Source of the DNA: an uncultured Gemmatimonadota bacterium
Lineage (GTDB): Bacteria > JAAXHH01
Assembly (NCBI GenBank): GCA_951812955.1
Contig: OX638340.1
Coordinates: 2,912,001 to 2,976,000, forward strand
Direction of reading: 5' to 3'
Length of the DNA stretch: 64,000 bases
In this document: positions 1-64,000 of the stretch, one piece after another
Layout of the letters: each line of letters begins with the position of its first letter
Numbering within the stretch: the stretch's first letter is position 1
Made by a program: the position numbers and the translations under genes
Notes under the pieces: model-generated
Databases searched by the model: none
Seen by the model: the letters and a program-made list of their open reading frames with translations, nothing else
Told to the model about the DNA's origin: nothing

Positions 1-96
1 ATGTCACCTCGCGACCTTTCCCGGAGATGACGCTGGGCTTCTCAGCGATCTTCTAGCTACTCCCTTCGTCCACATGACTATCTGAATCTAAAGCAA

Positions 97-1548
97 ATGG
101 ATCACCATATGAACAGAGCGGCCTCGGCGCTGATTATCGCCGGCGGCGCGGGCGTGCGCCTTCAAACGGTAACCGGCCAGGTTCCCAAACCCTTGATGAA
201 GCTTTGCGGCGTGCCACTGATCAAGCGGATCATTTTGACAGCGGCCAGGGCCGGCATTTCGCGTTTCGTGATCGTAACGGGGTACCAGGCGGACCTCTTT
301 CACGAGGTCCTTTCGGACGATCCCGGCCTGGACGGCTGCCGGATCGAGTGGGTGCATAACGAGCGGTGGCACCTGCCCAACGGGGTTTCCGCCCTGGCCG
401 CCCGTTCCCGCCTGGCGGAACCGTTCGCGCTGCTCATGGCGGATCACCTCTTCGAGCAAAGTACGTTGGAGCGTCTGCTCGAGGAACCGGTCGCCGATGG
501 GGAATGTCTGCTCGCCGTCGACCGGAAAATCGATAGCGTGTACGACCTGGACGACGCCACCAAGGTCGAGGTGCGCGGGGACGAAGTTGTTCGCATCGAT
601 AAAGCGCTGCAGGAGTTCAATGCGGTAGACACGGGCATGTTCCTTTGTACGCCGGCACTGTTCGATGCCCTCGATGCCGTGGACGGACCGGAGGGGTGCG
701 CGTTGAGCGACGGCGTCCGGGCGCTGGCGGAAGACGGGAGGATACACGCCTTCGACGTCGGCGATGGATTCTGGCAGGACGTGGATACGCCCGAAATGCT
801 GGCGCACGGCGAAAAGAACCTCCTGGAGCGCCTAGTAAAGCCCACGGATGGCTGGATCGCCCGGTACTTGAACCGGCCGGTTTCGACCCGTCTCAGCCGA
901 TGGCTGGTCCGGACGCCGATCACCCCCAACATGGTGACCCTGGTCACCTTCCTGACCGGCCTGGCCGGAGCGTGGTTCGTGATGGGCGGCACGTACTGGA
1001 CGGTACTTCTTGGCGCCTTTCTTTTCCAGGTTTCGTCCATCCTCGATGGATGCGACGGGGAGGTGGCGGTCCTGACCTTCCGCGAGTCGAAATACGGTTC
1101 ATGGCTCGACACGATCACGGACAACCTGACCTACCTGGCGTTTTTCTCCGCCGTTGTCTGGGCCTATGCGGGCGGTTCCGACGTAACGGCAATCCGGTAC
1201 CTCGGCCTGGTATCCGTCGCCGTGGTGACCGCGTCGATTCTCGCGATGTACTACTACCTGATGCAGACCGGGGGAAGCGGAAGTCTCGTAAGGTTCAACC
1301 GCGCCTTCGAAAGACACGCCGTCGGGCGGCGCCGCAACCTCTCCGCCAGGCTGCTCAATCTGTTTCGGATGATGTGCAAAAGGGATTTCTTTACCTTGTT
1401 GTTGCTGGTTTTTGCCGCAATCGGACTCCTGAACTGGATGTTCTGGACCGTAACGGCCGGCGGCCTGGCCATGGGTCTGGCCATATTCATTTCGACGGGG
1501 CGGCTGTTGGCGCGGGACCGGGCGGTTGAGCAGATGGAGCGCTCATGA
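97..1548 (+). CDS. Bifunctional-type nucleotidyltransferase + CDP-alcohol phosphatidyltransferase (IPCT/DIPPS-like architecture)
   Basis: N-terminus ALIIAGGAGVRLQ...KPL resembles sugar/alcohol-phosphate nucleotidyltransferases. Hydrophobic C-terminal half carries the CDP-alcohol phosphotransferase motif DGCDGEVAV...G...G...D. The start may be ATG 109 (MNRAAS). The stop overlaps the next ATG (ATGA at 1545). Confidence 0.6.
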   Translation: MDHHMNRAASALIIAGGAGVRLQTVTGQVPKPLMKLCGVPLIKRIILTAARAGISRFVIVTGYQADLFHEVLSDDPGLDGCRIEWVHNERWHLPNGVSALAARSRLAEPFALLMADHLFEQSTLERLLEEPVADGECLLAVDRKIDSVYDLDDATKVEVRGDEVVRIDKALQEFNAVDTGMFLCTPALFDALDAVDGPEGCALSDGVRALAEDGRIHAFDVGDGFWQDVDTPEMLAHGEKNLLERLVKPTDGWIARYLNRPVSTRLSRWLVRTPITPNMVTLVTFLTGLAGAWFVMGGTYWTVLLGAFLFQVSSILDGCDGEVAVLTFRESKYGSWLDTITDNLTYLAFFSAVVWAYAGGSDVTAIRYLGLVSVAVVTASILAMYYYLMQTGGSGSLVRFNRAFERHAVGRRRNLSARLLNLFRMMCKRDFFTLLLLVFAAIGLLNWMFWTVTAGGLAMGLAIFISTGRLLARDRAVEQMERS

Positions 1549-2318
1549 GCGGATTACTGTACCATGTACGGGGACTTTTTACCCTCCGGATCAGGAAGGA
1601 TCTCAACTTCCGCAGGGTCCAGGAAACGGTCCCGGCGCTGCGCTGGCTGAAGCCGCGCAGGGGCGAGCGGATTCTCGATATAGGCTGCGGAGAAGGGACC
1701 TATGATTACCGGGTCGCCATGCGAGGCGCCGAGGTATTCGGTTTAGATTTGAACCGGCACCAATTGCGGCGTGCCGCGTCCTATCACAAGACCCCTTCGA
1801 CGGGATTCTTCTGTGCCGATGCGGGCGCGTTCCCCGTTCGCTCGGGACAGTTCGACACGGTCATGAGCCTGTGCGTCTTCGAGCACCTGCCGGACGACCG
1901 ACAGACGCTGAGGGAGATGTGGCGCGTATTGCGGCCCGGGGGACGCATCCTGTTGACGCTGGACAGTCTGAGCCTCGGGGGGATCGGCGAGGCGTGGCGC
2001 GACGAGCACCGGGAACGTCACAGCGTCCTTCAATTCTATTCGCATCCGTCGGTCGGCTCGTTGCTGGAGGCGTGTGGGTTCAGACTGATAAGACACCGCT
2101 ACCTGCTTCGTTCGAAGCTGGACCTGGCGCTGATCCGGTTGAGCTATGCTACCGAGCGCATGCACGCGATCCCGGCGGCGCTGGTCCGATTGGGGCTGGT
2201 ATCGATCGGCCGGGCAGTGTCTGCGGTTTTTAACCTGTTCACGAAAAACCACGGGGGATGGACGCTGTTGATCGAAGCAGACAGGAAGACCCCCCGTCCG
2301 GCGAATTCCCCACCATGA
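1545..2318 (+). CDS. Class I SAM-dependent methyltransferase
   Basis: ILDIGCGEGTY glycine-rich SAM-binding motif followed by acidic residue and VMSLCVFEH. The start overlaps the upstream stop. Confidence 0.6.
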   Translation: MSGLLYHVRGLFTLRIRKDLNFRRVQETVPALRWLKPRRGERILDIGCGEGTYDYRVAMRGAEVFGLDLNRHQLRRAASYHKTPSTGFFCADAGAFPVRSGQFDTVMSLCVFEHLPDDRQTLREMWRVLRPGGRILLTLDSLSLGGIGEAWRDEHRERHSVLQFYSHPSVGSLLEACGFRLIRHRYLLRSKLDLALIRLSYATERMHAIPAALVRLGLVSIGRAVSAVFNLFTKNHGGWTLLIEADRKTPRPANSPP

Positions 2319-3868
2319 AGCGTACCCTTGAGCAAACGGTTCCGGACCGGTCCGACACCGACGCATCGGCGATCGCCCGGGGCGCGGCCGTCAATTTCAT
2401 CGGAACGGTGGCGCGGCTTACCAAGTCCGTGTCGTTCATCGTCCTTACGCGGCTGTTCGGCGCCGAGATTTTCGGCCTGTACATGCTCGGATGGACCATC
2501 GTGGATCTCGTGGGAAAGGTGGCCCAGTTCTCGTTGGACAAGGGCTTGATCAATTTCATCCCGCGTATGCGCGAGGACGGGAAGAAGGACGCCATCCACC
2601 GAATCATCGCGCAGGCCCTGGGCGTGGGCCTGCTGCTGAGCGTTGGGGTCGGCGCCGCGCTATATGTCGGCGCGCCCGCGCTGGCCGAAGGGCTGCTCGA
2701 AAAGCCACGGCTCACCGGCATGCTGCGGTTGTTGGCGATCGGACTGCCGCTAATCGCCCTGACCCACATCATTTTGGGCGTCACCCGGGCTCACAAAGTC
2801 ATGAAGTACGACGCCATGGTCCGGGGCGCGGTCGAGCCGCTGGTGCTATTCGGGGCGGCCTGCGCCTTGTTCTACTGGGGCTGGCGCACCTACGGCATCG
2901 CCGCGGCCCACCTGGCCGCGCTGACCGGCGGCCTGCTGTTCGCCGTTTACGTGTTCACCAGGTTCTATTCCTGGCGTGCCTGTCTCGTCCACCTGCGCGA
3001 ACTGCGTTTCGTCACTCCGCTGACCCGATTCTCGCTGCCGGTAATGGGCTATGAACTGGTCTACATGGCCATGATACGTCTTGACGTGCTCATGGTCGGC
3101 TACTTCCTGCCGGCGGCGCAGGTGGGCATCTACGTGATCGCGGTCGAAATCGCCTTGCTGACCAAGAAGGTCCGCCAGTGGTTCGACCCGATTTTCAGTC
3201 CCATCGTCGCCGAACTGAATCACCGCAACGACCTGCCGCGGCTGGAGCGCAACCTCAGGCTGGTCACCCGGTGGGTCCTGACCATCGGCGTGGGGTTCCT
3301 CTGCGTCATAGCACTGATCGGCAATGAATTGCTGGGGCTGTTCGGTCCGGCATTCGTCACCGGGTTCATGGCGATGGTCGTCCTGGCCATGAGCCAGGTC
3401 GTATATGCCGCCATGGGTTCTGGCGATACCGTGCTCATCATGTCGGGCCGGCCCTATCTGAATCTCATCAACACGGTCGTGGTCGTAGCAGTGAATTTCG
3501 CCCTGAACCTGTGGCTGATACCATCCCTGGGCATCCTGGGCGCCGCCCTGGGAACGCTGGTATCCTTCGGCCTGCTGACACTAACGCGCCTGGTCGAGGT
3601 ATACCACCTGTTCCGGATCCATCCCCTGGACTGGCGCATTTTGAAGCCCTGCGCCGCAGCGGTCGTCGCCTTCGCATGCGCGTACATGGCGGGGGCCTAC
3701 GCGCCTGATGCCCCGTGGTTGCGCATGGCCGCGCTGCCTCTGATTTTCCTGGCCCCCTATCTCGGTGTGCTGTTCCTGATGGGTTTGGAAGAGGATGACC
3801 GGATCGTGCTCCGGCGCCTGCGGGGGCGGTGGGCACGAAGACGTGGGCACCGAGCTTCAGCGCCATGA
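2315..3868 (+). CDS. MOP-superfamily polysaccharide/oligosaccharide flippase (Wzx-like)
   Basis: About 14 predicted TM helices with the typical Wzx/polysaccharide-biosynthesis-protein layout. ATG 2315 (MKRTLEQ) overlaps the methyltransferase stop (ATGA). The track ORF starts earlier at 2258. Confidence 0.55.
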   Translation: MKRTLEQTVPDRSDTDASAIARGAAVNFIGTVARLTKSVSFIVLTRLFGAEIFGLYMLGWTIVDLVGKVAQFSLDKGLINFIPRMREDGKKDAIHRIIAQALGVGLLLSVGVGAALYVGAPALAEGLLEKPRLTGMLRLLAIGLPLIALTHIILGVTRAHKVMKYDAMVRGAVEPLVLFGAACALFYWGWRTYGIAAAHLAALTGGLLFAVYVFTRFYSWRACLVHLRELRFVTPLTRFSLPVMGYELVYMAMIRLDVLMVGYFLPAAQVGIYVIAVEIALLTKKVRQWFDPIFSPIVAELNHRNDLPRLERNLRLVTRWVLTIGVGFLCVIALIGNELLGLFGPAFVTGFMAMVVLAMSQVVYAAMGSGDTVLIMSGRPYLNLINTVVVVAVNFALNLWLIPSLGILGAALGTLVSFGLLTLTRLVEVYHLFRIHPLDWRILKPCAAAVVAFACAYMAGAYAPDAPWLRMAALPLIFLAPYLGVLFLMGLEEDDRIVLRRLRGRWARRRGHRASAP

Positions 3869-3940
3869 CGTTAGTGGTCCGGCGCCTGCGGGGCCTGTGC
3901 GGCCCGCCGCCTCTACCCGGTAAGAGGCCAAGCGCAAGCC

Positions 3941-5284
3941 GTGGGATGGAGGGGAGCGCGTACTTGGGACATCTGTCGACGGGGAGACTTGGTTATTTTG
4001 AATTACAGCGTGGTATTGTTCGCCGATACGGATGACATCACAGCCGGCGCCGGTCGATCGGTTTACGGCATTTCTCTGTTGGAACGGCACCTTCGGGTCT
4101 TTGCTTCCCTGGGGGCCCGGCGGGTAACCGTGGTCGGACCTGCACCCGGCCGGGGTTCGAAGGTCCGAGTCGACGGATTCGACGAACGCTGGTTCGCTGA
4201 GCTGCGCGCCGTCGACTGCGTGGGGGCCGAAGAAAGCCCTGCCCGCTGGCTGCCCGGGAAGGACGAAGTGGCCCTGGTGCTGGACGCCCACCACCTGTAT
4301 GACCCGCGTGTCCTGCGGGCCATGGTCGAAGGCGGCCCGAACCGTAAAGCCGCGGACTCGGCAGTCAGGGAATCCTGCAGGCTGCTGGTGGCCGACGCAG
4401 ACCTGCTCGCAAGCCTCACAGCGTGCTGGAACGGCTCCGAATCACTATGGTCATCGCTGGACTCGGCGCGGGAATCGACCTGCCCGGTATTCGATCTCCG
4501 CGAAATGGACCCCTATATCGTGGATCTGCGCCGAAGCCTGCCCCCCTGGTGGGTGGTCCTGGGTTCGGACCGGAAAGCGCGCCGGGCGGAGGCGCTTCTG
4601 ATCAATGCCGCACAGAAGGGAACGCTGGATTTTCCGGCGGAATTCATACATCCACCCCTGGAGAACCTGCTTACAAAGTGGATCTCGGCCGGAACCGTGA
4701 CGCCTAACCAGGTAACCACCCTCACCATATTGCTGGCCTTCCTGACCACCGGCCTGCTGGCCGTGGGGCAATCGGGCCCGGGTTACACGGCCGCCGGACT
4801 GATCATCGCCTTCATCGTCGGAGTACTGGACGGGGTCGACGGCAAGTTGGCCCGTGTTACGGTGCGATGCACGCGGTTCGGGGACCGATTTGAACACATC
4901 CTGGACGTGATCTGGGAGCTGACCTGGTACTGGGCCCTGGGGTGGATGCTCGGCGGCAGTGGCGATGTGGCGGGGCCTTTCGTGCTCGCTTCGGTAATCA
5001 CGCTCTTTTATCTGCTTGACAAGACGGCCACGGGGATGTTCAAGTCACGGCAGGGAATCGAACTGTTTGACTACGAGCCCATGGATCGCTTTTTTCGCCG
5101 TATCGGCGCCCGGCGCAACACGAACGTCCTGCTGCTGCTGGGTGGTACGGCGGCAGGTATGCTGGAGGAAGCGTTTACATGCGTGGCCATCTGGACGGTG
5201 ATTACGGCGGCGTTTCACTGGACGCGGGCGATCTGGGTGCTGTCGAAGCCGACATCGGCCGGCGATGTGAAACGGCTTCCTTAA
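3941..5284 (+). CDS. CDP-alcohol phosphatidyltransferase with degenerate N-terminal nucleotidyltransferase-like domain
   Basis: C-terminal motif DGVDGKLARVTVRCTRFGDRFEHILD matches D-x2-DG-x2-AR-x8-G-x3-G-x3-D. The N-terminal 220 aa align with the fold of the 97..1548 N-domain but lack GxGxRL. The start is GTG or TTG and uncertain. Confidence 0.5.
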   Translation: MGWRGARTWDICRRGDLVILNYSVVLFADTDDITAGAGRSVYGISLLERHLRVFASLGARRVTVVGPAPGRGSKVRVDGFDERWFAELRAVDCVGAEESPARWLPGKDEVALVLDAHHLYDPRVLRAMVEGGPNRKAADSAVRESCRLLVADADLLASLTACWNGSESLWSSLDSARESTCPVFDLREMDPYIVDLRRSLPPWWVVLGSDRKARRAEALLINAAQKGTLDFPAEFIHPPLENLLTKWISAGTVTPNQVTTLTILLAFLTTGLLAVGQSGPGYTAAGLIIAFIVGVLDGVDGKLARVTVRCTRFGDRFEHILDVIWELTWYWALGWMLGGSGDVAGPFVLASVITLFYLLDKTATGMFKSRQGIELFDYEPMDRFFRRIGARRNTNVLLLLGGTAAGMLEEAFTCVAIWTVITAAFHWTRAIWVLSKPTSAGDVKRLP

Positions 5285-5301
5285 CGCCAGCCACGATTTC
5301 T

Positions 5302-5337
5302 CCCGGGCATGGGCCGGCCCATGCCCGTTAATTTGGA
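5302..5337 (+). terminator. Intrinsic terminator-like GC palindrome after 3941..5284
   Basis: cccgggcatgggcc/ggcccatgcccg perfect palindrome followed by ttaatttgg. Confidence 0.45.
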
Positions 5338-5363
5338 TCAAAAAGTGGAATTGTGCGTCTAAT

Positions 5364-6803
5364 ATGCTTGATAATGAGCGAGTCGGCCATGGCTGTGCGT
5401 CGACGCTTGTGCTAAGCGGAGGCATCGTGTTTCGTTTCCTGGTCCACATCCTGGCGGTATCTCTGATCACGGGGCCGGCGGTCGCACAGGGATCGGACCG
5501 TCCCGTACAGGCCGTCCAATCCGTCCGGATGACGCTGGAGCAGTGCGTGGACAGGGCGTTGACGGTCAGTCCTGATATCGAGCAGGCGGCCCTTGCCGTC
5601 GAAGGCCTGGAAGCCAGGTTGAGCGAAGCGAAATTTGCGGGCATCGCACCCCGGTTGCAGTGGACCAACATCTTCGGTCCGGCGCCCGGCATAAAAGGCG
5701 ATACAGAACGGGTCGAGACCATCCGGAGCGACCTGTCCGACCTGGGCGTTTTTTCCCGCACGCAGATCGAATTGGTCCAGCCGCTGTATACCTTCGGGAA
5801 GCTCAGCAATGCGAAGAAGGCGGCCGGATACGGTCTCGAGGCGGGCGAGGCCGCCGTGGAATCCAGGAAGCACGACGTGGCCTTCCAGGTTAAGAAACTG
5901 TTCTACGGACTCGTGTTGGCCCGTGAACTCAGGGAAATCATTCTGGAAAGCGAAGAAAGCGTACGTGAAGCCCGGGAGCGCGTCAACGAGATGATCGAGG
6001 AGGATTCGGAAGATGTCGGCCAGAACGACCTGTTGAAAATCGATGTCTTCGAGTATGAAGTGCAACAGAGCCGGGCGCGGGCCGAGAAGTCGATCGAAAT
6101 AGGGAAGGCGGCGCTGAAATCGGTGCTTGAAATCGATCGCTCCAGCGATTTCGATATCGTCGACACGACCGCGGAACCCAGTACGGCAGACCTCGACGGA
6201 CTGGAATTCTACATCGAACAGGCGAAGAACCGGCGGTACGACATCCGGCAGCTCAGGGCCGGCGTGCTGGCCCGCCGCGCGCTGCTGAAGGTAGCCCGGA
6301 GCGACTACTACCCCCAGATCGCCCTTGCGGGGTCCATCCAGTGGGGTATCGCGCCCCACCGGCCGGAACTCGACAATCCGTTCCTCAGGGACGAGTTCAA
6401 TTTCCTGCGGGGGGGCGCGGTGATTACCTTGCGGCAGAACTTCAATTTCGGCCTGACCCGCGCGAAGTACCAGGCCAGGAAAGTGGAGCTGGAAGCGCTG
6501 GTGACCAGGGAATCACAGGCGATGAACGCGATCGAACTGCAGGTGGAATCGACCTACCGGGACGTGATCGAGGCCCGTACCAACGTCGTCAACAGCGACC
6601 GGGCGCTTCGCTCCGCCAGGGCATGGCTGACATCGGCAAAGCTGGGCTTCGACATCACGGGAGACAGTTCGGAATTGCTGGACGCCTTCACCGCGCACGC
6701 GAAAATGCAACATGCACACCGGCAGTCGCTTTTCCAGTACCGGGTTTCGCTGGCCGAACTCGATCACGTAACCGGTAACGGGATTTCAAATGTGCGGCGC
6801 TGA
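5364..6803 (+). CDS. TolC-family outer membrane efflux protein (outer membrane factor)
   Basis: Two-repeat coiled-coil/beta architecture with typical OMF sequence (LTLEQCVDRAL...; the ATG 5364 frame reads MTLEQCV only if the internal M is used). Probable true start is GTG 5430 (MFRFLVHILAVSLITGPAVAQ signal peptide) preceded by GGAGG. Confidence 0.6.
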   Translation: MLDNERVGHGCASTLVLSGGIVFRFLVHILAVSLITGPAVAQGSDRPVQAVQSVRMTLEQCVDRALTVSPDIEQAALAVEGLEARLSEAKFAGIAPRLQWTNIFGPAPGIKGDTERVETIRSDLSDLGVFSRTQIELVQPLYTFGKLSNAKKAAGYGLEAGEAAVESRKHDVAFQVKKLFYGLVLARELREIILESEESVREARERVNEMIEEDSEDVGQNDLLKIDVFEYEVQQSRARAEKSIEIGKAALKSVLEIDRSSDFDIVDTTAEPSTADLDGLEFYIEQAKNRRYDIRQLRAGVLARRALLKVARSDYYPQIALAGSIQWGIAPHRPELDNPFLRDEFNFLRGGAVITLRQNFNFGLTRAKYQARKVELEALVTRESQAMNAIELQVESTYRDVIEARTNVVNSDRALRSARAWLTSAKLGFDITGDSSELLDAFTAHAKMQHAHRQSLFQYRVSLAELDHVTGNGISNVRR

Positions 6804-6824
6804 CACACGGAACGGAGGATGGTC

Positions 6825-7655
6825 ATGAAGAATCGACGTGCGGGGGCGGGCAGGACGCTCAGTCTGGTGGCTGGCACCGTCCTGTTGCTCATTGCCACGT
6901 TCATCGATCCGTCTTCCGTCCTTCGCACGGACTCAGCGGATAAAGGAACGCCGCCCCGATTTTCCGTGCTGGGGATCGACTCTTTTGTTCCGGCAGCCGC
7001 GCGGGCGGATCATCCTCAACGCCGCGATGATCGTCGTGCGTCCGTCCTCATCGATGGCTTCGACAGTTCGGCCCCGGGCAGCTTCCCCCTGACCTGGAAG
7101 GCCTGGCGGGGAGACGATGACCTGGCTCGAAAAACGTATACGATCCGGGAGGAAAACGGAAACCGGTATCTCCACGCCGCCGACGACGGCTCATCCATCA
7201 TCATTCGCAAGCAGCTTAGCGAATGGGATGCGAACGAATACCCGGTGCTGTCATGGCGCTGGAGGGCGAAGGTCCTGCCCGAAGACGGAGATGAACGCAT
7301 CGGTTCCAGGAACGACAGTTCAGTGGCCGTGTACGTGGTCCTGGATCAGAACTTCATCGGCGTGCCCAAAACCCTGAAGTACGTCTGGAGTACCACCCTG
7401 CCGGTCGGCACCCATCACCGCCGCGACGGTATTGGCCGTCCCCACGTGATCGTGCTCGAAAGCGGTACGGAGAAGCTCGGGGAATGGGTCAAGGAGTCGG
7501 TCGACGTGTATGCGGACTATGTCCGGATCTTCGGGAAAAAGCCGCCCCGGAAAGCCGTAGGGATCGGTATTCTTACGGATGGCAACGCGACGGGAACGGA
7601 CTCGAAGGGGGATTACGACGACTTCATGGTTCATCGCCGGAACACCGGGTCCTGA
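6825..7655 (+). CDS. Secreted DUF3047-like protein
   Basis: Signal peptide MKNRRAGAGRTLSLVAGTVLLLIA. The central WKAWRGDDD...LSWRWRAKVLP block resembles DUF3047, a family assignment from memory. GGAGG RBS 6 nt upstream of ATG 6825. Confidence 0.35.
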   Translation: MKNRRAGAGRTLSLVAGTVLLLIATFIDPSSVLRTDSADKGTPPRFSVLGIDSFVPAAARADHPQRRDDRRASVLIDGFDSSAPGSFPLTWKAWRGDDDLARKTYTIREENGNRYLHAADDGSSIIIRKQLSEWDANEYPVLSWRWRAKVLPEDGDERIGSRNDSSVAVYVVLDQNFIGVPKTLKYVWSTTLPVGTHHRRDGIGRPHVIVLESGTEKLGEWVKESVDVYADYVRIFGKKPPRKAVGIGILTDGNATGTDSKGDYDDFMVHRRNTGS

Positions 7656-7690
7656 CCCGTCAATTCCGGCCGGAAGGTAGGAGGAAGAAA

Positions 7691-8290
7691 ATGCATGCTA
7701 TTTGCCGCGCACTCCGCCCCTTGGGACCACTTGTCGCCTGGGCGGCGGTGTCGTTGATCGCTTTCGGGAGTAACGCGCAGGAATACTCGCCCATCGAGAC
7801 CCTGAAACAGCGGGACGCCGCGTTACTCGGCCTGGATGGAGCCACCACCGAAGCGGCACGGGACAGTCTCGTGCGCCGGGCCGTCGTCGAGGGGTTCGAT
7901 TTCGTACGACACAGCCGTATCTCGCTCGGCAGGCACTGGCGGGAGAGGACGGACGCGGAACAAGAAGAATTCGTTTCGGTCCTGCGTAAGTGGACGGAAA
8001 ACCGGGCCCTCGACAAGTTGCGCAAGCGGTCGGACAGGACGACTTATGACGGAGAGGAGACCCGGGGCAGCAGGTCGCTGGTGAGAACCACGGTATGGTA
8101 CAAGGGTACCAAAACACTCGTCGACTACAAGATGGAGTTGCAGGAAGGGCACTGGCTCATTTACGACATGGTCATCGACGGGGCGAGCGTCGCGCTGGCC
8201 AACCGGGACGCATTCTACAAGAAGATCAGCAGGACCTCCTACGACGAATTGCTCGATACCCTACTCGCAAAAACCCTTGAAATAGAGTAG
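7691..8290 (+). CDS. MlaC/Ttg2D-family periplasmic lipid-binding protein
   Basis: Signal peptide followed by the C-terminal block HWLIYDMVIDGASVALANRDAFYKKI...LLDTLLAK typical of MlaC/toluene-tolerance Ttg2D. AGGAGG 6 nt upstream of ATG 7691. Confidence 0.5.
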   Translation: MHAICRALRPLGPLVAWAAVSLIAFGSNAQEYSPIETLKQRDAALLGLDGATTEAARDSLVRRAVVEGFDFVRHSRISLGRHWRERTDAEQEEFVSVLRKWTENRALDKLRKRSDRTTYDGEETRGSRSLVRTTVWYKGTKTLVDYKMELQEGHWLIYDMVIDGASVALANRDAFYKKISRTSYDELLDTLLAKTLEIE

Positions 8291-8370
8291 TATTTCTTGT
8301 ATATTTCCGGGTCTGTGAGATATACTCGTTTCAAGCGGTATATTCATGTCCTAAGTTTTTAGGAGACAGA

Positions 8371-9813
8371 ATGGCGAAGACGGTATACGACCGGTGTATC
8401 TTTTTCCTCGTCGACGGCGCCCGCGAAGACGTCATGCGGGAAATGACCGAGGCGGGCGAACTGCCTGCCCTGCGGCGCTACGTGCTGGACAGGGGAGACT
8501 ACCGAAAGGCGGTGACTTCGTTTCCGTCCACGACCGGTCCGGCCCATGTGCCCTTTCTGACCGGTTGTACGCCCGGTTCGTGCAATCTCCCCGGAATCCG
8601 CTGGTTCGACCGGTCCCAGCCCAATGGTCTCACCCATTTCCGCCAGGCGCGCAGTTACGTGGGTCCGGGAGGCCTGTATATCGACCAGGACCTCAAGGAT
8701 GAAGTCCACACCATCTTCGAGTACTTCGAGCGCCCGGCGGGGGTCTTCAGTTTTGTGAACAGGGGATTGGGCATATTCGAAAACCGGACGCTGCTGACCA
8801 GGGGCTGGTACTGGCTATACGCCCATTACTCCGGCCAGTGGCAGGCCGTGGACGACGCGGCCTGGCGGTACATCGACCGGGCCGTTGACCAGGGCGCCGA
8901 TTTCCTGTCGGTCGTATTCCCCGCGGTGGACGAATACTCGCATTACACCGATCCATTTTCGGACGCCACGTTGAACGCGTACCGGGAATTCGACCGGGGG
9001 CTCGGCAGGTTGGCGGAGCGGCTTCAACGGCAGGACAGACTGGACAGTACGCTTTTCGTGATCTCCAGCGATCATGGCCTGACCTCTACGCACACGCACT
9101 TCGAACTTTGGTCGTTTTTTGACGAATTGGGATTCAACACGCTGTATTATCCCCGGATCCTGCGCAACGGATGCGACGCGGCAACTATGGTCTCGGGCAA
9201 CGGCATGGCGCATATCTACCTCAAGAAAGGCGACTCCTGGGAAGAAAGGCCTTCCTACGAGGAGATCCGCACGCTGGGGGAAACGGACCCGATCGAAGCC
9301 CTGCTGGGGCAGGAGGCGATCGACCTTGTGGCGGCGGTCCAGGATGACTCGGTCATCGTCTGCGGGCGCCGGGGGATCAGTGAAATTAGGGAGACGCCCG
9401 AAGGCATCGCGTACCGGGTTATTGAGGGCCAGGATCCGTTCGGCTATGGAGGCATCCCGGCTGAAGCGTCCGATGAGCAATTGCTCTCCGCCACGTTCGA
9501 CACGGACTATCCCGACGCGCCTTACCAATTGCTGCGTGTCCTCGGTTCTCCGCGGTCGGGCGATTTGATCGTCAGTGCGCGAAAAGGCTACGATCTGAGA
9601 TACCGGTACGAGCATCCTGAGCACAAGTCGACCCATGGTTCACTGCATCGCGACCATATGCACGTTCCCTTGATGATGAATACGGAGATTGCGGCGGACC
9701 ACGTGCGCACCGTGGACCTCTTCCCCGCCATGCTGAACCTGACGGGGCGTTTGGTCGAAGGAACTATTGACGGCAGAGATTCTGTCACCGCCGCTTCGCG
9801 TGCGGTGGCGTAG
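8371..9813 (+). CDS. Alkaline-phosphatase-superfamily phosphodiesterase (type I phosphodiesterase/nucleotide pyrophosphatase-like)
   Basis: FFLVDGAREDV, FPSTTGPAHVPFLTG and ISSDHGLT metal-ligand motifs of the NPP/AP superfamily. AGGAGA RBS upstream. Confidence 0.6.
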   Translation: MAKTVYDRCIFFLVDGAREDVMREMTEAGELPALRRYVLDRGDYRKAVTSFPSTTGPAHVPFLTGCTPGSCNLPGIRWFDRSQPNGLTHFRQARSYVGPGGLYIDQDLKDEVHTIFEYFERPAGVFSFVNRGLGIFENRTLLTRGWYWLYAHYSGQWQAVDDAAWRYIDRAVDQGADFLSVVFPAVDEYSHYTDPFSDATLNAYREFDRGLGRLAERLQRQDRLDSTLFVISSDHGLTSTHTHFELWSFFDELGFNTLYYPRILRNGCDAATMVSGNGMAHIYLKKGDSWEERPSYEEIRTLGETDPIEALLGQEAIDLVAAVQDDSVIVCGRRGISEIRETPEGIAYRVIEGQDPFGYGGIPAEASDEQLLSATFDTDYPDAPYQLLRVLGSPRSGDLIVSARKGYDLRYRYEHPEHKSTHGSLHRDHMHVPLMMNTEIAADHVRTVDLFPAMLNLTGRLVEGTIDGRDSVTAASRAVA

Positions 9814-9822
9814 GAGTAATCC

Positions 9823-10914
9823 ATGTCCGAGCAGGTCCAGATTGCCCCGGCGCCGGAACCTGTCCCGCCGTCTCCCGCGCTGCCCGTACTGCAACCGGAC
9901 TCGGGCTATCTCGGGTACGACCGGGCGCTGTTGCGGCCCATGTCCCTCGGCACTAAGCTCCGAGCCTTGTTCAAGTACCTCTGGGTACGATTGAAGGGCG
10001 GACCGATGGCGGTGAACATGGAGGTGACCTATCTGTGCAACGCCACCTGCGATTTCTGTGATTACTGGAAGACGAAACGTTCAGGCAAGCTGGGCGATTA
10101 CGACTACATGGAGGCGCTCAGGAAGCTGAACCCCCTGACGGTCACGCTGACCGGCGGGGAACCCATGATCAACAAGCGACTGCCCGAGGCGGTCAGACGC
10201 ATCAAGGATGGCCTGGGATTCGTTTATATCGGCATGGTCACCCACGGATCTCTGCTGACCGTAGAAAAGGCCATGGCCCTGTGGGATGCCGGCGTGGACC
10301 ACATTTCGATCTCGTTGAACTATATCGGCCGCGAACATGACGAGGAACGGGGTATCGCGGGTTTGTACGAGCATATCTCCACGCTCGTTCCCCAGCTGAC
10401 GGCCCGAGGGGTCAACGTGATCTTCAACACGGTGATCATGCGTGAGAACCTGGACCACGTCGTACCCATCGCGCACCTGGCGCGTTCTATGGGCGCGAAG
10501 GTTTCCTACAGTTGCTACAGCGACTACAAGAATGGGAACGAAACCCACCTTGTGGATCCCGGTCACGAGGAGCAGTTGGAATCCGTGATCGAGGATCTGA
10601 TCTACCAGAAATCCCGATTGGGAAACATCGTCAATTCCGCCTGGTACTTGCGCCGGATCCCCGATTACTTCCAGGATGCGCTTCCAAGGTCCTGCACGGC
10701 AGCGGGCAAGTGGCTGGTGCAACTGACTCCCGACGGCAACGTAAAACCCTGTGCGGAACTGCCCGTAATGTCCGGGTATGCCGATTTCAAGCGGGTTTCA
10801 ACGAAGATCGACTGCAACCGGTGCTGGTACAGTTGCCGGGGTGAGACCGAATCTTCGTTGAAGCTTGTAAGGGTGCTGGAAGGCCTGGGCAGGGCCTGGC
10901 GCAGTAGCGCTTAA
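9823..10914 (+). CDS. Radical SAM enzyme with C-terminal Cys-rich (SPASM/twitch-like) region
   Basis: CNATCDFCDYW CxxxCxxC motif, TLTGGEPM SAM-binding motif. C-terminal C...CNRCWYSCRGE cluster. Pro/Ala-rich 60-aa N-terminal extension. Confidence 0.7.
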   Translation: MSEQVQIAPAPEPVPPSPALPVLQPDSGYLGYDRALLRPMSLGTKLRALFKYLWVRLKGGPMAVNMEVTYLCNATCDFCDYWKTKRSGKLGDYDYMEALRKLNPLTVTLTGGEPMINKRLPEAVRRIKDGLGFVYIGMVTHGSLLTVEKAMALWDAGVDHISISLNYIGREHDEERGIAGLYEHISTLVPQLTARGVNVIFNTVIMRENLDHVVPIAHLARSMGAKVSYSCYSDYKNGNETHLVDPGHEEQLESVIEDLIYQKSRLGNIVNSAWYLRRIPDYFQDALPRSCTAAGKWLVQLTPDGNVKPCAELPVMSGYADFKRVSTKIDCNRCWYSCRGETESSLKLVRVLEGLGRAWRSSA

Positions 10915-13900
10915 ACTACTACCGGCGCCAGTTCCCGGGCGAGGATCTTCCCGGTATGGGACAACAGGGACGCTGCGATATCCTCGGGCGTACCCGCGGC
11001 AACCACGTGACCGCCCCGGTCACCGCCTTCCGGACCTAGATCGACGATCCAGTCGGCCGTCTTGATGACGTCCAGGTTGTGTTCGATGACGAGCACGGTG
11101 TTCCCCTTGTCCACCAGCCTGTTGAGGACGTTCAGCAACTTGCGGATGTCGTCGAAGTGCAGCCCGGTGGTCGGCTCGTCCAGCAGGTAGACGGTCTTGC
11201 CGGTACCCGGCCGCGAGAGCTCCTTCGCCAGCTTGACGCGTTGCGCCTCGCCTCCCGAGAGCGTAATGGCCGACTGGCCGAGCTTGATGTAGTCGAGTCC
11301 CACGTCGTAAAGCGTCTGCAACATACGCCGGATGCGGGGCACGTTCTCGAAGTGCTCCAGGGCTTCGGCCACGGTCATCTCCAGCGTATCCGCGATCGTC
11401 TTACCCTTGTAGGTCACTTCCAGCGTCTCCTTCATGTAGCGCTTGCCGTCGCACACTTCGCAGGTCATCCACACGTCCGCCAGGAAATGCATCTCGATCT
11501 TGCGCACGCCGAGTCCCTGGCAGGCCTCGCACCGTCCAGCGGGCACGTTGAAGCTGAACCGTCGGGGTTCGTAGCCCCGCATCCGAGCCTCCACGGTCCG
11601 GGAGAAGAGCGACCGGATCGGCGCGAAGAGCCCGACGTAGGTGGATGGATCCGACCTGGGGGAATGGCCGATCGGGGTCTGGTCGATGTTTATGACCTTG
11701 TCCACGAACCGCAACCCCTTGATTTCATCGTGGGGTCCAGGGTTTACCTGGGCGCGGTGCAGGGTGGAGGCCAGCACAGGATGAAGGATGTCGTTGACGA
11801 GCGAGCTCTTTCCCGAACCGGACACCCCTGTGACGCAGATGAAAACGCCAAGGGGCAACGTCACGTCGATGTTCTTCAGGTTGTTCTGGCGCGCCCCGAG
11901 GATGCTAAGCCTGTTCCGGCCCGGCTTGCGGCGGTCCCGCGGCACTTCGATGCGAAGCCTGTTTCCCAGGTAACTGCCGGTGAGTGAAGTCTCGAGTTCC
12001 CTGAGGGCGGCGGGGGTGCCTTCGCCCACGATCCGGCCTCCGAACACCCCCGCTCCCGGTCCGAAATCCACCAGGTTGTCGGCATGCTCCAGCGTGTCGC
12101 GGTCGTGTTCGACCATGATCAGCGTATTGCCGAGATCGCGCAGGTTCTCCAGGGCATGGATCAGCCTGAGGTTGTCCCGCGGGTGAAGCCCGATCGTGGG
12201 TTCGTCCAGCACGTAGAGCACGCCGGTCAGCCCCGATCCGATCTGGCTGGCCAAACGGATTCGCTGTGCTTCGCCGCCCGATAGCGAGGGCGCCCGGCGG
12301 TCGAGGGTCAGGTATTCCAGCCCCACGTCGAGGAGGAAGCGCATGCGGTTTCTGATTTCCTTCATCACCTCGCCCACGACTTCCCGCTGCGGCGCCGAGA
12401 GTTTCAGGCCTTCGATGAAGTCCAGGGCACGGTCGGTGGACATGGCGCATAGCGCCGCAATGGACACGCCGTCGATCAGCACGGAAAGGCTTTCGGATCG
12501 GAGCCGTCCGCCTTCACATGCCGAGCAGGGCGTCGGCTGCAGGAGGCGGGCCAGTTCGGGAAAGCGGTTCGCGTAGCGGGCGACCAGTTCCACGGCCGGG
12601 AAGATGCCCCGGAACTGGAAGGACAGGCCGGGGACCCGTTGGTCCTCTATCCACCGGTCGCTGCCATAGAGCAACACCTGGAGCTGTTCTGCCGACAGCG
12701 CTTCAACGGGCGTCTCCAGGTTGAATCCCTGGGTGGACGCCACCAGTTCAAGCAGGTCGAGTATGGACCGTTCGCCCACCGTGCCTTCCTCCCAGATCGC
12801 AGCCGCGGCGTCCCTTATGGATTTCGAACGATCGGGAATCAACAGGTCGAGATCGATGCCGGGCTGGGTTCCGAGTCCCTCGCAATCGGGGCACATGCCC
12901 GCCCGGTGGTTGAATGAGAAGCTCTGGGGCGAGAGTTCGTCGTAACTGACTCCGCAGGCGGGACACGAATAGTACCGGCTGAAGCGGATATCGTGTGGAC
13001 CGGCGGAATCCGGTTCCTGCACCTCGGCGATCAGCAATCCCCCCGATAGGTCCAATGCCGTCTCCACCGAATCGGCCAGGCGCTGTCGGACGTCGCCCTG
13101 CATGACGATCCGGTCTACCACCACGCACAGTTCGTGGCGCCGCCGCCGGTCGATCTGAATGTCCTCTTCGAGCCGCCGCAACACGCCATCGATGCGTACC
13201 CGGATGAACCCGTTCCGGCGGGCCCTGTCCAGAAGGGCATCGTATCCCTCGGCGCCTTCGGGTTCCAGCGGCGCATGCAGCGTGGCGCGGGTCTGCTCCG
13301 GGAGGGTCATGATGCGGTCCACGATCTGGCTGGGCGTCTGCGCGCCGATGGGAACGCGGCAGGCGGGGCAGTGGGGCGCGCCGACCAGGGCGTAGAGTGC
13401 GCGCAGGTACTCGTAGATCTCCGTAATGGTGCCCACCGTGGAGCGTGGGTTCCGGCCCGGCGCCTTCTGTTCGATGGATATGGCCGGGGAAAGGCCGACG
13501 ATATGGTCCACCTTCGGCTTCTGCATCTGCTGGAGGAACTGGCGCGCGTAGGCTGAAAGGGATTCCACGTACCGTCTCTGGCCTTCCGCGTAGATCGTAT
13601 CGAGGGCCAGGGAAGTTTTCCCGGAGCCGGAAACGCCCGTGAACACGGTCATCCGGTCCCGGGGGACAGCCACGGTGAGGTCACGCAGGTTGTGCTCCCG
13701 CGCGCCGCGCACGGTGATCTCCCGTATGTGGCCGTCTCCTGCTGCGTCCTGCCTGACCGGTTTAGGAGCCACGGGGAGCGCCCGGGGCCGAAGCGCCTTC
13801 TCCAGGATCCGGCCCGTGGACGATCCGTCGACGCCCGCCACGGTCTCCGGCGTTCCCTCCGCGATGACGCGGCCGCCCGCGTCGCCGCCCTCCGGGCCCA

Positions 13901-16613
13901 GGTCGATGATCCAGTCGGCCGTCTTGATCACGTCGATGTTATGTTCGATGACAACGACGGTGTTGCCCTTGTCCACGAAGGCGTTCAGCACGGCGAGCAG
14001 ATGGGTGATGTCTTCGAAATGCAGGCCGGTCGTCGGTTCGTCCAGCACGTACATGGTCCGTCCCGTGCTTCGCTTGCACAGTTCACGGCCCAGCTTGATG
14101 CGCTGCGCCTCGCCCCCCGACAGCGTGGGCGCGGGCTGGCCCAGCTTGATATACCCCAGGCCTACGTCGTAGAGCGTCCTCAGCACCCGTGCGATGGACG
14201 GAACGTGCTCGAACAGTTCAAGCGCCTCCTGCACGTCCAGGTCGAGCACGTCGGCAATGGAGCGTCCCTTGTATTTCACCTCCAGGGTTTCCCGGTCGAA
14301 GCGCCTGCCTTCGCAAACGGGACAGGAGACCCACATATCCGCCAGGAAGTCCATCTCCACCCGCGTAGCCCCGTTGCCCTGGCAGGCTTCGCACCGGCCG
14401 CCCCGCACGTTGAAGCTGAACCGTCCCGGCCGGTAACCGCGCAACCTGGCTTCGGGGGTTTCGGCGAAGAGGGAGCGGATCGCGTCGAAGACCTTCGTGT
14501 AGGTTGCCGGATTCGATCTGGGCGTGCGGCCGATGGGGGCCTGGTCGATGTTGATCACCTTGTCCAGGTGCCCGACGCCCTTGAGGCCGTCATGTTCGCC
14601 CGGGTCCGTGCCGGCCTTGTTCAGCAGACGGGCCAGAGCCGCGTACAGGATGTCGTTGATCAGCGAGCTTTTACCGGAACCGGACACGCCCGTTACGCAC
14701 GTAAACCGTCCCACGGGCAGGCGCACGTCCAGGTTCTTGAGGTTGTTCTGACGGGCGCCCTGGATCATCAGCCACTTATCGGCCTCGCCGCGGCGCAAGG
14801 CCGGAATCGGGATCGTCTTCTTCCCGCACAGATACTGCCCGGTCAACGAAGCGGCGCTGGCTGCCACTATGCCGGGGCGGCCTTCGGCCACGATCTCGCC
14901 GCCGTTGACGCCGGCGCCCGGACCAAAATCCACGATGTGGTCGGAAGCCCACATGGTTTCTTCATCGTGCTCGACAATGATGACCGTATTGCCCTGGTCC
15001 CGCAACTGGCCCAGGGTATCCAAAAGCCGCCGGTTGTCCCTGGGATGCAGTCCGATACTCGGTTCGTCGAGCACGTACATCACGCCGACGAGCCCGCGGC
15101 CGATCTGGCTCGCGAGACGTATGCGCTGCGCCTCTCCGCCTGATAGCGTCGGCGCCGTGCGTTCCAGCGAAAGGTATTCGAGGCCCACGTTGAGGAGGAA
15201 GTCGAGCCGGGCGACTATTTCCTTGAGCGCTTCGTCGCCGATCTGGCGTTCGGCATCCGAAAGGGTCAGCTTCCGAAAGAAAGCGCGGATATCCAGTATC
15301 GGCAACCGGCACAGCGCGGCGATGGAGAGGCCGCCCAGGGTGACGGAAAGCGCTTCTGGCTTGAGGCGTTCTCCGCCGCAGCGATCGCATTGGCCTATGG
15401 CCATGTACCGTTCGATCTCGGTCTTGTGCCTGGGGGACTTGAGCGTATGGTACCGTTTTTCTAGGTCGGGAACGACCCCGTTGAACCGGTCCTTGTGCGA
15501 CCACTCGCCGCCCTTCCCGTTGTGGAAGGTGAAGGTGATTCGCTTGTATCCCAGGCCGTACAGCACCACCTTCCGCGCCTCTTCGTCCAACCGTTCCCAT
15601 GGCGTGTCCAGGCTGAAACCCACGTGTTGGGCTATCCCCTCGAAAAAGTGCCGTTTCCACTGGTTGGCGATGGTGCCGAGGGGTTCGATCGCCCCTTCGT
15701 TAATGGACTTCGCCGGATCGGGAATGATGAGCCTGGGTTCGATCCGCATCATGGTGCCCAGGCCGTGACAGTTCGGGCACATGCCCTGGGGGCTGTTGAA
15801 GGAGAACAGTTGCGGCGTGGGCTCCTCGTAACTCAGGTCACACGCGTTGCAGGCGTACCGCGTGCTGAAGAGCAGATCAGAAGTCCGGCCGTCCCCCTCC
15901 ATCTGGACCAACACGGAACCCTGGCTCAGGTGCAACGCGCCTTCCACCGCCTCGACCAGGCGGGTGCGGATGTCCTCCCGCACGACGAGCCTATCCGTCA
16001 CCACTTCGATCGTGTGCCGCATGTTTCGGTCCAGATCCGGATCCTCGGAGAGGTTGACGACGTCGCCGTTCACCCGGGCGCGCAGGTAGCCCTGCCGGCG
16101 CAGGTCCTCGAAGAGGTCCCGGTATTCGCCGCGGCGCCCCTGGATGACCGGCGCCAGTACGAGCAGCCGCGTTCCTTCGGGAAGCGCCAGGATCCGCGCG
16201 ACGATCTGTTCGAGGGTCTGCGCCCCTATCGACCCACCGCATTTCATGCAGTGAGGCGCCCCTACCCGGGCATACAGCACGCGCAGGAAGTCGTAGATCT
16301 CCGTGATCGTCCCGACGGTGGAACGGGGGTTCAGCCCGGCGGTTTTCTGTTCGATGGAGATGGCGGGCGCCAGTCCCGTGATCCGGTCGACGTCGGGTTT
16401 CTGCATCTGGCCGAGGAACTGTCTCGCGTAGGCCGATAGGGATTCGACGTAGCGCCGCTGGCCCTCCGCGTAAAGGGTATCGAAAGCCAGCGAAGACTTG
16501 CCGGATCCGGATACGCCGGTGAAGCAGATCAGTGCGTCTTTCGGCAGATCCAGGCTCACGTTCTTCAGGTTGTGAACGCGGGCCCCTTTGATTTGTATGG
16601 ATGTTGCGGCCAT
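10911..16613 (-). CDS. uvrA: Fused tandem UvrA-UvrA (two complete excinuclease ABC subunit A units in one 1900-aa polypeptide)
   Basis: MAATSIQIKGARVHNLKN...GVSGSGKSSLAFDTLYAEGQRRYVESLSAYARQF is a canonical UvrA N-terminus. It has four Walker A boxes, four LSGGEAQR signatures and multiple Zn-finger Cys clusters. The second full UvrA starts about aa 965 (IREITVRGAREHNLRDL...GVSGSGKTSLALDTIYAEGQRRYV). There is no stop between the units. The track ORF extends to 16667, but the UvrA-like start is ATG 16613. Confidence 0.85.
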   Translation of the reverse strand: MAATSIQIKGARVHNLKNVSLDLPKDALICFTGVSGSGKSSLAFDTLYAEGQRRYVESLSAYARQFLGQMQKPDVDRITGLAPAISIEQKTAGLNPRSTVGTITEIYDFLRVLYARVGAPHCMKCGGSIGAQTLEQIVARILALPEGTRLLVLAPVIQGRRGEYRDLFEDLRRQGYLRARVNGDVVNLSEDPDLDRNMRHTIEVVTDRLVVREDIRTRLVEAVEGALHLSQGSVLVQMEGDGRTSDLLFSTRYACNACDLSYEEPTPQLFSFNSPQGMCPNCHGLGTMMRIEPRLIIPDPAKSINEGAIEPLGTIANQWKRHFFEGIAQHVGFSLDTPWERLDEEARKVVLYGLGYKRITFTFHNGKGGEWSHKDRFNGVVPDLEKRYHTLKSPRHKTEIERYMAIGQCDRCGGERLKPEALSVTLGGLSIAALCRLPILDIRAFFRKLTLSDAERQIGDEALKEIVARLDFLLNVGLEYLSLERTAPTLSGGEAQRIRLASQIGRGLVGVMYVLDEPSIGLHPRDNRRLLDTLGQLRDQGNTVIIVEHDEETMWASDHIVDFGPGAGVNGGEIVAEGRPGIVAASAASLTGQYLCGKKTIPIPALRRGEADKWLMIQGARQNNLKNLDVRLPVGRFTCVTGVSGSGKSSLINDILYAALARLLNKAGTDPGEHDGLKGVGHLDKVINIDQAPIGRTPRSNPATYTKVFDAIRSLFAETPEARLRGYRPGRFSFNVRGGRCEACQGNGATRVEMDFLADMWVSCPVCEGRRFDRETLEVKYKGRSIADVLDLDVQEALELFEHVPSIARVLRTLYDVGLGYIKLGQPAPTLSGGEAQRIKLGRELCKRSTGRTMYVLDEPTTGLHFEDITHLLAVLNAFVDKGNTVVVIEHNIDVIKTADWIIDLGPEGGDAGGRVIAEGTPETVAGVDGSSTGRILEKALRPRALPVAPKPVRQDAAGDGHIREITVRGAREHNLRDLTVAVPRDRMTVFTGVSGSGKTSLALDTIYAEGQRRYVESLSAYARQFLQQMQKPKVDHIVGLSPAISIEQKAPGRNPRSTVGTITEIYEYLRALYALVGAPHCPACRVPIGAQTPSQIVDRIMTLPEQTRATLHAPLEPEGAEGYDALLDRARRNGFIRVRIDGVLRRLEEDIQIDRRRRHELCVVVDRIVMQGDVRQRLADSVETALDLSGGLLIAEVQEPDSAGPHDIRFSRYYSCPACGVSYDELSPQSFSFNHRAGMCPDCEGLGTQPGIDLDLLIPDRSKSIRDAAAAIWEEGTVGERSILDLLELVASTQGFNLETPVEALSAEQLQVLLYGSDRWIEDQRVPGLSFQFRGIFPAVELVARYANRFPELARLLQPTPCSACEGGRLRSESLSVLIDGVSIAALCAMSTDRALDFIEGLKLSAPQREVVGEVMKEIRNRMRFLLDVGLEYLTLDRRAPSLSGGEAQRIRLASQIGSGLTGVLYVLDEPTIGLHPRDNLRLIHALENLRDLGNTLIMVEHDRDTLEHADNLVDFGPGAGVFGGRIVGEGTPAALRELETSLTGSYLGNRLRIEVPRDRRKPGRNRLSILGARQNNLKNIDVTLPLGVFICVTGVSGSGKSSLVNDILHPVLASTLHRAQVNPGPHDEIKGLRFVDKVINIDQTPIGHSPRSDPSTYVGLFAPIRSLFSRTVEARMRGYEPRRFSFNVPAGRCEACQGLGVRKIEMHFLADVWMTCEVCDGKRYMKETLEVTYKGKTIADTLEMTVAEALEHFENVPRIRRMLQTLYDVGLDYIKLGQSAITLSGGEAQRVKLAKELSRPGTGKTVYLLDEPTTGLHFDDIRKLLNVLNRLVDKGNTVLVIEHNLDVIKTADWIVDLGPEGGDRGGHVVAAGTPEDIAASLLSHTGKILARELAPVVV

Positions 16614-16844
16614 GGGAATCAAGCCGGATTCAGCGGGTCGTTGGATCAGGGCGAACGGCGGCGGCACAGCAAGCGAAAGATGCTATACGGGTGTTTAGAA
16701 ATCAAGGTATTTTCAAGGTGGACCGTGAATGGCGGAAAAGACGCTTGTTCTATGCCGTTACCGGAGTTAACGTGGTGTCGGCCGGTCCATCAGAATGCGG
16801 CGCGCCGGCCCGCCGCAGCCGATGTCGGAAACGGGACGATCATC

Positions 16845-17570
16845 ATGTCGAACGACTGGTATATCGAATACTTCGACGAAGACTACTACCATTTCGACCA
16901 CCACGAGGATACGGATCTCGAAGTGGACGGACTCGCGCGCCTGTTGGACCGCCGCGAGAGGAAAAGGATACTGGACATTGGCTGCGGCTACGGACGGGTC
17001 AGCACACCGTTGCGGAAACGCGGCTATCGGGTCGTGGGCTACGACCTGTCCCCCGCCCTGCTGAAACGGGCCCGTGAAGGGGATCCCGGGGGAATCTGGG
17101 TCAGGGGAGACATGCGTGAACTGCCCTTTGCCGGAGCATTCGACACGGCCATCAGCCTGTTTAATGCCTTCGGGTACTTCGAAGAAGAAGAAGAAAACTT
17201 CAGGGTCCTGAAGTCTGTTTCGGAGGCATTGCACCCCGGCGGGCTGTTCGTATGCCAACTCGTCAACCGGGACTACCTTGTCCGCCGGTTCGCCGCCCAG
17301 GAAGTCCACCGCCGGGGAGACCTGGTCATACTGGAAGAGCGCGATTTCGATGCGATCGCGAACAGGGTGCTAACCAGGACGACCGTGATCAGTGGCGCGG
17401 ACAGACGGGAGTACGCGTCTTCCATCCGTGTCTACACCGTGACCGAGCTGGACCTGCTCCTGGCCGCTGCCGGCATGACGATACGGGAAGTCCACGGCGG
17501 ACTCGATTTCAGACCCTACGACTGGGATACGAACCAGTTGGTCATCATCGCCGAAAGAACCGATCGGTAG
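16845..17570 (+). CDS. Class I SAM-dependent methyltransferase
   Basis: ILDIGCGYGRVSTPL and VGYDLSP motifs. Divergent from uvrA. The upstream part of the track ORF (16572-) lacks homology. Confidence 0.6.
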   Translation: MSNDWYIEYFDEDYYHFDHHEDTDLEVDGLARLLDRRERKRILDIGCGYGRVSTPLRKRGYRVVGYDLSPALLKRAREGDPGGIWVRGDMRELPFAGAFDTAISLFNAFGYFEEEEENFRVLKSVSEALHPGGLFVCQLVNRDYLVRRFAAQEVHRRGDLVILEERDFDAIANRVLTRTTVISGADRREYASSIRVYTVTELDLLLAAAGMTIREVHGGLDFRPYDWDTNQLVIIAERTDR

Positions 17571-17680
17571 AGGATCCCGGGTGGCTCCGGTTTCCAATAA
17601 GCTTGACAAGACCCTGGTCCAATCTTAGGATTCAATGTCATTTCATTCTGTCTGAATACGGGAAAAACAAAGGATTCTAC

Positions 17681-18724
17681 ATGGCATCGGATCTGTTGCG
17701 CGTTGGCGTGATCGGATTGGGGTTCGGTCAATATCACATCCGTGGTTACCAGGCCTGTAACGGTGTGACGGTTGAGACGATCTGCAGCCGGACAACGGAA
17801 ACCGCGCAACGCGTGGCGAAGGACTACGGGATAGCCGAGACCCAGACGGATTACCGGGCGGTACTGGATCGCAAGGATATCGATGCCGTCAGTATCTGCA
17901 CGCCGGTGAACCTGCACAAGCAGATGGTCATCGAGGCCCTGGAATCCGGTAAACACGTCCTGTGCGAGAAACCGCTCGGGTTGAATACCGCGGAAGCCGG
18001 GGAAATGCTTGAAAGCGCGCGCCGGAGCGGCATGGTGCACATGACCAACTTCGGCTGGCGGTTCAATGGACCGGCCTTTCGCATGAAATCCCTGCTGGAC
18101 GAGGGTTACATCGGCAAGACCTACCATCTCAATGCCCGGTACATGATGGGTTACCGGGCAAGCCCCCGGAAGGAGCACAGCTGGCGTGAGCGGCGCATGG
18201 CGGCGGGACTCGGCGCCATGGGCGATCTCGGTGTACACCTGATCGATATGACACGGTGGTGGATCGGAGAATTCGAACGGGTATGTTCGCTGATGCACAC
18301 GCTCATCCCGGAACGTCCCGCGCCGGACTCATCCACCATGCGGGAGTCTGAACTGGAGGACGCCTGCGCTTTTATCTCACAGATGCAGGACGGGGTCCAG
18401 GCCGTTTTCCACGTGAGCCGTTGCGCCCTGAGCACGGACTACATCCACATAGATATCCACGGCAGCAATGGAGCCCTGCAGTTCCAGTTCCTGCGTGACA
18501 CCATGCAGGCCAGTCTGAAAGGCGGACAGGGCCTGCGAGGAAACATCCAGCCCCTGTCCGTGCCCGCCCGGAAGGGCGCGTTGTCTCCACAGCGACACTT
18601 TATCGACGCGATACGCTCCGGTGGGGAAGCCAATCCGAGTTTTCACGAAGGCTTCTGCGTGCAGCAGGTCGCTGACGCCATCACCGCTTCCGAGGAGAAA
18701 CAGGCATGGGTATCCCTCTTATGA
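17681..18724 (+). CDS. Gfo/Idh/MocA-family NAD(P)-dependent oxidoreductase
   Basis: LRVGVIGLGFGQYHI Rossmann N-terminus and EKPL motif. Confidence 0.7.
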   Translation: MASDLLRVGVIGLGFGQYHIRGYQACNGVTVETICSRTTETAQRVAKDYGIAETQTDYRAVLDRKDIDAVSICTPVNLHKQMVIEALESGKHVLCEKPLGLNTAEAGEMLESARRSGMVHMTNFGWRFNGPAFRMKSLLDEGYIGKTYHLNARYMMGYRASPRKEHSWRERRMAAGLGAMGDLGVHLIDMTRWWIGEFERVCSLMHTLIPERPAPDSSTMRESELEDACAFISQMQDGVQAVFHVSRCALSTDYIHIDIHGSNGALQFQFLRDTMQASLKGGQGLRGNIQPLSVPARKGALSPQRHFIDAIRSGGEANPSFHEGFCVQQVADAITASEEKQAWVSLL

Positions 18725-19626
18725 CATCGCGCTGGACAGCATTTAGGCGTTTTTCATTACTGCCGGTCCTTCTGGTCCTGTGCTGGATCCCTGGCTGTGC
18801 CGATCCCGATTCGGATACGGATTCCGCCGGCGCGGCCCGGGATGAAGCGCGCGTGATTGCGGAAGAGGTGATGGAGGCCATGGGTGGATTGGACAGCTGG
18901 CATGCCACCCGGTATATAGGGTTTTCCTTTTTCGGGTTTCGCACCCACTACTGGGATAAGGACACCGGCCGGTACCGCGTATCCTGGACCGACCGGGAAA
19001 GCGGCCAGTCTCACATCATCCTGATGAACCTGCAAACGGGCGATGGGAGCGTGTACGTGGACGGGGCGGAAGTCACCGACCCCGGGGAGCGGAATGGGTT
19101 TCTGGAGCGCGCACGGGGCGCGTGGATCAACGATACGTACTGGCTGCTGATGCCGTACAAGCTGCAGGATCCGGGCGTGGACCTGGCCTACGCGGGCGAG
19201 GAAGTCGTCGACGGGATAGTCTATGATACGTTACATCTCAGGTTCGATGAGGTGGGTAATACGCCCGGCGACGAATACTGGGCCTATATCAACCGGGACA
19301 CGCGCCTGATGGACAGATGGGTCTATCTCCTGCAGTTGCGGGAGGGACAGGACGAGCGAAGTCGCGGCGAATGGAAGTGGAACGACTGGCGCAAGTACGG
19401 CAAAATCCTGCTGTCCGCCGAGCGCGAAAGGATGGACGGCCAGAAACGCTCCCACGAAGACGTGGCCGTGTACGAACATGTGGCGGATCGGGTATTCACG
19501 TCTCCGGATCCGGTCACTCCTGATATGGTACTGGAACGAACCGATCCGGGCGATCCGGGCGCTTCTGAAGCCTCAGGTGCTTCAGGAGATACCGCCGACA
19601 CCCGGCCCGCCGGACGGTCAGAATGA
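18721..19626 (+). CDS. Secreted/lipoprotein-like hypothetical protein
   Basis: MTSRWTAFRRFSLLPVLLVLCWIPGCADP signal with lipobox-like LCWIPGC. Trp-rich with no recognised domain. ATGA overlap with the upstream gene. Confidence 0.4.
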   Translation: MTSRWTAFRRFSLLPVLLVLCWIPGCADPDSDTDSAGAARDEARVIAEEVMEAMGGLDSWHATRYIGFSFFGFRTHYWDKDTGRYRVSWTDRESGQSHIILMNLQTGDGSVYVDGAEVTDPGERNGFLERARGAWINDTYWLLMPYKLQDPGVDLAYAGEEVVDGIVYDTLHLRFDEVGNTPGDEYWAYINRDTRLMDRWVYLLQLREGQDERSRGEWKWNDWRKYGKILLSAERERMDGQKRSHEDVAVYEHVADRVFTSPDPVTPDMVLERTDPGDPGASEASGASGDTADTRPAGRSE

Positions 19627-19636
19627 TGGAGCCTTC

Positions 19637-19981
19637 ATGTCCACTGTCCCTCCCGCGCCCGAACACGTGGCCCTCGACCATCCGGAGAAGGGCGCACTGA
19701 CCGTCTTCTGGAATGACGGCAGCGCGAGACAGTATGCGCTGGCCGATCTTCGAAAAGCCTGTCCCTGCGCCACCTGCCGAGATCTGCGCGATCAGTTGTC
19801 CTCCACTGGCGGGTTGACCCTGCTCGCCAACGAATCCCTGGATCCGAGCGTCGAGGTGATCGACATGAGTACCGTGGGCCGGTATGCGCTTCAGTTCACC
19901 TGGAAGGACGGTCACAATACCGGTATCTATACCTACGAGTTTCTCTATGGCGAAGGGCAGGATCTCGAAGCGCCGAGTTGA
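19637..19981 (+). CDS. DUF971-family protein (gamma-butyrobetaine hydroxylase-like N-domain)
   Basis: LTVFWNDGSARQYALADLRKACPCATCRD matches the DUF971 core, including the CPCAxC motif. Confidence 0.5.
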   Translation: MSTVPPAPEHVALDHPEKGALTVFWNDGSARQYALADLRKACPCATCRDLRDQLSSTGGLTLLANESLDPSVEVIDMSTVGRYALQFTWKDGHNTGIYTYEFLYGEGQDLEAPS

Positions 19982-20051
19982 TGCCATGGATATGGATCCT
20001 TCCGTGTCTTGAAGCGCACGGAGGTCTATGGTCCGTGAAAGGTGGGATGTC

Positions 20052-21140
20052 ATGAAGGTCAAGGTTGGATTCCTGGGCGTTACCCATCCCCACTCCGGCC
20101 CCCATTTTCGCACCCTGGAGTTGTTGGACGGCGTGTCGGGAATCGTGGCATGGGACGAGGACGAAAATGCCCTGGGTACGTTGAAAAGCGAGGATCATGC
20201 CAAGCTGGAATCCACGGCGGCCACGTTCGATCAGATTATGGAACGGGAAGACATCCCCGTCGTCGTCTCGCTGGCGGCGAACGACCGTAATCCCGACTGG
20301 ATAATCCGGGCGGCAAGGGCGGGAAAGCACATACTTACCGAGAAACCGGTGGCGGCGAGCAGCCGTGACATGGCGCCAGCGCTCGATGCGGTGCGCAGCG
20401 CCGGCGTACACCTGGGGGTATACTACACCTGGCGGTCCAATCCCATTGTAAACGATATCCGTACGTTGATCGATGAGGGCGTTATTGGAAAGCTGATATC
20501 GGTCGAAGGGCGGATGGTCACTTCCCAGGTCCGATTCCGCGATCCCTCGCACTGGCTTTTCAAAAAAGGGATTTCGGGCGGCGGCATCCTGAGCTGGCTG
20601 GCCTGTCACTGGATCGACGCGATCCGGTACATTACCCGGAACGAAGTAGCGGCAGTCTCCGCCATGGTCGATACATTGAACGGACAGGCCATCGACGTCG
20701 AGGACACGGCCGGGATGATTATGCGTCTGGAAGGCGGCGCGATTGCCACGCTTCACGCGGGGTACCTCCTGCCGATCAGCACAGCCGGATACCTGTCCGG
20801 CAGCTACGACACCTACCTGAGTTTCAGGGGTCTCGAGGGCAATGTAACCTGGTATCCCACAGAGGAGGATCGACCGGTCGTCGTCGAGAGTACTTCGGGT
20901 GCCTGGAAAACGACCCCCCGCCGGGAGTTCAAGTACGTCATCGCGGAGACGGGCGCATACGGCGGCCAGTACGGACAGGATTTTGTCGACCGGTTCATCT
21001 CATCGGCCACTGGGGGAGATCCCCCGTCCGATGATGGGGAGAACGCCCTGCGCGTACTGCGGATCATAGAAGCCGCTTACCGGTCCAGCGAAACAGGACG
21101 CATGGTTTCCCTGGACCAGGACCGGTCCGGGGAGGATTAA
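20052..21140 (+). CDS. Gfo/Idh/MocA-family oxidoreductase
   Basis: MKVKVGFLGVTHPH N-terminus and EKPVA motif. Confidence 0.7.
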   Translation: MKVKVGFLGVTHPHSGPHFRTLELLDGVSGIVAWDEDENALGTLKSEDHAKLESTAATFDQIMEREDIPVVVSLAANDRNPDWIIRAARAGKHILTEKPVAASSRDMAPALDAVRSAGVHLGVYYTWRSNPIVNDIRTLIDEGVIGKLISVEGRMVTSQVRFRDPSHWLFKKGISGGGILSWLACHWIDAIRYITRNEVAAVSAMVDTLNGQAIDVEDTAGMIMRLEGGAIATLHAGYLLPISTAGYLSGSYDTYLSFRGLEGNVTWYPTEEDRPVVVESTSGAWKTTPRREFKYVIAETGAYGGQYGQDFVDRFISSATGGDPPSDDGENALRVLRIIEAAYRSSETGRMVSLDQDRSGED

Positions 21141-21146
21141 GCGCCC

Positions 21147-21974
21147 ATGGATTCAATGAGTGGCAAGATCGTGGTGGTTACCGGCGCATCGACCGGTATC
21201 GGGCAGGCGGCGGCCGAGGCCTTTGCCCGCGATGGCGCAACGGTCGTCCTTGCGGCCCGTTCCGAAGGGAGGCTGGTCCGGATCGCCGCGGATATAGAGA
21301 ATGCGGGTGGGCGGGCGGTTCCCATGGCCGTGGACGTCACGGATCGGACCGCCGTGTTCGAAAAGATGAAAGAGGTCGCGGAAACCCTCGGAAGTATAGA
21401 CGTGCTGGTCAATAATGCGGGAATCGGCCTGCTGAGCCCGGTGGAGGGTATGGATCCGGAGGAACTGAAACGAATCTTCGAGGTGAATTTCTTCGGCCTG
21501 ATCTGGTGCACGCAGGCGGCGCTGCCCTACATGATCAGGCAGAAACGCGGCAGGATCGTCAACATCTCATCCGTCGCGGGCAAGCGGGCGCTGCCCCACA
21601 TATCTGCCTACTGTGCCAGTAAATTCGCCCTGCAGGCTTTCTCGGACAGCCTGCGCATGGAAACGGCCGAACATGGGATCACCGTTACGGTCGTGTGCCC
21701 GCCCCGGGTCGACACGACCTTCCACGACACGCCCCTGATGAGACAGAAGGGACAGCGGATGAGCGCTCCCTCGATCTCCGCCGAATATGTGGCGGCGGAG
21801 ATTGTACGTGCTACCCGCAAAGGAAGCCGGGAAGTCGTGGTATCCTTCTACGGCAAGTTCTTCGTATTCTTCCACTGGCTTTCGCCCCGCCTGCTGGACT
21901 TCATCATGAAACGTCTCTGGATGCGGCTTGCCATGAAAAAGACCAAAAAGGCGGGTACGGAAGACCAGGGATGA
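21147..21974 (+). CDS. Short-chain dehydrogenase/reductase (SDR)
   Basis: VVVTGASTGIGQAAA TGxxxGIG motif, NNAG, YCASKFAL YxxxK catalytic motif. Confidence 0.75.
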   Translation: MDSMSGKIVVVTGASTGIGQAAAEAFARDGATVVLAARSEGRLVRIAADIENAGGRAVPMAVDVTDRTAVFEKMKEVAETLGSIDVLVNNAGIGLLSPVEGMDPEELKRIFEVNFFGLIWCTQAALPYMIRQKRGRIVNISSVAGKRALPHISAYCASKFALQAFSDSLRMETAEHGITVTVVCPPRVDTTFHDTPLMRQKGQRMSAPSISAEYVAAEIVRATRKGSREVVVSFYGKFFVFFHWLSPRLLDFIMKRLWMRLAMKKTKKAGTEDQG

Positions 21975-21986
21975 AGCCTGTTCCGG

Positions 21987-23408
21987 CTACCCGTTCACCG
22001 ATTTTGATATCTCCGCGACTGCGCCGAGGATCTTGTCCACCTCGGCCGCCGTGACCATGATATGCATCGAGGCGCGGTTGGCGTCCCAGTTTACCGCCAT
22101 GTGGGTCACGCTGCGGATGTAGATATTGTAATCTTCCCACAGTTTCGTATTCAGGTCCCGCGTGGGCACGCCCTTGATCCGGAAGGGAACCAGTCCCGCG
22201 TGCAGCCTCGGATCCTCGGAAGCGAATACCTCGACCCCGTCGATATTGCGGAGCCCGTTGGCCAGTTTGGTGGCCAGGTAGCGGATACGGGCCTCGATCC
22301 CCTCGGGGGTCAGGTGGTTGTGGAAGTCGAGCGCCGCGTTTACGGACACCCATTTCGGATAGCTGCTCGAACCCCGGCGTGTATACTTGCCCGCCGAAGC
22401 CATCCGCTCGAGAAAGCGCTCGTTCGTGGAGAGATCATTTCCGTACATGTCCTTGCCTGCGTAAGGCGTGGTCGAGATGACCGGCTCGATCCGGTCGAAC
22501 ATGTCCTCTTTAACGTAGAAGAAGCCGGACTGCATGGAGGCCAGCATCCACTTGTGCGACGGACCGGCGTACATGTCGCATCCCAGGTCGTGCATGTCGA
22601 GCTTGACCATGCCCGGCGGCTGCGCGCCGTCGACCAGCGTGATGACTCCCCTGGACCTGGCCATCTCGCAGATCTCCTTGACCGGCATGAACAACCCGTC
22701 CGTGTAATTCGTGTGGCAGAAGCTGAGCAATTTGGTCTTCGGCGTGATCGCGGCTTCGAAGGCCTTCAGAAGCTCGTCCGGAGAGTCCGGCGGATGAAGC
22801 TTCGGGTCCGACAGGTCGATGATCCCAACGTTCAGCTTGTCCCGGTGCGCGCGATTCAGCACGGGATTGGTTCCCGCGCCATGGTCGTGGTTGGTGTAGA
22901 GAATCTCGTCGCCGGGTTCGAGGACGGGGCCGAAAGTACCCGTGATCATTCCGTCCGTCGTGTTGTTCGCCAGGGCGAGTTCGTTGGGATTGCATCCAAC
23001 GTAATTTGCGAACTTGGCATAGAATGCGTCGGCGAATTCCTCGGTATAGAAATCCCTTCTGAAACTCACGTAATCATTGTTTATGCGGTTCAGCGCGTCG
23101 ATCTGCGCCATGTGTACGCTGCGTGGAGATGGTCCCCGGGTCCCGGTGTTCATGTACGCGATATCGGGGCGGATCAGGAACTGCTTGGTCACCAGTTTCC
23201 AGAATTTCTCGTCATCCGGTGCGGCGGCAGCGCCCATGTCGTTCATGGCTTCCGCGCCATGGGCCGGTTTCGTACCCAGCGAAAGAAGGGCGGAACCTGC
23301 CAGCGCACCGCCGAGAAAGCGTCCCAGAAAACCTCTGCGGCTTAGTGCCGCCAGTTCCTTGGGATTTTCGAATCTTGGATCGAAGTTGAAATCGGGCGAG
23401 GAGTACAT
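21987..23408 (-). CDS. Tat-exported class V aminotransferase-fold PLP enzyme (cysteine desulfurase/isopenicillin-N-epimerase-like)
   Basis: Twin-arginine signal SRRGFLGRFLGGALAGSALL...AHGAEA. Fold-type I/class V body with SHKWM-type PLP-Lys region (GPSHKWMLA). The upstream track start at 23459 is probably too long. Confidence 0.6.
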   Translation of the reverse strand: MYSSPDFNFDPRFENPKELAALSRRGFLGRFLGGALAGSALLSLGTKPAHGAEAMNDMGAAAAPDDEKFWKLVTKQFLIRPDIAYMNTGTRGPSPRSVHMAQIDALNRINNDYVSFRRDFYTEEFADAFYAKFANYVGCNPNELALANNTTDGMITGTFGPVLEPGDEILYTNHDHGAGTNPVLNRAHRDKLNVGIIDLSDPKLHPPDSPDELLKAFEAAITPKTKLLSFCHTNYTDGLFMPVKEICEMARSRGVITLVDGAQPPGMVKLDMHDLGCDMYAGPSHKWMLASMQSGFFYVKEDMFDRIEPVISTTPYAGKDMYGNDLSTNERFLERMASAGKYTRRGSSSYPKWVSVNAALDFHNHLTPEGIEARIRYLATKLANGLRNIDGVEVFASEDPRLHAGLVPFRIKGVPTRDLNTKLWEDYNIYIRSVTHMAVNWDANRASMHIMVTAAEVDKILGAVAEISKSVNG

Positions 23409-23578
23409 GGGAGTACCTCCGGTTCGGCAGCCTGTCACCGGGCAAGTGTACCACGGCACAGGTCGTGTGACCGCATCCGGTCGAAGTGGCTGTGATGCGA
23501 TGGGGAATGGTTACTTGAAAATATGTGCCATTGGGCGATTCGGGTCAACCTGTATTTAGCCAGAAGCCCAAGAATTCA

Positions 23579-23606
23579 CTTGACAAACCACCCCTTTTCC
23601 GTATAT
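23579..23606 (+). promoter_or_regulatory. Sigma70-like promoter of cspA (TTGACA-16-TATATT) followed by about 145-nt 5'UTR
   Basis: TTGACA at 23579-23584 and TATATT at 23601-23606. Long leaders are typical of cold-shock genes. Confidence 0.5.
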
Positions 23607-23754
23607 TTGCCACGAAGGTCCATATCTCTTCAATCTCTCCCCGACAATCCATGCGCAACCGCGAACCAGAGTATCTCGCCGACTTTGTCGGTGCCGTGTA
23701 TTCATTTGGATCGTCAGGGAAACCATTTCTTCCTAGAAGGGTAGGAGTGTCAGT

Positions 23755-23961
23755 ATGGAACGCGGCACGGTAAAGTGGTTTAACGAACGCAAGGGGTTCG
23801 GATTCATCGCGCGCGACGACGGAGACGACGTGTTCGTCCACTACTCGGCGATTGTCGCTCAGGGATTCAAGACGCTGAACGAAGGCGATGAAGTCACCTT
23901 CGAGATCACGGAAGGTCCCAAGGGACTCCAGGCCGCAAATGTAACCAAGGTGTCCAGTTAG
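23755..23961 (+). CDS. cspA: Cold-shock protein, CspA family
   Basis: [33 protein letters not shown] with RNP1/RNP2 motifs. 68 aa. AGGAG RBS. Confidence 0.9.
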
Positions 23962-23994
23962 AGGACACCTTCCATAGTGCAGAACAGATCAGAT

Positions 23995-24037
23995 AGCCCG
24001 TGGGCCGATTGACACCGTCTCACGGGCTATTTTGTTT
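23995..24037 (+). terminator. Rho-independent terminator of cspA
   Basis: agcccgtg...cacgggct stem followed by attttgttt. Confidence 0.6.
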
Positions 24038-24129
24038 CAAATACCGCAACCGCGACTGCAGACATCAGCATCCCGTCCGCGGCAGGCATCAGGAGCCGCC
24101 CGAATGTCGGGTGATAAGGAGTTCATCAA

Positions 24130-25032
24130 ATGCCCGGCGAAATCACGCCCTTACCGTTGACCGGTTTCTCTACGTCCTGCTTCGAGTTCCACTTCCCCCG
24201 CCTCAGCATTGGCATTGCCGAATACGACGAAGGCCCAACGGGATGTACGGTATTCATTTTCGACCAGGGCGCCGTCACCGCCGTCGACATACGGGGAGGC
24301 ATGCCCGGTGTCGTCGAATCTGAGTACCGGTTCCACCACGCCATTTGTTTCGCTGGCGGGTCGTTGCACGGACTTGAAGCTGTTTCCGGTGTGCGGTCCG
24401 TCCTGACCGCCAAAGAAACCCCCAGTAATCCACCACCGCTGCCCCTGGTCGCTGGCGCGATCATTTTCGACTGGTTTAAACGAAAGGGCTTCATCTACCC
24501 GGACAAGGCGCTCGGCGCGGCCGCTGCGGAAGCGGCGTCCAAGGGTCGTTTCTACAATGGCCGTCGCGGCGCGGGACGCTGGGCGGGCGTGGGGCAGGGC
24601 GGCGCATACAGGGAGATCGGACCGACGAAGATTGCCGTTTTCACCGTGGTGAACGCTCTGGGCGATATCGTCGACCGAGATGGCCGGGTGCGTACACGGG
24701 ATCACATCCATCCCTGTGAAAAACTCGAGGCCCGTCTCGCCAGGGGAGGGAGGTCATCAGCCGACCAGGTGGGACAACACACTACCCTGACGCTCGTCGT
24801 GACCAACCAGAAATGGGATCACGGCGAACTGAGCCAGATCGGAAGACAGGTTCACGCCTCCATGGCCCGCGCGATCCAACCCTTCCACACGATGCGGGAC
24901 GGGGACGTACTCTTTACGGCTACGACCGGCGAAGTGGAGAACAAGCGACTCAAGAGCTCGATGGACTTCGGGATGATCGCCTCGGAACTGGCGTGGGATG
25001 CCGTGCTAAACAGCCTGGGGGAAGAGGACTGA
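24130..25032 (+). CDS. P1/S58-family peptidase (DmpA/L-aminopeptidase D-Ala-esterase-like)
   Basis: GCTVFIF and TTLTLVVTN motifs and overall 300-aa Ntn-hydrolase-like pattern. Family call is moderate. Confidence 0.5.
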   Translation: MPGEITPLPLTGFSTSCFEFHFPRLSIGIAEYDEGPTGCTVFIFDQGAVTAVDIRGGMPGVVESEYRFHHAICFAGGSLHGLEAVSGVRSVLTAKETPSNPPPLPLVAGAIIFDWFKRKGFIYPDKALGAAAAEAASKGRFYNGRRGAGRWAGVGQGGAYREIGPTKIAVFTVVNALGDIVDRDGRVRTRDHIHPCEKLEARLARGGRSSADQVGQHTTLTLVVTNQKWDHGELSQIGRQVHASMARAIQPFHTMRDGDVLFTATTGEVENKRLKSSMDFGMIASELAWDAVLNSLGEED

Positions 25033-25072
25033 AGGGACGAGGGCGCCGGGATTGAAGATCAGGTCAAGCCGC

Positions 25073-25163
25073 TTTGGAGCGGACGCCGCTGGCACGGATC
25101 GAATCGGAGCGGACGCCGTTGACAAGGCTCCAATCGGGGCGACCGCCGCTGACAAGGCTCGAA
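25073..25163. repeat. Three contiguous imperfect 30-bp tandem repeats in a convergent intergenic region
   Basis: ggagcggacgccgctggcacggatcgaatc / ggagcggacgccgttgacaaggctccaatc / ggggcgaccgccgctgacaaggctcgaaat. Confidence 0.7.
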
Positions 25164-25179
25164 ATTGACAACGCCTGGA

Positions 25180-27717
25180 TTACCGCGCGAGGTTTTCGTA
25201 GACCGCTTGCGCTTCACGGAACTGGCCGATCACGTGGTCTATCTCTTCCTGTGAGCGCCAGCCCGGGTGCGCTTCGGCCATTTCGATGAGCCGGTCGATC
25301 CACCGGACGAAATACCCGGCGGATTCCCGGTTGCGGATCGGATCATCTCCCACGTAGATCCGTATGGGTTGTGTCGTGGCCAGCGGAAAACGGTCGTCGA
25401 TGGGGTGGGTCCAGGGGGCACCTTCTGCCTGGAAGGTGTACCATCCGCTCTCACGAACCGTCCACTCTTCCTCGAAGACCGCACGCTTTCCGTCTTCGGC
25501 CAGGGGTATTTCCTTCACAATCTGCCCATTCCTGTAGACCAATACCTTCTCGAGCGGGACGATGCTGTGCATTTCGCCGGCGAGCGAGATCGCACCGCCC
25601 TCTTCAGGTAGATGGATGGTCTCGCCGGGTCCCATGCCGTTGATGGTAAACCCCAGGAGCGGTCCGTTGGTGGCAAAAGTCCGACCGGCCTTCAGTCCCG
25701 CCAGCCAGGCGTCCCAGGACAGGGATTCGTCGCCCAGGTGGACATAGGACCGGACCTGTCCCACGATTGCGGTCCGGTACATGCTGCTGATCGAATCCTC
25801 ACCGCCGGTCAGGACGATGTTGAAGTCGTTGTTGAGCAAATGGTGCCATACGCTGAGGACGGCATGGCCGGCCCCGGAGATCTCGAGTGCTTCCACGGTT
25901 CCCAGTGCCGCGTCGACGGGAAAAGCCTTGGCGCCGCCCAGCGTCGGGTTGTCTCCCCCCAGCGGATCCGCATCGCCGAAAAAGGGATGGACGTATCCGC
26001 GGAAGGCGCCCTGTTCTCCGGCCAGCCGCAACATGTCCGTGTTCGATGGGTAGAGGCTGTGTATTGCGGTTCCCTCGTAGCCGGACGCAAAGGGCGACAG
26101 CAGAAAGTCCGAAAGGTCGATGAAGTAGACGTGACCGTGAAAGGCCGGCCGGTATTCCTCGCCCACGTGCAGGATGCGGTCCGGCGTGGACAGGGCGTCC
26201 GGCCTGCCCGTGAAAAACTGGTAGTCCAGCACGCGGTTGTCCTTGTTTGCCACGAGTTCGTTGACCACGGCCTGATCTTCCGCGTCCGACATGTGCATCA
26301 GGTTCTCCAGGGTGTTATGCAGGTCGCCTGCGTAGTTCATATGCACGTGGGTGCTGCCGCTGTACCAGCCCCTGGAGGGCATGTCCACCATGCGTGAGAG
26401 CGTAAGGGCAACAGCGGTGGTCTTGCCTTCCTCGATCTCTACTGTAGTGCTCACGGGATGATATTCAAAGCCCCGCATGGCTTCCACCGTCAAGGGTCCG
26501 GACGGAACATCGAGGACGAACGAACCGGCACCATGAAAGAAATGCTCGCGGAGACGGCCGACGCGGTGGTAGGCGCCCTCCGGGGCATAGGATTTCCCGT
26601 CTTCGGCTTTTACATAGACACGGGCCGCGGTCGGCTTTCCCGTTTCACCGTCCAGCACGGTGACCGCAGCGCGACCGTGGGAACCGCGCCAGCGCTTTTC
26701 GTTGATCTTGACGTCAGTCAGTCTGCCTCCGACGGTTTCCATGACTCGCATCACGGGCAAACCGGGTTGATTTGAGATAAAGGCGATTTTGGAACCGTCC
26801 GGCGACCAGCGGGGGTAGAAGTCGTCCCATTCGCCGAAGGTGATTTTATATGGGTGCCCCCCGTCTGCCGGCAGGAGGTAGAGTTTCGTGTACTGGCCGC
26901 CGCTGTGGGAGGCATAGACAAAGCGTGAGCCGTCCGGAGACCAGTGCGGACGCGTCCGGTACAGGGTCTGTTCTTCGTGGACGATCCAAGCTTTGTCGAT
27001 ACCGTCCGGTTCGACCGGCATGCGCCATACGGCACCCGATCCAAGTGGGATGCCCCGGTTGCTGACGAACATGAGTTCCTTGCCGTCGGGCGACCAGTGC
27101 GGTTCGATGTGCAGGTCGTACGCGCCGAAATACAGGCGGCGCTTACCGTAGTCATTGTCCCGCGTCAGCTGAATCGGATCTCCGGAGGCGAGGCCGTCTT
27201 TCATGTCCTGAACGAAGATGTTGAAATAGCCGCCGGGTTCCGTGGACACGTAGGCCAGCCTGGAGCCATCGGGCGACCACGCAGGGTCGAGATACAGGTG
27301 GTCTCCGGTAGTCAGCGGCGTGGATGCTCCCGTTTCCACGTCCAGGACCATGAGATCGATCGTCCTGTTGTCGGTTTCAGCCGTGTATACGATCCACCTG
27401 CCGTTGGGCGACCAGGCCGGCGAGGAATCGTAGGTTTCGTTATCGGTAAGTTCGTATGCGATGTTTTCGCCCAGCCCGATACGCCATATGGAACCGTGCA
27501 GGCCAAAGGCCAGTTCGTTTCCTTCGGGCGACCACGCCGGCCGCCGGGGCGTAGTCGTCGAGGGCGGCGGCAGGTAGAAGTTGTGCATGTAGTTGCCGCC
27601 GGTCAGGGCGGCCTGGTACGCCGTGGGAGGGGGTTGCTGGGACACCGAGCGATCTGTCGCCGCCAGGCAGCAGAAGGCCAGCACCAGTCGCAGGGAACCG
27701 GGTAGTCTCGTCATCAT
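25180..27717 (-). CDS. Secreted TolB-like (PD40) beta-propeller protein fused to CehA/McbA-type (PHP-like) metal-dependent hydrolase domain
   Basis: Signal peptide. Repeated WSPDG/WSPNG PD40 motifs in the N-terminal 400 aa. C-terminal GSTHVHMNYAGD...HPFFGD metal-binding His clusters. Confidence 0.55.
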   Translation of the reverse strand: MMTRLPGSLRLVLAFCCLAATDRSVSQQPPPTAYQAALTGGNYMHNFYLPPPSTTTPRRPAWSPEGNELAFGLHGSIWRIGLGENIAYELTDNETYDSSPAWSPNGRWIVYTAETDNRTIDLMVLDVETGASTPLTTGDHLYLDPAWSPDGSRLAYVSTEPGGYFNIFVQDMKDGLASGDPIQLTRDNDYGKRRLYFGAYDLHIEPHWSPDGKELMFVSNRGIPLGSGAVWRMPVEPDGIDKAWIVHEEQTLYRTRPHWSPDGSRFVYASHSGGQYTKLYLLPADGGHPYKITFGEWDDFYPRWSPDGSKIAFISNQPGLPVMRVMETVGGRLTDVKINEKRWRGSHGRAAVTVLDGETGKPTAARVYVKAEDGKSYAPEGAYHRVGRLREHFFHGAGSFVLDVPSGPLTVEAMRGFEYHPVSTTVEIEEGKTTAVALTLSRMVDMPSRGWYSGSTHVHMNYAGDLHNTLENLMHMSDAEDQAVVNELVANKDNRVLDYQFFTGRPDALSTPDRILHVGEEYRPAFHGHVYFIDLSDFLLSPFASGYEGTAIHSLYPSNTDMLRLAGEQGAFRGYVHPFFGDADPLGGDNPTLGGAKAFPVDAALGTVEALEISGAGHAVLSVWHHLLNNDFNIVLTGGEDSISSMYRTAIVGQVRSYVHLGDESLSWDAWLAGLKAGRTFATNGPLLGFTINGMGPGETIHLPEEGGAISLAGEMHSIVPLEKVLVYRNGQIVKEIPLAEDGKRAVFEEEWTVRESGWYTFQAEGAPWTHPIDDRFPLATTQPIRIYVGDDPIRNRESAGYFVRWIDRLIEMAEAHPGWRSQEEIDHVIGQFREAQAVYENLAR

Positions 27718-27854
27718 GTCACTCCGCGGTTATGTAGATGGCTTTCCATTCAAGTCCGCTCTTATGGGATGGGCAGCGAACGGTGGAATATTGAGGCTTT
27801 CGTACGCGAACCGCGTATCCATGTTGGACTTGCGGGTGGGACCTACGCCACGAA

Positions 27855-28664
27855 TCAGTTCCGTTCCAACGCTTTTTCGACTTCGGAATCCCAGGTGCCG
27901 TCCACGCGTATCCCATATTCGGCTACGCCCCCAGTGGCCCGTGGTCCGGTGATATAGGGCCGGTAGTCGCGGCCGTCCTCAATGAGGCGGTCCGGCGCGT
28001 AGTCCGCGCGGAGGAAGTGGAAGGCGATGCCGGCCCGGGCCTTATTCGTACTGTTATGACCCGTGCAGTGCGCGGTGCCATAGCAGAAGAACAGCGCGCC
28101 GCCTGCCTTCAGCTCGATGATATCCGCTTGTTCCTCCGGCGGGTAGCAGCGTATGTGGTGGTCGCTGTACTGGTCCCGGCTATGCTCGTAGGCTGTCCGG
28201 TAGCTGTCCGGGATCACCTGCATGGTGCCGTTTTCGACGTTCGCGTCGTGCACGGCAATCCAGACGGCCGTTCCCATAAGGGGATCGCTGATCTTGAAAT
28301 AGGCGTTGTCCTGGTGCCAGTGGGTGCCCATGCCGTCTCCGCCCGGTTTGAGGAAGACCTGGTCCAGTTGGAGAATATAGGGGTCTCCGATCAACTGGGA
28401 GATGGCGGCGATCACGTCGGGCTGGAACGGAAGGGCCCTGAACAGGTCGCTGTGGCTGAACATAGGGCACAACTGCAGGTTGCGCCGCGTCGTGGACTTC
28501 GTCTCTCCATCGCCCTCCGTGGCCACGTTGCGCAAGGCGCCTTCTTCCATGAGACGATCGATTTCGGCCTGAAGCGCCCGGGTATCCTCGTCGGAGAAGA
28601 ACCCGGGTTTAGCCACGTAGCCATGAGATTTGAAATGGTCGACTTCTTCCTTTGTCAATACCAT
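27855..28664 (-). CDS. Phytanoyl-CoA dioxygenase (PhyH)-family Fe(II)/2-oxoglutarate oxygenase
   Basis: MVLTKEEVDHFKSHGYV N-terminus, HWHQDNAYF HxD motif, C-terminal His. Confidence 0.65.
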   Translation of the reverse strand: MVLTKEEVDHFKSHGYVAKPGFFSDEDTRALQAEIDRLMEEGALRNVATEGDGETKSTTRRNLQLCPMFSHSDLFRALPFQPDVIAAISQLIGDPYILQLDQVFLKPGGDGMGTHWHQDNAYFKISDPLMGTAVWIAVHDANVENGTMQVIPDSYRTAYEHSRDQYSDHHIRCYPPEEQADIIELKAGGALFFCYGTAHCTGHNSTNKARAGIAFHFLRADYAPDRLIEDGRDYRPYITGPRATGGVAEYGIRVDGTWDSEVEKALERN

Positions 28665-28796
28665 CGTCCTTCGTCCTTTGCCCGGTCCGGCCGGCCGGAA
28701 TGCCCAGGTTCATCCTGCACAAGGTCCGGCGTGGACCTGTTCATGCGCAGAGCCAGCCCATGGTGTCGGCGCCCGGCTCAACACGGTGCCGTCGTG

Positions 28797-31700
28797 TCAG
28801 AAGCTCATGCGAGCCAGCAGGCCGATTCGGTGATCGGACGCGCTGCCATGCCGCTCGAGTCGCATACCGGAGAGTTCCAGGGATGCGCCGCTGGCGCGAG
28901 AACCCGATTGGGAGAGTCTGGCGCCCAGCCGCATCCGCCGCCGGTCGTCTCCGAGGAGATACATTTCGCCGAAAGGCGTCATCAACATGCCAATGGACGG
29001 ATACGCGAGCCCGTAACCGACCTCGGCCTTGAACGCACGGGTGTTGTCCCGGCCGTTCACGGATGTACCGGCAAGCGGTCTGTCACGCCACATCATGCCC
29101 GAGTCTCCCGTACCGGCGCCAATACGCGGCGCGATGGACATGGATAGACCGGTCCCGCCCGCACCGGGATTGAGGTAGGCGGCAACGGAGAACCCGTTTT
29201 CGCTGTATCCATCGGCGGTGTGCACCGCCAGGAACCTGCCCTGCGCGTTTACGCCCACCCGGCCGCCTGACAGGCGCAAGCCTCCCGAGACCTCCAGACC
29301 CTGGCCCGTCTGGCCGGTGCCGCCGTCATAACGTCCGGCAACCTGGGCATAGGGCGTGATCGTGGTTCCGCCGGCAAGCGTCGACGTACGTGACCCTTCC
29401 AGGCCGATCCGGACCCGCTGCACGTCGCTTTCGATGTCGCTCAACGACGGGGATTCGCTGTCGGCGGTCGAAAGACGCAACAGGCCGGCGTCCCCGATTA
29501 CATCGAGACCCGTGCCGCCCGTCCCCGCCACCCGCATGCGCGTGCCCACCATGGCCATGCGCATGGAGAGATCGCTCGCAGCATCCTCCACATCGACTTC
29601 GCCGGTGCCGAGACCCACAATCGACCACACTTCCGTAAGACAGGTGCTGCTTGCCCATCGCAGGTATGGCAGCACACTGGTAAGGCGCGATTCCAGGCTG
29701 CCGCTCGCGACCGTTACGTCGTAATCGGACTGGCCCGCCGCGTGCGAAAGGGCAATACCCGCCATCCAGTTGCGCTCCGTGGCCACATCAAAACCGACGT
29801 AAGCCGTCTTCATGTCGCCATCGTAGCTGGTATTCACGTCGGGTTCGCCCTGGAAGTTCTGCAAATCGCCGGCGCCCCAGACAGACCATCGGAGACCTCC
29901 GTTGGCCGTGCCATCCTCCAGCGCGTACGAGAACGAACTCGTGCTCAACAGGTATCCGCTGTTAACGTAGCGCCGGTTTTCGCCGTCGTTCAACAGCGCC
30001 AGGTGTTTCGCCGAAACCTGGCGTCCGTGGCCGGTAAGTCTGGCCAGGGCCGCCACACTGGACGCGAATCCGTCTATCCTGCGACCTCCCACGGTGAATC
30101 CCTGTCCGCCCGTTCCATCGGAGAAGCGGCCGCCGATCGTTGAGGAGACGCTGGACAGCATGTTCCGGCCCATGGCGCTCAGGATGTTCTCGTAGACCAT
30201 CCGTTCCGCCGCGATGGCCGTAACCGTCACGCCGACGGTAAGGCTGGCCTCGCCGGCCGCGTTCCGGGCGGTGACCGTCACTGTGGCGGAACCCTTGCGA
30301 ACGCCTGTTACGGTCAGCGTGGCCGCCGACATAACGGCCGTTGCCACGCTGTTATCGGATGTGGACGCGGTTAAACTCAGATCTGTACCGCTGAACAGCG
30401 CACCCGCGTTGATTGTCTCGCTTTCACCCGAGTCCAGTGATACCGAAGGCGGACTGCCCACGATTGCCGGGGCATCGTAGGAGTCGGTTATTGTGACCGT
30501 CGCGGAATCCAGGTCCTGGCCATCGTAACTCGCCGTGACGATGATCGTCTCTCCTCCGGACTCGTACACATCGTCGTTGATGACCGTGATGGCAAGCTCG
30601 GAAGAACCTTCCGTGGCCTCGCCTGGAATCGTAATACTCAGGTTGCCACGGACGCTGTAGTCATCGCTGCTGGCCGTACCGGATAGCGCAAGCGGGATTA
30701 CCGTCGTGATCGGTATGGCCCCGCTCGTCTGCGTCGCCGTCACGTTCACGGTCTGCGTACCGCCGTCTTCGGACACAGCCTCGGGGGTAACAGAAAGCGT
30801 AATCTCCGGGACGTAGCCGGTCAGATCGAAATAGAATCCTGACCCGATTACGAGTTCCGTCCCGTCGACCATGACGGTTTCCGTGTAACTCACCTTGGGC
30901 GAGCCCGTATCTTCGTCGCCGTCCACAGCCGGGTTGTCGAAGTAATACTCTACATAACCTCCCCCGGCCTGCGCTGCCGCGATAAGCTCACGAGTGTAAT
31001 AGACCCCATTCAGGTCCTGGTCATCGAAAATGTTCATGTTCTCGATCGATGGGTTGGCACCGTTGAAAACGAGCAGGCCGTCTGTTTGCAGGAAAAAAAT
31101 GTAGATCTCACCCAGCCGCCAGTTTCCGTCCTCGACCCGGAAGGCCTCGACGACGTCACTGTGAAGATCGAATCCCACTTCATCGATGGCGCCTTTGTAG
31201 GCTGCTTTGGCCGCCTGGACAAATGACCTGAGGCTTGCCCGGTCCATCACGTCCGCCGCGGTTACGTCTCCAACAGGAAGAGGAGGTACGAGAACGTCCA
31301 GCACCGTGATCGTCGACGACCCGATATCCTCTCCCTCGTAAGTGGCCTTAACCACGATGGTCTCGCCGTCTTCCTCGGCTACGTCGTCGATCACATCGAA
31401 GGTAAGCGTCGTGGAAGCCGACGTGGCATCCCTTGGAATGATGATTTCGAGCGTTCCGTCCGAGGTATAGTCATCGCTTGTGGCCGTACCCTCGAGTGTC
31501 AGGTCGATGATCGTAGCCACCGGCACCGGGTCGTCGGTGAGCGTGGCCGTCACGGTCACCTCCTGGCCGTCTTCGCCTTCGACGAGGGTTTCACGGTCCA
31601 CCTCCAATGTGATCGCCGGGACGTCGTCCACGGGTCTTCGGTAAAAACCGGCGCCCACGACGAAGGTCTGGCCGGGATAAAAATCCGGATATTCAATAGT

Positions 31701-34700
31701 CTCAGCGTAACTCACCTTGGGCGAACCGAGCTCTTCGTCTCCCATGACCGACGGGTCGTCATAGTGGTACTCGACAAATCCACCGCCCCCAATCGCGACG
31801 TTGATGAGGTCTTCAATGAAGCGCTTGCCGTTCAAGTCTTCCAGGTCGATCCGAATGGCGCCTTCCTGCGTTATGTCCGCCCCGTGGAAGAACACGAACC
31901 CTTGCGTTGTCAGGACGAACAGGTAGATGGCGCCTTCCCTGAACGGTCCTCCTTCTTCCCTCAATGCGGCTTTCAGCCTCCCGACCTCCACGCCGCGCGT
32001 TTCGAAGGCCTCAAAAGTCCAGTCTACGGTGCCTCGCACGAAGGCCTTCAGCGTTTCCTTGTCCACCACGTCCTGCGCACGCACAGCTGGCGGATCCGGA
32101 AGCGTGACTTCTGAAACAGCATCGGGGATATCCATGTTGAAGCCGCCTACCAGGATGAAATCACCCACGCCGAACCCGGATGCGTACGAAGTGGCGTAGG
32201 CCACGCGGTTGGGATCGTCATTGGGATCGTTCGGATCATCCCAGGTGAATTCGACGAAACCCCCTCCTGAATTGGCCGCCGCGAGGATCTTCTGAACGAC
32301 TTTTTCTCCTTTGTCGTCTTCCAGGTCGCTAATGTCAATGCCGTCGCGGGTCGGGTCGTCGCCGTGGAAGAACATCTCGCCTGCAATCGTCAGGACCGAA
32401 AGGTACAGGTCTCCTTGTTTCCAATCGCCTTCGGAACGGAACGCGACACCCAGGGCCGGGAGTTCGTTGGCGTCGGTAATGCGTTCCAGGGAATCGGCCA
32501 CAGTTTCGACAAATCCCTTCAGCGTCTCGCGGTCTACTACTTCGCTGGCCACGATCGTTGTTTTTTCCTTCACCGTGATCGTCGCCGACCCGATATCCTC
32601 TCCCTCGTAAGTGGCCTTAACCACGATGGTCTCATTGGCGCCGTCGATCACATCATCCACCACGTCGAAGGTGAGCGTGGTGGAAGCCGCGGTGGCATTC
32701 CTTGGGATAATGACCTCCAGCGTTCCTTCCACGGTGTAGTCATCGGAAGTGGCCGTACCGTCAAGAGACAGGTTGATGATCGTCGCCACCGGCACCGGGT
32801 CATCGGTCAGCGTGGCAGTTACCGTCACTTCCTGGCCGTCACGGCCTTCGACTACGGATTCCGGATCCACGGCCAGCGTGATCTCCGGTACGTCGTCCAC
32901 AGGTCTTCGGTAGAAGCCTGCGCCTACGACGAAGGTCTGCCCGGGATAATAATGCGGGAATTCAACCGTTTCGGCATAACTCACCTTGGGCGAACCCAGC
33001 TCTTCATCACCCATAACCGAAGGATCGTCATAGAAGTACTCGACAAAACCACCACCTGCTACCGCGGTATTTATGAGATCTTCGATAAAGCGCTTGCCGT
33101 TCAGGTCTTCGAGATCGATCCGGATCGCACCTTCCTGCGTCATGTCCGCCCCGTGAAAGAACACGTACCCATTCGTTGTAAGAATAAACAGGTAGATGGA
33201 GCCTTCTCTAAATGGTCCGTCTTCTTGCCTCAAAACGGCTGTCAGTGTCCCGGCCTCGACACCATGCGTCTCGAAAGCGGTAAAGGACCATTCGATCGCG
33301 CTTTTCACGAAAGCCTTAAGACTCTCCTTGTCCACCACGTCCCGTGCCTGGACAGCGGGCAAATCGGGCAGCATACCCTCTTCCGGATCGGGAATGTCCA
33401 TGTTGAAGCCGCCCACCAGGATGAAATCACCCGACCCAACAAAACCGGATGTATATCGGACCGCGTAAGCCAGCCGGTTCGGATCATCATTGGGATCATT
33501 CGGATCATCCCAGGCAAAATCTACGAACGCTCCCTCGGCGTCCGCTGAGATGATATCCTGAACTACTTTATTGGCGTTGTCGTCTTCCACATCGCTTATA
33601 TCGAACCCGTCCCGGGTGGGATCGTCACCGTGGAAAATCAATACGCCTTCAGGGGTGAGCACCGAAAGGTACAGGTCTTCATGTTTCCAATCGCCTTCTT
33701 CTCGGAGGACACCCCACAATCGAGGGACCTCGTTGATATCGGTAACCCGTTCGAGAGAATCCGCCACCATGTCGACGAATGCCTTCAATGTCACATCATC
33801 CTCCACGTCAGCGGCCGTAATACGTCCAGTAGCGTCAAGAATCGACAGCGTGTCGGCCGCCACTTCCTCCAGGTCGTGGTTGGCAGTGACGATGATGGTT
33901 TCGCCGTCCGCTTCCGCTACTTCGTTGTCCGCCACGTCGAACGTCAGTTCCGTGGTCCCTTCCGTCATCTCGGCGGGTATCGTGACGACCATCTCGCCGG
34001 TTACTGTGTAGTCGGTGTTCTCCACGGCCGTGCCCGACAGGGTCAGCGGCATTCGAACCGATACGGGCAATGCACCATCGGCCCGGGTTTGCGTAGCCGT
34101 CACGGTCACGGTCGCGGTCTCGCCCTCGGTCAACACATCGGGGTCTGCGGCCAGCTCGATCGTACCCACATGATCTTCAAGTTCGTCGAAGTATAAACCG
34201 GAGCCAATGATGTAATCGTTGCCATGAAACACAAACTCTTCGGCGTAGCTCAACTTCGGCGAACCGGTATCTTCGTCTCCCATGACATCCGGATCGTCAT
34301 AGTGATATTCGACAAAACCGCCACCTGCCTGTGCCGCGGCGATGAGATCCTGGATGAAGTACTTCCCGTTTACGTCCTGTTCATCCCATGCAGACATGTT
34401 CTGCAGGCTGGCGTTGGCTCCATGGAAGAACCAGTCTCCCTCGGTGGTCAAAACGAACAGGTAGGTGTGTTCGTGCCTCCAGGGGCTGCCTTCCTGCCTG
34501 AAAATATCCAGGTTCGCTGACAAGATGTCGAAACCGTATTGTTCGAGGGCTGTCTGGTAAGTGGTGATGGATCCCTCTACGAACTTTACGAGGGTACCCC
34601 GGTCCATCACCTCGGAAGCCGTGACCTCCGGGTGGGGAAGCTCATCCGGATTTATCGTGGGTGTGGGAGGGCTCGAACCGGAAAGATTCTGGCGGAATCC

Positions 34701-35240
34701 GCCGACCATGATCACCTTCTGTCCGGTTATACCTGAAGTGTAGCTCACGGCATAGGCAGTTTTAGCGGTATCTTCGTCCCCCTGCTCGTCCGGATCATCC
34801 CAGTAGTAATCGACGAAGTCGCCACCCTCCACGTCCGCGGCCGTTAAGAGCGCTTGCACCACCTTTGTGCCCATCGCATCTTCGACATCAGAGATATTTG
34901 CTGTATTTACCGAGTGGTCATTGGCATGAAGCCATACAATACCGCCCGGCAAAAGGATGATGAGGAAGGTGGTGCCGTCATTCCAGTCTTCCTCGTCGCT
35001 GATTTTGTGGATCCATCCGCTGATATCGTTCGGATTGGTAACCGCTTCCGCATCGGCCTTCGCATACAGCACGAACTGCTTGAGGGTCGCGTCGTCCATT
35101 ACCTGGCCGGCCGTAATCGGTTCGACCTGGGCAGCAGCCGGCCCTGCTCCAATGAGTAGGCTTACCACACCCATCATTACCCCTAAAACCAGAGTTGATA
35201 ACATCAATCTATCAGAAATAGAGGAACTCATAATTGGCAT
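28797..35240 (-). CDS. Giant (2147 aa) outer-membrane-anchored surface protein with repeated sCache_2-like and Calx-beta-like domains and C-terminal beta-barrel
   Basis: Signal peptide MPIMSSSISDRLMLSTLVLGVMMGVVSLLIGAGPAAAQ. Seven repeats of the pattern ...YLFVLT..G...FHG......D.....G.......I..A..GGGFVEY.YDDP....KVSYA... (sCache_2-like). Four Calx-beta-like repeats (..VTVTAT......L.LSGTA...DYT......IP...T.G...LTFDV.DD...E..ETI.V). Big_2-like segment. About 550-aa C-terminal Gly/Ser/Ala-rich beta-strand region ending ...ARMSF. Confidence 0.6.
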   Translation of the reverse strand: MPIMSSSISDRLMLSTLVLGVMMGVVSLLIGAGPAAAQVEPITAGQVMDDATLKQFVLYAKADAEAVTNPNDISGWIHKISDEEDWNDGTTFLIILLPGGIVWLHANDHSVNTANISDVEDAMGTKVVQALLTAADVEGGDFVDYYWDDPDEQGDEDTAKTAYAVSYTSGITGQKVIMVGGFRQNLSGSSPPTPTINPDELPHPEVTASEVMDRGTLVKFVEGSITTYQTALEQYGFDILSANLDIFRQEGSPWRHEHTYLFVLTTEGDWFFHGANASLQNMSAWDEQDVNGKYFIQDLIAAAQAGGGFVEYHYDDPDVMGDEDTGSPKLSYAEEFVFHGNDYIIGSGLYFDELEDHVGTIELAADPDVLTEGETATVTVTATQTRADGALPVSVRMPLTLSGTAVENTDYTVTGEMVVTIPAEMTEGTTELTFDVADNEVAEADGETIIVTANHDLEEVAADTLSILDATGRITAADVEDDVTLKAFVDMVADSLERVTDINEVPRLWGVLREEGDWKHEDLYLSVLTPEGVLIFHGDDPTRDGFDISDVEDDNANKVVQDIISADAEGAFVDFAWDDPNDPNDDPNRLAYAVRYTSGFVGSGDFILVGGFNMDIPDPEEGMLPDLPAVQARDVVDKESLKAFVKSAIEWSFTAFETHGVEAGTLTAVLRQEDGPFREGSIYLFILTTNGYVFFHGADMTQEGAIRIDLEDLNGKRFIEDLINTAVAGGGFVEYFYDDPSVMGDEELGSPKVSYAETVEFPHYYPGQTFVVGAGFYRRPVDDVPEITLAVDPESVVEGRDGQEVTVTATLTDDPVPVATIINLSLDGTATSDDYTVEGTLEVIIPRNATAASTTLTFDVVDDVIDGANETIVVKATYEGEDIGSATITVKEKTTIVASEVVDRETLKGFVETVADSLERITDANELPALGVAFRSEGDWKQGDLYLSVLTIAGEMFFHGDDPTRDGIDISDLEDDKGEKVVQKILAAANSGGGFVEFTWDDPNDPNDDPNRVAYATSYASGFGVGDFILVGGFNMDIPDAVSEVTLPDPPAVRAQDVVDKETLKAFVRGTVDWTFEAFETRGVEVGRLKAALREEGGPFREGAIYLFVLTTQGFVFFHGADITQEGAIRIDLEDLNGKRFIEDLINVAIGGGGFVEYHYDDPSVMGDEELGSPKVSYAETIEYPDFYPGQTFVVGAGFYRRPVDDVPAITLEVDRETLVEGEDGQEVTVTATLTDDPVPVATIIDLTLEGTATSDDYTSDGTLEIIIPRDATSASTTLTFDVIDDVAEEDGETIVVKATYEGEDIGSSTITVLDVLVPPLPVGDVTAADVMDRASLRSFVQAAKAAYKGAIDEVGFDLHSDVVEAFRVEDGNWRLGEIYIFFLQTDGLLVFNGANPSIENMNIFDDQDLNGVYYTRELIAAAQAGGGYVEYYFDNPAVDGDEDTGSPKVSYTETVMVDGTELVIGSGFYFDLTGYVPEITLSVTPEAVSEDGGTQTVNVTATQTSGAIPITTVIPLALSGTASSDDYSVRGNLSITIPGEATEGSSELAITVINDDVYESGGETIIVTASYDGQDLDSATVTITDSYDAPAIVGSPPSVSLDSGESETINAGALFSGTDLSLTASTSDNSVATAVMSAATLTVTGVRKGSATVTVTARNAAGEASLTVGVTVTAIAAERMVYENILSAMGRNMLSSVSSTIGGRFSDGTGGQGFTVGGRRIDGFASSVAALARLTGHGRQVSAKHLALLNDGENRRYVNSGYLLSTSSFSYALEDGTANGGLRWSVWGAGDLQNFQGEPDVNTSYDGDMKTAYVGFDVATERNWMAGIALSHAAGQSDYDVTVASGSLESRLTSVLPYLRWASSTCLTEVWSIVGLGTGEVDVEDAASDLSMRMAMVGTRMRVAGTGGTGLDVIGDAGLLRLSTADSESPSLSDIESDVQRVRIGLEGSRTSTLAGGTTITPYAQVAGRYDGGTGQTGQGLEVSGGLRLSGGRVGVNAQGRFLAVHTADGYSENGFSVAAYLNPGAGGTGLSMSIAPRIGAGTGDSGMMWRDRPLAGTSVNGRDNTRAFKAEVGYGLAYPSIGMLMTPFGEMYLLGDDRRRMRLGARLSQSGSRASGASLELSGMRLERHGSASDHRIGLLARMSF
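31300..33820. repeat. Two near-identical tandem 1.26-kb direct repeats inside the giant gene (each encoding Cache-Cache-Calx unit)
   Basis: Protein units aa 474-895 and 896-1313 are about 80% identical. This produces mirrored spurious antisense ORFs (31764..32114 vs 32364..33548). Confidence 0.7.
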
Positions 35241-35396
35241 CTCCCATCTTTGGATGGAATTTAAGATTCGAAAGTACGATTAAAGTCTGGTTTATGTAGC
35301 AATTGCAGTATGAAATTTCACTTTCTTTCTACGTCAAGTCAAAGTTCGACCTTCATTCAGATTCCATTAGATAGAAATGTAATTTTAATAACTGCT

Positions 35397-36798
35397 TCAA
35401 TCAGGTAACGCCTCGTTGCCGAACCGCTCGATGGCATCCAGGGTCTCCAGGACATCGTCCCATGAAGTGGTGTAGTTTACAATACAGAGTCTCAACGAGA
35501 ACTTCTCCCAGAGATTGGTAGAGGATATGAACGCACGGTCTTCCCAGAAGATGCGGACGAGGACCTTCTTGTTGATTGCGTCCAGGGCGGACTCGTCGAG
35601 GTCTGCATGACCGGGATTGACGCGGAAGCATACGATGCCCAGCGACCCTGGTAACAACATCTCCAAGGTATTGCTGTTCCTGATGTAATCCTCAGCTTGG
35701 GCAGCCAGTTCAAGTCCTTTGGAAACGGCTCGACGGAAGGCCGCCATGCCGAAGATCTGCACGGACATCCAAATCTTCAATGCCCGTACGGACCTGCTGA
35801 GTTGCAGACCTCGGTCGGAGAAATTCGGATGATTCGCCCCCCACACCGTGTCCTGCAGGATATCGTGCCGCACCGCGAAGGCGCGCTCCAGCGTACCGAG
35901 GTCCTTTACCATCAGGCACCCGGCTTCGTATGGCTGGTAAAACAACTTATGCGCGTCCAGGCCGATCGAATCGGCGCGCCCGATGCCTCGCAGAAGAGGT
36001 TTCCCCCGTTCGGTAATGACCGCGAAACCGCCGTAGGCGGCGTCGACGTGGAACCAGATGCCTTCCGCTTCGCATAGATCCGCCATCGTTTCAAGCGGGT
36101 CGATCGCGCCCGTGCTGCTCGCTCCGGCGTTGGCGCATACGGCGACCGGTTTATACCCTGCCGATCGATCCTGTTCTATCGCGTGCTTCAGCGCTTCCGA
36201 ATCAAGACGGTAGCGCGCGTCGGTCTGTATCAGCCGTGCGTTCTCGTCGGGAATGCCGATGATCCTGGCTGCCCGGACCAGTGCGCTGTGACTCTGGTCG
36301 CTCATGTACACGGTAGCGTTGTCGGGATTGCCTGCCGCTTCCCGCGCCGCGACCAGGGCTTCCAGACTGGCCGCAGATCCCCCGCTTGTCATGAGCCCTC
36401 CCGCGGTCTCCGGGTATTCAAGCCATCGCCTGAACCAGTCGATAACGACCAGTTCCATCTGGCTGGCCCCGCTAGAGGTCAACCAGGTGCACTGGTTCAC
36501 CTGGTGCGCGGACACCATGAAGTCGGCGAAGCACCCCGGGCCAGGTCGGCGAAGACGGCATGAACGCAAAAAAACGGGGATGGTCGTTACGGGCGCCGAG
36601 GGGCAGGATCTCCTTCGCCGCCCTTTCAAGGACCTCCGTCGCGGAGCTTCCCTGTTCGGGCGGTTCCTCCATGAGCTGGTCTTCGAGCTCCTTCTTGAAT
36701 TCACCGTCCCAGGCATGTTCTTCAGGGAGCTTCTTGATGCGTTCAACGATCAACTCCGCCGTCTTGTTGGCGAGTTCAAGCATGGTCTCGGGCGACAT
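35397..36798 (-). pseudogene. Group II PLP-dependent amino-acid decarboxylase (DDC/GAD/DABA-decarboxylase family) interrupted by a 1-nt frameshift near 36528
   Basis: The N-terminal part (frame of track ORF 36472..37029) carries the hallmark HPRFFAFMPSSPTWPGVL. The body (ORF 35397..36746) carries SGGSAASLEAL and DAHKLFYQP PLP-Lys. Homology switches frame between ...PTWPGVL and ADFMVSAHQ. Confidence 0.6.
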
Positions 36799-37012
36799 CT
36801 GAAGGTCGCCGTTCGATTCAGCGGAAGTGCCTGTGCCATGCCCGCAGCCGGGTTTGGACGGATCGTGTGGAACGGCTATTTTGCCAGGATCGGATCGCAC
36901 GACGATAAATACCCGGGGATTTAGTGAAGCTGGTGTGAAGGTGTTAAAGGGTTGGTAAATCCAAGTATATATATACGAATTCTTGCCAAATAAAACATTT
37001 AAATATCTGTAC

Positions 37013-38260
37013 TTATTCCCACGAATCAAGGTACTCCTTCTGATCCGATGTCATCTTGTCACACGACAAGCCCATGCTTTCGAGTTTCATACCCGCGATA
37101 TCCCTGTCAATTTCTTCGGGAAGCACGTGAATACCCGGGGTCAGATCCTCGTGGCGTTTTACCAGGAACTCGGCGGCAAGCGCCTGGTTGGCGAAGGAAA
37201 GGTCCATCACGGCCGCCGGATGTCCCTCGCCCGCAACGAGATTGACCAAGCGTCCCTCTCCGAGAACGTGCAGTCTCCGGTTGTTTTCGAGCGTGTACTC
37301 CTCGACAAAAGGCCTTGCGGGACGTCGTGCTACCGCCAACTCGTCAAGTGCTTCCAGGTCGATCTCCACGTCGAAATGACCGGCGTTGGCCAGTACCGCG
37401 CCATCTTTCATGGCGGCCAGGTGGTCGCGGTTCACGACGCTTCGATTACCCGTCACGGTAATGAACAGGTCGCCCACTACGGCTGCTTCTTCCATCGGCA
37501 TGACGCGATATCCTTCCATGGCCGCTTCCAGCGCCGGAACGGGATCCACTTCCGTAATGACAACATGCCCACCCAGGCCCCGCACCCGCGAAGCCACGCC
37601 GCGGCCGCACCAGCCGTACCCGCACACCACAACGGTTTTGCCTGCAATCAGAAGGTTTGTTGCCCGTATGACACCGTCCAGCGCGCTCTGTCCCGTTCCA
37701 AAGCGGTTGTCGAACAGGTGCTTGGTTCTTGAATCGTTGACCGCAATCACCGGAAAGGTCAACGCTCCTTCGCGCGCCATGCTTCGCAATCGGCTTATTC
37801 CCGTCGTGGTCTCTTCCGTTCCTCCAATAACCCGTTCCAAGTGCTGTCGGTGACTAAGGTGTGCGGTCGTTACCAGGTCCGCCCCGTCGTCGAGCAGTAT
37901 ATCCGGTTTCGCCTCCAGCACGGTGTGCAGGTGTCTTCTGAAGGTGTCGGCGTCTTCACCCCTTTTTGCGAAAACTGGAATCTCGTGGTGCACGACCAGA
38001 CTGGCCGCTACATCGTCCTGGGTGCTCAGGGGATTGGAAGCGCATACGATCGGTTCCGCTCCACCCGCCTTTATCGCGGTGACCAGATTCGCCGTCTTGG
38101 TCGATATGTGCAGGCACACGCCTATACGCAGGTCTTCGAAAGGCTTTTCATGACAAAAACGGTCTTTAATGGACTGCAACACCGGCATCTGCCGGGCATC
38201 CCACTCCATTCGCGTTGCGCCGGCTTCAGCAAGATTCGGATCGCGGATATCAGGTTTCAT
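37013..38260 (-). CDS. ahcY: Adenosylhomocysteinase (S-adenosyl-L-homocysteine hydrolase)
   Basis: NAD-binding VVVCGYGWCGRGVA. Conserved HISTKTANL block and IAVNDS. 415 aa full length. Confidence 0.9.
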   Translation of the reverse strand: MKPDIRDPNLAEAGATRMEWDARQMPVLQSIKDRFCHEKPFEDLRIGVCLHISTKTANLVTAIKAGGAEPIVCASNPLSTQDDVAASLVVHHEIPVFAKRGEDADTFRRHLHTVLEAKPDILLDDGADLVTTAHLSHRQHLERVIGGTEETTTGISRLRSMAREGALTFPVIAVNDSRTKHLFDNRFGTGQSALDGVIRATNLLIAGKTVVVCGYGWCGRGVASRVRGLGGHVVITEVDPVPALEAAMEGYRVMPMEEAAVVGDLFITVTGNRSVVNRDHLAAMKDGAVLANAGHFDVEIDLEALDELAVARRPARPFVEEYTLENNRRLHVLGEGRLVNLVAGEGHPAAVMDLSFANQALAAEFLVKRHEDLTPGIHVLPEEIDRDIAGMKLESMGLSCDKMTSDQKEYLDSWE

Positions 38261-38594
38261 GTTTTGGTTTCGTTATGGGTTGGTCAGCGATTGCCGCCGC
38301 ACGCAACCGCACCCACAAATCATGAAGTCGAGCGTATGGAAAAGTGTTACAACGGTTTAGGGAATATATGACTTCTGTTTTGAAACGCGTCAAGGTATAT
38401 GCAGCGGGTTGTAACGCTGGACCAGTTCCGCTCGGTGAATCAGAGATGCACACGCTTAAATGAATACCTTATATGATCTTGACATCCCCGGGCTGCGACG
38501 ACTAACATGGTGGGGCAAATGCTCAGGTTAAATTACTGATTTTCCGGGTCTTACACTGACCGCTCTTCCAGCCCTCCGATAGTTCGGACACCCC

Positions 38595-39938
38595 ATGCTC
38601 GACCTCTCCAGAAAACGCATCAACCGCACCATCCTAACCCTTGCGTGGCCGGCCATTCTGGAAAACCTGATGCACACGTCGGTCTATATCGTCGACAGCA
38701 TCTTCATCGGCTCCCTGGGCACGCTGGCCTTCGCCGCCGTCGGCCAGAGTTCCATGATCCTCTTTACCGTGGTTTTCGTGTTCTACGGGGTCGGGGTGGC
38801 CACGGGCGCCGTCGTGGCGAGGAACCTGGGCCGCAACGACAAGAAGACCGCCGCCGAAGCCGCCGGGCAGGGGATCATTCTGGGCACGACCATCGGGCTC
38901 ATGGTGGCATCGCTGGGGTTGATGTTCGGCGAGGACCTGATGGTGTTTCTGGGGACCGAGCCCGACGTCGTTGCGCGGGCCCAGGAGTACATGCCCATCG
39001 TCTTCGCCTTCAGCGTGCTGAGATTGTTCATCTACACCAGCAGCGGCATCCTGCGGGCGGCCGGCGACACCAAGACGCCCATGTGGATCACGGGCATCAT
39101 GAACATATACAACATTCTCGCAGACTGGGTGCTGATCTTCGGAATCGGACCCTTCCCGGAACTGGGCATTACCGGCGCGGCCCTGGCTACGGGTACGGCC
39201 TATGCGCTGGGCGCCGCTTTGCTGGTATTCAAGCTGTTTCGCCGTCACGCGAAATTCAGGCTGCAGGGCAGCGACCTGGGGCGGATCAGACCGGATCAAA
39301 TGCGGACCATCTTTCGGATCGCCGTACCGAATCTCGGGGAACAGATGGTCATGCAAAGCGCTTATTTCTCGTTCATGTGGATCGTGACCAGCCTGGGCAC
39401 GACGGCCCTGACCGCGCATTTCATGACCATACGGGTGGAGATGGTGTCCTTCATGCCCGTATTCGGGCTTTCCATGGCCGTGGCCACCGTGGTCGGTCAA
39501 AGCCTGGGGGCGGAACGCCCGGAGATCGCGGAGCTCGCCGTGAAGAAAGCCGCTCGAATCGGCCTGCTCGCCATGAGTGCGCTCGGTCTCGTCTTCGTCG
39601 CCGTACCCGGTCTGCTCGTAGGTATCTACAGTCCGTCGCCGGAAGTGTATGAACTGGCCGTGCTCTGCGTGCGTATCGCCGCCCTCGAATTGCCGACATC
39701 GGCCCTGCTGATGATCTACACCGGCGCCATGCGAGGCGCGGGAGACACCGTGAGCCCCATGCTGATCAGCATCTTCGGGGCGATCTTCCTGCGGATCGGC
39801 ATGATGTACGTGTTGGTGATCGAGCTGGGATTGGGATTGCCGGGGGTATGGTACGGTACGGCGCTTGACTGGGGCATCCGCCTGGTGATCGCCTGGTTCC
39901 TTTTCCGTAGGGGACGCTGGAAAAGGATCGCGATCTAG
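38595..39938 (+). CDS. MATE-family multidrug/oligosaccharidyl-lipid efflux transporter
   Basis: 12-TM two-fold repeat. N-terminal LTLAWPAILENLMHTSVYIVDSIFIG is typical of NorM/DinF MATE proteins. Confidence 0.8.
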   Translation: MLDLSRKRINRTILTLAWPAILENLMHTSVYIVDSIFIGSLGTLAFAAVGQSSMILFTVVFVFYGVGVATGAVVARNLGRNDKKTAAEAAGQGIILGTTIGLMVASLGLMFGEDLMVFLGTEPDVVARAQEYMPIVFAFSVLRLFIYTSSGILRAAGDTKTPMWITGIMNIYNILADWVLIFGIGPFPELGITGAALATGTAYALGAALLVFKLFRRHAKFRLQGSDLGRIRPDQMRTIFRIAVPNLGEQMVMQSAYFSFMWIVTSLGTTALTAHFMTIRVEMVSFMPVFGLSMAVATVVGQSLGAERPEIAELAVKKAARIGLLAMSALGLVFVAVPGLLVGIYSPSPEVYELAVLCVRIAALELPTSALLMIYTGAMRGAGDTVSPMLISIFGAIFLRIGMMYVLVIELGLGLPGVWYGTALDWGIRLVIAWFLFRRGRWKRIAI

Positions 39939-40068
39939 TGGGCAGATCCCTGCCCGTATACGGTTTGACAGCGAGCAAGCGGGCGACTACCATTAGATGC
40001 CCGCTTGCCTGTCAACTAGATGTCCGATTGCCTGTCGACGCATGGCGTTTCCGGGAGATTCGTATCAA

Positions 40069-40512
40069 ATGAGAGTCGTATTACAGCGCGTCTCGAGCGC
40101 TTCGGTCACGATCGATGGCGCCGTAACCGGAGAAATCGGTCCCGGTCTCGTGCTGCTCCTCGGCATTGCCAGGGATGATGGGCCGGAGGACGTGGAGTAC
40201 GTCGTAAGCAAGTGTGTCGGACTGAGGATCTTCGGAGACGATCAGGGAAAGATGAATCGATCCCTGTTAGACGCGGGGGGCGAGGTACTGGCGATTTCGC
40301 AGTTTACTTTGTTCGGTGATACCCGCAAGGGTCGCAGGCCCAGTTTCGATGGCGCCGCGCCTCCGGAACACGCCGAACCGCTGTACGAACTGGCCGTTGA
40401 ACGCCTCAGGGAACATGGCCTACGGGTCGCTACCGGCCGTTTCGGCGCCTACATGGAAGTGTCGCTGGTCAACGACGGACCCGTGACCTTAACCGTCGAG
40501 TCCCGCCGATGA
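40069..40512 (+). CDS. dtd: D-aminoacyl-tRNA deacylase
   Basis: [13 protein letters not shown]...ISQFTLFGD...SFDGAAPPE...NDGPVT conserved Dtd motifs. The track ORF starts earlier at 39997. Confidence 0.8.
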
Positions 40513-41108
40513 AGCAGATCGTCCTGGCCTCCTCCTCACCCAGGCGGTCCGCCCTGCTCAGGCAGATTGGGATGACTTTCGAAGTGGTGCCGCCGGATGT
40601 CGACGAATCCCGGTTTTCCTTTGACGACGACCCTCCTGGCACGGTGGAAAGACTTGCCCTGGAGAAGGCTCGCAGCACGGCCCGCAGGGTCGACGCCCGT
40701 GGCCGCCTGGTGCTTGGCGCGGACACGGTGGTCCTATTCGAAGGCCAGGTGCTCGGAAAGCCGGTGGACGCGGATGATGCGTTCAGCATGCTGGGCAGGC
40801 TGACCGGCCGCACCCACCGGGTCCTGACCGGGTTTGCCCTGCTCGAGCCCGAAACGACGCGTTCCGTGACGGCGCACGAGTGGACGACCGTCTACATGCG
40901 TGACTGCACCCACCAGGATATTCGCGCATACGTGGATACCGGCGAGCCCCTGGACAAAGCGGGTTCCTATGGCGCCAACGCGCTGGGCGCCGGACTGATT
41001 ACCCGGGTCGAAGGCTGTTTCTATAACGTGATCGGCCTTCCCCTTTCCCGGCTGCTGATTGCGCTTGAAACCTTCGACGGCGCCGCGGCCGGCCGAAGGA
41101 CGGAATAA
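40509..41108 (+). CDS. maf: Maf-family nucleoside triphosphate pyrophosphatase
   Basis: [14 protein letters not shown] and GADTVV motifs. Overlaps the dtd stop (ATGA). Confidence 0.75.
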
Positions 41109-41116
41109 CCTCGCCC

Positions 41117-41635
41117 ATGGCCGATTTCCGAGGACATGTATGGGGAGGCCTGGTAGCCACGCTCCTTTCTCTGGCGCTCTGTGTCGCCGGACTGTGGTGG
41201 ACGGAACTTCTCGGTCCCTACCTGACCCTGGAAGTTTGGCCCAGGGTGCTTCTGCTGCTTTCGATCGGATTGTTGTCGGCCTGTTTTCCGGACGTGGATA
41301 CCGAGAGCAAATCGCAGCGGCTGTTCTACCGTCTGTTGATTCTGCTCGATATCTGGTTTATCTTGATCGGGGACTACCGGACAGCGGCCCTGCTGGGTCT
41401 CGGCGCCATGCTTCCGCTGCTCGGCAAGCACAGGGGGTGGACCCATACCTGGCTGGCCATGTTGCTGGTGCCCGCGCTGTTCCTGCTCGTCCCCATGTAT
41501 CTGAGAGGAACTGTTGAGTCCTTTCCGATAGTCTGTTACGTTGTATCGGTTTCGGCCTATGCCAGCCACCTGGTGCTCGATGGATATATCGAACACACGG
41601 GCAGGCGTATCCGCCGCCTGGTCGGGGCAAACTGA
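41117..41635 (+). CDS. Membrane-bound metal-dependent hydrolase-like protein (YdjM/DUF457-like)
   Basis: Four-five TM helices with conserved His (FRGH, GWTHTW, SHLVLD). Confidence 0.35.
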   Translation: MADFRGHVWGGLVATLLSLALCVAGLWWTELLGPYLTLEVWPRVLLLLSIGLLSACFPDVDTESKSQRLFYRLLILLDIWFILIGDYRTAALLGLGAMLPLLGKHRGWTHTWLAMLLVPALFLLVPMYLRGTVESFPIVCYVVSVSAYASHLVLDGYIEHTGRRIRRLVGAN

Positions 41636-41664
41636 ACTGCGGTTGAAGTCATCCTGGAGGAATC

Positions 41665-41958
41665 ATGAAAAGCGCACTGGAAATCGCCATGGAAAAGACC
41701 GCCGGCGCACAGGAAGGCGGCAAGTTGACGGACGAGCAACGTACCGGGATCGCCGACCTGGAAAAGGAATACCAGGCCAAGATCGCGGAACAGGAGATCA
41801 TGAACGAATCGAAAATCAAGGCGTTGGCGGTTCAGACGCAGGGTCCCGAGTTTCAGGAGCAGGTACACGCCCTGCGGGAACAGTTGGTCCAGGAGCGGGA
41901 ACGTCTGGAAGAGGAAAAGAAGGCGAAAATACAGGCGGTTCGCGACCAGGCCTCCTAG
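41665..41958 (+). CDS. Small charged coiled-coil protein of unknown function
   Basis: 97 aa, Glu/Lys/Gln-rich heptads. GGAGG RBS. Confidence 0.3.
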   Translation: MKSALEIAMEKTAGAQEGGKLTDEQRTGIADLEKEYQAKIAEQEIMNESKIKALAVQTQGPEFQEQVHALREQLVQERERLEEEKKAKIQAVRDQAS

Positions 41959-42018
41959 GATTACCTCTCCCGGTACCGGGTGTTCTACGCACTCAACATG
42001 CGCATCGGAGAATTTGAC

Positions 42019-43011
42019 ATGGCAAAAAAGCGTTTGCGCATCGCCTTGATCGGATGCGGAGGCAATATGCGGGGCGCCCACGTGCCGCGCATCCAGGCCG
42101 ACGGCGGCGTCGAGCTTGCCGCGGTCGCGGATACTTCGGAAGAAGCCGCCCTGGCATTGCTGGACAGGTGGGGCAGCCCGGTGCCCTGCTACGCCGATTA
42201 CCGGGAGATGATCCAGGATCAAAAAATCGACGCGGTGATGGTCAGTTCGCCTCACGCCTTGCATTACGAGCAGGTGGACTACGCCCTGGATCAGAATCTG
42301 CACGCCCTCGTCGAGAAGCCGCTCACCATTTCATCGCGGCATACGCGCGCTCTAATCAAGAAAGCGAAGGAAGAGAACCGGATTCTCATGGTCAGCTACC
42401 AGCGCAATTTCATGGCGCCGCATGCCTACGCACGGGAGTTGATTCGAAAGGGCACGATCGGCGAAGTGCGCGGCGTCGTAGCCTACGTCACGCAGAACTG
42501 GGGCGGTACCCGCGGATGGAGACTGGACCCGGCCCTGTCCGGCGGCGGCATGTTTCTCGATACGGGCAGTCATCTCGTGGCTTCCACGCTGTGGATTACG
42601 GATCTCAAACCTCTTGAGGTGAGCGCTTTCCTGGATCTGGCGGGCAGGGACGTGGATATCAACATGGTCGTGGCGGTTCGGTTCGAGGGCGGCGCGTACG
42701 GCACGCTGAACACCTTTGGAAACGCTTCCCGGCATGACGAACGCATCGCGATCCATGGCAGCGAAGGCAGCCTGGTGTTCCACCTGCACCAGTGGCGCGT
42801 CCAATCGGTGCTCTTGAACGACCAGCCCCTGAGCATACCCAAAAGGATCCGGGAGGATACGCCGGACGCGGCGTTCTTTCGCACGATTCGAAACGGCGGG
42901 AAGGGATATGAACTCCCGCACTTCGCGCTCGCCGTATCCCAGGTCAGCGAGGCGGCATACCGTTCGGTGGAGGAAGGAAAGCCCGCCCAGGTCGCGGGAC
43001 GGACCGCCTGA
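42019..43011 (+). CDS. Gfo/Idh/MocA-family oxidoreductase
   Basis: LRIALIGCGGNMRGAHVP N-terminus and EKPL motif. Confidence 0.7.
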   Translation: MAKKRLRIALIGCGGNMRGAHVPRIQADGGVELAAVADTSEEAALALLDRWGSPVPCYADYREMIQDQKIDAVMVSSPHALHYEQVDYALDQNLHALVEKPLTISSRHTRALIKKAKEENRILMVSYQRNFMAPHAYARELIRKGTIGEVRGVVAYVTQNWGGTRGWRLDPALSGGGMFLDTGSHLVASTLWITDLKPLEVSAFLDLAGRDVDINMVVAVRFEGGAYGTLNTFGNASRHDERIAIHGSEGSLVFHLHQWRVQSVLLNDQPLSIPKRIREDTPDAAFFRTIRNGGKGYELPHFALAVSQVSEAAYRSVEEGKPAQVAGRTA

Positions 43012-43033
43012 GCAACGGAACCAGGAGAATCCC

Positions 43034-43825
43034 ATGAGCGAAAAGGGACGGTTGGCCGGCAAGAAGGCGGTCGTCACCGGAGCGGGACGTGGCATCGGCC
43101 AGGCCATCGCGCTGAGACTCGCACAGGAAGGCGCCCATGTCGCCGCCGTGGACATCGACCGCGACAGCGCGGAAGCGACGGCCGGCCTGATCCGGGACGG
43201 CGGAGGCGCCGCCGCAGCGTTGACGGTTGACCTGGTCCGCGTCGACCTCATCGAACCCATGATCGAAGAAGCCGTATCGACGTTGGGCAGGCTGGATATC
43301 CTGGTCAACAACGCGGGAAGGGTGGAGATCAAACCGTTTCTCGACGTAACCGAAACGGAATGGGACCAGATCATGGATCTCAATCTGAAAGGGACGTATT
43401 TCTGCATGCAGGCGGGGGCCCGCAGGATGATCCGGCAGGGGGACGGCGGTCGCATCATCAACATGTCCTCCATTTCGGGCAGGCACGGCCGGGCCGATTC
43501 GAGCGTGTACGCAGCCAGCAAGATGGGGATCATCAGCATCACGCAGTCCGCCGCGCTTGCCTTCGCGGATCACGGGATCCTGGTCAACGCACTGTGCCCG
43601 GGCGTCGTGGCCACGCCCATGTGGGACCACATCGACGAGGACCGTGCCCGCCTGTTCGGCTACGAGCGGGGAACGGCCCGTGCGCGGCTCGTGGAGAAGA
43701 TTCCCCTCAAACGAGTCGCCCAGACCGAGGAGATTGCCGCCGCGGCTGTCTTCATCGCTTCCGATGAAAACACGCTGATTACCGGTCAGGCGATTAATGT
43801 AGACGGCGGCATGGAAATGAACTGA
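43034..43825 (+). CDS. SDR-family oxidoreductase (3-oxoacyl-ACP reductase/glucose dehydrogenase-like)
   Basis: AVVTGAGRGIGQAIA, NNAG and YAASKMG motifs. The track ORF begins earlier at 42908. Confidence 0.75.
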   Translation: MSEKGRLAGKKAVVTGAGRGIGQAIALRLAQEGAHVAAVDIDRDSAEATAGLIRDGGGAAAALTVDLVRVDLIEPMIEEAVSTLGRLDILVNNAGRVEIKPFLDVTETEWDQIMDLNLKGTYFCMQAGARRMIRQGDGGRIINMSSISGRHGRADSSVYAASKMGIISITQSAALAFADHGILVNALCPGVVATPMWDHIDEDRARLFGYERGTARARLVEKIPLKRVAQTEEIAAAAVFIASDENTLITGQAINVDGGMEMN

Positions 43826-43878
43826 ATCCACGGGTGGCGCGTTAGAGCAAACCCAGACGCGGCCGTTCGGGATTGACC

Positions 43879-43907
43879 TTGACAGTGCTGAGCGTCCGCC
43901 GTATACT
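43879..43907 (+). promoter_or_regulatory. Consensus sigma70-type promoter (TTGACA-17-TATACT) upstream of kptA
   Basis: TTGACA at 43879-43884, 17-nt spacer, TATACT at 43902-43907. Confidence 0.5.
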
Positions 43908-43976
43908 CGGTAGGTTCCAGATCTAAAGGCTGATCCCACCACTTCGTACTGGCCAGGCACAGGAAAGACACTATCA

Positions 43977-44579
43977 ATGGATCCAATAAGACGCGAGAGA
44001 CTTTCCAAGCTCCTTTCCCTGATACTCCGGCATAAACCCGAAAGATTCTCCATATCCCTCGATGAAAGGGGATTCGCACTGATCGACGACATCGTCGAGG
44101 CCATCCAGGAGAAGTTCGATCATCTGTCGACGGATGAAATCCTTGAGATAGCCGACGGCGCCGAGAAGAGAAGGTTCGAAGTGGACGGGGACCGCATACG
44201 GGCGCGGTACGGACACAGTTTCCCCATCGATCTGGGGCTGCCTCCCGCGGACCCGCCCGAGTTTCTCTACTACGCGACGGTACCCGCGCGGGCCTCGGTC
44301 ATAACCAATGGCGGCCTGTCCCCGAGCGACCGCCAGTATGTCCATCTTTCCCTGTCCGAAGAAATCGCGACGCAGGTAGCCATGAACCAGACGGATTCGC
44401 CGGTTGTTTTCCGCATCAACGCCCGGCAGGCAACCGAGGCCGGCGTGAACTTCTACGATCGCTCGCCAGTCATCCTGACGTCGGGCGTGCCCTCGGAGTT
44501 TATCGACGTGCTGAAGGAAGCGGCGCCTCCTCCCGCCGTATTTGGCCGCCGCAGGCGGAAGGCTCCTCCGCGCAGATAG
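43977..44579 (+). CDS. kptA: RNA 2'-phosphotransferase (Tpt1/KptA family)
   Basis: LSKLLSLILRHKPERFSISLDERGF, ARYGHS and HLS motifs. Confidence 0.7.
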   Translation: MDPIRRERLSKLLSLILRHKPERFSISLDERGFALIDDIVEAIQEKFDHLSTDEILEIADGAEKRRFEVDGDRIRARYGHSFPIDLGLPPADPPEFLYYATVPARASVITNGGLSPSDRQYVHLSLSEEIATQVAMNQTDSPVVFRINARQATEAGVNFYDRSPVILTSGVPSEFIDVLKEAAPPPAVFGRRRRKAPPRR

Positions 44580-44580
44580 C

Positions 44581-45696
44581 ATGCGCCGCCTCGTCCTCCC
44601 CTTACTGGGCCTGCTGCTTGCGATTAGCCTGCTATTGTTCGACCTGACCATCCTGTGGTCGGGCCGCACCGCCATACGTCCCGTGATGCAGAAAGGCGTC
44701 GCCCTGGGGGTATTCAAAGCCTCCAAGGGAATGTCCTACTACCAGTCCTCCCTGGAAGACATCGCGGCCCTGGGCGCATCCCACCTTTCCGTACCTGTTT
44801 TCATCCTGCAGGATTCCGTAGATTCCGTCACCCATTTCTCCCGCCCGTCGGACGGCGCCACGCGGGAACAGCACGAACGCGTCGTCCGGGAAGTCATCGA
44901 CTACGCCCACCGGATGGGCTTGAAGGTCCTGCTCACGCCCATCGTCAACCTGGATCGCCCCGGCAAGAATGAATGGCGCGGGACCATAGCTCCGCGAGAC
45001 GTAGACGCATGGTTTGAGAGTTACCGGGGTCAGATCCGTCATTACGCCCTGCTGGCGGCGGAAATGGACGTTGAGTATCTGAGCGTCGGTACCGAACTCG
45101 TATCGACCGAAAGGTTCACCGGGCAGTGGCGGGAGATCATCGCCGAGGTGCGTGGGGTCTTTCCGGGACAACTCACCTATTCCGCGAACTGGGACCGGAT
45201 CGACCAGGTCGCCTTCTGGGACGAACTCGACTACGTGGGGATATCGGCGTACTACGAGTTGTCGGAATCTGAGGACCCCACCGTGGAAGAACTGGTCTCC
45301 GCGTGGAGCCCGGTCAAGGCGGGGTTGTTGCGCTGGCAGGCCCGGTGGAACAAACCCCTGCTGTTCACCGAGATCGGTTACATGAGCCAGTCCGGGGTCG
45401 CCGGCCATCCCTGGAACTATGTGTCGGAGGCCCCCCTCGACCTGGAGGCTCAGCGGATATGCTACGAGGCGCTGCGGCTGGCCTGGGAAGGGGAGGAACG
45501 GTTTGCAGGCCTGTACCTGTGGATATGGGAACCGGACAAACGGGGTGAATTGGACCGGGGTTACAATTTCGCGGGGAAACCCGCGGAAACCGTCGTGCGC
45601 GACTGGTTCCACAGCCTGCCGGACAATGCCAACGTCCTCGATTACGCCGTCAACGGCATGGAGAGGTTTCTGCGTTCCCTGCGAACGGGACTGTGA
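44581..45696 (+). CDS. Secreted putative glycoside hydrolase (clan GH-A TIM-barrel-like)
   Basis: Signal peptide. EYLSVGTEL and LLFTEIGYMS look like acid/base and nucleophile Glu of clan GH-A. Family unassigned. Confidence 0.35.
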   Translation: MRRLVLPLLGLLLAISLLLFDLTILWSGRTAIRPVMQKGVALGVFKASKGMSYYQSSLEDIAALGASHLSVPVFILQDSVDSVTHFSRPSDGATREQHERVVREVIDYAHRMGLKVLLTPIVNLDRPGKNEWRGTIAPRDVDAWFESYRGQIRHYALLAAEMDVEYLSVGTELVSTERFTGQWREIIAEVRGVFPGQLTYSANWDRIDQVAFWDELDYVGISAYYELSESEDPTVEELVSAWSPVKAGLLRWQARWNKPLLFTEIGYMSQSGVAGHPWNYVSEAPLDLEAQRICYEALRLAWEGEERFAGLYLWIWEPDKRGELDRGYNFAGKPAETVVRDWFHSLPDNANVLDYAVNGMERFLRSLRTGL

Positions 45697-45758
45697 GGTA
45701 ACCGGCGCGCGCCGCTCTCGGACCGCCGCTCTCGGGACGCCTGGCCAGCCTGGACCGT

Positions 45759-47687
45759 CTAAACGGACACCGGCGCCTCGTGACCACCGTAGCCGAGTGC
45801 TTTCACGTCCCGATGCAGCCGATCGAGCACCCTGGTCCGTACCTCTTCGAACATCTCCCGGGTCAGGAAACTCACGCCGGGCAGGTCGCCCTTGGGCTGA
45901 CCCACGAAAACGTCGGACGGCAGATCGTATTCGGACTCCGTGATCCCCTGTTTCTGTTCGAGGGAAAACCCCAGGATGTGGGCCCGGTAGGTGGCGTCCA
46001 GCACCCGCTCGGCTGAGAAGGGCACGCCGAAAACGGACTCGATGCCTTCGCTGACCTGGTCCGGCGGGGCCATGGTGAACAAACATCCGCCATGCAGGTC
46101 CTTGTTGACCATCTTCCACCCTTCCTCGGTGATGTTGTGGACCCAGTAGTCCGCCGAATCGGGCTTGCAGTCCGGGTCCATCACGTATAGCAGGAAGGTG
46201 CGCATGGACATGTGGCCGCCGGCCACGGCGAAGGGGTAGCCCGGATTGGTCTGTCCCAGATAGGCGGAGAACTCGACCCCTTTGGCATGCATCGCGAAGC
46301 CCTCGCCACCGATCTCTTCGGCAATCACCCGGACACCCTTTCCGAATAGGGGTTCGCGGCCATAGGCGATATCCTCTTTAAGTCGGCGCGCACCTTCCGC
46401 GTCCCCGAAGGTTACGCCGCCCGCAACGGTGCCGTTACCACGGGAATTGTAGTCCATCAGGAAGGAGAGCACGACGTTGGCCGATATGGTATCGAACCCC
46501 AGGTCGTCGTCCAGCCGGGCGAGTTCCAGGTTGTCATGTGGATCCAGGATGCCGAGGTTGGCGCCGGACAGTTCCATGGGCTCGAACTCGAACCGGCCGA
46601 GGTAATCTCCATGGTTCCTCCGGGCCTTGCGCCAATCGGGATCCTTGCCGCCTTCCGGGATGTCGTAGAAGTCCTGGTGGCACGTTATCTGGCAGCCGTA
46701 GCAGCTCTTGTCGATGACGATGAAATCGTCCGATTCCCGCATGGTTTCCAGGTGTACCGGAACGGCCACGTTCTCGCCGGGCGGTTCGAAGTTCCGGTAG
46801 GGCAGCACGCCGAATCCATCGAGGATCTTGCTGTTCTTGCCCGTTCCGCCCAGTCCGTTCCGGTTGTGTGGATGGCGGTAACCCCGGCTCTGCTCGCCCC
46901 GCCCGATCTCGTTGTTGATGACCTTGAGCCGGTCGTCGCCCTTTCGGTAATAGTCCGTTTCCGACCTGGCCACAATGCCGATGATGTTCTTGGAACCGAG
47001 CACCGAGCCCATGCCGAGCCGGCCCGCGAACCGCCACTTGTCTTCCCCGCTCATCAACTGTTCCTGCGTCGATCCGACAATGGCCGCGTACCAGACCGTT
47101 TTCCAGTTTTCACCGGCCGGTCCGACGACGGCGAAATGGGCGTGGTATTCCTTGTCTTCATCGTTGTACTGCTCATCCAGATAGACCATCTTGTCCCGTA
47201 CCCGCGCGCCGACAAGATGTGCCGGGGCTTCGATCAGGGAAATATAGGGGCCGTCACTGGTCTGCTTTATAACCAGGAAGCTGGGACGATCCGCGCGGCC
47301 GGTGAGTATCAGGTCGCCGATGCCGGTATAGGAGAACTTGCGTCCGAAACTCCCGCTCATGGCCGACCAGACGGGCATGGGCTTTCCCGCCCGGGTACGT
47401 TTCAACGGGGAAAAACCCGAGAAATACGCCCGCAGCCCGGTCATGAACTGCGTGCCGGTGAAGCAGCCGGTGTTGATGACCAGCGGGGCATCCGGCGCGA
47501 AGGGATCGCTCACTTCATAGCCCGAGAGGATCTTGAACGACCGGCCGATGCCCCCGAGGAAGTCCATGTCGTCCTTGACCCGAAGGTCGTCGCTTCGGAC
47601 CTCGCGACCGGCGGACAGGTCGTATTCGATGCGGGTGTAGGTATAGTCGGTCACGTCTCCCGGCGTGCCGTTTCCAGGTTTCAGCAC
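45759..47687 (-). CDS. Aldehyde:ferredoxin oxidoreductase (AOR)-family tungsto/molybdopterin enzyme
   Basis: The N-terminal domain pattern aligns with AOR N-domain. Cys cluster ...SCYGCQITCHQ. 642 aa. Confidence 0.55.
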   Translation of the reverse strand: MLKPGNGTPGDVTDYTYTRIEYDLSAGREVRSDDLRVKDDMDFLGGIGRSFKILSGYEVSDPFAPDAPLVINTGCFTGTQFMTGLRAYFSGFSPLKRTRAGKPMPVWSAMSGSFGRKFSYTGIGDLILTGRADRPSFLVIKQTSDGPYISLIEAPAHLVGARVRDKMVYLDEQYNDEDKEYHAHFAVVGPAGENWKTVWYAAIVGSTQEQLMSGEDKWRFAGRLGMGSVLGSKNIIGIVARSETDYYRKGDDRLKVINNEIGRGEQSRGYRHPHNRNGLGGTGKNSKILDGFGVLPYRNFEPPGENVAVPVHLETMRESDDFIVIDKSCYGCQITCHQDFYDIPEGGKDPDWRKARRNHGDYLGRFEFEPMELSGANLGILDPHDNLELARLDDDLGFDTISANVVLSFLMDYNSRGNGTVAGGVTFGDAEGARRLKEDIAYGREPLFGKGVRVIAEEIGGEGFAMHAKGVEFSAYLGQTNPGYPFAVAGGHMSMRTFLLYVMDPDCKPDSADYWVHNITEEGWKMVNKDLHGGCLFTMAPPDQVSEGIESVFGVPFSAERVLDATYRAHILGFSLEQKQGITESEYDLPSDVFVGQPKGDLPGVSFLTREMFEEVRTRVLDRLHRDVKALGYGGHEAPVSV

Positions 47688-47987
47688 GATATCCCCCTCG
47701 CTGTTGTACGGGTATCTGTTAACATCGTCATCGTTTTGGTATTCAAACGGGACCGCGCTGCATCACCACGCGGTCACGTATAATATATCAGGATTACGCA
47801 TACGAAAACAGCAATAATCCCTGCGGGGCAATGGGCGGTTGACAATTCCCCTGTATTTCATTAAAAATAACTGAAATCCACCACCAGGAACCATACGCAG
47901 GCGTGATTCACGAAATACGCGGATAACTCGACACCCCGACCGCGCCAACCACACACCACTTCGAGCTACGCCAAGCCGAGGACATCG

Positions 47988-48911
47988 ATGACAGACCTTT
48001 CCCAGCAGACCGAACCCGCGATCGAGGTCCCCCGGATCGTGGACGATGAACAGATCCAGTTCTACGTGGATAACGGGTATCTCGTCGTGCCCGACTTGAT
48101 GACCGGCGACGAACTGCAGGAACTGAAGGACGACCTGGTCGACGTGGCCCGGGGAAAGTATCCCTGCAGGGGGCTTGACCCGCCGGCGCCCGATGACACC
48201 GACGACGACGTGTTGCAGCGCATCCTGTGTATCCACCAGCCCCACTTCGTCAGCCAGGTGATCGAGCAGTACGTGCGCCATCCGAAGATCTGCGGGGTGC
48301 TGAGCCAGATTACCGCGGCCCATCTGCCCTACTGGGACGGGAGCGTAAAGTGCATGCAGTCCATGTACTTCATCAAGCCGCCCCGGTTCCAGGGCCAGGC
48401 CTGGCACCAGGACGAGATCTTCATCCCCACGCGGGACCGGTCCCTGATCGGCGCGTGGATCGCCGTGGACGACGCCACGATCGAGAACGGTTGCCTGTAT
48501 GTCGTGCCCGGTTCACACCGGAACGGTTATCTCTATCCGCAGCGGCAGCACGAGAACCCCGACGAGTTCGACTTTGCGCCCGAGAGCTACGGATTCGACG
48601 AGTCCGTGGAAGTGCCGGTCGAAGTCCGCGCCGGAGCCCTGGTCTTCTTCAACGGCTATCTCCTGCATCGGTCCTACAAGAACCGCAGCGATCAGCCCCG
48701 CCGCGTGCTGGTGAACCACTACTGCAACGCGTGGAGCCTGCTGCCCTGGGGCATCGAAGAGGGCGAGCGTCCCGCCACGGCCGACCGTCGCACGATCGTT
48801 CCGGTTTCCGGCACCGACCCCTACGCCTGGAAGGGCTACGAACCCACGCAGGACACGATCTGGATACGCAACTGCAAGGCGGCGGATGATATGAAGGAGG
48901 AGGCGGAGTAG
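47988..48911 (+). CDS. PhyH-family Fe(II)/2-oxoglutarate dioxygenase
   Basis: FYVDNGYLVVPDL N-terminus, WHQDEIF HxD motif, GSHRNGY. Confidence 0.65.
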   Translation: MTDLSQQTEPAIEVPRIVDDEQIQFYVDNGYLVVPDLMTGDELQELKDDLVDVARGKYPCRGLDPPAPDDTDDDVLQRILCIHQPHFVSQVIEQYVRHPKICGVLSQITAAHLPYWDGSVKCMQSMYFIKPPRFQGQAWHQDEIFIPTRDRSLIGAWIAVDDATIENGCLYVVPGSHRNGYLYPQRQHENPDEFDFAPESYGFDESVEVPVEVRAGALVFFNGYLLHRSYKNRSDQPRRVLVNHYCNAWSLLPWGIEEGERPATADRRTIVPVSGTDPYAWKGYEPTQDTIWIRNCKAADDMKEEAE

Positions 48912-49170
48912 ACGGGGCCCGGCGAGAGATAGCTATTATCAAACTCGCACCGGGTAACGTCGTCGATTGCGAACCTGTAGACTTTAAGGGCGCCGTCGTT
49001 CGGCGTACTTTTGACCAGCGTCCTCTCAACCGGTGTTCTTTCGGCCGGCGTCCTCGTATTCTCCTCTAACCCAGCCTGCGTGTCCATCCTGATCAGCCCG
49101 CAAATCCGTTGACGTAACGGCCTCTTCCCCTTAGCTTCCGCTTTGCTTGTAATACCTAAACGCCTTATCA

Positions 49171-50664
49171 ATGTATCATCCCGTTTCCCGCGGAGCCCCC
49201 GTGAACGTCATCTGCATCTGCCTGGACACCTTTCGCGCCGACATCATCGGCCCGGGCAGGAAGTTCAGCCACGCGCACACGCCCAATCTCGACGCTTTCC
49301 ACGGCGGCAGCATCCGGTTCAACCGAGCGTATGGCGAAGGGCAGCCCACGCTGCAGGTCCGCCGCGCGCTGTTCACCGGGATGCGCAGTTTCCCCTGGCG
49401 TTACAACTTCGACCGGCGCGGACACTGGCATCATGCTCCAGGCTGGCACAAGATTCCCCCGGAGCAGGACACGATCGCCGAGGTGCTGCTGGAACGAGGG
49501 TACCTGACGGCCCTCATCGCCGACACCTATCATATGTTCAAGCCCACCATGAACTTTGCCCGGGGATTCGCGCACCTGGATTTTGTGCGGGGGCAGGAAT
49601 CGGACAACTGGAAAAGCGGTGACCCCCGGCTGGTGGAGGCGCAGCTCGCCCGGCACGTCCGGTCGCCCGTGGACATGGCCCGGCACGTGGGACTTGTGAA
49701 CTACCTGCTCAACCAGCGACACCGGAGGGAAAAGGACGACTACCAGTGCGCCCGGGTATTCAATTCGGCCTGCGAGTGGCTGGCCGACAACCATACGGCG
49801 GGGCCCTTCTTCCTGTGGGTAGACAGCTTCGATCCCCACGAGCCATGGGATCCGCCGCCGGAATATGCGGACCGGTACTGCGAGCATGACGGCCTCGATT
49901 TCATCCAGCCCGGCCCCGCTTACAGTAGAGGCGGGCCAGGCGGGGGCGGCCCGGGCGGACCATCGGAAGCGGAACTCAGGCGCATCGAGGCGCTGTACCT
50001 CGGCGAGGTCACCCTCGTGGACGAGTATGTGGGCCGGTTGCTGAACGCGGCCGCGGACCTGAACCTGCTCGATGAGACCATGGTCGTGATTCTGTCGGAC
50101 CACGGCACACAACTGCTGGACCAGGGGAAGTTCGGCAAGGGGCCTGATGAACTGCATCCCTTCAATACCCAGCTCAACCTCATGATGCGGGTACCTGGCG
50201 GGCCCGCGGACCTCGACGTGGACGCCTTCGTGCAAAACCACGACCTCATGCCCACGCTGCTCGGACGGCTCGGGATGCGGGCGGAGTGGACGGACGGGGA
50301 GGACCTGTGGCCGTTGGTCACGGGCGAAAAGGCATCGGTTCGCGACCGCGTGGTGACCGGATGGGCGGGCTTTGTCACGGGGAACGCCGTGGGCAGGGCC
50401 AGCGTCCGAGACGATCGCTGGAACTACTGCACGGCGGTGGGGTACGAGGACGAGGCTGGCGATGAACTCTTCGACCTGGAGGCTGATCCGGAAGAGCGGC
50501 GAAACGTGGCCGGTCTCCATCCAGAGATCGTCGCGGATCGCCGTACCGACGTGGAGGCCGTGATCGGCCAGCCTCTCCCCGGACAGATGGTGGAGGTGTG
50601 CGATGCGGCCCCCGGGCCCATGTCGCACTGGCTGGGACAGTTGCTGAAGAAGAGACAGGGTTGA
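49171..50664 (+). CDS. Sulfatase-like AP-superfamily hydrolase lacking canonical C/S-x-P-x-R formylglycine motif
   Basis: ICICLDTFRAD metal-binding N-terminus and SDHG. The position of CxPxR reads TLQVRRALFTG. Confidence 0.55.
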   Translation: MYHPVSRGAPVNVICICLDTFRADIIGPGRKFSHAHTPNLDAFHGGSIRFNRAYGEGQPTLQVRRALFTGMRSFPWRYNFDRRGHWHHAPGWHKIPPEQDTIAEVLLERGYLTALIADTYHMFKPTMNFARGFAHLDFVRGQESDNWKSGDPRLVEAQLARHVRSPVDMARHVGLVNYLLNQRHRREKDDYQCARVFNSACEWLADNHTAGPFFLWVDSFDPHEPWDPPPEYADRYCEHDGLDFIQPGPAYSRGGPGGGGPGGPSEAELRRIEALYLGEVTLVDEYVGRLLNAAADLNLLDETMVVILSDHGTQLLDQGKFGKGPDELHPFNTQLNLMMRVPGGPADLDVDAFVQNHDLMPTLLGRLGMRAEWTDGEDLWPLVTGEKASVRDRVVTGWAGFVTGNAVGRASVRDDRWNYCTAVGYEDEAGDELFDLEADPEERRNVAGLHPEIVADRRTDVEAVIGQPLPGQMVEVCDAAPGPMSHWLGQLLKKRQG

Positions 50665-50864
50665 ATCGTGGGTGGGCGGCGTGTAGGCGGCGTGTAAGCC
50701 GATCGCGCCCAACGCCGAAGCCATGCGCGCACCGAACCGCGCATAAACGATGGTCTGAAATAGCGGTCTGAAATAGCCATGAAGAAGAGTATGCAATCCA
50801 AACCTTTTATTGAGTTGTACAATTGTACATCTGATGTGGTCTTCATGCAACAGGAGTATTCAGC

Positions 50865-51647
50865 ATGCGGTTAGCAGGCAGGGCGGCCATCGTGACCGGC
50901 GCGGGGGACGGGATAGGGCGCGGGATCGCGCTGGCGCTTGCCCGGGAAGGCGCTTCGGTGGCGGTGTGCGACGTGAACGCCGACACGGTGACGGAGACCG
51001 GACGGCTGGTCGCCGAGACGGGACGGCCCGTCCTGGCGGAATCTCTGGACATCACCGACCACGGCGGGGTCAGGTCCTTCGTAGAGAGGGCGGCGTCCCG
51101 GATGGGGCGGATCGACATCCTGGTTAATAACGCCGCCATCATGCCCGTGTCCCCCGTCGAAGAGCAGGACGAAGCGGTGATGGCCCGCATCCTCTCCGTC
51201 AACCTGCTGGCCCCCGCCGTCTTCAGCAAGTATTGTATCCCGCACATGCGAGCCGCGGGCGGCGGATCGATCATTCACATGGCGAGTGTCACGGGCCACA
51301 ATGGGCATCCGGGGGTCGCGGTCTACGGGGCGACGAAGGGTGGACTGATCGCGCTGGCCCGGGGACAGGCCATGGAACTCGCCGTGGACAGGATCAGGGT
51401 GAATACAGTCTCTCCCGGCACGGTGGATTCCCCCATGTTGCACAACTTCGTGAATGAGAACGCCGAGGATCCGGAAGCCGCGCTCAGGGCCTTCGATCGG
51501 CTGCACCCCATCGGCCGGATTGCCACCATCGAGGAGGTCGCCAACGTCTTCGTGTTCCTGGCGAGCGACGAATCCAGCGATATCACGGCGGCGGATATCC
51601 GCTGCGACGGCGGCTACGCGGTCCAGGGCCGGCAGCCGACGGAATAA
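50865..51647 (+). CDS. SDR-family oxidoreductase
   Basis: AIVTGAGDGIGRGIA, NNAA and YGATKGG motifs. Confidence 0.75.
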   Translation: MRLAGRAAIVTGAGDGIGRGIALALAREGASVAVCDVNADTVTETGRLVAETGRPVLAESLDITDHGGVRSFVERAASRMGRIDILVNNAAIMPVSPVEEQDEAVMARILSVNLLAPAVFSKYCIPHMRAAGGGSIIHMASVTGHNGHPGVAVYGATKGGLIALARGQAMELAVDRIRVNTVSPGTVDSPMLHNFVNENAEDPEAALRAFDRLHPIGRIATIEEVANVFVFLASDESSDITAADIRCDGGYAVQGRQPTE

Positions 51648-51720
51648 CGGCAAGGAGAAGATCCGCTCATCTGCGACGGCGGCTACGCGGTCCAGGGCCG
51701 GCAGCCGACGGAATGACGGC
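51596..51720. repeat. Direct duplication of the last 50 bp of the SDR gene, including stop
   Basis: atccgctgcgacggcggctacgcggtccagggccggcagccgacggaatAacgg ... atccgctcatctgcgacggcggctacgcggtccagggccggcagccgacggaatGacggc. Confidence 0.8.
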
Positions 51721-51759
51721 TAGATTTCATCGGCCAGGAAACAGCTGCAAGGAGAACAT

Positions 51760-52743
51760 ATGTCAGTAGGAGTTTGCGCCTATTCATTCAATACGGGTCC
51801 CGACGCCTTCGAGCTCATGGACATGGCCGTCGAACACGGACTGGCCGGCGTGGAGTTCCCCCCGGACGACTGCTTGCCCGACCTGGCGCCGGCCACGCTG
51901 GAATCGGCCCGCGCCTGTGCGGAGGAACGCGGACTGTTCGTCGTGGCCGACGGCGGTCAGGTGGAGCGGGAGATGCTGGAGCGTCTCATCCCCGCGGCCT
52001 CCGGCCTCGGCGCGTCGACGTTGCGGGTGGTCATGAGCGGCGTACTCGGCGGGGACCGGCGTCCGCTGGCGGGACGGTGGAATGCCCATCTCGCGGATTG
52101 CAGGGATATTTTGCGCGAAGTCCTGCCGAAGGCGGAAGAGCATGGCGTGACCATCGCGGTGGAAAATCACTCCGACGCCACGTCCCACGACATGGCCTGG
52201 CTGTGCGAGGAATTGGACAGCCCGTACGTCGGCATTACGCTCGACGTGGGCAACGTGCTGGCGGTGTGTGAAGAACCCTTCGGGTACACGGAACGGCTGC
52301 TGCCCCATCTCCGTCATATCCACCTCAAGGACTATACGCTGCATCCTTCCAACGAGGGATTCCGCATAGCGCGATGCCCGCTGGGAGCAGGCGTGGTCGA
52401 CTATCCCGCCCTGCTGTCCCTGATCGACGGTTACCACGGCACGCGGGACCAGGGGGGCGGGATCGCGAAGACCATCGAACTGGGCGCCATATACGCCCGT
52501 CACGTGCGCATGCTCATGGCCGATTACTGGGCGGAGTATCCGGAACGGGACGTTAAAGAACTGTTGCCCTTTCTGCGGTTGTACTGGGCCCATGTTCGAC
52601 CGAAGGAAGAAGACTGGCGAACGCCCAGAGAGAAGGACGAACCGGTCGAGGTGCTGAAGGCATACGAGAATCGGCAATTCGAAGATAGCGTGTCCTATCT
52701 GAAGGAAATCGGGGCCGTCCAATCGAACTCCGTTACAACCTGA
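51760..52743 (+). CDS. Sugar phosphate isomerase/epimerase (xylose-isomerase-like TIM barrel)
   Basis: MSVGVCAYSF, AGVEF, VENH and HLKD motifs. Confidence 0.65.
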   Translation: MSVGVCAYSFNTGPDAFELMDMAVEHGLAGVEFPPDDCLPDLAPATLESARACAEERGLFVVADGGQVEREMLERLIPAASGLGASTLRVVMSGVLGGDRRPLAGRWNAHLADCRDILREVLPKAEEHGVTIAVENHSDATSHDMAWLCEELDSPYVGITLDVGNVLAVCEEPFGYTERLLPHLRHIHLKDYTLHPSNEGFRIARCPLGAGVVDYPALLSLIDGYHGTRDQGGGIAKTIELGAIYARHVRMLMADYWAEYPERDVKELLPFLRLYWAHVRPKEEDWRTPREKDEPVEVLKAYENRQFEDSVSYLKEIGAVQSNSVTT

Positions 52744-52760
52744 ACAAGGCGGGTCGGCAA

Positions 52761-53855
52761 ATGAGCTTTTCCGTTAATTCCGGTGACCACCTTGAAACGA
52801 AGGCGGTCGAAATGAAGATGGAACGCCTCGACCAGTCCGACATGCATGGTTCCATCGGTTCGATACCCGACCAGGTGGAAGCGGCCTGGGGGGATATGAC
52901 GGGGCGCGTTTTCCCCGACGCCTGCCGCGACGTGGACCACGTCGTGGTAGCCGGGATGGGTGGATCGGCCCTGGGCGCGCATCTGATAATGGACGTATTC
53001 CGCGACAGGCTGTCCGTACCGGTGACCGTGGTTTCAGATTACCAGGCGCCCGCGTGGATCGACGAACGGACACTCATCGTGTTGTCCAGTTATTCCGGGG
53101 GCACGGAGGAGGTGCTGAACATGGCGCAGCAGGGCGCGTCCCGTAACATTCCCATGATCGCGCTGACTACCGGAGGCGAACTGGCGGCGCTCGCCGAAGG
53201 AAATCGCTGGCCGGCCGTAGTGTTCGGCAGCGAACTGAATACGTGCGGGCAGCCTCGGATCGGCCTGGGTTACGCGGTGACGTACCTACTCGGGATTTTC
53301 CGGCAACTGGGCTTCGTAGACCTCGCCGCGACGGAGATTACCCGGGCCATCATGCTGCTACGTGAGACGAATCAGGATTACAGGGAACCGGGAGAGGAAA
53401 ACCCCGCCTTCGAGCTGGCGCGATCGACGCAGGGCAAAACGGTGATGATCATGGCCTCCGAGCATCTCACCGGCAATGCCCACATCATGGCCAACCAGTG
53501 GAACGAGAATGCCAAGAACATGGCGGCGTGGTTCGCCATACCCGAGCTCAACCACCATCTGCTCGAAGGGATGACCTACCCCCGGGAAAACCAAAACGGG
53601 CTCGTCGCCGTGCTGGTCCAGTCCGACCTCTACGATCCGCGCAACCGCCGCCGACACGAGATCACCCGCGCCTTGCTCGAGGAACAGGAGATCGCCTGCC
53701 CGGTCATCAAGCCACGGGGAGATACGGCCCTGGAACAGGCTTTCGACCTGCTCCTGCTCGGCACCTATGCCAGTTTCTACCAGGCGGTCTTAAACGCAAC
53801 CGATCCATCCCCCATTCCCTGGGTCGATCAGTTCAAGCGTCGCATGGCCGGCTAA
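52761..53855 (+). CDS. Bifunctional phosphoglucose/phosphomannose isomerase-family protein (SIS domain)
   Basis: VVVAGMGGSALGAHL SIS motif and overall 340-aa PGI/PMI archaeal-type layout. Confidence 0.6.
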   Translation: MSFSVNSGDHLETKAVEMKMERLDQSDMHGSIGSIPDQVEAAWGDMTGRVFPDACRDVDHVVVAGMGGSALGAHLIMDVFRDRLSVPVTVVSDYQAPAWIDERTLIVLSSYSGGTEEVLNMAQQGASRNIPMIALTTGGELAALAEGNRWPAVVFGSELNTCGQPRIGLGYAVTYLLGIFRQLGFVDLAATEITRAIMLLRETNQDYREPGEENPAFELARSTQGKTVMIMASEHLTGNAHIMANQWNENAKNMAAWFAIPELNHHLLEGMTYPRENQNGLVAVLVQSDLYDPRNRRRHEITRALLEEQEIACPVIKPRGDTALEQAFDLLLLGTYASFYQAVLNATDPSPIPWVDQFKRRMAG

Positions 53856-53914
53856 AGGCACCACCCGCCACGATGTAGATCCCTTCCGGGTCACGCATCG
53901 AAAGACGGTACGGC

Positions 53915-56900
53915 ATGAGTGAAATCGTTACATACCTTGGTGGAAAGACGCTGCTGATTACCGGCGCCACGGGATTCCTCGCGAAAGCGGTCGTGGAAAA
54001 GATCCTGCGGTGCGCGCCGGAGGTCGGCCGCGTATACCTTGTCGTCAGGCCCCGCCGCAAGAAGGACGGCACTACGCTGTCGGCGGCGGAGCGCGTGGAG
54101 GATGAAATACTCCAGTCCGCCGCTTTCGCCCGTTTGCGCGAGATGCACGGCGACCGATTCGCACCATTCATGGCGGAGAAGGTTCATGCTGTCGAGGGGG
54201 ATCTGACCCTGGACCACCTGGGATTGGAGCCGGAACTGTACCGGCTTCTTTCCGAAGAGGTCAATGTCGTAATGACCTGTGCCGCTTCCGTTACCTTCGA
54301 CGAAGAAATCGACGCCGCCCTGCAGCTGAACGCTCTGGGCGCCAGGCGGATGATGGAATTCGCCAGAACGTGCAACCGCGCCATACTCGTCCACGTATCC
54401 ACGGCCTATGTCAATGGCCAGCTCAAGGGGCGCATCCCGGAAGTTCCACCACGGCCGGACTGGTCCATGGCCCAGGAAATGGGGATCAGCGACGCGCCAT
54501 TCGACCTGGAAAAGGAAATCCGGGGTATTTTGGCGAGGGCCGAAGAAATCCATGTTGCGTCACGATCGGCTGTCCAGCAGAAACGGTTCCGTAGGTCAGC
54601 CCTTCAACAGAACGCGCGGCCCACGCAGCGCTGGCTTGACGCCCAGATGGAGACCTTCCGTAAACGCTGGCTGAAGGAACAGCTTATCGAAGAAGGGATG
54701 CGCCGGGGACAGCAGTGGGGCTGGCACGACAGCTACACCTTGACGAAGGCCATGGGCGAACAACTGATCGTCAAGCATCGGGGCGAACTGCCCACGGTCA
54801 TCATTCGTCCGTCCATCGTGGAAAGCAGTCTCGTCGAGCCGGAACCGGGATGGATAGAAGGGCTCAAGGTCGCCGACCCGCTGATCGACGCGGTGAGCAA
54901 GGGCCGCCTGCCGGATTTTCCCGGCGATAAGGACATGATCGTGGACATCATCCCGGTGGACATGGTGGTAAACTCCATGCTGGCCGCCATGGAGCACACG
55001 GTCCGGGAGGGCGGAATCAGCGTGTACCACGTGTCTACGGGCGACCGGAATCCAATCCGATTCCAACAGGCCTTCGAACTTTCCTACGAGTACTTCCTGC
55101 AGCATCCACGCCTGAACCGGAACAACGAACCCATACCCATCCGGCGCTGGACCTATCCGACCCTCGCCCAGTTCAGACGGCGGTACAACCTGCGCTACGT
55201 CTATCCACTGAACACCGCGCTCTGGGTGTTCAACCGCTTCAGCCGCATCACCTTCCTGAATAACTGGAAGCGCAGAATAACCGTGCTGAAATCGGCGATC
55301 TCCCGCATGCTCTACTACGCTTCGATCTACAGTCCCTACACGTCCCTGGAATGCACCTTCGAAACCGGTCGGACGGTCGGCCTGCACGAACGGCTCGGGC
55401 CCGATGACCGGCTGCTGTTCAACGGCGACGTATCCAGAATACAATGGAAGACCTACTTCCAGGATATTCATATTCCAGGGTTGAAGCGCCACGTGTTGAA
55501 GACCGACGAACCCAGGCCCACGGTTACAGAAGAGGAGGAGGTTGCGGAGCGGTCGGGGTTTACCCAGGCGGAGGATGACCCCCTGCCCCACCTCGACACG
55601 TTGACGGATATATTGGCCAAGAGCGCGGATATGTACGGAGACAAGACCGCGATGCAGATGGAGCGTGAGGGGGTATGGGTCCGGTATTCTTTCAAGGACG
55701 TGCACGACCTGGCCGGCCACATGGGCTGGCAATGGCGGTCCGGCGGGCTGCACCCGGGCGACCGCGTCCTGCTGTTTTCGGAAAACAAGCCCGAATGGGG
55801 GATCGCCTGTTTTGCGGGTCTGGTGGCCGGAGCGGTGATCGTGCCCGTAGACCGGCGGTCATCGGCGCAGGAAGTGTGGCGCATTGCCCGGTTCACCGGT
55901 TCGAAGGCTGTCCTGTGTTCGGAAAGCGGTTTCGAGATGCTGAAAGCCTCGGAAGCACCGGACCTGGAGGTCGCTTTCTGGAATATCGACAACTACGGCC
56001 TCCCTTTCGATGCCTCGCGGCCGTCGGCGTCGCCGGTCGCCTTGAACGAGGAACCGCCCGCCTGGGCGCCGGTTCAACCCGATGCGCCGGCCGCCATCAT
56101 GTTTACACGGGGCATGGCTGCGGAGTCGCACGGCGTGGTGCTGTCCCATCGGAATTTCGTATCGAACCTGCTGTCTCTTGCCGAGATTCTGCGCGCCTAC
56201 CGGACCGACCATTTCCTCTCTCTGCTGCCCATGAGCCAGGCCCTCGAGTTCACCGGGGGATTCCTCATGCCCTTCTACGCGGGAGCGACCATTACCTATA
56301 CCGCTTCGGTACGTCCTCGATCCCTGGTCGCCCTGATGGTTGAATCCGAAATCAACTGCCTGATCGCGGCGCCCCGGATTTTCGGACTGATGCACCGGCC
56401 GCTGCAGCGTGCGGCCCGTGAATCGGATACGGACGTGGTTTCCCGCATGCGACTGCTGGTCAGCGGCGGCGGTACGCTCGCGTCGGATCTCTACCACGCC
56501 TACCGCGATTTCGGCCTCACCATACACGAGGGATACGGGCTCACGGAAGCGGCGCCGGTCGTGGCCGTGAACCCCATGGACCGAAGCAAACCGTCCTCCG
56601 TCGGCATCGCCCTTCCGGAGGTCGACGTGCGTATCGCAAATCCCGATGAGGATGGGAAGGGAGAAATCGTCGTGCGCGGGTCGAACGTCATGCTGGGATA
56701 TTTCGAGAACCCGTCGGCGACGGAGCATCGCATCCGCGACGGCTGGCTTCACACGGGGGACATCGGTTACATCGACCGGGACGGCTACTTGTACATCGCC
56801 GACCGCATGGAGCGCAGCCGCGGATCGAAGGATGTACCGGATGGTCGTCCGGGGAACGGCAAGTCCCGCAGCGCCACCGCCTTCTTCGACGTGGACGGAA

Positions 56901-57535
56901 CCATCGTCGACGCCACGATCGTACACTACTACGCCTTTTACAGGACCTGGGGTTATTCCGTTCCGAAGCGTCTGCTTTGGACCCTGGGCTTTCTGCCGAA
57001 GGTCGTCTATTACATGGTGCTGGACAAAATCAGCAGAAGCCGTTTCAACCAGGTCTTCTACAGGCAATACCGGGGATTCGAGCGCGGCGAGTGCGTATCC
57101 CGCAGCGAACGCCTCTTCAACGAAGTCATGCGGCCGCGCATGTTCACCGGCGCCGTCGAACGCATTCGGGAGCATCAGCAAAGAGGCGAGCGCGTGGTCC
57201 TGGTCACCGGATCCCTCGATTTTATCGTGGAACCCCTCGCGGAGTACACCAAGGCCGACGATCTCATCGCCCTGTCCATGAAGGAGGAGAACGGCCGGCT
57301 GACGGGAGAGCCGGAAGGGCCGCCGATCGGCGACGAGGAGAAGGCCCGTATCGTCCGGGATTACGCCGAACGGCGCGGCATCGACCTGGACCGAAGTTAC
57401 GCCTATGCCGACAGCAGATCGGACCGGCCCATGCTGGACCTGGTGGGACACGCCGTCGTGGTGAACCCGGGCGGGAAACTCAGAAAGGCTGCGGAAGCCG
57501 GCGGCTGGGAAGTCGTTAGCTGGACCCACGTATGA
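53915..57535 (+). CDS. Tri-domain fusion: fatty acyl-CoA/ACP reductase (FAR, NAD_binding_4 + sterile domain) - degenerate AMP-binding (adenylation N-lobe) - HAD-IB phosphatase
   Basis: LLITGATGFLAKAVVEKIL and YTLTK (FAR). The second domain has YGLTE and GEIVVRGSNVMLGYF...TGDIGYIDRDGYLYIADR, but its P-loop reads FTRGMAAESHG instead of (S/T)SGTTGxPKG and it stops after ADR. The third domain has FFDVDGT and VTGS...D...ADS motifs. Confidence 0.65.
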   Translation: MSEIVTYLGGKTLLITGATGFLAKAVVEKILRCAPEVGRVYLVVRPRRKKDGTTLSAAERVEDEILQSAAFARLREMHGDRFAPFMAEKVHAVEGDLTLDHLGLEPELYRLLSEEVNVVMTCAASVTFDEEIDAALQLNALGARRMMEFARTCNRAILVHVSTAYVNGQLKGRIPEVPPRPDWSMAQEMGISDAPFDLEKEIRGILARAEEIHVASRSAVQQKRFRRSALQQNARPTQRWLDAQMETFRKRWLKEQLIEEGMRRGQQWGWHDSYTLTKAMGEQLIVKHRGELPTVIIRPSIVESSLVEPEPGWIEGLKVADPLIDAVSKGRLPDFPGDKDMIVDIIPVDMVVNSMLAAMEHTVREGGISVYHVSTGDRNPIRFQQAFELSYEYFLQHPRLNRNNEPIPIRRWTYPTLAQFRRRYNLRYVYPLNTALWVFNRFSRITFLNNWKRRITVLKSAISRMLYYASIYSPYTSLECTFETGRTVGLHERLGPDDRLLFNGDVSRIQWKTYFQDIHIPGLKRHVLKTDEPRPTVTEEEEVAERSGFTQAEDDPLPHLDTLTDILAKSADMYGDKTAMQMEREGVWVRYSFKDVHDLAGHMGWQWRSGGLHPGDRVLLFSENKPEWGIACFAGLVAGAVIVPVDRRSSAQEVWRIARFTGSKAVLCSESGFEMLKASEAPDLEVAFWNIDNYGLPFDASRPSASPVALNEEPPAWAPVQPDAPAAIMFTRGMAAESHGVVLSHRNFVSNLLSLAEILRAYRTDHFLSLLPMSQALEFTGGFLMPFYAGATITYTASVRPRSLVALMVESEINCLIAAPRIFGLMHRPLQRAARESDTDVVSRMRLLVSGGGTLASDLYHAYRDFGLTIHEGYGLTEAAPVVAVNPMDRSKPSSVGIALPEVDVRIANPDEDGKGEIVVRGSNVMLGYFENPSATEHRIRDGWLHTGDIGYIDRDGYLYIADRMERSRGSKDVPDGRPGNGKSRSATAFFDVDGTIVDATIVHYYAFYRTWGYSVPKRLLWTLGFLPKVVYYMVLDKISRSRFNQVFYRQYRGFERGECVSRSERLFNEVMRPRMFTGAVERIREHQQRGERVVLVTGSLDFIVEPLAEYTKADDLIALSMKEENGRLTGEPEGPPIGDEEKARIVRDYAERRGIDLDRSYAYADSRSDRPMLDLVGHAVVVNPGGKLRKAAEAGGWEVVSWTHV

Positions 57536-58767
57536 AAGCGGTTCAATACATCAAAAGCGTACCCAGGTACCTGTTCGTACGGACGATCGGCCATCGCAGC
57601 CCCGTTTTGGCGACCGGCGCCCTGTCGTGCATACGCATGGTAGACGTCGATCCCCCGGTGCTTCCGACTCCGGCATGGGTGCGCATCAGACCGCGCTTGA
57701 CCGGCATATGCGGATCAGACCTCTCCACCATCAAGGCCGGCGGAAGCCCTTACTTTTCCCCCCTGATATCCTCGCCTTTTGTCCTTGGACACGAAGTGGT
57801 GGGCGAGGTCCTGGAGACCGGTCCCGAATCAGGGGGCGTGTCCCGGGGGGACCGCGTGGCCATCGAACCCGGTCTGTGCTGCCCTGTTCGGGGCATCGAC
57901 CCGCCGTGCCCGTCGTGCCGGGAGGGAGATTTCGGCCTGTGTGAGATGGTTATGCACGGCGATATTTCCCCTGGCATTCAGACGGGGTATTGCAGGGACA
58001 CGGGCGGCGGATGGAGCACATCCCTGGTCGCACACCCCTTCCAGGTCCATCCGGTGCCCGAGCGGCTGACCGATGAGGAAGCGGTCCTGATAGAACCATT
58101 CAGCTGTTGCCTGCACGCCGTGATGAAATCCTTTCCCTCCGATGATGAGACGGTGCTCGTAATCGGGTGCGGTGCGATCGGGTTGCTTACTATCGCATCC
58201 ATACGGGCCCTGGGAGCCAAATGCCGGATTCTCGCCGCCGCCCGTTATGGCCATCAGGAGACCCTGGCGGCTGAACTGGGCGCCGACCGGGTCATCGGCC
58301 GGGGCGACGGCCTATACGAAAGCTTGAGCGAGGTGACCGGGGCGGAAATCCATCGTCCGGAGATCGGGCGGCCCGTATTCATCGGCGGCGCAAACCGGAC
58401 CTTCGATTGTGTCGGTTCCTCCCGCTCCATCGACGACGCCCTTCGACTGACCGGATCCGGTGGATGCGTCACCGTCGTAGGCATGCCGGGTATACCTTCC
58501 GGCATCGACTGGACAGCCGTCTGGTACAAGGAATTGAAAGTCCAGGGCGCGTATGCGTACGGGACGGAAAAATATGAAAACCGATCCGTGCGGACCTTCG
58601 ACCTTGCCATGCGGTTGCTGGAGGAGGGCAAGGTCGATCTGAAACCCCTGTTAACGGACCTTTATCCTCTGAAGGACTACCGGAAGGCGATCGGCCGGGC
58701 GCTGAAAGCCGGAAGCCAGGGCGCGGTCAAGGTGGCCTTCGACCTGCGAGACGAACCGGCGCGGTAG
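57532..58767 (+). CDS. Zinc-dependent medium-chain alcohol dehydrogenase
   Basis: GICGSDL, GHE, CPSCREGDFGLC structural-zinc motif, GCGAIG. ATGA-coupled to the upstream gene. Confidence 0.7.
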   Translation: MKAVQYIKSVPRYLFVRTIGHRSPVLATGALSCIRMVDVDPPVLPTPAWVRIRPRLTGICGSDLSTIKAGGSPYFSPLISSPFVLGHEVVGEVLETGPESGGVSRGDRVAIEPGLCCPVRGIDPPCPSCREGDFGLCEMVMHGDISPGIQTGYCRDTGGGWSTSLVAHPFQVHPVPERLTDEEAVLIEPFSCCLHAVMKSFPSDDETVLVIGCGAIGLLTIASIRALGAKCRILAAARYGHQETLAAELGADRVIGRGDGLYESLSEVTGAEIHRPEIGRPVFIGGANRTFDCVGSSRSIDDALRLTGSGGCVTVVGMPGIPSGIDWTAVWYKELKVQGAYAYGTEKYENRSVRTFDLAMRLLEEGKVDLKPLLTDLYPLKDYRKAIGRALKAGSQGAVKVAFDLRDEPAR

Positions 58768-58805
58768 CCCGGATTCATTGAGAAAACGCAAAACGGAGTT
58801 CCCCC

Positions 58806-60491
58806 GTGCCCTACCTGAAGATTCTGCGCGCGGAAGTTCCGCAAGTGCATGTCCTCTCAAAGGATGTCACTACCCTGGGCCGTTCCGGGGAAGTCGATAT
58901 GCCCATCAGAGGGGACCGCGGTGTCTCCAAACTCCACGCGCGGATCGAAAGCGAGGCTGCGGGCTACGTGATCACGGACCTGGGCAGCCGGAACGGTACG
59001 TATGTCAACGATCATCCGGTCGCCGGGGAACCCGCCCCGCTGCTTTCAGGCGATCATATCAGGGTCGGACAGACTGTCCTGGTATTTGAAGGGGGAGAAC
59101 CGGATGGGACGCATTCCGCGGGCACGGGAACCGCGGATGCGGAGGCCGTGGCGAGTAAGGACGATCCGCAGGCGCCGGCGTCGCTGTTCCGGGCGGATCA
59201 ACTGCCCTATACGCAGGCTGGCCGCCCGCCCGTCCGTCAGCGTGCAGGCGCGGACAACCACCTGCTGAAGCTGACGGATCTGAGCAAGGCCGTCATGACG
59301 GTGCGCAGCGAAGCGGAACTGGGAGATCTCGTTACCCGGCGCCTGCTCGAGTGGCTGGAGGCCGACTGCTGTGCGATCGTCCATCCCCTGGACACCGAGG
59401 ATGGTTACGACCTCGAGATAAGGTCGCTGGTATCCCGTACCGGAAGAGAAGCCGGCGGCATCTCAATCAGCACCACCGCGGTGAAACAGGCCCTGGAAAA
59501 CCGGATGGCCTCCATCACCACGAATGCCCTGGGGGATGAACGGTTCAGGGACCAGCACAGCGTCATCCTCCGCGGGCTGGCGTCCATTCTGTGCGTACCC
59601 CTGTGGCATGAAGACCGGGTATTCGGTCTGCTGTACCTCGATTCATCGGATCCCGCCGCGCAGTTTACCGTGGATCACCTCGGTCTCGTCAGCGCGGCCG
59701 CCAACCTGGCCGCCATCAAGACCGACAACCTGCGCCTGTTCGACGCGGCCGTCGCCAAGAGCGCGCTGGACAAGGAACTGGCCCTGGCCGGGGAGATTCA
59801 GGCGGGCCTGCTGCCCGGAGAGCGCTACGTGTTCCAACGTCTTGCCTGCGCGGGAAAGCTCCAGTCCTGCGCGGCGATCGGTGGCGACTACTACGATTTT
59901 ATTCCTATTGGCGAGAACGTCCTGACGGTGACGATCGCCGACGTTACCGGACACGGTCCCTCCAGCGCGATGCTCATGGTCGCCTGCAAGACCATGCTGA
60001 CCACCCTCATAGAGATCCGGGTTCCCCTGACGGAACGGGTGACGCGGTTGAATGAATACATGGTCCACCACGCTGCATCCAACCAGTTCATTACTTTCTT
60101 CCACGCCGAAATCGACCTGGAGCACCGGTCGCTGAACTATTGCAACGCCGGCCACAATCCCCCCATGCTCCTGCCGCCCGGCGACGCGCCGCCTGCGAGA
60201 CTGCATTCCGCAGGCCCGCCGTTGGGGATCGTTTCCTGTCCCTTTGACCTGGAGACCGTGGATTTTCCGCCAGGGTCCAGGCTGGTCATGTACACGGACG
60301 GAATCACCGAGGCCTCAGACCCGGAAGGGGTGCTTTACGAGGAAGACCGGCTGGAATCGCTGCTGACAAGGTGTCGCCGGCAGGACGCGGACGCGTTGAA
60401 AAACAGCATCCTGGCGGAACTTCTGGAATTCACCGCGGGACGGGAACAGGATGACGACGTTACCCTGGCCGTAGTGGAATACACCACCTAG
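58806..60491 (+). CDS. FHA - GAF - PP2C/SpoIIE-type serine phosphatase signalling protein
   Basis: N-terminal FHA (TLGRS...SKLHARIE...GSRNGTYVN). Central GAF-like region. C-terminal GGDYYDF...DVTGHG...YTDGITEA. Confidence 0.65.
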   Translation: MPYLKILRAEVPQVHVLSKDVTTLGRSGEVDMPIRGDRGVSKLHARIESEAAGYVITDLGSRNGTYVNDHPVAGEPAPLLSGDHIRVGQTVLVFEGGEPDGTHSAGTGTADAEAVASKDDPQAPASLFRADQLPYTQAGRPPVRQRAGADNHLLKLTDLSKAVMTVRSEAELGDLVTRRLLEWLEADCCAIVHPLDTEDGYDLEIRSLVSRTGREAGGISISTTAVKQALENRMASITTNALGDERFRDQHSVILRGLASILCVPLWHEDRVFGLLYLDSSDPAAQFTVDHLGLVSAAANLAAIKTDNLRLFDAAVAKSALDKELALAGEIQAGLLPGERYVFQRLACAGKLQSCAAIGGDYYDFIPIGENVLTVTIADVTGHGPSSAMLMVACKTMLTTLIEIRVPLTERVTRLNEYMVHHAASNQFITFFHAEIDLEHRSLNYCNAGHNPPMLLPPGDAPPARLHSAGPPLGIVSCPFDLETVDFPPGSRLVMYTDGITEASDPEGVLYEEDRLESLLTRCRRQDADALKNSILAELLEFTAGREQDDDVTLAVVEYTT

Positions 60492-60589
60492 CCAGACCTC
60501 CGGGTGAACGCCGCCCGCGGCGTGACCCGCGGTTCCGACCCGCATGTCCTCCGCCCGCCTCAGAACAGTCGCCCGGCCAAGGCGCCAGT

Positions 60590-61642
60590 CTATATCCAAC
60601 CGTGATCGATGCTTACCGGCGTGCCGGACTGCTGATGCGTCCACTGTCCCCCGCTGGCCAGCGGTACCTCCCGGCCGGAAATGGACGACTGTTCGGCGGC
60701 GAACAGGATCTCCATGACGTGACGGCCCCATTCACCGGGCGTGGGCGGTTCGATGTCCTTGCGGATGGACTCGACAAACCCCTTCCACTCGTTGTACATG
60801 GGATGGGGCGGGTCGTCGAAGGGCACGTCCTCCCACTTGTTGTCCTTGCCGACCCTGACGTACTTCTCGCCCGATTCGCTGAAGCGCAGCGAGCCGTTCG
60901 CGCAGATCACCTGGCATTCGTGGTTGGGCCCGCCGTCGGCGTAACCCACGGCCACCGCCACGCCCGCCGTGCCGTTCTTGTACCGGATGAAGGCCGTGGA
61001 GGAGTCGTCCGCGGCCTGGTAGTGCGCCCGGTTGCCAATGGAGGCGGAGACCGATATTGCCTGGGAAGCCATGACCCAGGAGAGGCGGTCCACCACGTGG
61101 ACGCCGTTGGTCATCCACATGCCGCCGCCGTGGAACCTGCTGCGGTACTGGGGCCTGCGGCCGCCGTGCCCCCACTGCTTGGACATGTAGCATACTGCCG
61201 TGATAGCAGGGCCAAGCGCTCCGGAGTCCAGGATTTCCTTCGCCTTGACGCTGGTGCCGTAGAAATGCTGCGTCAGGCCCACCATGAGCTTGACGCGATT
61301 GGCCGCGGCTGCGGCGATCATGTCGTCGCACTGGTCCAGGCTGATTGCCATGGGTTTCTCCACCAGGACGTGCTTGCCGGCGTTGCAGGCGTCCACGGTA
61401 AGGCGGTGGTGAAGCTGGTGGCCAAGGACGATGGCCACGGCTTCGACCTCGTCGTCCGCCAACAGCTCCGTGTGGGTTTCGTAACCCCTGGGGATATCGT
61501 ACTTTTCCATGTATTCACGTCGCTTTTCTTCGAGCAGGTCCGCGACCGCGACGATCTCCACGCCAACCTGGTTGGTGATGGCCTCGCAGTGCGGACGGGC
61601 GATGCCGCCCAGGCCGATTATACCGACGCGCAGATTAGACAC
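60590..61642 (-). CDS. Gfo/Idh/MocA-family oxidoreductase
   Basis: LRVGIIGLGGIARPH and EKPMA motifs. Confidence 0.7.
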   Translation of the reverse strand: MSNLRVGIIGLGGIARPHCEAITNQVGVEIVAVADLLEEKRREYMEKYDIPRGYETHTELLADDEVEAVAIVLGHQLHHRLTVDACNAGKHVLVEKPMAISLDQCDDMIAAAAANRVKLMVGLTQHFYGTSVKAKEILDSGALGPAITAVCYMSKQWGHGGRRPQYRSRFHGGGMWMTNGVHVVDRLSWVMASQAISVSASIGNRAHYQAADDSSTAFIRYKNGTAGVAVAVGYADGGPNHECQVICANGSLRFSESGEKYVRVGKDNKWEDVPFDDPPHPMYNEWKGFVESIRKDIEPPTPGEWGRHVMEILFAAEQSSISGREVPLASGGQWTHQQSGTPVSIDHGWI

Positions 61643-62180
61643 AGGTAACGCTCCTTTGATGGGTGCATGGAAGTGGGCTGGCGGGGGTGGTTCAGATCAC
61701 GCCACCGCCGCGATCATATTCTGCTATCAGCTTCCTTCGGAATCTGTACGCTACTATCTGAATATAAAAGACGGCAGATCTTCTGCAGGCAATGGATTTA
61801 ACAACGCGAAACTTCAACATACCATCGCCCATCAGCATCGCCTTATACCGGTCACAGGTTGTTTCAGTCCGGATTATCGGCCTGAGTTCAAATATTCTGT
61901 ATAGATGAAGGTCATGTCATTATATTAGCGATCGTCTGTCAGCGCAGACATCATCTGCGCTGTAGTAAAGTGATCAGTAATACACCCCCGCCAAGAATTT
62001 CTCGTAGCGTGCATTTTATTCCACATATCATCAATTACGCCCGCGATCCCAGGTCTGTGTTCAAAGCCTTGCCGGGTTCAGTCGCAATGGCGTTTGCAAC
62101 AATAGAGCTTGTTAAGTAAGAAGCACCTGTTTTTCTGGTTGGATAACACGTGGATCTATGGAACAGAATGGAATCTCAGG

Positions 62181-64000
62181 ATGGTTAATCTAGTACAGTC
62201 GTTTACGAGCCAGTGGAAGCAGGCGACGTTTGCCAGTGTGATCATGACATTGATCCTCATTCCTTATAGCTTCGCACTCTCGGCACTGATATTCCACGGT
62301 CCGCTTCAATCATTCACCTTGCCCGGGACCGGCCTACTGATATACGGCGCATTGATCTCCTGCTTATTGTTTGCCCTGGCCGGCAGCCACCGTGGTGTGC
62401 TCGCCGGGCCACACGAAATCGCCGCCGCGGCGTTCGCAACGATGAGCGCCGCCGTTGGAGTGAGTATGGTGAACGCGCCTGCCGAAGCGACTTTCATGAC
62501 CATGATCACTCTGTTCATACTCACCAGTGTGATTACAGGCCTGATCTTCTTTGGGATCGGTATCAGCCGGCTGTCCTACTTGCTGCGTTTCATCCCCTAT
62601 CCGGTTGCGGCCGGGTGTTTCGCCGGTTTCGGCTGGATTCTCTGCGTGGCCGCCCTGTCTATGATGAGTTCGATGTCACTTGAATGGCATACACTTCCTC
62701 GCCTTTTCGATGCCGATACAGTTTGGAAATGGATACCTGGTATCGCATTCGGAGTCATTCTATTGGTTGTCACGCGACGCGGAAACGCCATTCCCGTTCT
62801 AATTTGGAGTTTCCTGATCCTCACCGGAGTTTTTCATCTGGTTCTTTACGTTTTTGGCATTTCGATTGAAACGGCCAAGTCGGCCAATCTCCTTTGGTCC
62901 GGAAGCGGCGTTACCGGCGGCTTATGGCCCGTGTTCGGCCTTGATGATTTCAGCCTCGTGGACTGGAACGTGGTTGGGGAGCAGATTCCAGCGGTCATGG
63001 TCGTTGTATTGCTCATGGTACTGTGCTTGCTATTGAATTCGAACATAATGGAGGTGGCCTCCGGCGAGGAAATCAATCTTGACAAGGAATTCCGCGTGGC
63101 CGGCGCGGCGGGCATAATTGCCGGGGCGGGAGGCAGTCTCCCGGGGATACACTTCCCGGTATTGTCATCGACATCGCAAAAGCTGGGCGCCGACACGCCG
63201 TGGACGGGAGTCCTGACCTCACTGTGGTTAGGGTTGACCCTGATCTTCGGCAGCGCGGTACTGGAACTGATCCCGATATCATTAACAGGTGGGTTGCTGT
63301 TCTTCATTGGCGTTGACCTGCTGAACAACTGGTTGATTAAAGTCCGCCGGAGGGTCAGTGGAATCGAACACGGCGTCATCATCCTCATGGCACTGGGTAT
63401 TGTCGTCTTCGGATTTGTCGAAGGCATAGGCATCGGGATGCTTGCCAGCCTTTGTCCTTTGGCCGTTCATCTCCTACGGCTGGAACCGGTTGTGTCGTTG
63501 GAGACTGGAACGGACCATCGCAGCGCCAGGGTCAGGTCCGTACCCGACCGGGGCATTCTCCTTGCGCATGCTGAGCGGATCAAGATCGTCCGGTTGTGCG
63601 GCTATATGTACTTCGTCATAAATTACCGGTTGATGAATCACCTTAAGAAACTTATGGGACAGTCGCCTTCTCCGAAGTTCATCGTGCTCGACTGCTCGGA
63701 GGTCAAGTGGTTCGATGCATCTGCGATCAGTACGTTATGCATGTTTCTCTATACCACCGGATCCAGCGGGGTACGGGTCTTGTTTGCAGCCCCTCCAGCT
63801 CAGCTTCAGTCAAGTCTGGCTCATGATCTTCCAGACGCGTTGCGGAGCAGGATCTGGTTTGAAAAGAATCTGGACCATGCGCTGGAACGATGTGAAGACG
63901 CAATCATCGCGTCTGAAATCCGAAAACACGACGTTTCTTCGGAGGACGACCGGACAAACCTGCTGGATCTCGTGGGCGATGTAATGGAAGACCATCTTGA
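62181..64000 (+). CDS. SulP-family anion transporter with C-terminal STAS domain (3'-partial, runs off window; not in the supplied ORF track)
   Basis: The reading frame is open from 62106 to the window end. N-terminal FASVIMTLILIPYSFALSALIFHGPL matches SulP N-terminus. Multiple TM helices. C-terminal STAS-like block from KIVRLCGYMYF... to ...VRVLFAAPP. Markedly lower GC than the rest of the window. Confidence 0.5.
   Translation, partial: MVNLVQSFTSQWKQATFASVIMTLILIPYSFALSALIFHGPLQSFTLPGTGLLIYGALISCLLFALAGSHRGVLAGPHEIAAAAFATMSAAVGVSMVNAPAEATFMTMITLFILTSVITGLIFFGIGISRLSYLLRFIPYPVAAGCFAGFGWILCVAALSMMSSMSLEWHTLPRLFDADTVWKWIPGIAFGVILLVVTRRGNAIPVLIWSFLILTGVFHLVLYVFGISIETAKSANLLWSGSGVTGGLWPVFGLDDFSLVDWNVVGEQIPAVMVVVLLMVLCLLLNSNIMEVASGEEINLDKEFRVAGAAGIIAGAGGSLPGIHFPVLSSTSQKLGADTPWTGVLTSLWLGLTLIFGSAVLELIPISLTGGLLFFIGVDLLNNWLIKVRRRVSGIEHGVIILMALGIVVFGFVEGIGIGMLASLCPLAVHLLRLEPVVSLETGTDHRSARVRSVPDRGILLAHAERIKIVRLCGYMYFVINYRLMNHLKKLMGQSPSPKFIVLDCSEVKWFDASAISTLCMFLYTTGSSGVRVLFAAPPAQLQSSLAHDLPDALRSRIWFEKNLDHALERCEDAIIASEIRKHDVSSEDDRTNLLDLVGDVMEDHL

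Follow-up and report, generated by a model that had tools for sequence, protein, structure and literature searches.

What could a single chain do with seven copies of a small-molecule sensor domain and no transmitter? To our knowledge, published accounts treat Cache domains as components of signalling receptors. The initial annotation of the window (the whole 64,000-nucleotide stretch analysed here) had proposed a 2147-aa open reading frame (ORF) at positions 28797-35240, with a Sec signal, a Cache array and no transmitter domain, and these features are all borne out. The ORF has an ATG start and lies on the minus strand, which had not been named and to which all coordinates below refer; because orthologues with 64-100% identity recur on many independent contigs, several of them megabase-long, it is not an assembly artefact. 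Its layout comprises a signal peptide, three CacheA-CacheB-Calx-like units, a further CacheB and Calx-like pair, a Big_2 domain, a helix and a barrel. The Pfam scan of the ORF yields no MCP, HisKA, GGDEF or other output domain, and the chain has no transmembrane helix apart from the signal peptide. The latter (aa 1-37, 35130..35240, ...GAGPAAA/QVE), of Sec type, was read from the sequence by its charged N-region, hydrophobic core and AxA site; the database orthologue P0001 starts three codons further in.

The identity of the repeats, proposed to be sCache_2-like, is supported by seven stretches matching Pfam sCache_2 (PF17200; E 4.6e-87, 290 bits, cut-off 25), by dCache_2 matches that fall on the same seven stretches and by AlphaFold models that match solved sCache_2 sensors; when alternative folds such as PepSY and PKD were checked, HMM and fold searches gave sCache_2 instead. 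The motifs quoted for the repeats are likewise present, GGGFVEY five times and [WY]DDP six times. Three copies belong to a subtype A and four to a subtype B, with 39-80% identity within a subtype and 37% between A2 and B2. Cache A1 (aa 38-195, 34656..35129), recognised by a Pfam sCache_2 stretch and an A-type HMM built here, has the pocket residues F-I-H-Y-W-K, and Cache B1 (aa 196-365, 34146..34655), which contains the best Pfam stretch (258-358), has Y-F-H-Y-Y-K. Cache A2 (aa 479-622, 33375..33806; pocket Y-S-H-F-W-R) is modelled with a pLDDT of ~80-89 and matches 4EXO, 2QHK and 4K08 by PDB sequence search, while Cache B2 (aa 623-792, 32865..33374; pocket Y-F-H-Y-Y-K) has PDB sequence matches and an AlphaFold model whose Foldseek matches are 4K08, 4EXO, 5G4Y and TlpB (target-normalised TM-score 0.56-0.74). 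Cache A3 (aa 904-1046, 32103..32531), a Pfam stretch, is 72% identical to A2; Cache B3 (aa 1047-1216, 31593..32102; pocket Y-F-H-Y-Y-K) is 80% identical to B2; and the seventh copy, Cache B4 (aa 1331-1492, 30765..31250), also a Pfam stretch, has Y-F-N-Y-F-K.

Ig-like domains are interspersed among these modules, as had been suggested, but the alternation of Calx-beta-like with Big_2-like domains amounts to four of the former and one of the latter, and the Calx-beta assignment stays below the cut-off by sequence. Spacer X1 (aa 366-478, 33807..34145), delimited by an X HMM built here and an alignment of the four X copies, has no Pfam match above cut-off. X2 (aa 793-903, 32532..32864) is modelled as a beta-sandwich and matches NCX1/CALX CBD1 in Foldseek (2DPK, 3EAD, 3E9T; probability 1.0, TM-score 0.53-0.59), as well as a CLIPPER domain of an adhesin (9IFR); X3 (aa 1217-1330, 31251..31592) is 81% identical to X2. 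No copy reaches the Pfam Calx-beta cut-off of 27 and only X4 (aa 1493-1592, 30465..30764), another modelled beta-sandwich, matches at all (E 0.015, 15.7 bits), so that the predicted Calx-beta membership is at fold level only, plus intermediate sequences. The Big_2 Ig-like domain (PF02368; aa 1593-1672, 30225..30464) scores 31.2 bits over residues 1596-1669 (cut-off 22.8) and is modelled with a pLDDT of ~87-95.

A linker of ~114 aa (aa 1673-1786, 29883..30224) then begins with a conserved helix (aa 1676-1707, model residues 184-215), whose motif AAER..Y.NIL.AMGR.MLSSVS.TIGGRF is kept in all proteins with this anchor, and continues as a low-confidence Gly-rich stretch (model residues 216-289, pLDDT <50). 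The remainder, up to the stop codon (aa 1787-2147, 28797..29882), matches the type Va autotransporter beta-barrel (PF03797, 33.7 bits, cut-off 26) and ends ...ARMSF, in agreement with the C-terminal barrel and ...RMSF terminus expected from the initial annotation; its 550 aa of beta-strand, however, shrink to a barrel of only ~360 aa after the linker. Although its last strands are poorly modelled, the barrel model best matches BrkA (3QQ2; TM-score 0.82, rmsd 3.4 Å over 263 columns), with further Foldseek matches to EspP, Hbp, EstA, NalP and AIDA-I.

By analogy with known autotransporters, the chain would reach the periplasm by its Sec signal and insert its C-terminal barrel in the outer membrane, and the passenger (~1,630 aa; 304 Asp+Glu, 82 Lys+Arg, no Cys), very acidic and Cys-free, would thread out and fold outside the cell, where it would probably be exposed. 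The signal peptide, PF03797 barrel and aromatic end residue are shared with EstA (3KVN), a type Va autotransporter whose passenger is not a beta-helix, and with the classical BrkA, EspP, Hbp, NalP and AIDA-I; the barrel model superposes on those of BrkA and EspP, the passenger here being free of Cys. Unlike in these proteins, the passenger is a ligand-binding and Ig-like array rather than a beta-helix or an enzyme, and the gene comes from a member of the Gemmatimonadota/Latescibacterota group, not of the Proteobacteria. Moreover, the helix expected within the autotransporter pore is predicted to lie ~75-80 poorly modelled residues ahead of the barrel, which counts against the surface-receptor reading developed below.

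What the modules might bind is suggested by their pockets. In PscD-SD, a ligand carboxylate is hydrogen-bonded by Tyr90, His103, Tyr143 and Lys156 (PMC5062169), and at the corresponding positions 67-69 of the 69 B-type family domains have Y/H/Y/K. When unique Cache domains were gathered from 76 loci, 166 of the 207 had the Tyr/His/Tyr/Lys tetrad intact, and all four positions are among the 13 most conserved of ~160 columns. The B-type modules keep the tetrad and an aromatic sandwich, except for B4, where Asn replaces a His that orthologues retain; the A-type modules keep them less strictly, with Phe and Arg replacements. In solved sCache_2 chemoreceptor domains, the same elements grip acetate, propionate or pyruvate by its carboxylate, and therefore the most likely ligand of each Cache module is a small carboxylate group, of the pyruvate or C2-C3 type. 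The residue at the His position, which in sCache_2 is His for pyruvate but Leu for L-lactate (PMC12415202), agrees with this, a His-type pocket being, by that correspondence, of the pyruvate/C2-C3 carboxylate type, as does the nearest curated NCBIfam model, that of the monocarboxylate sensor kinase MctS. Since the tetrad is conserved throughout sCache_2, its presence shows that the pocket is maintained, not what the ligand is.

Taken together, these features make it somewhat more probable than not that this is a lectin-like surface receptor, multivalent and non-signalling, that recognises a ligand with a carboxylate and acts in adhesion or capture. The passenger is a beads-on-a-string array that would show seven sCache_2 modules at the cell surface, with nothing attached that could relay a signal; the seven pockets would serve avidity, and the receptor would tether the symbiont to a carboxylate-decorated ligand of the sponge matrix, or capture that ligand. 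A role in adhesion or capture is putative, like the ligand class; in other proteins, the same Big_2-helix-barrel anchor bears Calx-beta, Big_2/PKD and cadherin arrays, and Cache modules also occur in double-Cache relatives, all six of those tested having a T9SS type A sorting domain above cut-off, so that they are exported by two unrelated routes. The earlier suggestion of a surface ligand-binding or adhesion module, instead of a signalling protein, is thus favoured by the conserved pocket, the adhesin-type anchor and the T9SS-exported relatives; the variable unit number, the divergence of the locus over its repeats, the acidic, Cys-free passenger and the sponge habitat also speak for the receptor. 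Against it count the Asn in the seventh Cache, the A-type Phe/Arg replacements and a closed, C2-C3-sized pocket with no obvious room for a polymer-attached group.

The neighbouring genes point instead to small-molecule metabolism over adhesion. On the same strand, a group II PLP-dependent decarboxylase (35397..36746; Pyridoxal_deC, E 1.7e-58, best PDB match 4OBU) lies 156 bp upstream, and a PhyH-family Fe(II)/2-oxoglutarate dioxygenase (27855..28664; PhyH, E 4.6e-24) 132 bp downstream. Possibly, although this is rather unlikely, the Cache modules, be they stand-alone, anchored through T9SS or carried by an autotransporter, act like solute-binding proteins that take a host amino-acid-like compound by its carboxylate, for import and processing by the two enzymes, for example to a hydroxylated amine. 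Of 76 related loci, 18, under four phylum labels, have a decarboxylase gene no more than 5 kb from Cache genes, and 20 have a PhyH gene at such a distance, and the linkage is kept though gene order varies by lineage: the decarboxylase starts at most 70 bp after the Cache gene, or overlaps it, in Latescibacterota (L018, L019, L040, L041) and Rhodothermales (L051), whereas in L080-L082 PhyH flanks the autotransporter gene on the opposite side. Two Peripla_BP_6 binding proteins are encoded in the Latescibacterota cluster as well, and in L001 three stand-alone Cache genes lie beside genes for an amino-acid permease and a PhyH protein; with 74% identity to that of the window, the Rhodothermales decarboxylase comes close to the 78-83% found within the window's own lineage, which suggests a transferred cassette. 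Yet a protein tethered beyond the outer membrane cannot deliver small solutes to transporters in the inner membrane, and surface sites add little to the uptake of freely diffusing small acids. Both enzymes, furthermore, are absent within 10 kb in ~55 of the 76 loci, a 96%-identical genome (L010) keeps the autotransporter without the decarboxylase, and the substrate of the latter is unassigned by NCBIfam, its scores being far below every cut-off.

It is improbable that the Cache folds are merely rigid, Ca2+-stabilised blocks of a long surface fibre, comparable to the Ig-like repeats of other adhesins and with a pocket devoid of any ligand role. Such a stalk would suit the extreme acidity of the passenger, the Asp-rich loops (WDDPNDPNDDPN, DDPSVMGDEE) adjoining the pocket strands, the alternation with Calx-beta-like spacers, the anchor common to repeat-type adhesins and the loss of His from one pocket, but a purely structural role would not keep a buried polar tetrad constant among the most conserved positions of 207 domains, even where family identity falls to ~30%, and stand-alone relatives of 170-200 aa with the same pocket cannot be stalks. 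Relay of ligand occupancy to the cell via a putative partner is more improbable still, for although all experimentally studied sCache_2 domains are sensor modules (PMC4822843; PMC12415202), the ORF lacks a transmitter and any membrane helix beyond the signal peptide, its modules would sit beyond the outer membrane, no conserved signalling gene was found in the neighbourhoods of related loci, and a variation from one to five units does not fit a tuned receptor.

Compared with known systems, the modules share Pfam family, fold, carboxylate clamp, aromatic sandwich and extracytoplasmic site with sCache_2 chemoreceptor and histidine kinase sensors (PscD-SD 5G4Y, Adeh_3718 4K08, V. parahaemolyticus 4EXO/2QHK, TlpB 3UB6, MctS, CtpM), from which the protein differs by its lack of two flanking transmembrane helices and of an output domain, its seven copies per chain, its outer-membrane anchor and a longer, acidic loop joining two pocket strands. 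Long acidic repeats in variable copy number are shared with giant adhesins carrying the same G-T anchor (P0031-P0058; Calx-beta, Big_2 and cadherin arrays), although here the chain consists mostly of Cache small-molecule modules and not of Ig-like extender domains. RTX-type adhesins, such as MpIBP/LapA, are also giant repeat proteins, but export here is by type V rather than type I secretion. The Cache domains of animal alpha2-delta calcium-channel subunits are of the dCache_1 type, another subfamily, present in one or two copies within an ion-channel complex, and no evolutionary link is implied; the likeness lies in an extracellular Cache without a prokaryote-type transmitter (PMC4822843). 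SMP_2, which Upadhyay et al. 2016 (PMC4822843) give as the one non-signalling exception, similarly lacks an output domain, but is single-domain, restricted to proteobacteria, not sCache_2 and neither arrayed nor surface-anchored.

This gene is not alone in its architecture: at 90% identity, the family so defined comprises ~30 clusters, accompanied by many related non-signalling Cache proteins (other autotransporters, the double-Cache T9SS proteins, anchorless arrays with as many as 16 Cache domains and stand-alone secreted Cache proteins), all under generic database names and with no output domain in any relative scanned; together they seem to represent a non-signalling use of the Cache domain that is as yet undescribed. 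The host is a sponge symbiont, the window being ~96% identical to APA_bin_41, a MAG obtained from the sponge Aplysina aerophoba, and the relatives lie in MAGs of several other sponge-symbiont phyla, every MAG with a traceable origin being from a sponge. Orthologues carry 1 to 5 CacheA-CacheB-Calx-like units, or 3 to 11 pockets per chain, and where the locus differs from that of a 96%-identical genome, the difference falls exactly on the repeats.

The gene is read on the minus strand of the window (28797-35240) from an ATG start and encodes a protein of 2147 residues; a plus-strand reading of the same interval is ruled out by stops throughout. Behind a predicted Sec signal peptide (residues 1-37; MPIMSSSISDRLMLSTLVLGVMMGVVSLLIGAGPAAA/Q, read from the sequence), which is the sole hydrophobic segment of the protein, the order of elements is A1-B1-X1, A2-B2-X2, A3-B3-X3, B4-X4, Big_2, a linker of ~114 residues and a barrel of ~360 residues, where A and B are two sCache_2 subtypes and X is a Calx-beta-like spacer. 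Domain boundaries were cut by eye and HMMs then built from the protein's own domains, replacing a self-BLAST whose sole match was trivial. The passenger contains 304 Asp+Glu versus 82 Lys+Arg and no cysteine. Judging from their sequences, units 2 and 3 (72% identical in A, 80% in B and 81% in X) are recent duplicates, and unit 1 and the terminal B-X (39-52% identity) are older; A2 and B2 are 37% identical. Tandem Repeats Finder reports no repeat, the unit of ~1.27 kb exceeding its 500-bp period limit and the copies being only ~75-80% identical, and a scan around the gene for sigma-70 promoters and intrinsic terminators finds fewer sites than in shuffled sequence. An assembly chimera is rejected by the presence of orthologues on many independent contigs.

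The motifs quoted in the initial annotation occur in the protein, and its assignment of the repeats to the Cache fold is upheld both by profiles and by structure prediction. By Pfam, seven stretches match sCache_2 (PF17200; E 4.6e-87, 290 bits, cut-off 25), and dCache_2 covers the same seven; the closest NCBIfam models, those of the monocarboxylate sensor kinase MctS and the malate chemoreceptor CtpM, are matched in their sensor parts only and far under their cut-offs. An AlphaFold2 model of A2-B2-X2 (residues 479-903; mean pLDDT 84.8, pTM 0.70), computed from an input of 17 family sequences, shows a long helix at the N-terminus lying against a PAS-like beta-sheet, as is characteristic of the sCache_2 fold. 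Its top Foldseek matches in the PDB are the solved sensor domains of Adeh_3718 (4K08), a V. parahaemolyticus MCP (4EXO/2QHK), PscD (PscD-SD, 5G4Y) and TlpB, with target-normalised TM-scores of 0.56-0.74 overall and 0.68-0.74 for 4K08, 4EXO and 5G4Y alone. PepSY or PKD repeats are rejected on these HMM and fold results. As had been proposed from the sequence, no output or transmitter domain of any kind is found in the protein by Pfam and NCBIfam; the combination of two flanking transmembrane helices and an output domain by which Cache sensor modules are characterized (PMC4822843) is likewise not found in it.

In PscD-SD, Tyr90, His103, Tyr143 and Lys156 hold the ligand carboxylate, which is sandwiched by Trp92 and Trp145 (PMC5062169). 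HMMER alignments to 4K08 and 2QHK bring Y, F, H, Y, Y and K of the query onto these pocket positions, and this set is present in three of the four B domains of the window protein; its A domains are more relaxed (F/Y, H, F/Y, K/R). The same division holds across the family, with Y in 69/69, H in 67/69, Y in 69/69 and K in 67/69 B-type domains, and Y/F, H (49/49), Y/F and K/R in A-type domains. Of the 207 unique Cache domains in 76 related loci, 166 keep the strict Tyr/His/Tyr/Lys tetrad and 191 a relaxed form of it, and the four positions rank 7th, 9th, 10th and 13th in conservation out of ~160 columns. In sCache_2 domains, His at the pocket position specifies pyruvate and Leu specifies L-lactate, and every sCache_2 chemoreceptor domain characterised in the same study binds one of the two (PMC12415202). 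Taken together, the conservation of the predicted pocket and the His at the specificity position argue that selection maintains a pocket of pyruvate/short-carboxylate type. In the seventh Cache copy (30765-31250, minus strand, residues 1331-1492), the pocket His, present in orthologues, is replaced by Asn (LVFNG), so that specificity may have been lost or changed.

The spacers are beta-sandwiches of ~105 residues. In Foldseek, the X part of the model matches the first calcium-binding domain of NCX1/CALX (CBD1; 2DPK, 3EAD, 3E9T) with probability 1.0 and TM-scores of 0.53-0.59, as well as an adhesin CLIPPER domain, and a DD..E motif is visible in the X copies. The best of the four copies reaches 15.7 bits against the Pfam Calx-beta (PF03160) cut-off of 27, the other three have no Pfam Calx-beta match, and a profile of all four finds no relative among PDB sequences. 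The X HMM nevertheless matches 15 times in P0031, a related database protein whose sole precomputed Pfam family is PF03160. The spacers are called Calx-beta-like because the profile cut-off is missed and yet their HMM matches a Calx-beta protein; the Calx-beta-like assignment proposed initially is supported by the fold and the link to P0031, not by Pfam. The Big_2 assignment is confirmed for one domain (residues 1596-1669; PF02368, 31.2 bits against a cut-off of 22.8).

That the C-terminus is a beta-barrel, as also proposed initially, is borne out by a match to the autotransporter beta-domain (PF03797) from residue 1787 onwards (33.7 bits, cut-off 26) and by a model of residues 1493-2147 (pLDDT 72.7, falling below 50 at model residues 534-574), whose barrel superposes on the BrkA translocator 3QQ2 with a TM-score of 0.82 and an rmsd of 3.4 Å. 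Further Foldseek matches of the barrel are the translocator domains of EspP, Hbp, EstA, NalP and AIDA-I; the protein ends in ...ARMSF, with an aromatic last residue. Because the modelled barrel superposes on solved translocator domains, the window protein is predicted to be a type Va autotransporter. The model runs from X4 through Big_2 and a long, conserved helix (residues 1676-1707) to ~75 residues with pLDDT below 50 and then the first strand of the barrel; in type Va autotransporters the pore helix lies directly before strand 1, whereas the predicted helix of the window protein is ~75 residues away, its sole untypical point. A trimeric or inverse autotransporter is rejected, there being a single C-terminal barrel of ~360 residues.

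A search with the whole protein returned ~30 clusters that combine Cache and autotransporter domains, named in databases just "cache domain-containing protein" or "autotransporter domain-containing protein"; they are built as (A-B-X)n-B-X-Big_2-barrel (n from 1 to 5) or, in a second group, as Bn-X-Big_2-barrel. The Big_2-helix-barrel anchor is also found in other proteins under Calx-beta, Big_2/PKD and cadherin arrays, and serves generally to display passengers of the adhesin type. When a single B domain was used as query, the closest outside relatives were secreted stand-alone Cache proteins of 170-200 residues with ~40% identity and the same pocket. With one genome taken per species, a scan yielded 266 encoded relatives, from which the 76 loci underlying the architecture and pocket counts were kept. 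These include A-B-barrel proteins in Rhodothermales, ABABAB-barrel and BBBB-barrel proteins, anchorless ABBBBB and BBBBB arrays in Bryobacterales and Terriglobia, stand-alone A-B proteins in Synechococcus, Dehalococcoidia and Caldilineaceae, and many double-Cache proteins of 540-650 residues, often tandem paralogues. The double-Cache proteins end in a T9SS type A sorting domain, which TIGR04183 recognises in all six tested (30-38 bits, cut-off 23). Searched exhaustively with a profile, a set of 1.84 billion representative proteins yielded 9,664 matches at E <= 1e-3, of which 261 reach E <= 1e-30, many of the latter with between 2 and 16 Cache stretches. No output domain was found in any of 17 relatives scanned with Pfam.

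Several of these relatives are unusual in their own right. Two Latescibacterota loci carry paralogous Cache ORFs in tandem, five at L066:9812-20409 and eight at L072:5474-18380, most of them double-Cache; the single L066 paralogue that was tested does have the T9SS sorting domain. P0132 (L079:6001-12300) has 16 Cache stretches in 2099 residues, with no other Pfam domain or recognisable anchor, and its gene adjoins MFS transporters and a Bmp-type binding protein. The stand-alone Cache protein P0123 (202 residues) has at its C-terminus a hydrophobic segment and then RRWRQR, resembling a membrane or sorting anchor, and other stand-alone copies have a conserved SWG.LK motif at their end.

At the nucleotide level, the flanks of the window share ~96% identity with contig L010 of "Gemmatimonadetes bacterium APA_bin_41". 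This MAG derives from the sponge Aplysina aerophoba (Robbins et al. 2021, Table S1), and GTDB places it in Latescibacterota without a class. Between these genomes, the 5.6 kb at window 31367-36927 are replaced by 1.4 kb (L010:9690-11084). The window segment covers a decarboxylase gene and the initial 3.9 kb of that for the autotransporter, with two A-B-X units more than in L010, whose protein has one such unit versus three in the window protein; the locus is therefore variable at strain level. Other related loci come from IRC1_bin_16, COS4_bin_9 and RHO3_bin_7, MAGs from Ircinia ramosa, Coscinoderma matthewsi and Rhopaloeides odorabile, respectively, and from the SB066x bins, whose IRC_PAM prefix in the tree file (Robbins et al. 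2021 supplement) is read as indicating Ircinia ramosa. Every related locus with a traceable origin has a sponge source; because many other MAGs have uninformative names, exclusive occurrence in sponges is not claimed. Cache Pfams are also enriched in sponge Thaumarchaeota, where a role in surface recognition was suggested (PMC7848895); a paper on sponge Latescibacterota makes no mention of Cache, Calx or autotransporters.

The type Va anchor, the seven sCache_2 modules with conserved pockets, the lack of an output domain, the export of homologues by T5SS, T9SS or plain secretion, the variable module number and the sponge-symbiont hosts together suggest a non-signalling, multivalent extracellular receptor. 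A receptor of this kind for a carboxylate-bearing ligand, with adhesion or surface binding ranked first among its possible roles, is on balance the most probable explanation. Adhesion would arise from the avidity of many Cache modules for a polyvalent ligand, and fits the multivalency, the anchor shared with adhesins, the strain-level variability and the predicted position on the outer surface.

Ranked second, and rather doubtful, is capture of an amino-acid-like metabolite for a linked dioxygenase-decarboxylase pathway, which draws on the neighbouring genes. The minus-strand order in the window is S-adenosylhomocysteine hydrolase, group II PLP decarboxylase (35397-36746), Cache autotransporter, PhyH-type dioxygenase (27855-28664) and a protein of 845 residues with PD40/TolB-like beta-propeller repeats and a CehA/McbA-family metallohydrolase domain (25180-27717). 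Close relatives have the same synteny and keep the PD40/CehA gene downstream of those for the autotransporter and PhyH; L080-L082 have PhyH on the opposite side of the autotransporter gene. Decarboxylases 64-74% identical to that of the window adjoin quite different Cache genes in four lineages, namely Latescibacterota (L018, L019, L040, L041, L047), Rhodothermales (L051, 74% identity), Vicinamibacterales (L063) and Gemmatimonadaceae (L058), and in L018, L019, L040, L041 and L051 the Cache gene is followed by the decarboxylase gene with a gap of at most 70 bp or an overlap. The Latescibacterota cluster runs PhyH, two Peripla_BP_6 proteins, Cache, decarboxylase, and L001 has three stand-alone Cache genes beside an amino-acid permease and a PhyH gene. 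Overall, a decarboxylase gene lies within 5 kb of the Cache genes in 18/76 loci and a PhyH gene in 20/76. The recurrence of the two enzymes under several phylum labels and in changing order, with the 74% identity of the Rhodothermales decarboxylase, suggests a transferred cassette. The best solved relatives of the decarboxylase are tryptophan decarboxylase 4OBU and plant aromatic amino-acid decarboxylases. Capture is favoured by this gene linkage and by relatives that are stand-alone or associated with binding proteins, but fits poorly with a tether on the outer surface. The decarboxylase ORF is TTG-started and homologues align only from residue 70 (from residue 30 in 2/8), and its true start is probably further downstream than in the ORF listing.

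A more specific form of the adhesion reading, itself unlikely, would make these proteins cross-phylum, horizontally shared factors of sponge symbiosis: lectin-like Cache adhesins that read pyruvate-ketal groups (Gal4,6(R)Pyr-GlcNAc-Fuc) through their pyruvate-type pockets. The pyruvate-ketal trisaccharide is present in ~100 copies per g200 glycan of the Microciona prolifera aggregation factor/glyconectin (PMC7828597); if the idea were true, symbionts of unrelated phyla would dock onto the host's own cell-cell recognition molecule, and a Cache domain would for the first time act as a glycan-reading adhesin instead of a sensor. A purely structural role of the Cache modules is improbable in view of the pocket conservation, and true signalling, against which both topology and gene context speak, is very improbable indeed.

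Each part of the protein is already known (sCache_2, Big_2, type Va barrel), but neither their combination nor the broader group of extracellular Cache proteins without signalling is described in the searchable literature, where no relevant paper was found on Cache domains with autotransporters and none on sCache_2 with sponges. A Cache array without output contradicts the general statement that Cache domains, SMP_2 excepted, occur only with output domains (PMC4822843). The window gene is one of a sizeable set encoding sCache_2 proteins free of such domains, with four predicted routes to the surface or exterior (autotransporter, T9SS, anchorless arrays and stand-alone secreted proteins); one of the most frequent ligand-binding folds of bacteria would thereby serve not only sensing but also surface binding. 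Given its occurrence in sponge symbionts from several phyla and the apparent transfer of its neighbouring enzymes between them, the family is a testable candidate for host recognition or use of host metabolites in a symbiosis with few known molecular determinants; the small size and solubility of the modules, and the good confidence of their predictions, make ligand screens feasible.

Two other large genes lie in the window. The first (10911-16667, minus strand) encodes two fused UvrA units in 1918 residues, with the UvrA interaction and DNA-binding domains twice each plus ABC ATPase; the second (53915-57535, plus strand) encodes a fusion of 1206 residues that joins a fatty-acyl reductase (NAD_binding_4 and Sterile), an AMP-binding adenylating enzyme and a HAD hydrolase.

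Follow-up and report, generated by a model that had tools for sequence, protein, structure and literature searches.

An old tandem duplication within a predicted Cache-array autotransporter whose units turn over among relatives

The window, a 64,000-nucleotide stretch of bacterial DNA, carries a large gene in which a recent tandem duplication of a Cache-Cache-Calx unit had been predicted. The repeats were taken as a sensor array still expanding or contracting by unequal crossing over and as a hazard for assembly. This raises the questions of how old the duplication is, how the array changes among related genomes, and what kind of protein the units build. The gene is a single uninterrupted ORF encoding 2,147 amino acids with the layout SP-(A-B-C)3-(B-C)-Big_2-helix-barrel, where SP is the putative signal peptide (Table 1). 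Pfam assigned sCache_2 seven times, Big_2, and an autotransporter beta-domain over the full length. The passenger is an array of modular units, each with two sCache_2-type domains (A and B) and a Calx-beta-like sandwich (C), and is not a beta-helix. The half unit is kept in every family member with an (A-B-C)n-B-C layout. The GC content of U1 is 0.564, compared to 0.606 for the window.

Table 1. Features of the Cache-array gene (positions in the window; amino acids numbered from the start of the protein)
Feature	Position	Strand	Basis
Whole gene, predicted Cache-array autotransporter, 2147 aa	28797..35240 (stop codon within coordinates)	minus	ORF list, translation, Pfam
Putative Sec signal peptide, aa 1-37 (...GAGPAAAQ/VEP, slash marking the putative cleavage site)	35130..35240	minus	sequence inspection
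Unit 1 (U1), aa 42-473, Cache A + Cache B + Calx-like C domain; unit type "C"	33822..35117	minus	domain map, type clustering
Unit 2 (U2), aa 474-895, upstream copy of the pair	32556..33821	minus	repeat finder, blastn, blastp, domain map
U2 domains	A 33357-33821, B 32886-33356, C 32556-32885	minus	
Unit 3 (U3), aa 896-1316, downstream copy of the pair	31293..32555	minus	repeat finder, blastn, blastp, domain map
U3 domains	A 32088-32555, B 31617-32087, C 31293-31616	minus	
Half unit, aa 1317-1590, Cache B + Calx-like C, without A domain	30471..31292	minus	self-comparison, domain map
Big_2 Ig-like domain, aa 1596-1669	30234..30455	minus	Pfam, 31.2 bits vs cutoff 22.8
Predicted long alpha-helix, aa ~1676-1707, candidate autotransporter linker helix	30120..30215	minus	AF2 model
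Predicted autotransporter beta-barrel, aa ~1784-2147, C-terminal end ...ARMSF	28800..29891	minus	Pfam, Foldseek
48-nt gene-conversion tract in U3, with U2 as donor (32586-32633)	31317..31364	minus	exact-run test, diagnostic sites
1266-nt segment missing from conspecific L001, one unit in register, breakpoint ambiguous by a few nt	32488..33753	minus	protein/junction comparison

Direct repeats with a spacing of 1269/1266 nt were detected across positions 31297-33698. Because self-blastn of the gene gave one extended diagonal (1227 nt, 77.9% identity, E = 0), the similarity between the copies is not confined to the protein level. The two 1.27-kb units are adjacent, in frame, and on the same strand, which makes them an intragenic tandem duplication, and the span originally proposed for it (31300-33820) coincides with U3 plus U2. 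The copies are 75% identical in protein and 77 to 78% identical in DNA. In a masked self-blastp, aa 474-890 and 896-1313 were 75.4% identical over 419 aa, so that the long repeat held up at the expected 420 aa while its identity fell short of the expected figure of about 80%. The more divergent flanking copies were also as anticipated, with U1 being 41 to 44% identical to U2 and U3 (41 to 42% for aa 42-471 in the self-blastp) and the half unit (aa 1317-1587) matching the second halves of the full units at 43 to 48% identity.

The description of this duplication as recent was not borne out. Between U2 and U3, pS was 0.52, dS 0.89, and dN/dS 0.18, and just 59% of third codon positions were identical. 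The same units compared between genomes gave dS values of 0.02 to 0.09 for the conspecific locus L001, 0.06 to 0.26 for L002, and 0.21 to 0.47 for L083. The copies are also not each other's closest relatives; each has its own orthologs in other genomes and falls in a separate orthologous group. In a tree of units, U2 clustered with the second units of P0002 (96% identical) and P0003 (94%), and U3 clustered with the final full units of numerous homologs that are more distant, P0004_u5 among them. U3 was 93% identical to P0007_u3, 90% to P0003_u3, and 80% to P0008_u2, compared to 75% to U2. These comparisons show that the duplication is old and predates the split of the window lineage from several related lineages. 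By domain, dS between U2 and U3 was 1.45 for A, 0.89 for B, and 0.5 to 0.7 for C, with dN/dS values of 0.12 to 0.14 in Cache A and B and 0.24 to 0.31 in C. Both copies have since been retained under purifying selection, with the first Cache domain the most diverged. Since both have been kept so long in this way, we suggest that U2 and U3 may be two non-redundant binding modules and not a transient copy.

Homologs of the gene carry from one to five full units on a conserved anchor, and clustering of these units gave at least 12 types. Written as strings of unit types, the window array is C-B-B, P0005 is C-B, P0014 is A, P0004 is A-A-A-A-B, and P0007 is E-A-B. The anchors are 88 to 99% identical across arrays of differing unit types, and synteny was confirmed by conserved flanks for L001, L002, and L083. 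The C-B-B array of the window type has been stably inherited in three lineages, and a window-like three-unit array recurs in independent assemblies. At L083, four units (4 x 1287 nt) are 100% identical in DNA, for a total of 5.1 kb of perfect repeats. We looked for such an identical-repeat, copy-number-unstable array in the window and rejected it for U2/U3, where identity is 77% and no exact run exceeds 48 nt; the feature is present in the ortholog L083. On these sequence comparisons, the array is evolutionarily plastic, with whole units as the elements that change. They are amplified, deleted in register, and swapped for other unit types, and short gene conversion occasionally patches them. 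The anchor at the C-terminal end, made up of the half unit, the Ig domain, and the barrel, stays conserved.

Two traces of exchange between U2 and U3 were found within the species. L001 is about 97 to 98% identical to the window over 21 kb and lacks one unit, its protein (P0005) being the window protein minus aa 492-913. The crossover falls within a stretch where U2 and U3 match imperfectly (18/21 nt) and exact identity does not exceed 11 nt (junction sequence ...GGCGGATTCTCTGGAACGC...). Diagnostic sites show a single clean switch, with 14 sites in the U2 state followed by the U3 state. We believe that L001 is an in-register deletion of one unit by U2/U3 crossover, known from two contigs of one metagenome assembly project (sample ERZ23495265). 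The second trace is the only long exact run shared by U2 and U3, which spans 48 nt; the next longest is 20 nt, and the maximum in 2000 shuffles was 44. Within this tract, window U3 has 11 consecutive sites in the U2 state among 229 diagnostic sites, nearly all the rest being in the U3 state. The U3 units of L001 and L002 differ from U2 at about 11 sites there and encode KANYEGQEIGTT instead of KATYEGEDIGS. The tract is a gene conversion of window U3 from U2. As a separate observation, the homology at the L001 crossover is very short and atypical for RecA-type recombination.

These traces, together with the 1227-nt diagonal, are what would favor a recent duplication whose copies are similar enough for ongoing unequal crossing-over and whose copy number is unstable now. 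We consider this quite improbable. Synonymous divergence between the copies is high, and they had already separated before the divergence from L002, L083, P0003, P0007, and P0008. Exact tracts beyond the conversion patch reach only 20 nt, the L001 crossover used no more than 11 nt of exact identity, and the C-B-B array is stable in three lineages. Classical homology-driven unequal crossing-over is thus a poor fit for U2/U3, because the exact tracts are so short and the L001 crossover lies in an imperfect block. Ongoing expansion or contraction, as originally proposed, draws support from the copy number of homologs, L083, L001, and the conversion patch but not from the 78% identity itself. The L001 variant could instead be an assembly collapse or chimera, in which case it would hold no evidence of contraction within the species. 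It comes from one assembly project, and the naming of its contig as a scaffold would fit short-read data. Collapse is a well-known consequence of repeats, and the metagenome collection searched yielded no independent copy of the junction. That search was uninformative: a control pattern matched neither parental sequence in that collection, implying that the species is absent from it. A de Bruijn assembler jumps between repeats only via a shared (k-1)-mer, with k typically at least 21. With no exact tract above 11 nt shared by the copies around the junction, which is below typical k, k-mers spanning U2- and U3-specific bases must occur in the reads. The junction also keeps both frame and register, and its diagnostic sites switch cleanly; we regard an artifact as unlikely. 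With the copies differing by 23% and the three-unit array present in independent assemblies, the suspected assembly hazard is low for U2/U3, but it is real and high in some relatives, such as L083.

The C-terminal region points to export through the outer membrane. The autotransporter beta-domain (PF03797) scored 33.7 bits against a cutoff of 26, and relatives scored 30 to 42 bits. In Foldseek, the barrel matched BrkA best (target-normalized TM, 0.81), with Hbp, EspP, AIDA-I, EstA, and NalP also among the best matches, and the top matches were almost all autotransporter beta-domains. The AF2 model of the C-terminal part had a pLDDT of 69 and a 74-residue stretch of very low confidence. It contains Big_2 as a confident beta-sandwich, a helix at model residues 89 to 120 (pLDDT, ~90) followed by a low-confidence linker, and 12 confident strands, with extra weak strands in the low-confidence last ~120 residues. 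The C-terminal Phe (...RMSF) is conserved across the close family. By inspection, the N-terminus runs from a basic n-region through some 20 aa of hydrophobic core to a c-region rich in Ala, and all family members share this signal-peptide-like pattern. With the signal peptide judged in this way, the protein is predicted to be a classical (type Va) autotransporter.

The passenger domains were assigned by profile and predicted fold. sCache_2 (PF17200) scored 290.2 bits against a cutoff of 25 over seven stretches. The AF2 model of U3 (pLDDT, 87.5) matched 4exo, 2qhk, and 4k08 with target-normalized TM values of 0.71, 0.68, and 0.67, and other sCache sensor-domain matches were 5g4y and TlpB. At the sequence level, the unit profile matched 2qhk at an E value of 3e-13. 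A and B are thereby placed in sCache_2 with a predicted PAS-like alpha/beta fold. For the C domain, no copy in the window passed the Calx-beta cutoff (PF03160, 27 bits); only the fourth gave any score, 20.2 bits (E = 6e-4). Two of 23 C domains in the family matched Calx-beta at an E value of 0.01 or below (best, 7.3e-5), a related 18-domain protein (P0031) passed the cutoff at 61 bits, and a PDB sequence search with the C domain gave no match. The predicted C fold matched NCX1 CBD1 (2dpk; target-normalized TM, 0.52), CALX CBD1 (3e9t/3ead; 0.57 to 0.60), and CBD2 (2qvm; 0.59), all at a Foldseek probability of 1.00. D80 is nearly invariant and E88 invariant in a conserved DDxxxExxGET motif, and we take the acidic DDxxxExxET motif to resemble the Calx-beta signature. 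The C domain thus appears to be a Calx-beta type beta-sandwich by predicted fold while lying below the Pfam cutoff. The Cache part of the proposed Cache-Cache-Calx unit was upheld by Pfam, and the Calx part by fold but not by the Pfam cutoff.

What the Cache domains do in such a protein can be read in different ways. Cache domains are found overwhelmingly in chemoreceptors, kinases, and cyclases, and the best structural matches here are all chemoreceptor sensor domains, as would suit a signal-transducing array reporting to a cytoplasmic output. We give almost no credence to this reading or to the term sensor array. Pfam detected no transmitter or MCP-, kinase-, or GGDEF-type output domain over 2147 aa, no internal transmembrane helices were evident by inspection, and the protein ends in an outer-membrane autotransporter barrel. 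On these grounds a Cache-containing signal-transduction receptor was rejected; the neighboring genes, moreover, encode metabolic enzymes and a protease and not signaling proteins. The Cache domains could also be purely structural, in a fibrillar adhesin or matrix protein that is stiffened by Ca2+, uses Cache and Calx-like domains as spacers, and binds no small ligand. Large adhesins often use Calx-like and Ig domains as stalk modules, one fold match is a fibrillar-adhesin domain (9ifr), many distant C-domain matches are giant repeat proteins in which Calx-beta, cadherin, and Big domains abound, and the Cache loops are highly acidic (DDPNDPNDDPN and DDPSVMGDEE). However, the sCache_2 core motifs (FHG, LEDxNG, and GGGFVEY...P...PKxSY) are invariant or nearly so in 18 diverse units and align with their counterparts in ligand-binding sCache structures, and selection on the Cache domains is stricter than on the spacer-like C domain. 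A solely structural role seems unlikely to us.

Taken together, we consider it likely that the locus holds an old U2/U3 duplication in a turnover-prone Cache-array autotransporter, presumably a surface protein for ligand binding or adhesion. Such a protein would be exported through the outer membrane and present many small-ligand-binding Cache domains at the cell surface, a multivalent display in which the Calx-like domains would act as spacers and probably bind Ca2+. The turnover of units would then serve to adjust or diversify the ligands bound. Family carriers are metagenome-assembled genomes, including some with APA_bin and SB06xx_bin names, which denote symbionts of Aplysina aerophoba and Ircinia ramosa (PMC11706023). 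Sponge origin was verified for only some of the MAG names; from those relatives, we infer that the window gene belongs to a sponge-associated lineage. In such a bacterium, the protein might help the cell to adhere, to recognize its host, or to capture small molecules derived from it.

The protein resembles BrkA, EspP, Hbp, AIDA-I, NalP, and EstA in its putative signal peptide, passenger, C-terminal barrel, and terminal aromatic residue. Unlike in these classical autotransporters, the passenger comprises seven tandem Cache domains with Calx-like and Ig spacers, and about 480 aa, including a long low-confidence linker, lie between the Ig domain and the C-terminus. Globular passengers other than beta-helices are already known, e.g., EstA, and we found no description of a Cache/Calx-like/Ig array on an autotransporter barrel in the literature searched. 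Fold and core motifs are shared with the sCache_2 domains of chemoreceptors (2qhk/4exo, 4k08, 5g4y, and TlpB 3ub6-9), but here seven such domains lie in one predicted secreted polypeptide, with unusually acidic loops and without framing transmembrane helices or signaling output. As in known Calx-beta arrays, including those of sponge aggregation factors, the C domain is predicted to be a beta-sandwich of Calx-beta fold, but it scores below the Pfam cutoff. Sponge aggregation factors have 2 to 14 Calx-beta domains and are Ca2+ dependent (PMC5400394); a link to them would be purely hypothetical. The array also invites comparison with the Alp/Rib family, Bap/Esp, and LapA-like adhesins. All of these are bacterial surface proteins with variable repeats. 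Shared with them are in-frame tandem units whose number varies between strains, identical-repeat arrays in some members (here L083), and in-register deletion and gene conversion between units. In contrast to those proteins, the units here are three-domain modules of about 420 aa containing ligand-binding-type Cache domains, those in the window are old and 75% identical rather than near-identical, and the variation includes swaps to different unit types.

The minus-strand open reading frame at window positions 28797 to 35240 encodes a 2147-aa product, and the original prediction had placed a tandem duplication within it. We found that the duplication is genuine, rightly located, old, and selectively maintained. 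A repeat finder reported direct repeats with a spacing of 1269/1266 nt over window positions 31297 to 33698. When the gene was compared to itself by blastn, the single long off-diagonal match covered 1227 nt at 77.9% identity, placing the diagonal at the nucleotide level. For protein comparisons, self-blastp was run with the query segment masked; the unmasked run gave the full-length self match only. Segments aa 474-890 and aa 896-1313 (units U2 and U3) were 75.4% identical over 419 residues, slightly lower than the predicted 80%. Unit 1 (U1; aa 42-471) was 41-42% identical to either duplicated copy, and a half unit (aa 1317-1587) aligned with the distal two thirds of each full unit at 43-48% identity. 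Tandem Repeats Finder returned nothing relevant to the unit repeat in the window because its maximal period is 500 nt, and an Rfam scan of the window gave no match.

Coordinates of features in the window
Feature	Window positions	Strand	Remark
U2	32556-33821	minus	duplicated copy
U3	31293-32555	minus	duplicated copy
Exact U2=U3 run, in U3	31317-31364		48 nt
Exact U2=U3 run, in U2	32586-32633		48 nt
Segment deleted in L001	~32488-33753		
Passenger units used for GC	31293-35117		
Anchor used for GC	28800-30470		
5' part of gene (U1)	33801-35300		compared with L001
Flanking neighbours	25180-28664 and 35397-36746	minus	PLP-dependent decarboxylase; PhyH-family dioxygenase, PD40/Tricorn-like protease
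UvrA-like ORF	10911-16667	minus	1918 aa
Window end	62001-64000		GC 0.535

Family-specific HMMs built from the window's own units gave the layout SP-(A-B-C)3-(B-C)-Big_2-barrel. A and B denote two types of Cache domain, and the C domain spans about 110 aa. Pfam recognized sCache_2 in seven stretches (290 bits), one Big_2 domain, and an Autotransporter beta-domain at the C-terminus (33.7 bits; cutoff, 26). By inspection of the sequence, the N-terminus resembles a Sec signal peptide. An AlphaFold2 model of U3, based on an alignment of 18 diverse units, was confident (pLDDT 87.5, pTM 0.74). The best Foldseek matches of its Cache parts were single-Cache chemoreceptor sensor domains (4exo/2qhk, 4k08, 5g4y, and TlpB), including the carboxylate-binding Cache domain 5g4y and urea-bound TlpB; 2qhk was also matched by the unit profile at the sequence level (E = 3e-13).

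The C-domain profile had no meaningful match among PDB sequences, so a fold search was used instead. By Foldseek, the C domain matched the Calx-beta domains of NCX1 and CALX with a target-normalised TM of 0.52-0.60. It scored below the Pfam Calx-beta cutoff (20 bits versus 27), and only 2 of 23 family C domains were matched by Pfam Calx-beta at E <= 0.01. Thus, the term "Calx-like fold" is justified, while Pfam membership is not. A JGI metagenome protein (P0031, 3435 aa) carries about 18 C-type Calx-like domains without Cache domains. It is 49% identical to the window C domains and, at 61 bits, exceeds the Pfam Calx-beta cutoff, which ties the C domain to bona fide members of the Calx-beta families.

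In the model of aa 1588-2147 (pLDDT 69), an Ig domain is followed by a long helix, a linker modelled with low confidence, and a large barrel. Nearly all of its best matches were classical autotransporter translocators, with BrkA at a target-normalised TM of 0.81, followed by Hbp, EspP, AIDA-I, EstA, and NalP. In the close family, the C-terminal end is ...RMSF. Pfam found no transmitter domain over the protein; it is therefore not a sensor in the signalling sense, and the predicted "sensor array" gives way to an array that ends in an outer-membrane autotransporter barrel.

We compared synonymous divergence between U2 and U3 with that of the same units across genomes: L001, a conspecific contig with two units, and L002 and L083, contigs of related lineages. 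The two copies in the window have diverged more from each other than the same units have between genomes.

Synonymous divergence between copies and between genomes
Comparison	dS
U2 vs U3, window	0.89 (pS 0.52, dN/dS 0.18)
U2 vs U3, L002	0.98
Window vs L001, same units	0.02-0.09
Window vs L002, same units	0.06-0.26
Window vs L083, same units	0.21-0.47

Third codon positions of U2 and U3 were only 59% identical. A tree was built of 49 full units that belong to 23 proteins. In it, the window U2 grouped with the second units of P0002 and P0003, and the window U3 grouped with the terminal full units of many homologs, among them P0007_u3, P0004_u5, P0006_u3, P0009_u2, and P0008_u2. The window U3 is 93% identical to P0007_u3, 80% identical to P0008_u2, and only 75% identical to the window U2. 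The duplication is thus not recent, contrary to what had been proposed: dS between the copies exceeds that across genomes, and the copies fall into separate ortholog groups. Along the unit, dS between U2 and U3 drops from 1.45 in A to 0.89 in B and 0.5-0.7 in C, with dN/dS at 0.12-0.31 throughout. Both copies are under purifying selection and kept functional, and divergence is greatest in the first Cache domain.

We also considered that U2 and U3 might be an assembly artefact of strain variants. This was rejected, as the copies are 23% diverged, lie in frame, and each have orthologs of their own in independent assemblies. The same C-B-B array of unit types recurs in independent assemblies, namely L002 (presumably hifiasm output, to judge from its contig name) and P0003. 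With copies this diverged and an array that recurs independently, the assembly hazard for the window pair is low; the predicted hazard does hold for relatives with perfect repeats. In L083, a 3.9-Mb contig whose name is of long-read style and includes a 636x tag, four tandem 1287-nt units lie in perfect periodicity (L083:6121-11265). Units 2, 3, and 4 are 100% identical in DNA, and unit 1 deviates only at the 5' edge of the array; the flanks are 89-91% identical to the window. This array arose by a truly recent amplification and does pose an assembly hazard. Other unit pairs of high identity occur in P0022 (99%) and P0006 (91%). Thus, the window repeat is safe to assemble, which does not hold for orthologs that contain 5 kb of perfect repeats, and copy numbers of the family in short-read MAGs are untrustworthy without spanning reads.

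The database search recovered about 30 family members, with lengths that rise in steps of about 425 aa. They carry 1, 2, 3, 4, or 5 full units preceding one common B-C-Big_2-barrel anchor. Clustering at 70% identity gave at least 12 unit types in combinatorial order, with anchors 88-99% identical in the closest relatives. In L001, L002, and L083, the gene lies between the same neighbours as in the window, with a PLP-dependent decarboxylase on the upstream side and a PhyH dioxygenase and PD40 protease on the downstream side; the three are therefore positional orthologs of the window gene. The predicted ongoing expansion and contraction is borne out as unit-level turnover, by this range of unit numbers, the L083 amplification, a deletion in L001, and a conversion tract; the recency of U2/U3 is not.

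Unit types and anchor identity in the closest relatives
Protein	Unit types	Anchor identity to window
Window	C-B-B	100%
P0005 (L001)	C-B	99%
P0002	C-B-B	95%
P0014	A	94%
P0004	A-A-A-A-B	91%
P0007	E-A-B	88%

P0003 has window-type units at 89-94% identity with an anchor at only 74%, which indicates a mosaic origin. Between the window and L002, dS is uneven along the gene (U2, 0.06; U1, 0.26; U3, 0.22). Both patterns suggest recombination between lineages inside the gene. GC content is 0.564 in U1, 0.549 in U2, and 0.585 in U3, compared to 0.644 in the anchor and 0.606 in the whole window; the lower GC of the units is compatible with a separate evolutionary history of the cassettes.

The sole long exact run shared by U2 and U3 is 48 nt, longer than the maximal run in all 2000 shuffles. 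In L001 and L002, U3 deviates from U2 at about 11 sites in the same tract, and a different peptide is encoded. Across 229 diagnostic sites separating U2 from U3, the window U3 is nearly all U3-state, save 11 consecutive U2-state sites in this tract. The window state is derived, because the conspecific L001 retains the L002-like state. Judged by this site pattern, the tract is a short U2-to-U3 conversion. A candidate second patch in the window U2 (~32895-32910; four U3-state sites) was rejected, as the U2 of L002 is the odd one out; the sites are more simply read as a cluster of L002-specific changes. The U3 of L002 has scattered U2-state sites at alignment columns 287-479, a pattern too untidy for a conversion call.

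A probable two-unit allele occurs within the species. L001 (assembly ERZ23495265, sample SAMEA13322684) matches the window at about 97-98% identity over 21 kb, and its protein is the window protein minus aa 492-913. Its DNA follows U2 to ...GCGGATTCT and U3 from CTGGAACGC... onward, and the sequence spanning the switch is GTGGCGGATTCTCTGGAACGC. Its diagnostic sites are 14 in the U2-state, then exclusively U3-state. At the junction, U2 and U3 match exactly over 11 nt at most, within an 18/21 block. In de Bruijn or k-mer assembly, k is typically at least 21. Since an 11-nt match is too short for a k-mer graph jump, reads spanning the junction must exist, and we consider the allele, which comes from one assembly project only, probably real. 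The junction had 0 matches in metagenome_contigs, and a degenerate control that also fits the parental U2 and U3 matched only an unrelated contig (L084); the species is therefore absent from that collection, and the negative is uninformative. In the 5' part of the gene (U1), identity between L001 and the window is 99.6-100%, compared to 90-99% for flanking genes, which suggests a recent exchange or sweep over the distal unit.

Elsewhere in the window, the 1918-aa ORF resembles a head-to-tail fusion of two UvrA proteins, at about twice the usual UvrA length. It has two UvrA_inter and two UvrA_DNA-bind stretches, with ABC ATPase motifs near both ends. GC content falls at the window end.

In a distribution scan of one genome per species, close relatives (60-94% identity) were found only in MAGs labelled Gemmatimonadetes, Candidatus Latescibacterota, or "bacterium," several of them chromosome-scale. 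Distant proteins (~30% identical) occur in MAGs of Paracoccaceae, other Alpha-, Gamma-, and Deltaproteobacteria, Nitrospirales, Nitrospinota, Binatia, and others. These have two Cache domains or (A-B)2-3 arrays, then a C-terminal region of about 450 aa, and several pass the Pfam Autotransporter cutoff. Shorter Cache-Cache-autotransporter proteins of about 870-1000 aa, and (A-B)3 arrays without the Calx-like domain, were seen in MAGs of many other phyla (L022-L069; e.g., L029, L038, L051, L069, and L072; also L044, L052, and L062). The architecture may be common to several phyla in sponge holobionts. Bin-name prefixes frequent among carriers are APA_, SB06xx_, IRC, COS, and RHO; for the last three, a sponge origin is presumptive. 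According to PMC11706023, MAGs named APA_bin and SB06xx_bin belong to symbionts of two sponges, Aplysina aerophoba and Ircinia ramosa. The bin names "p16x" and "jk18x" could not be tied to a host through Burgsdorf et al. (PMC8941161). No description of a Cache-passenger autotransporter was found in the literature searched.

In our model, the protein would be exported by the Sec pathway, the barrel would insert in the outer membrane, and the Cache modules would be displayed on the surface as a chain, with the Calx-like and Ig domains as spacers. The invariant sCache_2 motifs and low dN/dS argue for functional Cache pockets. To our knowledge, Cache domains have been treated almost entirely as input modules of signalling receptors. 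Here, seven copies are the cargo of an outer-membrane autotransporter without signalling output, which would widen the Cache role to surface binding or adhesion. The modular turnover, seen as amplification of units, their deletion in register, their replacement, and one mapped conversion tract, offers a tractable natural example of binding-array evolution.

Few bacterial surface determinants are known to us in sponge symbiosis, and if the sponge-symbiont link is true, this protein would be a candidate host-interaction factor. A far-reaching reading, which we hold to be rather unlikely, is that Cache-passenger autotransporters are an undescribed surface class across phyla (MAGs of Gemmatimonadota/Latescibacterota, Alpha-, Gamma-, and Deltaproteobacteria, Nitrospirales, Nitrospinota, and Binatia, some of them confirmed sponge symbionts). 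Their Cache modules would serve to recognise molecules of the host or the sponge matrix, which is Ca2+-dependent and rich in Calx-beta, and gain, loss, swap, and conversion of distal units would serve as specificity variation or host adaptation.

Sponge aggregation factors are Ca2+-dependent arrays of Calx-beta domains (PMC5400394), and it is therefore a reasonable conjecture that the protein takes part in Ca2+-dependent contacts with the matrix of the host. Taken together, we have defined a Cache-array autotransporter family with cassette-like unit turnover, whose MAG carriers include confirmed sponge symbionts. Compared to known autotransporters and to repeat-variable surface proteins, this family is a variant of both kinds.

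What the first reader, a model, noticed from the sequence alone, without database searches (positions are those of the whole stretch)
53915..58767. Fatty acyl reductase - truncated/degenerate adenylation domain - HAD-IB phosphatase tri-domain protein coupled to a Zn alcohol dehydrogenase
Standalone FARs and multidomain ether-lipid enzymes (ElbD-like: ligase/FAR/acyltransferase) are known. This N-to-C order with a HAD-IB domain is different. The adenylation-like module has a non-canonical P-loop (FTRGMAAESHG) and lacks the C-terminal lobe, so it may act as a binding or tunnel domain rather than a ligase. ATGA coupling to an MDR alcohol dehydrogenase points to a fatty aldehyde/alcohol/phospho-lipid conversion module. 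This could be ether-lipid, wax or lipid-phosphate processing.
Basis: partly seen in the sequence, partly recalled or inferred. Interest (0 to 1): 0.7.

Follow-up and report, generated by a model that had tools for sequence, protein, structure and literature searches.

The report
Truncated ElbD fused to ElbB phosphatase
This gene is a cut-down version of the bacterial ether-lipid enzyme ElbD: it kept the fatty-acyl reductase and a catalytically dead half of the ligase domain, lost the carrier and acyltransferase domains, and fused to the neighbouring ElbB-type phosphatase. Its relatives form a natural deletion series that shows which parts of this poorly understood pathway are kept in every form.

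Summary
ORF 53915-57535 (1206 aa) has three parts: a fatty-acyl reductase (FAR), the N-terminal lobe only of an ANL adenylation domain, and a HAD-IB phosphatase. It overlaps a Zn-MDR dehydrogenase gene (57532-58767) by ATGA.

It is not a new domain order. It is ElbD (FAR-ligase-ACP-acyltransferase, Myxococcus ether-lipid enzyme) broken at the A8 hinge and fused to an ElbB-type HAD. In other phyla that HAD is a separate gene directly downstream of full-length elbD, followed by the same Zn-ADH.

The tri-domain form is confined to one lineage of probably sponge- or coral-associated MAGs (15 intact and 2 frameshifted species-level genomes; one 50%-identity cluster). All three domains are under purifying selection (dN/dS 0.12-0.17).

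The ligase remnant has lost its key catalytic residues. These are the P-loop Thr→Met and the A4 His→Gln, and both changes recur in a second truncated lineage. It is therefore a retained scaffold or binding domain, not a ligase.

Elsewhere the same HAD-ZnADH pair sits behind full ElbD or behind FAR-HAD fusions with no ligase domain. The shared core is therefore FAR + HAD + ZnADH.

The Zn-ADH is of the polyol type, not a fatty-alcohol dehydrogenase. The function, probably ether or alkylglycerol lipid synthesis, is inferred and not shown. I rate this a new variant of a known kind, of moderate interest.

The parts
53915..57535 (+). Gene for the 1206-aa FAR / adenylation N-lobe / HAD-IB fusion protein (truncated ElbD fused to an ElbB-like HAD)
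   Evidence: ORF and translation. Pfam and NCBIfam domains. Orthologues at 75-98% identity in 17 species-level genomes, 15 with an intact ORF.
53915..55549 (+). FAR module: NAD_binding_4 at 53957-54979, Sterile at 55280-55501, Rossmann motif GATGFLAK at 53963-53986, YTLTK at 54734-54748
   Evidence: Of 113 positions that are at least 90% conserved in 77 full-length ElbD-like proteins, 108 are kept here. dN/dS is 0.124.
55526..55561 (+). FAR-to-ligase interdomain linker TEEEEVAERSGF. The shorter relatives P0027 and L033 retain it.
55592..56812 (+). Complete N-terminal (large) lobe of an ANL adenylation domain. There is no C lobe.
   Evidence: PF00501 covers 2-384 of 384 positions. The AF2 model has pLDDT 70-90 over this lobe. 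Foldseek matches ANL N-terminal-domain-only entries (3ivr, 8r2r, 3t5c, 3wv4) at TM 0.81-0.84. dN/dS is 0.167.
56102..56134 (+). Degenerate P-loop (A3 motif) FTRGMAAESHG
   Evidence: Family consensus is FT-x-GT-x-VDP[RK]G. Thr734 is present in 76 of 77 full-length proteins but is Met here and in L109.
56225..56251 (+). A4 motif region LPMSQALEF. The conserved His (76 of 77 full-length proteins) is Gln775 here.
   Evidence: L109 carries the same substitution.
56792..56815 (+). A8 hinge remnant YIADRMER. Homology to ElbD ends here.
   Evidence: Alignment with full-length relatives. T962, G963 and K966 are lost.
56816..56875 (+). Low-complexity linker that varies in length (roughly 5-80 aa across the clade)
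56870..57532 (+). HAD-IB phosphatase domain of ElbB type. Motifs: I FFDVDGT 56882-56902; II VLVTGS 57197-57214; III Lys in GDEEKAR 57329-57349; IV YADSRSD 57404-57424.
   Evidence: It is 47-50% identical to the HAD genes directly downstream of full-length elbD in L020, L024 and L025, and 36% identical to the elbB of a canonical cluster. dN/dS is 0.127.
57532..58767 (+). Zn-dependent MDR dehydrogenase of the polyol-dehydrogenase type. It overlaps the fusion gene by ATGA at 57532-57535.
   Evidence: HAD lies directly upstream in 47 of 54 homologous loci with enough flank. The ATGA overlap is conserved in 11 of 14 clade members and in Phycisphaerae locus L020.
58806..60491 (+). FHA-GAF-SpoIIE (PP2C) protein. 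It is a conserved downstream neighbour in this lineage and a possible regulator.
   Evidence: It also follows the ElbD-like gene in L110.
50865..53855 (+). SDR (50865-51647), xylose-isomerase-like TIM barrel (51760-52743) and bacterial PGI/SIS (52761-53855). This is conserved upstream synteny within this lineage only.
   Evidence: These genes are absent from the class I and class II loci of other phyla.

Best explanation
The gene is an evolutionary derivative of elbD, which encodes the multidomain FAR-ligase-ACP-acyltransferase enzyme of the bacterial elb ether-lipid pathway.

What happened to the gene:
- The ligase C lobe, the ACP and the acyltransferase were lost. The break is at the A8 hinge.
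- The remaining FAR + ligase N-lobe became joined in frame to an ElbB-type HAD-IB phosphatase. In other phyla that phosphatase is the next gene after elbD.
- The fusion gene stays translationally coupled to a polyol-type Zn-dependent dehydrogenase that accompanies this HAD across phyla.

Proposed working (inferred, not shown):
- The FAR domain reduces an already activated fatty acyl thioester (acyl-CoA or acyl-ACP supplied in trans) to fatty aldehyde or alcohol.
- The HAD domain dephosphorylates a phosphorylated glycerolipid intermediate, for example 1-alkyl- or 1-acyl-glycerol-3-phosphate.
- The Zn-ADH interconverts the secondary hydroxyl and keto group of the glycerol or DHAP backbone. It probably uses NADPH, because the acidic residue at the end of strand beta-2 is replaced by Ala and a conserved Arg/Lys follows.
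- The ligase N-lobe no longer adenylates. It persists as a folded scaffold or acyl-binding module between the two active domains.

The likely product class is ether (alkylglycerol-type) lipid.
For: Shown:

1. Homology to ElbD. The closest genuine relatives (P0024-P0026, L013, L022; 65-68% identity over residues 1-965) are about 1430-aa FAR-AMP-binding-PP-binding-Acyltransferase proteins. Hundreds more appear at about 40% identity. The ElbD architecture and the HAD nature of ElbB are stated in PMC9131029 and PMC13012113.

2. Gene order elsewhere. In Phycisphaerae locus L020 the order is PlsC, full elbD, HAD (TGATG overlap), ZnADH (ATGA overlap), DAGK. Its HAD and ZnADH are 50% and 51% identical to those of the window. 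In L024 and L025 a PF12710 HAD gene lies directly after elbD.

3. An unfused truncated form. In L109 (60% identity) the FAR-A(N-lobe) ORF stops 8 residues after the A8 Arg. The HAD gene starts two codons later in the same frame.

4. The HAD-ZnADH pair. HAD lies directly upstream of the ZnADH in 47 of 54 loci. Of the 34 such loci with at least 2.4 kb upstream, 17 carry a full ElbD or its 3' part, 14 carry FAR only, and 2 are of the window type.

5. Selection. dN/dS is 0.124 for FAR, 0.167 for the ligase N-lobe and 0.127 for HAD, each the median of 91 pairs. The catalytic motifs of FAR and HAD are intact. All 43 FAR positions that are invariant in the family are kept.

6. Loss of ligase catalysis.
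- There is no C lobe.
- P-loop changes are T734M, V736A, P738S and R/K739H.
- The A4 His775 is Gln.
- T734M and H775Q recur in L109. The closest relative of L109 (L110) and the closest relatives of the window clade both keep the consensus P-loop.
- Only 83 of 103 conserved N-lobe positions are kept, against 108 of 113 in FAR.
- The N-lobe/FAR distance ratio is 1.2-1.33, against 0.8-1.0 among full-length relatives.

7. The ligase domain can be lost outright. P0027 is nested next to the window clade and is FAR-HAD with only the first approximately 10 residues of the ligase domain left. L033 has FAR and HAD as separate genes. About 10 independent 50%-identity clusters are FAR-HAD fusions; Pfam confirmed five of them.

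8. The fold is a complete ANL N-terminal lobe.

9. The ZnADH is of polyol-dehydrogenase type. The catalytic ligands Cys60, His87, Glu88 and Glu188 are invariant.
Against: - No biochemical or genetic data exist for any member of this variant. The chemistry of the ElbD pathway is itself unresolved, and the role of ElbB in Myxococcus was confounded by polar effects (PMC9131029).
- The substrates proposed for HAD and ZnADH are inferred only from family type and lipid-gene neighbours (PlsC, PlsY, DAGK, Lar_N/ElbC-like in other phyla).
- The window lineage lacks those neighbours. It sits instead among sugar-type genes (SDR, TIM barrel, PGI, GFO), so a non-lipid polyol-phosphate role for HAD and ZnADH is not excluded.
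- Strong constraint on the N-lobe (dN/dS 0.17) and retention of the A5 and A7 motifs mean a residual ligand-binding or even catalytic role cannot be ruled out.
- I could not check whether the same genomes also carry AGPS, a full-length elbD or a separate C-lobe-ACP-AT protein.
- The AF2 model of the HAD part was poor (pLDDT below 50), so nothing can be said about how the domains pack together.
Confidence: 0.6

Rival explanations
1. The protein is a decaying relic. A deletion destroyed elbD, and the read-through fusion is a non-functional or barely functional pseudogene-like product.
For: The 3' end of elbD is unstable in this group. Related loci carry full-length, FAR-A, FAR-A(N-lobe), FAR-HAD, and separate FAR and HAD forms. 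Two of the 17 genomes have frameshifted copies (L015, L017). The linker varies greatly in length.
Against: dN/dS is 0.12-0.17 in all three domains across 91 pairs. The ORF is intact in 15 species-level genomes that have diverged to 75% identity. The catalytic motifs of FAR and HAD are invariant, and the ATGA coupling is conserved. The frameshifted copies are in long-read MAGs and show no other decay.
Confidence: 0.05
2. The N-lobe is still half of a working ligase. It pairs in trans with a separately encoded C-lobe(-ACP-acyltransferase) protein, so the system is a split ElbD and not a reduced one.
For: The N-lobe is strongly constrained and keeps the A5 YGLTE and A7 TGD motifs. Split elbD genes (FAR separate from A-ACP-AT) exist in Poribacteria and Acidobacteriota (preprint 10.64898/2026.06.23.733905; L027 and L028).
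Against: The known splits fall between FAR and the A domain, not inside the A domain. The P-loop Thr and the A4 His are lost in parallel in two truncated lineages. Sister forms dispense with the N-lobe entirely. No C-lobe-ACP-AT gene lies in the 64-kb window or in the 10-kb flanks of the related loci. The only candidate, P0023, proved to be a chimeric scaffold.
Confidence: 0.07
3. The unit makes free fatty alcohols or wax or storage-lipid precursors. FAR reduces acyl-CoA to aldehyde and the Zn-ADH reduces the aldehyde to alcohol. HAD would be an unrelated passenger or would act on fatty alcohol phosphates.
For: Two-step routes with an aldehyde-forming reductase plus an MDR aldehyde reductase are known. 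The NCBIfam aldehyde reductase model Ahr gives a weak hit (E 7e-15, 54.7 bits against a cutoff of 470).
Against: The ZnADH matches polyol and secondary-alcohol dehydrogenases far better. It is tied to HAD in 47 of 54 loci, and in other phyla to ElbD, PlsC, PlsY, DAGK and an ElbC-like Lar_N protein. Those are glycerolipid genes, not wax-synthase genes.
Confidence: 0.12
4. In this lineage HAD and ZnADH serve sugar, inositol or polyol-phosphate metabolism together with the flanking SDR, TIM-barrel, PGI and GFO genes. The FAR-N-lobe part would be only a fused passenger.
For: SDR-TIM-PGI upstream and GFO downstream are syntenic across the lineage. The ZnADH has sub-threshold hits to IolM and to idonate and galactitol-1-phosphate dehydrogenases.
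Against: The HAD-ZnADH pair is conserved with FAR or ElbD across several phyla that lack these sugar genes. FAR is under the strongest constraint of the three domains.
Confidence: 0.1

Closest known systems
ElbD (MXAN_1528) of the Myxococcus xanthus elbABCDE ether-lipid operon, and ElbD-like proteins of Latescibacterota, Poribacteria, Acidobacteriota and Planctomycetota
   Same: The N-terminal FAR domain is followed by an ANL ligase domain in the same order. Identity over residues 1-965 is 65-68% to full-length Latescibacterota-type homologues and about 40% to Poribacteria- and Acidobacteriota-type homologues. The gene is associated with an ElbB-type HAD.
   Different: The protein lacks the ligase C lobe, the ACP and the AGPAT/GNPAT-like acyltransferase. 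The P-loop Thr and the A4 His are replaced. The HAD is fused to the protein and is not a separate gene. No ElbC (Lar_N) or ElbE gene is nearby.
ElbB (HAD-like phosphohydrolase of the elb operon) / TIGR01490 HAD-IB hydrolases
   Same: The TIGR01490 score is above the cutoff and all four HAD motifs are present. Identity is 47-50% to the HAD genes directly downstream of elbD in other phyla and 36% to the elbB of a canonical elbB-C-D-E cluster.
   Different: Here it is the C-terminal domain of a 1206-aa protein. The substrate of any ElbB is unknown.
FAR-HAD two-domain proteins (about 750-800 aa) found next to the same ZnADH in arid-soil and other metagenomes (uncharacterised)
   Same: They have FAR at the N terminus and an ElbB-type HAD at the C terminus, followed by the same ZnADH family.
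   Different: They have no ligase remnant. Their FAR is only 37-39% identical to the window's and forms a separate deep clade, so they arose independently. They are usually followed by Lar_N and preceded by PlsY.
FARAT / MXAN_1675 (FAR-GNPAT fusions of the AGPS-dependent ether-lipid route)
   Same: FAR is fused to a second glycerolipid enzyme in one polypeptide, and the setting is ether-lipid synthesis.
   Different: The partner domain there is an acyltransferase, not a phosphatase. That route needs AGPS, which was not seen in this window.
Polyol-dehydrogenase subfamily of Zn-MDRs (L-threonine 3-dehydrogenase, sorbitol and xylitol dehydrogenase, ketose reductase)
   Same: The fold, the catalytic Zn ligands (Cys, His, Glu, Glu), a structural-Zn Cys cluster and the GxGxxG motif are shared.
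   Different: All equivalog models score far below cutoff (best is Tdh, 128 bits against 380). The protein has about 60 extra residues. The substrate is unknown.

Membership tests
ElbD-type multifunctional ether-lipid enzyme | N-terminal FAR (PF07993 + PF03015) domain | tested here: met
   All 43 family-invariant FAR positions are kept.
ElbD-type multifunctional ether-lipid enzyme | Complete ANL ligase domain (N lobe + C lobe) able to load the ACP | tested here: not met
   No PF13193 hit. Homology ends at the A8 hinge. The P-loop Thr and A4 His are replaced.
ElbD-type multifunctional ether-lipid enzyme | Acyl carrier domain (PF00550) | tested here: not met
   Absent. Present in the relatives.
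ElbD-type multifunctional ether-lipid enzyme | C-terminal AGPAT/GNPAT-like acyltransferase (PF01553) | tested here: not met
   Absent. No PlsC-like gene in the window.
ElbD-type multifunctional ether-lipid enzyme | Requirement for alkyl or alkenyl ether lipid formation | not testable with these tools
   This needs genetics and lipidomics.
ElbB-type HAD-IB phosphohydrolase (TIGR01490) | Model score above the curated cutoff, and HAD motifs I-IV | tested here: met
   145 bits against a cutoff of 98.3. Motifs DVDGT, TGS, K and DSRSD are present.
ElbB-type HAD-IB phosphohydrolase (TIGR01490) | Encoded next to elbD | tested here: met
   Fused here. It is the adjacent gene in L020, L024, L025, L027, L028 and L109.
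ANL adenylate-forming enzymes | N-terminal large-domain fold | tested here: met
   PF00501 full length. AF2 and Foldseek TM 0.81-0.84 to N-domain-only structures.
ANL adenylate-forming enzymes | P-loop (A3) consensus and A4 His | tested here: not met
   FTRGMAAESHG against the family pattern FTxGTxVDP[RK]G. His775 is Gln.
ANL adenylate-forming enzymes | C-terminal small domain carrying the A10 Lys | tested here: not met
   Only about 20 residues of linker lie between the A8 Arg and HAD motif I.
Fatty acyl-CoA/ACP reductases (FAR, PF07993/PF03015) | Rossmann TGxTGFLG/A motif, YxxxK motif and the Sterile C-terminal domain | tested here: met
L-threonine 3-dehydrogenase and other named polyol-dehydrogenase equivalogs | Equivalog model score above cutoff | tested here: not met
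   Tdh 128 against 380, idonate 5-dehydrogenase 117 against 469, IolM 108 against 450. The protein belongs to the subfamily only.

The most novel reading that the evidence does not exclude
The recurrent core FAR + ElbB-HAD + polyol-type ZnADH (plus a LarA-like ElbC in most phyla) may be a self-sufficient, AGPS-independent machine for making the ether bond or alkylglycerol. On this reading the ligase-ACP-acyltransferase part of ElbD is only an optional substrate-feeding accessory. In the window lineage the dead ligase N-lobe would be repurposed as an acyl-chain binding or channelling domain between the reductase and the phosphatase.
Probability: 0.2. Interest if true: 0.75.

Novelty: new variant of a known kind. 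Interest (0 to 1): 0.48.

Why it matters
How ElbD-type systems form ether lipids aerobically without AGPS has been unresolved since 2014. The roles of its FAR and acyltransferase domains, and of ElbB, ElbC and ElbE, have not been shown.

The loci gathered here form a natural deletion series. It runs from full ElbD, through FAR-A, FAR-A(N-lobe) with a separate HAD, the FAR-A(N-lobe)-HAD fusion and FAR-HAD, to FAR and HAD as separate genes. Except for the FAR-A form (which has no adjacent HAD or ZnADH) and the contig-truncated L109, each form lies next to the same HAD-ZnADH pair.

The series suggests which parts are kept in every form (FAR, HAD, ZnADH) and which can be lost (ligase, ACP, acyltransferase). 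It gives small, expressible two-gene units for direct biochemical tests.

It also offers a clean example of an enzyme domain kept under selection after loss of catalysis, with the same two catalytic residues lost in two lineages.

Finally, it points to a lineage of probably sponge- or coral-associated MAGs as candidate sources of sponge alkylglycerol lipids.

Tried and rejected
1. P0023/L001 looked like the ancestral state: a full-length ElbD at the same locus, 79% identical and carrying the same degenerate P-loop. I rejected this.
   - Its first roughly 850 codons are 91-98% identical at nucleotide level to the Latescibacterota locus L006.
   - From the A5 motif onward, it and its 3' flank match an Acidobacteriota elb cluster (L027, L028) at 86-89%.
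   - It is therefore a chimeric scaffold or, less likely, an inter-phylum recombinant.

2. Promoter and terminator scans of 50.5-62.5 kb gave counts at background level and no usable operon boundary.

3. AF2 on residues 545-1206 gave a confident N-lobe but an unusable HAD (pLDDT below 50), so domain packing could not be assessed.

4. I looked in the window for other elb genes (Lar_N/ElbC, ElbE, DAGK, CDP-alcohol phosphatidyltransferase of the elb type, PlsC, KASIII) and for AGPS. None was found near the locus.

5. Literature searches for the fusion or for a HAD-ZnADH partner of ElbD found no description.

6. I could not retrieve the M. xanthus ElbD sequence, so I could not compare its P-loop with the family consensus.

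The only hint is weak: none of the top 120 ElbD-like clusters shares a contig length with the fusion-bearing chromosomes.

Full report
**Observation.** The window holds a 1206-aa ORF at 53915-57535 (+) and a 411-aa ORF at 57532-58767 (+). They overlap by ATGA.

Pfam finds four domains in the first protein:
- NAD_binding_4, residues 15-355, E 9.5e-67
- Sterile, residues 456-529
- AMP-binding, residues 568-930, covering 2-384 of the 384 profile positions, E 3.2e-62
- HAD PF12710, residues 989-1174, E 1e-39

TIGR01490 (HAD-IB) scores 145 bits against a cutoff of 98.3. All ligase models of NCBIfam stop aligning near residue 967, and no AMP-binding C-lobe model matches. The second protein is a Zn-MDR dehydrogenase (ADH_N + ADH_zinc_N).

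**What it derives from.** A search of 5.8 billion protein clusters gave 22 clusters (76-98% identity, full coverage) with the same three-domain make-up. After these came hundreds of roughly 1430-1480-aa proteins with FAR, AMP-binding (+C lobe), PP-binding and Acyltransferase. They match only residues 1-965 of the query.

That longer architecture is ElbD, the multidomain enzyme of the Myxococcus xanthus elbABCDE ether-lipid operon. ElbB of that operon is a HAD-like phosphohydrolase (PMC9131029, PMC13012113). A 2026 preprint on sponge symbionts reports elbD plus elbB as the conserved core of elb-like clusters (10.64898/2026.06.23.733905).

Alignment shows that homology to full-length ElbD-like proteins ends exactly at the A8 hinge motif (…DGYLYIADR|MER…). 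A low-complexity linker of very variable length (roughly 5-80 aa within the clade) follows, and then HAD motif I (FFDVDGT).

**Where the HAD and the dehydrogenase come from.** In a Phycisphaerae MAG (L020) the gene order is as follows:
- a PlsC-type acyltransferase
- a full elbD (1415 aa)
- a separate HAD gene, with stop and start overlapping as TGATG; 50% identical to the window's HAD domain
- a Zn-ADH, with an ATGA overlap; 51% identical to the window's
- a DAG-kinase-like gene

In L024 and L025 a PF12710 HAD gene also lies directly after a full elbD. The window's HAD domain is 47-50% identical to these HADs. It is 36% identical to the elbB of a canonical KASIII/elbB/Lar_N/elbD/elbE cluster from sponge Acidobacteriota.

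I then scanned metagenomes with an alignment of the Zn-ADH. This gave 349 relatives, of which 80 loci were kept. Results:
- HAD lies directly upstream on the same strand in 47 of the 54 loci with at least 700 nt of upstream sequence.
- Of the 34 such loci with at least 2.4 kb upstream, 17 carry a full ElbD or its 3' part, 14 carry only a FAR, 2 are of the window type and 1 has none of these.
- In at least 17 loci, FAR and HAD form one roughly 750-780-aa ORF.
- A Lar_N protein of about 529 aa follows the Zn-ADH in 22 loci. It is like the gene at the elbC position of the canonical cluster.
- PlsY precedes the FAR-HAD genes of arid-soil loci.

HAD + ZnADH is therefore a conserved partner pair of ElbD/FAR in a variant elb cluster.

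**Distribution of the tri-domain form.** One genome per species (GTDB) gave 17 genomes with the gene, 15 with an intact ORF. NCBI labels them Gemmatimonadota or Candidatus Latescibacterota MAGs. Several isolate names suggest sponge or coral hosts; that is my reading of the names. NCBI names the protein 'HAD-IB family hydrolase'.

The neighbourhood is syntenic throughout the clade: sulfatase, SDR, TIM barrel, PGI, fusion gene, ZnADH, FHA-GAF-PP2C, GFO on the minus strand.

A full HMMER pass of the HAD domain over 1.84 billion cluster representatives gave the following among the best 150 hits:
- a single roughly 1200-aa cluster, which is this clade
- about ten clusters of 750-800 aa with the HAD at the C terminus; Pfam confirmed FAR-HAD in the five I checked
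- mostly stand-alone HADs otherwise

**A deletion series in related lineages.**
- Full-length proteins: L013, L022 and P0024-26, at 65-68% identity.
- L110/P0028: FAR plus a complete ligase, without ACP or acyltransferase, followed directly by FHA-GAF-PP2C and with no adjacent HAD or ZnADH.
- L109/P0029 (60% identity, same SDR-TIM-PGI synteny): the ORF ends 8 residues after the A8 Arg. The HAD gene starts two codons later in the same frame. The contig ends inside the HAD gene.
- P0027: groups with the window clade on a FAR neighbour-joining tree. It is FAR-HAD and keeps only the first approximately 10 residues of the ligase domain.
- L033 (syntenic TIM-PGI … GFO): the FAR ORF ends after the FAR-ligase linker, the HAD is separate, and the ZnADH follows.
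- The arid-soil FAR-HAD proteins form a separate deep clade and so arose independently.

**A false lead.** P0023/L001 is a full-length ElbD at the syntenic locus with the same odd P-loop, and it first looked like the ancestor.
- Its first roughly 850 codons are 91-98% identical at nucleotide level to the Latescibacterota locus L006.
- From the A5 motif onward, the gene and 5 kb of flank match the Acidobacteriota cluster L027/L028 at 86-89%.
- Its C-terminal part is only about 32% identical to any other ElbD.

It is a chimeric scaffold, or less likely an inter-phylum recombinant. I did not use it.

**Is the gene alive, and is the ligase remnant a ligase?**

Nei-Gojobori dN/dS over 91 pairs within the clade is 0.124 for FAR, 0.167 for the ligase N-lobe and 0.127 for HAD. 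Two genomes (long-read MAGs) have one or two frameshifts but no other decay.

I compared the protein with 77 full-length ElbD-like proteins:
- All 43 invariant FAR positions are kept, as are 108 of the 113 FAR positions that are at least 90% conserved.
- In the N-lobe, 83 of 103 such positions are kept.
- The losses cluster in three places:
  - the P-loop (family pattern S-I-I-F-T-x-G-T-x-V-D-P-[RK]-G; here T734M, V736A, P738S and R/K739H)
  - the A4 His775, which is Gln here
  - the hinge (T962, G963, K966)

T734M and H775Q are also present in L109. The nearest relative of L109 (L110) and the nearest relatives of the window clade keep the consensus P-loop, so the changes look convergent.

Relative to FAR, the N-lobe evolves 1.2-1.33 times as fast in the truncated lineage. 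Among full-length relatives the ratio is 0.8-1.0.

AF2 predicts the lobe confidently (pLDDT 70-90). Foldseek matches N-terminal-domain-only ANL structures at TM 0.81-0.84.

From established knowledge of ANL enzymes, three elements are needed for catalysis: the P-loop, which binds the ATP phosphates; the A4 His; and the A10 Lys of the C lobe.

**The dehydrogenase.** Its best PDB and NCBIfam matches are L-threonine 3-dehydrogenase, xylitol and sorbitol dehydrogenases, ketose reductase, idonate 5-dehydrogenase and IolM. All fall far below the equivalog cutoffs. Cys60, His87, Glu88 and Glu188, a Cys cluster and GCGAIG are invariant. The acidic residue usual at the end of strand beta-2 in NAD-dependent members is Ala, followed by a conserved Arg/Lys. 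By analogy with ketose reductase, this suggests NADP(H) use; that is inference. The enzyme is a secondary-alcohol or ketone type and not an obvious fatty-alcohol dehydrogenase.

**Most likely working.**

Shown:
- the gene's ancestry
- its domain content
- selection on all three domains
- loss of the ligase residues
- the cross-phylum FAR/ElbD-HAD-ZnADH linkage

Inferred:
- FAR reduces acyl-CoA or acyl-ACP supplied in trans. It must be able to do this, because FAR-HAD and FAR-only forms exist in the same gene context.
- HAD removes the phosphate from a glycerolipid intermediate.
- The ZnADH acts at the C2 hydroxyl or keto group of the glycerol or DHAP backbone.
- The product class is ether or alkylglycerol lipid.

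The window lineage lacks the lipid-gene neighbours seen in other phyla and sits among sugar-type genes. A polyol-phosphate role for HAD and ZnADH therefore remains a rival reading.

**Novelty and verdict.** The protein is not a member of the ElbD family in the full sense, because three of the four defining domains are incomplete or absent. It is a derived variant of the ElbD/ElbB system. I found no description of it, of the FAR-HAD fusions or of the ZnADH partner in the searchable literature. Interest is moderate. The mechanism is unproven, but the deletion series narrows the part of an unresolved pathway that is kept in every form, and it supplies compact constructs for testing.

Noticed in passing
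L001 (ENA ERZ23495410, PANK22-1 scaffold_938), gene 10001-14344: P0023 looks like a full-length ElbD at the syntenic locus but is a chimera. The 5' part (up to the A5 YGLTE motif, about nt 12630) matches Latescibacterota L006 at 91.6% over 7.8 kb. The 3' part and 5 kb of flank match an Acidobacteriota elb cluster (L027, L028) at 86-89%.
   Followed up: yes
L004 about 13600-13690; also L005 and L011, at the fusion-gene stop / ZnADH start: The gene junction is tandemly duplicated (a unit of about 32 nt in L004 and L005, longer and more divergent in L011; 2-3 copies, e.g. CACTGGACCCGCGCATGAAATGGGAAGTCGTT). This displaces the ZnADH start and removes the ATGA overlap in three clade members.
   Followed up: no
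L015 10001-13680 and L017 10001-13575: The fusion ORF is interrupted by two frameshifts in L015 and one in L017. Both are long-read MAG assemblies. Identity stays at 75-85% throughout, so sequencing error is as likely as pseudogenisation.
   Followed up: partly
window 10911-16667 (-): A 1918-aa protein has two UvrA_inter and two UvrA_DNA-bind domains plus ABC ATPase hits. It looks like a tandem double UvrA in one polypeptide.
   Followed up: no
window 28797-35240 (-): A 2147-aa ORF in a lower-GC stretch (53-60%) was not analysed.
   Followed up: no
window 97-1548 (+) and 3941-5284 (+): Two proteins carry a CDP-alcohol phosphatidyltransferase domain behind an N-terminal extension; in the first the extension is a nucleotidyltransferase. 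They flank a Polysacc_synt flippase. The arrangement resembles IPCT/DIPPS-like head-group synthesis.
   Followed up: no
window 45759-47687 (-) and 47988-48911 (+): An aldehyde:ferredoxin oxidoreductase (AFOR) and a PhyH dioxygenase lie 6-8 kb upstream of the FAR gene. The same pair is upstream in L002. A link to aldehyde handling is possible but was not tested.
   Followed up: no
L061 +1242..+2831 relative to the ZnADH, and 21 other loci; absent from the window: A Lar_N (LarA-like) protein of about 529 aa directly follows the ZnADH in 22 class I and class II loci of other phyla. It matches the gene at the elbC position of the canonical cluster (L027 6180-7778). The window lineage has FHA-GAF-PP2C at that position.
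   Followed up: partly
L085 -3001..-2258 relative to the ZnADH, and 9 other arid-soil loci: PlsY (acyl-phosphate:glycerol-3-phosphate acyltransferase) lies directly upstream of the independent FAR-HAD fusion genes.
   Followed up: partly
P0382 (929 aa): One ORF runs from the end of an acyltransferase domain through HAD-IB into a full AMP-binding domain. HAD is therefore also found fused downstream of an ElbD-type acyltransferase and upstream of another ligase.
   Followed up: no
window 50865-53855; L033, L109, L110, L111: SDR, TIM-barrel and PGI genes stay directly upstream of the ElbD-derived gene in lineages down to 60% identity, whatever the 3' architecture (L033 keeps only TIM-PGI; L110's contig begins inside the block). 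This could be a functional link or only lineage synteny.
   Followed up: partly
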